Source: Candidatus Sigynarchaeum calidifontis (lineage in GTDB: Archaea > Asgardarchaeota > Lokiarchaeia > Sigyniarchaeales > Sigyniarchaeaceae). From it: a DNA stretch of 18,434 nucleotides. Shown here one piece after another: positions 1 through 18,434 of the stretch (position 1 is its first letter; the number at the start of each line of letters is the position of its first letter). The DNA lies in assembly GCA_030587475.2 (NCBI GenBank), contig JAUQYZ020000104.1, forward strand, positions 1 through 18,434, in the 5' to 3' direction. A program made the translations under genes and the position numbers. The notes under the pieces are model-generated. The model did not search any database and was not told the DNA's origin. It saw only the letters and a program-made list of their open reading frames with translations.

Positions 1-55
1 TGTGGCTCCCGCTCTGGACGGGGTTCGGGTTTAGATTGTGGACTTCGCGGTGGGC

Positions 56-2890
56 TCACGACTGGTTGGACGCGATAACGCTGAACCGGCGCACCTCGCC
101 AACGGGTATCACGTATGTCTGGTTGATTGCGGTGATGTTCCCGCGACCATATACGATGTTCCCGACACTCACGTTCCCGATGGCGACAGCTTCCGAGCCC
201 GTGTTCTTGACATCAAACTCGACCTTGTTCGGGAGCTGCCCCGAGGAGGTCGTCCGGTTCACCTCGATATCGAGGGCTTTTTTAGCCAATACCTTGGACG
301 AGTTGATGTGGGAAATCGTGGTGACCCCGTCGATCCCGTTCACCGCCGCCGTGAATTTGAAGTCCATGACTTGGCCCAACGGAAGGGTCGTGGCGTATGG
401 TTTCCCTGTTGTGGTGGTAAACCAATACCGCTTCGTCTCGTTCGGCTGCACCTCTGGCGTGCCCTCGTACGGGAACGTCTCGAAATCTGCCAAGCACGTC
501 GCCGTCGTGAGATTGATCGGGTGGCTCCCCGTGTTCTTGATAAGCACGTTCCCGAAATTTTCGTAGACAGTCATGTTCAAGATTTCGAAATCCGATTCTA
601 TGGCCGTATAATCGAGTTTGTAAATCTTGACCATGGTGTTCGACGAGAAAAATGCCTTCCGGAACACCTTGAAATCGAAGTACCCGGGCTCGTTGAACAT
701 CTCCTCCCACTTGTTGAGCTGTCTCGGGTTGAGATCTGTCTTGGGCTCGCTCGCGTTGTAGGAATCGTACCTGCGCGGCGGGTAGCTATTGGGATTGTTG
801 GGGTCGCCGTTGATCTCCCGCGCTGCCCAGTACTGGAGCTGGGTGGTCGCCGTGGCGGTGGTTCGCGGTTCCTGGTAGAACATCAGTCGAACGAGCTGCG
901 ACTTGAACCATTTTTCCTCGTATAGCCCGCTGGATTCGTTGATGTAGTCGGCGTAGTTGAAGACCTGGTATTCGCCCGTGTTGGGGTCGTTGAACTTGTA
1001 CCAGTGGTCCTTTTGGTTCAAGCCGGAATAGGACTTGTAGATGTGCGAATAATCGTTGCAGATCTTGACCATCCAAGGCCACTTGCCCTCGTCGCCTCCC
1101 AGTCCAGACACGAGATGCCCGTAATAGACGAGCACGTAATCGGCGTTGAGCTTCTTGAACACCCTCGCGGACTCGAGCTCGTCGTTCAACATCATGCCCA
1201 TGCCCACGAACCCGATGCGCGTCGAGTTGAGGGTGGCGTTGTCGTTCACCGATGTCACGTTCCCGAGTATCGTCGACCAGTACCCGTAATCCCACCACGA
1301 GACGACGACCGTGCTGCTATGAAGGTTCGTCCGCATCCACGTGAGTGCCTCCTCCCAGTCGTGGAATTGCCCGCCGACGACGAGTTCCGTGTACGGTAGC
1401 TGTGTCTTCGCCACATCGGTCGCTTGGGAAACCTGGGCGATGCCGAGCACCCCGATAAAGATGAAAACCGCGTACGACACGCCGGGATCCACGCCTTGCC
1501 TGCTCTCGCGCCGGCGCACGCGTGCTACGTGCATTATGCGCCGCTGGGCGACGATCGAGCCGAATGACTTGAGGATCTGGCTGATACCGTAGGCACCCAT
1601 TACCGCCGCGACCGGCGCGAAGAGCATGATGACGCGGGTCATGGATCCCGTGAAGTAATAGAGGGTGAGGGTCACGATGATCCACACGATGTCGGGATCG
1701 GTGCCGCGCTTGTACGCAAAATAGACGCCGGGCACGATGAAAAGCAACGGGATGAAGGTGTTGTAGTAAAAGATCGCCCACGGCGAAGGCATGTGCTCGC
1801 CTACCGAGGCCACGAGCGAGACTTGCTCGCGGAAGGCCGGGTTGAGCAAGGTCAACATGCGCGACGAAAGATTGAGAACGGGGACGAAAAACGACACGGC
1901 ATAGATGCTGATGGCTCCTACGGCAACAAGAGGGATGGCTAACTTCTTCAACCGCATCCAGAACGTCCGGTACCACTCGGGATCGAATGCTTTCTTGCGA
2001 TACATGAATTCAACGAAAGGTAAGGCGAATAGGACGAGTATCGGGACGAGAAAATCCGTAAAGGTGAAGAAATAATTGATCGGGTCGCGACGCGTCATTG
2101 ACCTGATGATAAAACCTATGGCGATGATCGTCGAATAGCCGATGAGCAGCCTCGTGCTGTATTTCTTGGCCAGGATCAAGATGATAGTGCAGAGGGGCAA
2201 GAGCAGCGCCGTGTAGGTGTAACCACCCCAGGAGATGCCAAGATACCCGAAAGCGAAACCACCGAGCACCCCGTCTATGACCGACCCTCTCTTTACCGAC
2301 CGGATGAAAAAAAGCAGGATGAGCATGGTCGCAAACACGCCAACGGTCTCGTTATCGAAGAACCCCGCGCACGTTCGCTGCATGTATCCGGGGGAAAATG
2401 CAAGGAAGAACGCCGAGAGAATGCCGGCCCTCTTGTCGAGAAGCTCCTTGCCAAGGAAAAACATGACAATGCAAGTCAGCGCGGCCATAAATGCGGGGAA
2501 ATAGAAGCAGACATCGTATAGCGTGACGGGAAAGCCAAGCCCGCTGAGGATCAGGTAGAACAACACGGCAGTCGCCGGGAGCCCGACGTACATCTTGTAG
2601 AACGGGTTTCCCTCGGGATACCAGGACTGATAGTCAATCCATTTCGCCAGTTCCCAGTAACCATTGTTGAGAAGGTATTGCGCCGTCTTGTACTGCGCCC
2701 ACGGGTCAAATTCCTTGATCAAGTACACCCCGTTGAAGACCGGGCTCAAGCGTATGAAGAAGGCACAGATGAAGATGAGAATCAACGAAATGGCCAGAAG
2801 GAAATTGGCGGGAACGATCTTCATCGATGCACGCGCTTTCTCTCCTCCTTCTTGAAAGAATTTCTTGATCTTTGCTGTGAGACTTGGCAT
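56..2890 (-). CDS. aglB: Oligosaccharyltransferase catalytic subunit STT3/AglB (eukaryote-like), 944 aa, with C-terminal beta-rich extension
   Basis: Motifs EFDPW, GFFDNE, SWGGY, SVGEH (SVSE-like), WWDYG and DEGKWPWM (DK motif). Multi-TM N-terminal half. SD-like AGGAG 7 nt before ATG 2890. Confidence 0.97.
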   Translation of the reverse strand: MPSLTAKIKKFFQEGGEKARASMKIVPANFLLAISLILIFICAFFIRLSPVFNGVYLIKEFDPWAQYKTAQYLLNNGYWELAKWIDYQSWYPEGNPFYKMYVGLPATAVLFYLILSGLGFPVTLYDVCFYFPAFMAALTCIVMFFLGKELLDKRAGILSAFFLAFSPGYMQRTCAGFFDNETVGVFATMLILLFFIRSVKRGSVIDGVLGGFAFGYLGISWGGYTYTALLLPLCTIILILAKKYSTRLLIGYSTIIAIGFIIRSMTRRDPINYFFTFTDFLVPILVLFALPFVEFMYRKKAFDPEWYRTFWMRLKKLAIPLVAVGAISIYAVSFFVPVLNLSSRMLTLLNPAFREQVSLVASVGEHMPSPWAIFYYNTFIPLLFIVPGVYFAYKRGTDPDIVWIIVTLTLYYFTGSMTRVIMLFAPVAAVMGAYGISQILKSFGSIVAQRRIMHVARVRRRESRQGVDPGVSYAVFIFIGVLGIAQVSQATDVAKTQLPYTELVVGGQFHDWEEALTWMRTNLHSSTVVVSWWDYGYWSTILGNVTSVNDNATLNSTRIGFVGMGMMLNDELESARVFKKLNADYVLVYYGHLVSGLGGDEGKWPWMVKICNDYSHIYKSYSGLNQKDHWYKFNDPNTGEYQVFNYADYINESSGLYEEKWFKSQLVRLMFYQEPRTTATATTQLQYWAAREINGDPNNPNSYPPRRYDSYNASEPKTDLNPRQLNKWEEMFNEPGYFDFKVFRKAFFSSNTMVKIYKLDYTAIESDFEILNMTVYENFGNVLIKNTGSHPINLTTATCLADFETFPYEGTPEVQPNETKRYWFTTTTGKPYATTLPLGQVMDFKFTAAVNGIDGVTTISHINSSKVLAKKALDIEVNRTTSSGQLPNKVEFDVKNTGSEAVAIGNVSVGNIVYGRGNITAINQTYVIPVGEVRRFSVIASNQS

Positions 2891-2907
2891 GCGTGATCTC
2901 CTTGTTC

Positions 2908-2950
2908 ACAAATGAGAGCAACGAGTTCGGCAATTGCTGCTGCCATTTGC
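2908..2950 (-). promoter_or_regulatory. Predicted stem-loop in the aglB 5' leader
   Basis: Minus strand GCAAATG...CATTTGT encloses AGCAA...TTGCT. It lies between a TTTAAT TATA-like element (~2983-2988) and the SD. Confidence 0.35.
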
Positions 2951-3038
2951 TATTATCTGGAGGGGATCAAAGCTCCGTTGGAATTAAAGCCGTTTGGAAC
3001 ATTCCTTGTGCGACTTCCGGAACGCTTTGCATGAGGAT

Positions 3039-3908
3039 TCAAGACTGGAAGCGAGCAAGGAGGATGACGGCCACGAGCAACAAGATGATGCCAGGAATGA
3101 AAAGCCATGGAAAAACGATGCTTTGACCGAAAAGGAAGGTTCCAGCAACGATCGGGAGGATGTTATTAATTGATGATGAAACGGGAATGACATGAATGGC
3201 TTGCGCTTTTTTGAATGCTCGCTGAGAGAAATATATACCGAACAGCGTTCCCAGCAAGACCCCGGCAAGCCCTGCGATGCCCAGCACCCATCCCAGCACC
3301 TCGCTTCCGGGTAACGACACTGCATCGAACCCGACGGTCACCAGCTGCCCCGATATGGACACCACCGCGTATGATGTCCCGACCAACATGGCGAGGGCTT
3401 GCACCGCCCATTTCCTTGACAGCCTCGCCATGAGACTGCCCGTCACCACGAGAGCTGCGATAGTGATTATAATGGTGATCGCGCTCAAAAGGAACGTGAT
3501 CTGGAAAAAAGCGGATATCGTGACATCGCCGGACACGCCAGCAATGCTCACGAGAAAAATGGCCGCGATTGCAAGTGAAACACCGCACCATTCGATCTTG
3601 GACAGCTTTTCCTTCAGCCCGATGACGGCACCAGCGACGAGCACTAGAAGGCCAGCAGTTGAAAGTGGCTGAGCCAGCGTGATGCCGATCAAGTCAATAC
3701 CGATGAAAAAAAACGGGGCAAAGAGGATCGTTTGCATCAGGATACCAAGAATCCAAAGCGGACGTTTTAAAAATGGGGTAATGTTCGAATCGTCGACTAT
3801 ACCGCTCCTGTTCACTTCCCGCTTCTGTAATATGAGGCCGATGCTGTTTATCGCGGTTCCCGACAAGACACACGCGATGCCGAGGGCGAAATCAAGGCTT
3901 GACATCAC
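3039..3908 (-). CDS. DMT-superfamily transporter, NIPA (Mg2+ transporter)-like
   Basis: About 9 hydrophobic helices. GLILQKR, FLKRPLWILG, LAQPL and LKEKLS patterns are typical of NIPA/DMT proteins. Start is GTG 3908 or ATG 3905. Confidence 0.8.
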   Translation of the reverse strand: MMSSLDFALGIACVLSGTAINSIGLILQKREVNRSGIVDDSNITPFLKRPLWILGILMQTILFAPFFFIGIDLIGITLAQPLSTAGLLVLVAGAVIGLKEKLSKIEWCGVSLAIAAIFLVSIAGVSGDVTISAFFQITFLLSAITIIITIAALVVTGSLMARLSRKWAVQALAMLVGTSYAVVSISGQLVTVGFDAVSLPGSEVLGWVLGIAGLAGVLLGTLFGIYFSQRAFKKAQAIHVIPVSSSINNILPIVAGTFLFGQSIVFPWLFIPGIILLLVAVILLARFQS

Positions 3909-3968
3909 ACGTCATCTCCACTTTTTTTGGAAGGAGAGAATTTTACGAAACATGCGCGTAGCACATGA

Positions 3969-4907
3969 TCAAGACTTCAGCGCGACGCGGAGTAACGTGA
4001 ACATCTGGGGAAGCATGGCAGCGATCTTCGGACCCAGCGCCTCGAGCGAGGGGAAGCTGCCCACCCGGCCGAGAAGAAACAAGTAAGTCTGGGGATCACT
4101 GCCATTTTCGAGAAAAACGGCCGCGAAGTTCTCCGCATCGAGTTTCAACTTGCTGGCCTTGACCGAAGGAAAACGGATCACGGTTTTCTGAAACGATTGC
4201 AGGTACGTGGAACAGAACTGCGCGATGTCCTTGTCCTTGATATCGGCATAGTAATCGGCGATCGTGAGCATGTGCTGGTCATAGAGCACGGCAGCCACCG
4301 CATTTATTTCCTCGGCGAAATCTTTCATGGTTTTCTGCACGAGCACGTCACGGGGATATAAATCCTGGAAGATAGCGGAGAAACTCGACGTGATCGTGTA
4401 GGTGTCGTAGATGGTCGTGTTCTCGAATTCAAGCGGGAAATTGCCGCCGACGATGTCAATGATCCGTTCCTGGAGCATCTCGATGTTCTTGGCTCCTTGC
4501 AAGTCACCATTCAAGACATTCTCTGCCTTGTGGAAAAAGACGTATATTTTCGGGGTGATCCGGAGCTCGATGAATTGCGCGACGAGATCCTTCATGAAAT
4601 CGAGGGTTTCAGTGAAACGGGCGATGTCCTGGATGTCCACGACGTAAATGCAGACGTCCGTCTTGTCAAAATACTTGTCAGCTTGTTTCAAGTACTTGAT
4701 GAGGTATTTTTTTTGACCGCCCAGGTCATGGATCGTTATAACGTAGTCTAGGAACCTGAATTCTTTTCTTTCCACGAATGTAGTGGGTTTGATGTTGGCC
4801 TTGATGAGCCGCTCGGCTTCGAGCGTGGCGACGATCGATGTCTTCCCCGAGTTATCGAGGCCGGTGAAGATTATTTTTTTTGACGTGTCCGGCGGGGATT
4901 CCACCAT
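3969..4907 (-). CDS. Rag/Gtr-like small GTPase with C-terminal roadblock-like domain
   Basis: G1 GLDNSGKTS, G2 PTT, G3 DLGGQ, G4 FFHKAE, G5 TTIYD, plus a ~120 aa C-terminal domain. ATG 4907 is preceded by GGGTG at a 6-nt spacer. Confidence 0.88.
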   Translation of the reverse strand: MVESPPDTSKKIIFTGLDNSGKTSIVATLEAERLIKANIKPTTFVERKEFRFLDYVITIHDLGGQKKYLIKYLKQADKYFDKTDVCIYVVDIQDIARFTETLDFMKDLVAQFIELRITPKIYVFFHKAENVLNGDLQGAKNIEMLQERIIDIVGGNFPLEFENTTIYDTYTITSSFSAIFQDLYPRDVLVQKTMKDFAEEINAVAAVLYDQHMLTIADYYADIKDKDIAQFCSTYLQSFQKTVIRFPSVKASKLKLDAENFAAVFLENGSDPQTYLFLLGRVGSFPSLEALGPKIAAMLPQMFTLLRVALKS

Positions 4908-4964
4908 GTCATTCACCCGTGAAAACAACATCTCCGGCGAGCCATAAAAAATCGATCCTTACTC

Positions 4965-6206
4965 TCACGCGCCGGGAGATTTTCCCCGCGTCACGACGTG
5001 CATGCCCGCTTCCAGGAGTGCCGCGCAAACGATTGCGATACACGCAACCAAAGCCATATCCGCGACCATGCCGACCTTGATGAGCAAGACCAGAGCAATG
5101 CCTCCCACGCCGAACAACAAGGAAGCCAACACGCCGTTCCATGCACAGGAGAGAGGTGAAGCCGCGCCGCGGATGCGTGAACTTGGCACGATGCGGGCTG
5201 CTTGTGCTAAATGGAAAGCGGGCACGATAAGCATTACTGGAACGTCCTGGACAGTGGTCGCGGGGCCGGTAAAAGCCGCGATTGTCAATAAGCCGGTAAA
5301 AACAGAAAGGACAAGCGCTATCATGACATCGAACCAGGCTTTCCAGCCCGCTCGCTGCATCGTACCCGCGGGTTGGGACCGGGTCTTGATACCAATGGCA
5401 GCGGCAAGCCCCGCGGCGGCGCCGAGCCCGGACACAAGCACCATGCGCCACGTTGCACTGTCCATCGAGCTGCCGGAGAGGATGCTCGTTCTTGGCAAGA
5501 CGAGACCCCCGAGAAAGCATGCAAGGAAGGCTAGATATGCACTGGACGTGACGTGGACGAGCAAGGCAAGCCTTTCCTTTGCAAAGAGACGATCCCCAGC
5601 AGGGTTTCGTCGCGGCACGAGGGAATCGATGGCGGCCTCGCCTTGCCTTACATTGATCTTTACCGCTCGCCCGGCGATTATCGAGGCAACTAAAAGCAAG
5701 ACCCCGATAACCGGCTCTATCAACACCGGCGTGCCGCCAATGGCGAAACAAGTCGCGGACACGAGCATCGACGCGGACAGATCGGTGATCGCCCCGTGAT
5801 CATCGCCCCGCTTGGATAAAGAAGCTGCCGATGAAATACAGAGAGACTTGAAGTCGAAAAACGCGCATGCCAGCATGAAAAAGGACGACAGCGATGCGAG
5901 AAGCGCGATGTCATCCGCGAAGGCTAATTGTCCCGAAGTAAAGAGCACGAGCAGGGTCCTGGTGATGATGCCACTTGCCAGGATGATGGCAAGCAAGATC
6001 ATGGTTTGCATTACCGGCGCGAGCCGCCGTGCGAGTGGATAGAAGAATGGGGGAATGATGGCCAAGAAAGGAAACCACGAGAGCGAGAACATGTACAAGT
6101 ACCTCGTCACGATGGCGTGCAGGGTCAAGACGAACCAGGTGAACCCGGCAAAGAACAGCACCGATGCCAGGACACGTTCCCGCCCGCCGGATTCCTCTCT
6201 TGCCAT
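4965..6206 (-). CDS. Polytopic membrane protein of unknown function (about 12 TM, two halves joined by a hydrophilic loop; possibly divergent MFS-like)
   Basis: 413-aa ORF of repeated hydrophobic segments. GGAGG SD upstream. Starts 3 nt after the stop of the upstream gene. Confidence 0.75.
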   Translation of the reverse strand: MAREESGGRERVLASVLFFAGFTWFVLTLHAIVTRYLYMFSLSWFPFLAIIPPFFYPLARRLAPVMQTMILLAIILASGIITRTLLVLFTSGQLAFADDIALLASLSSFFMLACAFFDFKSLCISSAASLSKRGDDHGAITDLSASMLVSATCFAIGGTPVLIEPVIGVLLLVASIIAGRAVKINVRQGEAAIDSLVPRRNPAGDRLFAKERLALLVHVTSSAYLAFLACFLGGLVLPRTSILSGSSMDSATWRMVLVSGLGAAAGLAAAIGIKTRSQPAGTMQRAGWKAWFDVMIALVLSVFTGLLTIAAFTGPATTVQDVPVMLIVPAFHLAQAARIVPSSRIRGAASPLSCAWNGVLASLLFGVGGIALVLLIKVGMVADMALVACIAIVCAALLEAGMHVVTRGKSPGA

Positions 6207-6209
6207 CGA

Positions 6210-7778
6210 TCAAGCCTCCACGACGGCCACGTCGAGCAGCACGTTTTCCTCGAATAACCACCGCTCGCAAGGATGCCCGGCGATGCGGTTTATCGTGACG
6301 AGGATGCCGAAACAGGCCACCACGGCCATGTCCCACGGGAACCTGATCTTGATGCCCGTGTACGCACCATCGTCCCATGTAACGAGCGCTGTTTCCGAGG
6401 GATCGATTACCGGGTCGAAGCATGCCAGATAGGCCGCTTCGTCATCCCACGCGGGCACGCCCAAGGTGGCGATGACCGCGGGATCCGAGGCCCACGTGTG
6501 CAGCACCATGCTTTGCGTGTCGACCCGCACGTTGATCTCGATGTTCTCGCGACCGTGGAACCAGCCATCGTCTTGCATGTCGAGATGAATGGTGAACCGA
6601 TCTATAGCATCGGGAACGCGCATGATCAAGTTCAAGCCCGTCTCGTTCCACGTCGCAGCGAGGGAGATGTTCTGGAAAGTTGCAGGCGTGATCGTTGACG
6701 GCCCATCCAGGATCCAGCCAGACGTGCCGAGGTCGTAGTCATTGCCCATGTCATAAACCCCAGGCGACGCGCGTTCGTTGACGGGGTATAGCGGGTACGG
6801 GTCGATACCATCGAAAATCCCGTCGCCGTCCGTGTCAGGATCCAGCGGGTTCGACGATGTGAAGAGGCCCGCGATGATCTCGTCGAGGTCCCCCAGCCCG
6901 TCGTCGTCCGTGTCCGCCTTGGCGGGCGAGGAACCGGCCGTCGTCTCGGTCAAGGGGAAGTCACCATCGTCTGGAACGCCGTCGCCGTCGAAGTCCGCCA
7001 TCCCGACGACGCGTCCCCAGCCCTTGCTCGCGAGCTTGCCCCACGCGTCGCGGTCGAGCAATCTCATGAAAAAAGCGTTGTAGTCGTAGTTTTCCCCGAA
7101 GTCGCCGTCGAGCGTCCACGGCAAGTCGGGGTTCTGGAACGCTGGATAGCCGCAATACTCGAGCATCGAGTCGACCTGGTGGTTGAACTCGTGGACGAAG
7201 TACCAGCTCCAGGTGAGGGGATCCCAGCACAACGGGATGTCCGTGTAGCCAGTGCTGCCCAGGAACCCGTAATCGACGCCGAACGTCGTTCCCCCGTAGG
7301 CTGCTGGAAGGATGGCCGTGTCCCACGCGTAGAACACGACGACGCCATCGTATTGATCATCGCGCACGCCGCGGGCGCGGAGGTCTTGCTCGACCGATGC
7401 GAATTCTCCGTCCATCGGGTTCACGTCACTGGGCGGCAGCCAGTACCCTCCCCACGGGGCCTCGAGAAATCGCGTTTCGGCCAGGAACTCGTCGATGTAC
7501 GTGTAATCGATCGCCAGGTCGACGACCAGCCGGGAGTTGCGCCAGAAGAATTCCCTCGCCTCGGCGACCTCGCGCCGCAGCGCGGTGATGTCCTGGGCAG
7601 TCGTGGTGCCACCAACCGTGTTCGTGTACACGGCGACGAGCACGTCCACCTTTAAAACGTTCTTGGAACCCATGCCACGCCATTCCAGCGGGATGCCTCG
7701 TGCCACGAAGAACGCGCAGACCGGCGCGGCGACCATCAGCGCGACGGCCACCGCGCGCGCACCACGGCCTCGATCCAT
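6210..7778 (-). CDS. Secreted or membrane-anchored zincin-type metalloprotease with Ca-binding DxDxDG (TSP3-like) repeats
   Basis: N-terminal basic plus hydrophobic signal/anchor. HEFNH (HExxH) at 7179-7193. Repeats DFDGDG, DTDDDG and DTDGDG. Acidic, Trp-rich C-terminal domain. Confidence 0.75.
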   Translation of the reverse strand: MDRGRGARAVAVALMVAAPVCAFFVARGIPLEWRGMGSKNVLKVDVLVAVYTNTVGGTTTAQDITALRREVAEAREFFWRNSRLVVDLAIDYTYIDEFLAETRFLEAPWGGYWLPPSDVNPMDGEFASVEQDLRARGVRDDQYDGVVVFYAWDTAILPAAYGGTTFGVDYGFLGSTGYTDIPLCWDPLTWSWYFVHEFNHQVDSMLEYCGYPAFQNPDLPWTLDGDFGENYDYNAFFMRLLDRDAWGKLASKGWGRVVGMADFDGDGVPDDGDFPLTETTAGSSPAKADTDDDGLGDLDEIIAGLFTSSNPLDPDTDGDGIFDGIDPYPLYPVNERASPGVYDMGNDYDLGTSGWILDGPSTITPATFQNISLAATWNETGLNLIMRVPDAIDRFTIHLDMQDDGWFHGRENIEINVRVDTQSMVLHTWASDPAVIATLGVPAWDDEAAYLACFDPVIDPSETALVTWDDGAYTGIKIRFPWDMAVVACFGILVTINRIAGHPCERWLFEENVLLDVAVVEA

Positions 7779-7835
7779 GTCTGATGACCTCGATGGGCAT
7801 TACCACGCGGCGGGAAAAAAAGCGCGCTGTCGGGA

Positions 7836-8354
7836 TCACTTTCCCTTGCGCTTGCCGAGGCTAGAGGAATAGCGGTCGATGACCGAGGCGAGGGTCTTGC
7901 CCGCATCGATGCCGGCCGCGCCGGATCGTGCGGGTTCCCTGGACGCGAGGAAGTTCACGGCCATCTGTTCCGCGTCCGGATGCGTGGCGCGGTACTCGGC
8001 CCAGCTGCGAGCCATCTCCGCGTTGAATTCCTTGTTCAACCGCTTTGCTTGATCGATGTCCTGGGGCGTGACCGTCCCCGCGTTCGGGCACGATGGAGAC
8101 GGTGCCATCGTGGCCGCCGTGCCATCGTGACCCGTGACCGTGACCGGGAACATGCGACATACCCGTGCCCGATACTCGTATCCCGCGCAAGAATTATCCG
8201 CTCTGAGCAAGGGGCATGGCCCGTGGATCTCGACCGCGAAGCCGTAGTCGATGGCGGCGGCGGCGATGGCGGGGAAGCGGGTGGCGAGCTCGCGATACTC
8301 GGCCGGTGTCATGGGCACGTTGACGCAGCACTTGCCACACTTCTTGCAGTCCAC
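7836..8354 (-). CDS. YkgJ family cysteine-cluster (CxxCxxCC) Zn/Fe-S protein
   Basis: CKKCGKCC, CPLL, C-x-x-YEYR-x-x-x-CRMFP and a further CP. GTG start. Confidence 0.9.
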   Translation of the reverse strand: MDCKKCGKCCVNVPMTPAEYRELATRFPAIAAAAIDYGFAVEIHGPCPLLRADNSCAGYEYRARVCRMFPVTVTGHDGTAATMAPSPSCPNAGTVTPQDIDQAKRLNKEFNAEMARSWAEYRATHPDAEQMAVNFLASREPARSGAAGIDAGKTLASVIDRYSSSLGKRKGK

Positions 8355-8472
8355 GGGAAAAGCCTTCGTGTATCGCGATCGACGCGCGAATCTCGGTCAC
8401 GAAATGGAGCCCCGGAAAAAAAACGTGGCGCTTTTTACACATGTGGCATATTGACGGGAACCATCGTGCTCC

Positions 8473-9444
8473 CTACCGGTCGAAAAACCGGTGGTAAAAG
8501 GCAATGATCTCCTCCAGGGGCATCGGGGGACCCGATTCCAGGTGCACGTGGCGGCCGTCGGCCTTCCCGAGCGCCAAGCACGTGTCGACCCAGGACAAGA
8601 CCAGCTCGGAATTGGCTGCGAACCGCTCGGGGTTCACCTCGGCAAGGCGATATTTTTTCACGTCCATGAAAGGGACGAGGTGCTGGTCCCGCGTCCCGTC
8701 GTTGGCGTGGATGTGGTACACCTTGACGTGCCGCGCGAAATCGGGGAGGTATCGGGAGACTTGATCATTCCCCGCCCCGTCGCGCTGCAAGGAGAGCAAG
8801 AGATGGCCAGTATCGAGACAAAACATCTGCCGAACAGCGAGATCCTTCCGGCCCATCCCTGCATAGCGGTCGACGAGCCGCTGGCGCCACGCCACGAGCC
8901 GCCCGAGATCGCGGTAATAGGCCGGCGTGTCTTGCGCGTTCTCCCAGCACATTGCCGCGCCGCACGAGCTCATGGCGTCGATGATTGGCTTGCTGGTCAT
9001 GAGATCGAGGAAATCCTTGTCGATGTCCCCGGTCCGGATCAGCGGGGCATGAAGCACGACCGATTCCACGCCCAGTTCCTTGCACAATGCCATGGTCCGC
9101 TGGAAGGTATCGACAAAGCCCGGGGCGAGGGGCAGGTTCTCGTGGGAGAAGTTGATGTGAAAGCCGAGCACGAACGGGTACGCGCGCCTTGGGCGCCATG
9201 CCCGCTCCGCGTCGAGCCACGGCTGCTTGATGAGGTCTTGGCGGAACAGGTGCTCGATGTCGCAGAAGTGGATGACCCCGCCCACGCGGTGCCGCGTGCC
9301 AAATTCTGCTATTAATTTGTCAAGAGTTGCGGCCATCGCGGGGAAGATGGCCTCTGGATCGTCCCCTCCCGCTTCGATGTCCGCGAGCGACTGCCGGTCG
9401 CCCAGGAAAAGCCTCGGGTATATCGAAAAACCGATGTAGTCCAT
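8473..9444 (-). CDS. Xylose isomerase-like TIM-barrel metalloenzyme (sugar phosphate isomerase/AP endonuclease 2 family)
   Basis: Metal-ligand pattern VVLHA, WEN, LDTGH, HIHAND..DQH and LE. Confidence 0.85.
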   Translation of the reverse strand: MDYIGFSIYPRLFLGDRQSLADIEAGGDDPEAIFPAMAATLDKLIAEFGTRHRVGGVIHFCDIEHLFRQDLIKQPWLDAERAWRPRRAYPFVLGFHINFSHENLPLAPGFVDTFQRTMALCKELGVESVVLHAPLIRTGDIDKDFLDLMTSKPIIDAMSSCGAAMCWENAQDTPAYYRDLGRLVAWRQRLVDRYAGMGRKDLAVRQMFCLDTGHLLLSLQRDGAGNDQVSRYLPDFARHVKVYHIHANDGTRDQHLVPFMDVKKYRLAEVNPERFAANSELVLSWVDTCLALGKADGRHVHLESGPPMPLEEIIAFYHRFFDR

Positions 9445-9569
9445 AGGAACCGCCGGTCCTTGATCGCCGGGAGGGCTTTTAACGATGCGATCGAGGGATG
9501 ATGAATTTCACTTAAACTTGCTCGATACTAGCCGGAACACCTGGAACGGGAATGAAACTTGAAAATGAT

Positions 9570-9577
9570 AAAAAAAA
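9570..9577 (-). terminator. Oligo-T archaeal terminator after EF-1alpha
   Basis: T8 run on the minus strand 13 nt past the TGA, followed by more T-rich sequence. Confidence 0.55.
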
Positions 9578-9590
9578 GTGGGTTAAATGT

Positions 9591-10877
9591 TCACCCTTCC
9601 TTCGGGGCTTCGATGATGTCCTTGACGATGCCCACGGCGACCGTGCGGCCCATGTCCCGGATGGCGAGGCGACCCAGCGGGGCAAACTCGTTAAATTTTT
9701 CCACGCACACCTTGGCAACGGGTTGCAACGAGATGATACCGTTGTCGCCCACCTTCATAAAATCGGCGTTCGTGCCGTCGGCCTTCGTGAGCTTCGCGAA
9801 GCGCATGGCGACCTGTGCCGTGTGGAGGTGGACGACGGGCGTGTAGTTCACGGACACCGCGGTCGGGTGCCAGATGACGATGCTCTGGACGTTGAGCCAG
9901 TTTTCGGGCCCGGCGACGCGCGGGGGGTTGTTTACCGGCCCGACCACGTCACCGCGGTTGATCTGCTTCCGCTCGATACCGCGGATGTTGAAGCCGATGT
10001 TGTCGCCCGAGTGAGCCTCCTTCATGGCCTCGTGATGCATCTCGATGCTCTTCACATCTGCGGTGAGGCCAGTGGGGTTGATGATGATCTTGTCGTTGAC
10101 CCTGAGGACACCGGTCTCGATACGGCCAACGGGCACGGTGCCCGCACCCTTGATCGAGTAGCAGTCCTGGATGGGCAAGCGCAATGGCTTGGAATCTTCC
10201 TTGGGAGGAACCTGGAACTTGTCGATGGCACCCAGGAGGGTCGGTCCCTTGTACCAGGGCATGTTCTTGCTGGGCTCCTTGAGGTTGTCGCCCTGGAGGC
10301 CAGAAACAGGCACGAAATCAATGGTCTCGGTCTTGTATCCGACCTTCTTGAGGAGGTTGGAAAGCTCCTTCTTGATCTCTTCGTAGCGATCCTGCTTCCA
10401 TTCCACCACGTCCATCTTGTTGACCGCGACGACGATCTGGTTGACACCCAGCGTCTTGGCAAGGAACGCGTGCTCGCGGGTCTGGCCGTTAGCACCGATG
10501 CCGCCCTCGAACTCGCCGGGGCGGGCCGACACGACGAGGATACCGCAGTCGGCCTGGCTGGCGCCCGTGATCATGTTTTTGACGAAGTCCGCGTGGCCAG
10601 GCGCGTCGATGATCGTCCAGTAGTACTTGGGAGTCTCGAATTTCTTGAACGCGAGGTCGATGGTGATGCCGCGTTTCCGCTCTTCCATCAACTGATCCAT
10701 GAAGAACGCGAACTTGAAGGATGCCTTGTTCAAGTCCGACGCGACCTTTTCCATGTCCCGTAATTCCTTCTCGGTCACACCACCACCGACGACGAGGATA
10801 TGACCCATCGTCGTGCTCTTGCCGTGGTCAATGTGGCCGATAACCACGATATTCATATGCGGCTTTTCCGTTGGAAT
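9591..10877 (-). CDS. tuf: Translation elongation factor EF-1alpha (aEF1A)
   Basis: KPHMNIVVIGHIDHGKST, RGITID, DAPGH, NKMD, GTVPVGRIETG and RDMGRTVAVG. Start placed at ATT 10877 by SD spacing. Alternatives are GTG 10886 or ATG 10856. Confidence 0.98.
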   Translation of the reverse strand: MPTEKPHMNIVVIGHIDHGKSTTMGHILVVGGGVTEKELRDMEKVASDLNKASFKFAFFMDQLMEERKRGITIDLAFKKFETPKYYWTIIDAPGHADFVKNMITGASQADCGILVVSARPGEFEGGIGANGQTREHAFLAKTLGVNQIVVAVNKMDVVEWKQDRYEEIKKELSNLLKKVGYKTETIDFVPVSGLQGDNLKEPSKNMPWYKGPTLLGAIDKFQVPPKEDSKPLRLPIQDCYSIKGAGTVPVGRIETGVLRVNDKIIINPTGLTADVKSIEMHHEAMKEAHSGDNIGFNIRGIERKQINRGDVVGPVNNPPRVAGPENWLNVQSIVIWHPTAVSVNYTPVVHLHTAQVAMRFAKLTKADGTNADFMKVGDNGIISLQPVAKVCVEKFNEFAPLGRLAIRDMGRTVAVGIVKDIIEAPKEG

Positions 10878-10963
10878 TTTTAACACCTTTTCTTCATTTT
10901 TGTAAAAGATCACCCCATTAGCCTCGAAAATATAGAAGATCAAAGCTCACGGGGCTCTTGGAT

Positions 10964-10987
10964 CGGTGTGGAGCGAACTCCCCACCG
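10964..10987 (-). promoter_or_regulatory. UUCG-tetraloop hairpin at the predicted 5' end of the EF-1alpha mRNA leader
   Basis: Minus strand CGGTG-G-GGAG-TTCG-CTCC-A-CACCG gives 9 WC pairs plus one G-A mismatch. Confidence 0.6.
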
Positions 10988-11010
10988 GTAATCCATTGAG
11001 TTGCCGTCCG

Positions 11011-11024
11011 CATATAAGTTTAAG
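11011..11024 (-). promoter_or_regulatory. Putative BRE/TATA promoter for tuf
   Basis: Minus strand CTTAAAC-TTATATG. The expected TSS (~10989) is right at the base of the UUCG hairpin. Confidence 0.55.
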
Positions 11025-11040
11025 GGCGGGTGGATATACA

Positions 11041-11050
11041 TTTTATATAC
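11041..11050 (+). promoter_or_regulatory. Putative TATA box for the RHH gene
   Basis: TTTTATATAC about 40 nt upstream of ATG 11089. Confidence 0.5.
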
Positions 11051-11088
11051 GCCTTGCGTGTTTGATAGCATCCACGAGCTGTAATATA

Positions 11089-11529
11089 ATGAGTCCATCT
11101 ACACGTGCAAAGAACAAGACAAACGTTTCTTTCTGGATCAACAAGGATCTGCTCGCAAGCTGGGACGCCCATTGCGAGAAAAAGAACATCTCCCGCACCC
11201 AGCTCATCATCGACGCGGTCAACGACAAGATTGCCCATGACGAGAACTTGCGCGATCTCTCCATGAAGATCGATCGCCTCGCAGAGATCGTGTCCGAATT
11301 TAACCCTGACGCGGAGTCTCTCATCGCCGAATCTCAAAGATTGAACACCAGGGGCCGCGTGCTCGAACAGATACTGGTCACGCGCGAGATGGGTATCAGG
11401 AGAGAAAACATCAAGGGTTTCTCATCGTACGCGCTTCAAGTGGCCTTGGAATCCTTGGAAAGGGACGGCATCATCCGCGGGGACAAGGTCGGCAGGTATT
11501 GGCTCACGGACTTTTATTCCAAGCCTTGA
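11089..11529 (+). CDS. Ribbon-helix-helix (CopG-like) DNA-binding protein with coiled linker and C-terminal wHTH-like domain
   Basis: KTNVSFWINKDLLASWDAHCEKKNISRTQLIIDAV fits the RHH pattern. The C-terminal ALESLERDGIIR..GRYWL looks like a winged helix. ATG 11089 is preferred over the track's GTG 10966, which lies in the tuf leader. Confidence 0.8.
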   Translation: MSPSTRAKNKTNVSFWINKDLLASWDAHCEKKNISRTQLIIDAVNDKIAHDENLRDLSMKIDRLAEIVSEFNPDAESLIAESQRLNTRGRVLEQILVTREMGIRRENIKGFSSYALQVALESLERDGIIRGDKVGRYWLTDFYSKP

Positions 11530-11583
11530 ATCCTTGATTATCGATAAGGCACGAGTAAAAACGAAGGATGGAAGTCGACGTGC

Positions 11584-12513
11584 TCAAAATGCATCGAAGA
11601 TCAAGCCGAGCAAGGCCATCCGTAGCAGCATGCCATAACGCGGCTGCTTGAAATACACGGCCTGGGGCATCGTATCAACAGACGGGTCGATCTCGTTGAT
11701 GCGCGGCAGCGGGTGCATGACAAGCAGCTCTTTTTTCGCGTTCTTGAGCATCGCGCGGGTGAGGATGTAAAAGTTTTTCACCTTGAGGAACTCTTCCTCG
11801 CTGCGGAATCGCTCCCGCTGGATACGGGTCATGTAAAGGACATCGATCGAGGGAATGACCGGGTCGAGCGATTCCATCTCCTCGAATTGCACGCCCTTGG
11901 ATTCGAGCAGCAGCTTGTCCTCGCGCCGGACCTTGAGCTGCTGCGGGGAGATGAGCTTCAGATTGACATCGTAATTCACGAGCAAAGGCAACAACGAGTG
12001 AACCGTGCGGCCGTAAGTGAGGTCGCCGCAGATACCGACCGTCAACCCGTCGAGCGTGTGGCGCTCCTTCCTGATCGTCATGAGATCGAGGAATGACTGG
12101 GTCGGGTGCTCCTGCGCGCCGCTGCCGGCGTTGATGACCGGGATGTCGAGAATCTCGGACGCGTATTTTGCGGCACCCTCCCACTCGGACCTTATCACGA
12201 TGATATCGCTGTAATTTTGCACGATCTTAAGCGTGTCGGACAGCGTCTCTCCTTTCTTGATGCTCGACTTGTCCCAGTCCGCGAAGCCGATGACCGCACC
12301 ACCCAGGTGCTTCATCGCGGCGTCGAACGAGAGCCGGGTCCTCGTGGATGGCTCCAAGAAGATCGACCCGAGTATCTTGTTTGCCAGCACGTTGCTGCCT
12401 GTTTTCACGACGCCTTCCATCTTGTCGGCGACGTCGAGCAAGTATTCGATTTCCGCCTTGGAAAAATCGAGGGTGGAGATAATATCCCGGTTGGAAAACG
12501 GGTTTGGCATCAT
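11584..12513 (-). CDS. pyrB: Aspartate carbamoyltransferase catalytic subunit
   Basis: FLEPSTRTRLSF, KGETLSDT, HPTQ, GDLTYGRTVHSL, YMTRIQRER and HPLP. AGGTGA SD. Start 12513 or 12510. Confidence 0.98.
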   Translation of the reverse strand: MMPNPFSNRDIISTLDFSKAEIEYLLDVADKMEGVVKTGSNVLANKILGSIFLEPSTRTRLSFDAAMKHLGGAVIGFADWDKSSIKKGETLSDTLKIVQNYSDIIVIRSEWEGAAKYASEILDIPVINAGSGAQEHPTQSFLDLMTIRKERHTLDGLTVGICGDLTYGRTVHSLLPLLVNYDVNLKLISPQQLKVRREDKLLLESKGVQFEEMESLDPVIPSIDVLYMTRIQRERFRSEEEFLKVKNFYILTRAMLKNAKKELLVMHPLPRINEIDPSVDTMPQAVYFKQPRYGMLLRMALLGLIFDAF

Positions 12514-12878
12514 TTTTCACCTGCTATTTGCTGTTCGAGCGAGAGGATCTTCAAGAAGAGCGCCCGGTCCACGCCCAGCTCGTCGAGGTTCTGAATGACC
12601 AGCGGGACGACCGAGAACGTGCGATCCGTTTTCGGGACCACGTTCCCGACGAGCCGCACCAGGGCGCCCGGCGCGAGGCTGCCTTGCACGATGGTCGCCG
12701 GGCTGCCGTCCTCGGCACTGCCGTCACGCACGATGTCCATGGCCAGCACCCCGGTTCCGTCGTCGATCTCCAGGCGGTCGCCTTCAAAGGATTTCACGTT
12801 CCCGTGGATCCAGACGTGTTTATCGGTGAAGACCACGTCCTTGATGGCCTTCCTCGTTGATTTCGCTGGTATCGACAC
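12510..12878 (-). CDS. Single OB-fold protein, RPA14/RPA3-like small subunit of replication protein A
   Basis: PA...I.DV, VWIHGNV, IDDGTG, GALVRLVG and VIQNL plus a C-terminal helix. This matches the layout I recall for Thermococcales RPA14. Confidence 0.75.
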   Translation of the reverse strand: MSIPAKSTRKAIKDVVFTDKHVWIHGNVKSFEGDRLEIDDGTGVLAMDIVRDGSAEDGSPATIVQGSLAPGALVRLVGNVVPKTDRTFSVVPLVIQNLDELGVDRALFLKILSLEQQIAGEK

Positions 12879-12948
12879 GGCATTTCACGCGATCGTGGTC
12901 GAGCGCGATCTAATACCTTTTTAATTTGCTTTGGAAGAATAAACATCG

Positions 12949-12964
12949 TGCAATAATAATTGCA
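12949..12964. promoter_or_regulatory. Inverted repeat TGCAAT-N4-ATTGCA in the divergent rpa14/rfcS promoter region
   Basis: Perfect 6-bp arms inside an AT-rich intergenic tract. Confidence 0.4.
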
Positions 12965-13023
12965 TTGTTAAGCATTAATTAATCCCGCGGAAGAATCCCC
13001 CTCCACCAAGAGTGCACGCTGCC

Positions 13024-13977
13024 ATGATCGACGCCCCGTTCGTGGAAAAATACCGGCCTCGCAGCTTGAAGGATGTCGTCGGCCAGGACGAGATCATCAC
13101 GAGACTGAAAGGCTTCGTTTCCGACAGGTCGATGCCGCATCTCATCTTCGCGGGCCCTGCTGGCACGGGAAAAACGACGTCGGCGATCGCGCTGGCCAGG
13201 GACATGTTCAAGGACACCTTCTCGCAGAACTACAAGGAGCTGAACGCCAGCGACGCGCGGGGGATCGGCGTCGTCAGGACCATGGTGAAAGATTTCGCTC
13301 GTACCCAGCCGGCCGGCGACGCGCCGTTCAAGATCCTCGTGCTCGACGAGGCGGATAACATGACCGCCGCCGCGCAGCACGCCATGAGGAGAACCATGGA
13401 AAATTTCACGAAATTCTGCCGTTTCATCTTGATCTGCAACTATTCCAACAAGATCATCGCCCCCATCCAGAGCCGGTGCGCCGTCTTGCGCTTCTCGCCC
13501 CTCACCAACGATGACATCGCCAAGCGCCTTCGCTACATCGCGGAGAAGGAAGGCATCAACCTCACCAAGCAAGGCAGCGAAGCGATCCTGTACGTGTCGG
13601 GCGGGGATTGCCGGAAGGCGGTGAACGTGCTGCAAGCCGTGTCCACGATCTCGAAGGATATCACGGATGAATCGGTCTATCAAGTTACTGGCCGCGTCTT
13701 TCCCGAGCAAATCCGTGCCATGATACAGATGGCGCTCGACGGGGAGCTGAACAAGAGCCAGGAGAAGCTGGAGAGCCTGCTCATGGAGTTCGGCCTGGCA
13801 GGCTCGGAGATCATCAAGCAGATCCACGCCGAGATCTTCAACATGAACGTCCCAGAGCGCGTCCGCATTGGCTTGATCAAGATCGTGGGCGAGATCGACT
13901 TCCGGCTGAACCAAGGCGCCAGCGAGATGATCCAGCTCAACGCGCTGCTTGCCAAGATCGTGCTTCTCAACGATTGA
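13024..13977 (+). CDS. rfcS: Replication factor C small subunit
   Basis: PFVEKYRP, Walker A GPAGTGKTT, ELNASDARG, Walker B LDEAD, SRC and GDCRKAVN. No intein. Confidence 0.97.
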   Translation: MIDAPFVEKYRPRSLKDVVGQDEIITRLKGFVSDRSMPHLIFAGPAGTGKTTSAIALARDMFKDTFSQNYKELNASDARGIGVVRTMVKDFARTQPAGDAPFKILVLDEADNMTAAAQHAMRRTMENFTKFCRFILICNYSNKIIAPIQSRCAVLRFSPLTNDDIAKRLRYIAEKEGINLTKQGSEAILYVSGGDCRKAVNVLQAVSTISKDITDESVYQVTGRVFPEQIRAMIQMALDGELNKSQEKLESLLMEFGLAGSEIIKQIHAEIFNMNVPERVRIGLIKIVGEIDFRLNQGASEMIQLNALLAKIVLLND

Positions 13978-13995
13978 TCGGGGGTCTCTAGCCCC

Positions 13996-14865
13996 GTGCA
14001 AAACGAAACCCAGTATCATTATTTCATCAAAGCATGGTACGATGGCCAGTCGTACGACGGCTCGCAATATCAACCAGCCCGGCGCACGGTCGACGGGGCG
14101 ATCGTCGATGCCTTGCGAGAGCTCGGGTATCTCCCGGCCGGGCCGCCGCACAACGATTATTTCAAGGTCGCGGGCCGCACCGACAAGGGGGTTTCGGCCC
14201 TGTCCGCCGTGTACTATGTCCGGGTGCTCAAGCCGCTGCATCCGTGCGAGGTGAACGGGCATCTCAAGGTGAACGGGCACGACATCATGATCTGGAGCGT
14301 GGCGCGGCTTGCCGGGCAGTCAAACCCGCGACATGCTGCATGCCGGGTCTACAAGTATTTCCACGTCATGGGGCACGAACAAGTCGACGTTGAACACGTC
14401 CGCGAGGGACTCCAGGCCCTCCTGGGTCATCACGAGTTCAAGGGATTCGCGAAGGCACGGTTCGACTTCACGCTGCGGACGACGAGGACGATCGACGTGG
14501 CCACGGTGGAGCGAGAAGGCGACGTGCTGGTCTTCACCTTCCAGAGCAAAGGCTTTTTGCGGGAACAAGTTCGCCGGATGGTTGCTTTCTTGCTCGCTCA
14601 CGAAAAAGACGCGAGCATAGCGGAACGGGTTGAGGCCGTGCTCCGTACGGGCCAGCAACCGAACATCGAACCCGCCGCCCCCGCGGGTCTCGTGCTTTGG
14701 AACATCCAGTACGAGCCCGAAGTCGCTTGGGAGGACCTCGACGGCTGCCGGGAACAGTTTTTCAAGGCCTTGCGGGCCAGGTACATCGTGGAGCGGGCGC
14801 GATCGGCGATGCTCGAAGCAATCTTCACGACAATGCTCGATGCAACGAGGAATGGAAAAAAATAA
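13996..14865 (+). CDS. truA: tRNA pseudouridine(38-40) synthase
   Basis: YDGQSYDGSQYQP, AGRTDKGVSA, LLGHHEF.GF, GFLREQVRRMV and PAAPAGLVL. Confidence 0.95.
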   Translation: MQNETQYHYFIKAWYDGQSYDGSQYQPARRTVDGAIVDALRELGYLPAGPPHNDYFKVAGRTDKGVSALSAVYYVRVLKPLHPCEVNGHLKVNGHDIMIWSVARLAGQSNPRHAACRVYKYFHVMGHEQVDVEHVREGLQALLGHHEFKGFAKARFDFTLRTTRTIDVATVEREGDVLVFTFQSKGFLREQVRRMVAFLLAHEKDASIAERVEAVLRTGQQPNIEPAAPAGLVLWNIQYEPEVAWEDLDGCREQFFKALRARYIVERARSAMLEAIFTTMLDATRNGKK

Positions 14866-14877
14866 CCGTTCACGCTT

Positions 14878-16485
14878 TTAATTGATTGGCTTGCCCAGGT
14901 CAAAAAAGTTTCGTTCCTTTCGAACGAGGGATTGCAAGATCTGGACGCATCCAGAGGCAGGAACCCGTATCTGCTTCATGGAATCGCGATCTCGTATCGT
15001 GACAGTCCCGTCCTCGATGGTCTGGTAGTCGATCGTGAAACAGAAGGGCGTACCGATCTCGTCAGCCCTGGCGTAACGACGCCCGATCTGGCCAGCATGG
15101 TCGTAGAACACGGGGATGCCTGCTTTCTTGATCGCGCTGAAGAGCTCCAAGGCTTTTCCGGTGAGATCCGGCTTCTTCATGAGCGGGTAGACCATGGCGC
15201 TGAACGGGGCGATGTGGGGCTGGAGCTGGAACCAGTCCCATTCCCTGTCCGATTCGCTCTTCTTTATCCCTCCTTTCTCGATCCCTGGACGGTACGCGTG
15301 CTCCAGCACGCAATAAAGCGCACGCTCGACGCCGAACGACGGCTCTACCACGTGGGGCACGACCTTCTTGACTTCCTTTTGCCCGGGCTTTTGCACGTCC
15401 ACCTCGAGCTTGTTGCCGCTGTTCTTGCCGTGCGTCGTGAGGTCGTGGTTCGTGCGATAGGCGATGCCAACCGCCTCCTTCCAGCCCATGTCGAGCTTGA
15501 TTTCGAGGTCAAAATTACCCTTGGAATAGAACGGGGTTTCTTTTTCTAGCAAGTGGCGGAACCGGAGCGCCTCATACGGTATACCAATCGATTGGTAGAA
15601 CTGGAACACTTTACCGACGAAATATGCCTGGATATTGTTGGGAAATATGCCTTTTTCCATCGCGTCGCCGATCGTGATCTCGATCGTGTCATCGGCGGTC
15701 TTCTCGTCGCGCTGGACATCGCGCGTGATTAGCCGTATCTTGATGTCCTTGGCAGACTCGTAATCCGGGTGGACAGGCTCCTCGGGGTCGAAGAAGAACT
15801 CAATCTCCATCTGCGTGAAGCCGCGCATGCGGATAAGTCCTTGACGGGGGGATATCTCGTTGCGATAGCTCGGCCCGATCTGGCATATACCAAATGGGAG
15901 CTGGGCGCGCATGGTCTGGCAGACCCGCTTGAAGTCACAGAAAATAGACTGGGCGGTTTCAGGCCGCAAGTAAGCACGTTTCGCGTTGCCAGATGGCCCA
16001 ACGTCCGTCTTGAGCATGAGGTTGAACTCCTCGACGGGCGCGAGGCCACCACCGCACTCGGGGCAAGCGATGGCGTTCTTCTTGATCGCTTCCTGGATTT
16101 GAGGAACGGTCATGCCCTCCGTCTTCACCCCCGCCTGGTTTTCGAGCACGTGATCGGCGCGGAACTCGGCCTTGCACTTGATGCACGACACGAGCGGGTC
16201 TGAAAATGACGAAACGTGGCCGCTCGCTATCAACACCTCTTCTGGAAGAACGACCGAACCCTCGATCTCGTAGATCAAGGGATCGACCGATGACCACACG
16301 AAGAATTCCCGCCAGGCTTTTTCGATGTTCCGCTTGAGCTGCATACCGTTCGGGAGGAAATCGAAGAAGCCCGCGAGGCCGTTGTTGTAGATTTCAGCGG
16401 TTTGAGCGATGAAACCACGGCGGGTGAGCAAGTCCATCACGATGTCAAGCAGCGGCCTGTCTTTCTTCTTGCCTTTTTCGGACAT
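14878..16485 (-). CDS. glyS: Glycine--tRNA ligase (archaeal/eukaryotic homodimeric type)
   Basis: ASGHV..FSDP, RADH, LRPETAQ, SYRNEISPRQGLIRMR.FTQMEIE, PHVVEPSFGVER and IGRRYARADEIGTP. ATG 16485 is preceded by AAGTG at a 6-nt spacer. Confidence 0.97.
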   Translation of the reverse strand: MSEKGKKKDRPLLDIVMDLLTRRGFIAQTAEIYNNGLAGFFDFLPNGMQLKRNIEKAWREFFVWSSVDPLIYEIEGSVVLPEEVLIASGHVSSFSDPLVSCIKCKAEFRADHVLENQAGVKTEGMTVPQIQEAIKKNAIACPECGGGLAPVEEFNLMLKTDVGPSGNAKRAYLRPETAQSIFCDFKRVCQTMRAQLPFGICQIGPSYRNEISPRQGLIRMRGFTQMEIEFFFDPEEPVHPDYESAKDIKIRLITRDVQRDEKTADDTIEITIGDAMEKGIFPNNIQAYFVGKVFQFYQSIGIPYEALRFRHLLEKETPFYSKGNFDLEIKLDMGWKEAVGIAYRTNHDLTTHGKNSGNKLEVDVQKPGQKEVKKVVPHVVEPSFGVERALYCVLEHAYRPGIEKGGIKKSESDREWDWFQLQPHIAPFSAMVYPLMKKPDLTGKALELFSAIKKAGIPVFYDHAGQIGRRYARADEIGTPFCFTIDYQTIEDGTVTIRDRDSMKQIRVPASGCVQILQSLVRKERNFFDLGKPIN

Positions 16486-16584
16486 GGGTATCACTTGCGA
16501 GAGATAATGCGCCGGCATTCTTTATATGAGCGGGGCGGGAGAGGATCACCATTGTCCAGAGATAAGAGTCGAGTGTGCACGGCT

Positions 16585-17034
16585 ATGGATGACCAGCTGT
16601 ACAAGATCCACCTCGAATTTGACACGGCGGACCCCGAGGGGAACGAGCTCACGTTCAACTTGCTCCCCTTGCCGAAAGGCGCTCGCATGGTGATCAACCC
16701 GAAGTTCTTACAGCAGCTAATCCAGCTTACCGAGAAAAACCCGGAATACCGGCAGTTGAAAGCCATTAAAATAGCGCAAACCGGCCAGGGCAAGCCGCTT
16801 GCCAAGATCTTCAGCAACTACTACGTGCTCTTTTTCACGAAGAAAGACAGCCAAAAAAAGCGTGGTATCCTCATCTCTTTTGATTGGAACAAGGGGGGCA
16901 TGATTAGCGCTGCGTGGCCAATCTCTTTCCGGGACGAGATCATCACGACCCCGAAGCTACTCATGGACGTGATACACGATCTCAGCGTGCACCCGGACCA
17001 GTACCAGAACGTCAACTTGCTCGTACCAGCGTGA
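16585..17034 (+). CDS. Hypothetical soluble protein (~149 aa)
   Basis: Protein-like composition and GC3-biased codons. Fills the gap divergent from glyS. TTTATATG at 16521-16528. Alternative start TTG 16552. Confidence 0.75.
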   Translation: MDDQLYKIHLEFDTADPEGNELTFNLLPLPKGARMVINPKFLQQLIQLTEKNPEYRQLKAIKIAQTGQGKPLAKIFSNYYVLFFTKKDSQKKRGILISFDWNKGGMISAAWPISFRDEIITTPKLLMDVIHDLSVHPDQYQNVNLLVPA

Positions 17035-17052
17035 CCGCCATGCCTTCTTATT

Positions 17053-17682
17053 TTATTTCTCGCAACCACTTCCAGATACGAATTCATCCCACCAGTCCTC
17101 GTAGTTCCGCACCATCTTAACCGTGCCATCCTTGCGCTTGAATTGAATGCCGCCGAAGGCGTTTATGGCACTGGTGTCTCTCGGATGTGACGTGACCTTG
17201 TCCGGTGCCAGGCTGGCAGGCATAGCAGCCTTGGCAGGAGGGCTTGCAGCGTTTACCTCGCCACTTATCGATTCGAGATTTTCGATGACCCGTCCATTCT
17301 TGTCATAGAAAGCTTCGTGTGCCTCGTCGAGCGAGCGCTTCTGCCGGAGGTGCTGGTAATAGCTGGCTTCGGACGCGAAACGTTCCTTGCACACGGGGCA
17401 CTGGCACGCCTCCTTGAACAGCTGCTCTATGAAGGTCCTGGACACGGACGAGATGTCGAAGCCCGATTCGGCGATGGCTGGAGGCCGCGGCTTGAGCTTC
17501 CGGGATGCACGTATGCTGGCCATCGACCCGCTACACTTGTGATGCCCCGCAAGCCGCCCGTTCTTGTCGAACTCGAACATCAACTTGCATCCATGCTCGC
17601 ACTCCCAGTAAAGCAGCTTGGCACCGCAGAACTTGCACACCAGAGGGAAAGATCTGGTTTTACACCAACGTCCGTGCTTCAT
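17053..17682 (-). CDS. Zinc-finger protein (N-terminal Cys/His cluster plus C2H2-like finger)
   Basis: CKFC..CEHGC..HHKC followed by CPVCKERF-x5-YYQH-x10-H. Confidence 0.78.
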   Translation of the reverse strand: MKHGRWCKTRSFPLVCKFCGAKLLYWECEHGCKLMFEFDKNGRLAGHHKCSGSMASIRASRKLKPRPPAIAESGFDISSVSRTFIEQLFKEACQCPVCKERFASEASYYQHLRQKRSLDEAHEAFYDKNGRVIENLESISGEVNAASPPAKAAMPASLAPDKVTSHPRDTSAINAFGGIQFKRKDGTVKMVRNYEDWWDEFVSGSGCEK

Positions 17683-17799
17683 GGGTTCTTGTCAATGGAA
17701 CCAACACGGCGTGGAGCATTAACCATTGCTGTTAATCGAGTTGCGGAGCATTTTTCTTTGTCTTGTGATTACTAAGGAAGAGTATCCGGAGTCAGAGCC

Positions 17800-18434
17800 A
17801 TGGTGCGCATCTACAACACGCTCACCAAGAAAGTCGAGGAATTCGTGCCGCAGAACCCGCCACGTGTCACGATGTACACGTGTGGGCCAACGGTTTACGA
17901 CTCGCCTCACGTAGGGCACGTACGGTCAGCTGTCGCGTTCGATGTTATCTGGCGATACCTGGAATACAAGGGCTATGACGTCATCTTCGCGCGCAATTAC
18001 ACGGATATTGATGACAAGATGATCAACCGCGCGAGCAAGCAAGGCACCACGATCTTGCAGCTGGCAAAGCAATACATCCGGGAATACGAGATAGCAATGG
18101 ACGCGCTCAACGTCAAGCCACCGGTCTATGCTCCACGTGCAACCCACTTCATCGCGGAGATGATCGCCTTCATCAAGGACCTCGAAGCCAAGGGGTTCGC
18201 ATACGTCAAGAACGGAAGCGTCTACTTCTCCGTGCCCAGGTTCGATGCATACGGCCGGCTCAGCAAGAAACCGCAGAAGGAGATCACGGACATCGGCCGC
18301 CGGGACTCGGAAGAGTTCGGGGAGGATAAGGACGACCCGCGCGACTTTGCCCTCTGGAAGGCCCAGAAGCCCGGGGAACCCGCCTGGGACTCGCCGTGGG
18401 GCAAGGGCCGCCCGGGCTGGCACATCGAGTGCTC
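17800..18434 (+). CDS. cysS: Cysteine--tRNA ligase, 5' part (runs off the window)
   Basis: Manual translation: MVRIYNTLTKKVEEF..MYTCGPTVYDSPHVGH..NYTDIDDK..DFALWK..WDSPWGKGRPGWHIEC. Confidence 0.97.
   Translation, partial: MVRIYNTLTKKVEEFVPQNPPRVTMYTCGPTVYDSPHVGHVRSAVAFDVIWRYLEYKGYDVIFARNYTDIDDKMINRASKQGTTILQLAKQYIREYEIAMDALNVKPPVYAPRATHFIAEMIAFIKDLEAKGFAYVKNGSVYFSVPRFDAYGRLSKKPQKEITDIGRRDSEEFGEDKDDPRDFALWKAQKPGEPAWDSPWGKGRPGWHIEC

Follow-up and report, generated by a model that had tools for sequence, protein, structure and literature searches.

The window analysed here, 18,434 nucleotides of contig JAUQYZ020000104.1 (positions 1 to 18,434 of the forward strand) from Candidatus Sigynarchaeum calidifontis (genome G000 below), encodes on its minus strand the archaeal elongation factor EF-1alpha, aEF1A or tuf. 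The Pfam domains GTP_EFTU, D2, D3 and eEF1A_C were found above cut-off in the product, its best match in PDB is 1jny (E 1.9e-156), and the closest solved structures are those of aEF1A/eEF1A. Names of the close database homologues point to Ca. Sigynarchaeum and Lokiarchaeia, and the genome yielded a single copy of tuf. The gene stands isolated between pyrB and a TIM-barrel gene (window 9591-12513), in an order kept in relatives, and the S7 gene lies apart from it on another contig (C231), an arrangement that differs from the usual archaeal str cluster. A divergent 146-aa gene (window 11089-11529, plus strand) shares the tuf promoter region and is syntenic in all close relatives; its product looks by eye like a small DNA-binding protein, gave no Pfam match above cut-off, and has a start codon that varies among lineages.

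Read on the minus strand, the region upstream of the tuf body consists of AGGTG, a 6-nt A/T spacer and ATT, directly followed by the P-T-E-K-P-H codons and then by the first in-frame ATG (Table 1). This is exactly the layout, with codons for I-P-T-E-K-P-H-M, on which the original prediction of an AUU start had been built, and the in-frame GTG 10886 is, as stated there, part of the Shine-Dalgarno (SD) sequence itself, lying within AGGTG. Upstream of ATT 10877 the tuf frame stays open and contains, besides GTG 10886, GTG 10913 and TTG 10943; these last two and an out-of-frame 5-codon upstream ORF (uORF) were absent from that prediction.

Table 1. Features of the tuf gene, its start region and its leader (coordinates of the window)
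Feature	Position	Strand	Remark
tuf coding sequence, 428 aa, aEF1A	9591..10877	-	Pfam and best PDB match
First in-frame ATG (Met8), pick of ordinary gene callers	10854..10856	-	Without SD; 8th percentile of start-context score
Probable tuf (aEF1A) start codon ATT, register of sisters' ATG	10875..10877	-	Conserved in a second species; Met in P0001
A/T-rich spacer, 6 nt	10878..10883	-	Most ATG-starting sisters have 9 nt, 3 more
In-frame GTG within SD, rival start with 3-residue extension	10884..10886	-	Chosen in NCBI MDO8087720.1 (P0048)
Shine-Dalgarno AGGTG, 5 bp complementary to 16S 3′ end	10884..10888	-	16S 3′ end of same-family G002
Out-of-frame 5-codon uORF, stop 2 nt before ATT	10880..10897	-	uORF of sister species ends at same TAA; may be chance
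5′ leader hairpin 2	10912..10955	-	90% of cells paired; 4/10 pairs changed on both sides
5′ leader hairpin 1	10964..10987	-	98% of cells paired; 2/9 pairs changed on both sides
TATA-like box	11011..11017	-	Position conserved in sisters

The ATT at 10877 is a real base and not an assembly error. The possibility of an error was raised because the first 26 relatives inspected all have ATG at the tuf start. However, a second NCBI assembly with a longer contig (GCA_030587505.2, L036), which differs at 2 positions in 7287 nt, has identical bases at ATT, and its annotation already translates this codon as Met (P0001). The same ATT is found in five contigs (L035 and L040-L043, from JGI, ENA and Logan) of a sister species resembling S. 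springense, the tuf CDS of which has 90.4% nucleotide identity to that of G000 and the tuf protein of which matches NCBI's S. springense entry at the N-terminus; a sequencing or assembly fault is thereby left with practically no chance of explaining ATT. Against the 90.4% identity over the CDS, an 18-nt block around ATT, from about -13 to +5, is identical in both species, and the bases upstream of GTG 10886 diverge.

In the other nine close lineages the register of ATT is occupied by ATG (eight lineages) or GTG (one), in agreement with the earlier claim that ATT sits where Met is expected; a near-cognate codon thus stands at tuf in the start register of its homologues. ATT itself occurs in 2 of the 11 close lineages. 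The comparison of tuf 5′-ends that the original prediction had called for was carried out on 161 Lokiarchaeia genomes, in which 139 tuf starts were read by eye: 134 are ATG, two TTG, two ATT (G000 and G128) and one ATC (G054), and none of the 139 requires an extension from the SD GTG. G054 and G128 belong to another family of the class and represent independent cases. In G128 (C113, near 30705), ATT is present where its relatives carry ATG. In G054 (C138:9839, L202), ATC occupies the Met position, an in-frame TGA lies three codons upstream, and there is no ATG, GTG or TTG before KPH; unless this single assembly is wrong, tuf would be able to start at an ATH codon. A further candidate for a tuf ATT start, G098, was ruled out by an in-frame ATG. 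The NCBI Lokiarchaeia tuf protein P0019 is annotated with an N-terminus longer by three residues, in which Ile takes the Met position; it may be another case of GTG, 6 nt and ATH. The sequence of the closest third lineage, P0043, ends just past the start. The change from an ancestral ATG to ATT probably took place in the common ancestor of the G000 species and S. springense. Trees left the genus unresolved, and the single origin is based on the shared 18-nt block and a shared 3-nt deletion in front of ATT.

This deletion affects the distance between SD and start. AGGTG pairs with the 16S 3′ end over 5 bp with a duplex energy of -6.5 kcal/mol, the 16S 3′ end having been taken from the same-family genome G002, as no 16S is assembled in G000. 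Among 360 starts verified by orthologs, obtained by comparing G000 with 1.2 Mb of its congener G001, SD runs of at least 5 are most frequent at a spacer of 6 (29 at 6, 18 at 7 and 9 at 9), and the SD of the tuf ATT has this usual spacing. Spacing and start-context scores were taken from this ortholog-based set and not from a model whose training genes had a stop close upstream; that model was discarded for its built-in bias against spacers 6 and 9. In both ATT species, ATT 10877 scores higher than GTG 10886. The earlier observation that GTG, 6 nt and ATG recur in the GTPase gene of the window and in glyS, with spacers of 4 or 7 for pyrB, was reproduced, and in the GTPase gene the GTG is constant, and the codon downstream of it alternates between ATG and TTG (L044). 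Most ATG-starting sisters have 9 nt between SD and tuf start, and both ATT species have lost 3 nt of them. This shortening from a long to the modal spacing may compensate for the weaker ATT codon and probably eased its appearance, an order of events that we infer. The aEF1A gene of Pyrococcus abyssi has the same SD-start geometry as G000 tuf, and initiation drops there once the distance to its AUG is increased by 3 nt (PMC6237735).

Given the observed bases, conservation, register, spacing and recurrence of ATT, ribosomes probably initiate there. The 30S subunit would dock on AGGTG and thereby bring AUU into the P site, 6 nt being the preferred distance, and the ordinary initiator Met-tRNA with aIF2-GTP would pair with AUU through a third-position mismatch, so that M-P-T-E-K-P-H begins. 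We hold initiation at AUU, partial use of both starts included, as the best reading of the sequences with good confidence. The original prediction of an AUU start is supported in its register, its SD geometry, the second species, the independent tuf cases and a comparable case in the ribosomal gene eS26; the GTG of the SD persists as an unlikely alternative.

According to this alternative, tuf is translated in an SD-independent manner from GTG 10886, with an MLK extension in front of Ile and the old Met turned into an internal Ile. NCBI annotations are themselves split, since P0001 begins at ATT and the S. springense protein MDO8087720.1 (P0048) at this GTG. GTG is a canonical start and far commoner, with 24 GTG and 9 TTG starts against about 3-6 near-cognates in about 220 ortholog pairs, and about half of the verified ATG starts lack an SD run of at least 4. 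The 3-nt deletion left the GTG in frame. At the equivalent position, 12 nt upstream, seven sisters have an in-frame GTG (five) or ATG (L195 and L196), and AGGA lies upstream of it at a spacer of 6 in three sister lineages. Moreover, any single change of ATG yields a near-cognate codon, and register alone cannot separate a start codon from an internal Met that has been freed to become Ile.

Against this, GTG 10886 has no SD of its own in either ATT species, its complementary run being 3 in G000 and 2 in the sister species, whereas a run of at least 4 precedes 13 of 18 true GTG/TTG starts, and the bases upstream of it are those that diverge. GGTG with a spacer of 6 or 9 brings the GTG in frame by arithmetic alone. 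L050, L046 and L003 have the extension either blocked or in another frame, and in the tuf of G157 a stop in frame separates the SD-GTG from ATG. The rare codons TTA, AAA and ATT of the extension are unexchanged between the two ATT species (3/3 kept, against 2/7 in the tuf body, although these numbers are small). Finally, G054 represents a tuf without any canonical option. Starts still further upstream were rejected: divergence around GTG 10913 and TTG 10943 is non-synonymous, as in non-coding DNA, GTG 10913 is replaced by GCA in the sister species, and stops interrupt the frame in sisters.

Near-cognate starts also appear elsewhere in these genomes. The eS26 gene of G000 (C145, near 13007, minus strand; L198) has no ATG, GTG or TTG between the upstream stop and the conserved N-terminus, at which ATT stands 8 nt behind GGTG; three relatives have ATG, ATG and TTG. 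On G000 contig C213, ACG follows a strong SD in a gene that carries ATG at this position in G001, and G001 has clear ATC and ATT start cases of its own. Altogether, about 220 ortholog pairs gave 3 clear near-cognate starts and at most about 6. Genome-wide, an SD precedes in-frame ATT in 26 of 884 instances against 15.4 expected, a modest excess (p=0.008 uncorrected; p=0.21 against shifted frames), and in-frame ACG in 29 of 943 (p=0.003), compared with 1.75% for other codons. These counts point to near-cognate starts in some 1-3% of genes, a very rough figure, and 3/139 for tuf is about the same order as this background for any gene. ATT at tuf would have been tolerated since Lokiarchaeia accept such starts at roughly this frequency; it seems to reflect how these archaea tolerate near-standard starts in general and does not look like a special switch. 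Most likely, the codon is a drifted and compensated start and not a dedicated regulatory device. For this explanation as a whole, an SD-led AUU start that has drifted and been tolerated, our confidence is slightly below that for AUU initiation itself.

Reviews list only AUG, GUG and UUG as archaeal start codons (PMC7531240). A limited literature search returned no near-cognate starts in Lokiarchaeia beyond atubA, and none on an AUU-started tuf or a lineage-wide habit. In the S. springense-like species, cysS (L040, ~3068, minus strand) reads ATC GTG where G000 has ATG GTG; its start has probably moved to the GTG, or else this is another near-cognate start.

The original prediction also proposed that AUU tunes the supply of an abundant translation factor by initiation stringency, and this part was not upheld. 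A selected device of this kind would tie EF-1alpha output to the level of aIF1, in the manner of infC and possibly with help from hairpins or a uORF. The AUU of infC is widely conserved. In E. coli, the AUU start of infC, which encodes IF3, supports feedback because IF3 itself enforces start stringency (PMC4705826, reviewing Butler et al. 1987). Sigynarchaeum tuf likewise has AUU behind an SD on a translation-factor gene and to that extent resembles the SD-led AUU initiation of bacteria. Unlike infC, it lacks two defining properties of such a loop: its product is an elongation factor and no start-fidelity factor, and its AUU is not conserved in the lineage. An infC-like loop is not expected because EF-1alpha does not police start codons. 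In addition, the archaeal counterpart of IF3 in this role, aIF1, starts from ATG in three genomes.

Regulation nevertheless has points in its favor. Two species share the conserved ATT block, eS26 of G000 also begins at ATT, and the structured tuf leader is conserved. aIF1 of Sulfolobus rejects AUU in vitro (PMC4705826), and output from AUU should accordingly be sensitive to aIF1; a passive sensitivity of this sort is likely. Still, the ATT is recent and patchy (2/11 close lineages, 3/139 class-wide, as for the background), eS26 has canonical starts in its three relatives, and the leader hairpins are common to ATG-starting sisters, so that a selected regulatory role appears quite improbable.

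The leader itself, judged by the TATA-like box, is probably about 110 nt long, with transcription starting near 10989. It shows a folding z of -2.45 in G000, and over nine lineages its two hairpins have 93.5% of cells paired and 6 of 19 pairs changed on both sides, compared with at most 47% and 2 pairs in slid controls, a contrast that is flattered because the structure was derived from the same sequences. An Rfam search of the leader gave no match near the gathering score. The ribosome-binding site lies 3′ of hairpin 2 in weakly structured, A-rich RNA. The hairpins stop short of the SD and also occur in sisters starting with ATG, and so do not explain the ATT; they could be a stability or regulatory element.

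Counting against an AUU start, the genome encodes both aIF1 and a canonical initiator tRNA; loop 1 of aIF1 and the C-terminal Arg of uS9 look intact. An altered initiator tRNA as the cause was dropped, as a canonical, intron-containing initiator is encoded on C192 near 28154-28261. G000 has a second tRNA with a CAU anticodon (C82:1121-1195), which has an initiator-like A1:U72, an A29:U41 pair where the anticodon stem would have its first G-C pair, C33, and unusual D/T loops; its counterpart in G001 carries U33. An elongator Met, Ile2 or accessory initiator tRNA are candidate roles. One may speculate that AUU initiation in Lokiarchaeia is efficient enough for a protein among the most abundant of the cell despite intact aIF1 and a canonical initiator, and that in Sigynarchaeum the near-cognate starts of tuf and eS26 make the provision of translation machinery depend on stringency set by aIF1, with this atypical tRNA perhaps assisting, but we regard this reading as improbable.

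Translational coupling is common in archaea, and ribosomes could in principle reach ATT, or Met8, by reinitiation after terminating on the overlapping uORF. The uORFs of both ATT species end at the same TAA. This TAA is part of the A/T spacer, though, and may be a by-product of it; the uORF starts differ between the species and score poorly (12th percentile), and short uORFs occur in ATG-starting sisters too, which makes reinitiation very unlikely. Also very unlikely as a start is ATG 10856, which would give a 421-aa protein without PTEKPH: it is the first ATG, is picked by automatic annotators and retains the first beta-strand motif, but it has no SD and a poor context (Table 1), the two ATT species keep PTEKPH through synonymous changes, and annotators choose the same Met even when an upstream ATG is present (L037, L038). 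The ambiguity of the start explains why versions of 421, 428, 431 and 450 residues of one protein exist in databases.

A proposed ATT start in an Asgard archaeon is already in print, and the present one is notable for its gene. The atubA gene of Kariarchaeaceae was assigned an ATT start from homology and the distance to its ribosome-binding site (PMC13394414). As with tuf, this start was deduced and had been overlooked by annotation; the difference is that atubA is a single accessory gene described with no comparative follow-up, whereas tuf encodes an essential housekeeping factor with ATT in two species and independent recurrences. In Enterococcus faecalis, ebpA has an ATT start upstream of the annotated ATG, and its expression is reported to be attenuated (PMC4447247); ebpA is bacterial, while tuf is expected to be very highly expressed. 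Another close system is aEF1A of P. abyssi, the same gene with GGTG and 6 nt before the start and a Met-Pro N-terminus, which has AUG and a 9-bp SD in contrast to AUU and a 5-bp SD in Sigynarchaeum (PMC6237735). Its start region has served as a model mRNA for archaeal initiation in toeprinting and cryo-EM (PMC6237735), and a natural AUU start of aEF1A, with relatives that naturally carry AUG, GUG or AUC in its place, is directly testable. Should ATT indeed serve as the start, a codon rejected by archaeal aIF1 in vitro would give rise to an essential protein that is normally very abundant, and this would set a high bar for laxity of start selection in a lineage close to eukaryotes. AUG selection in eukaryotes is strict.

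Two further observations were made in relatives. In L044, genes for Alba and aIF1 (SUI1) lie at 18953-19711, just past the STT3 gene that adjoins the tuf locus. In L027 (G034) and L030 (G040), the tuf matches contain two internal in-frame stops, possibly owing to an insertion, an intron or an assembly fault.
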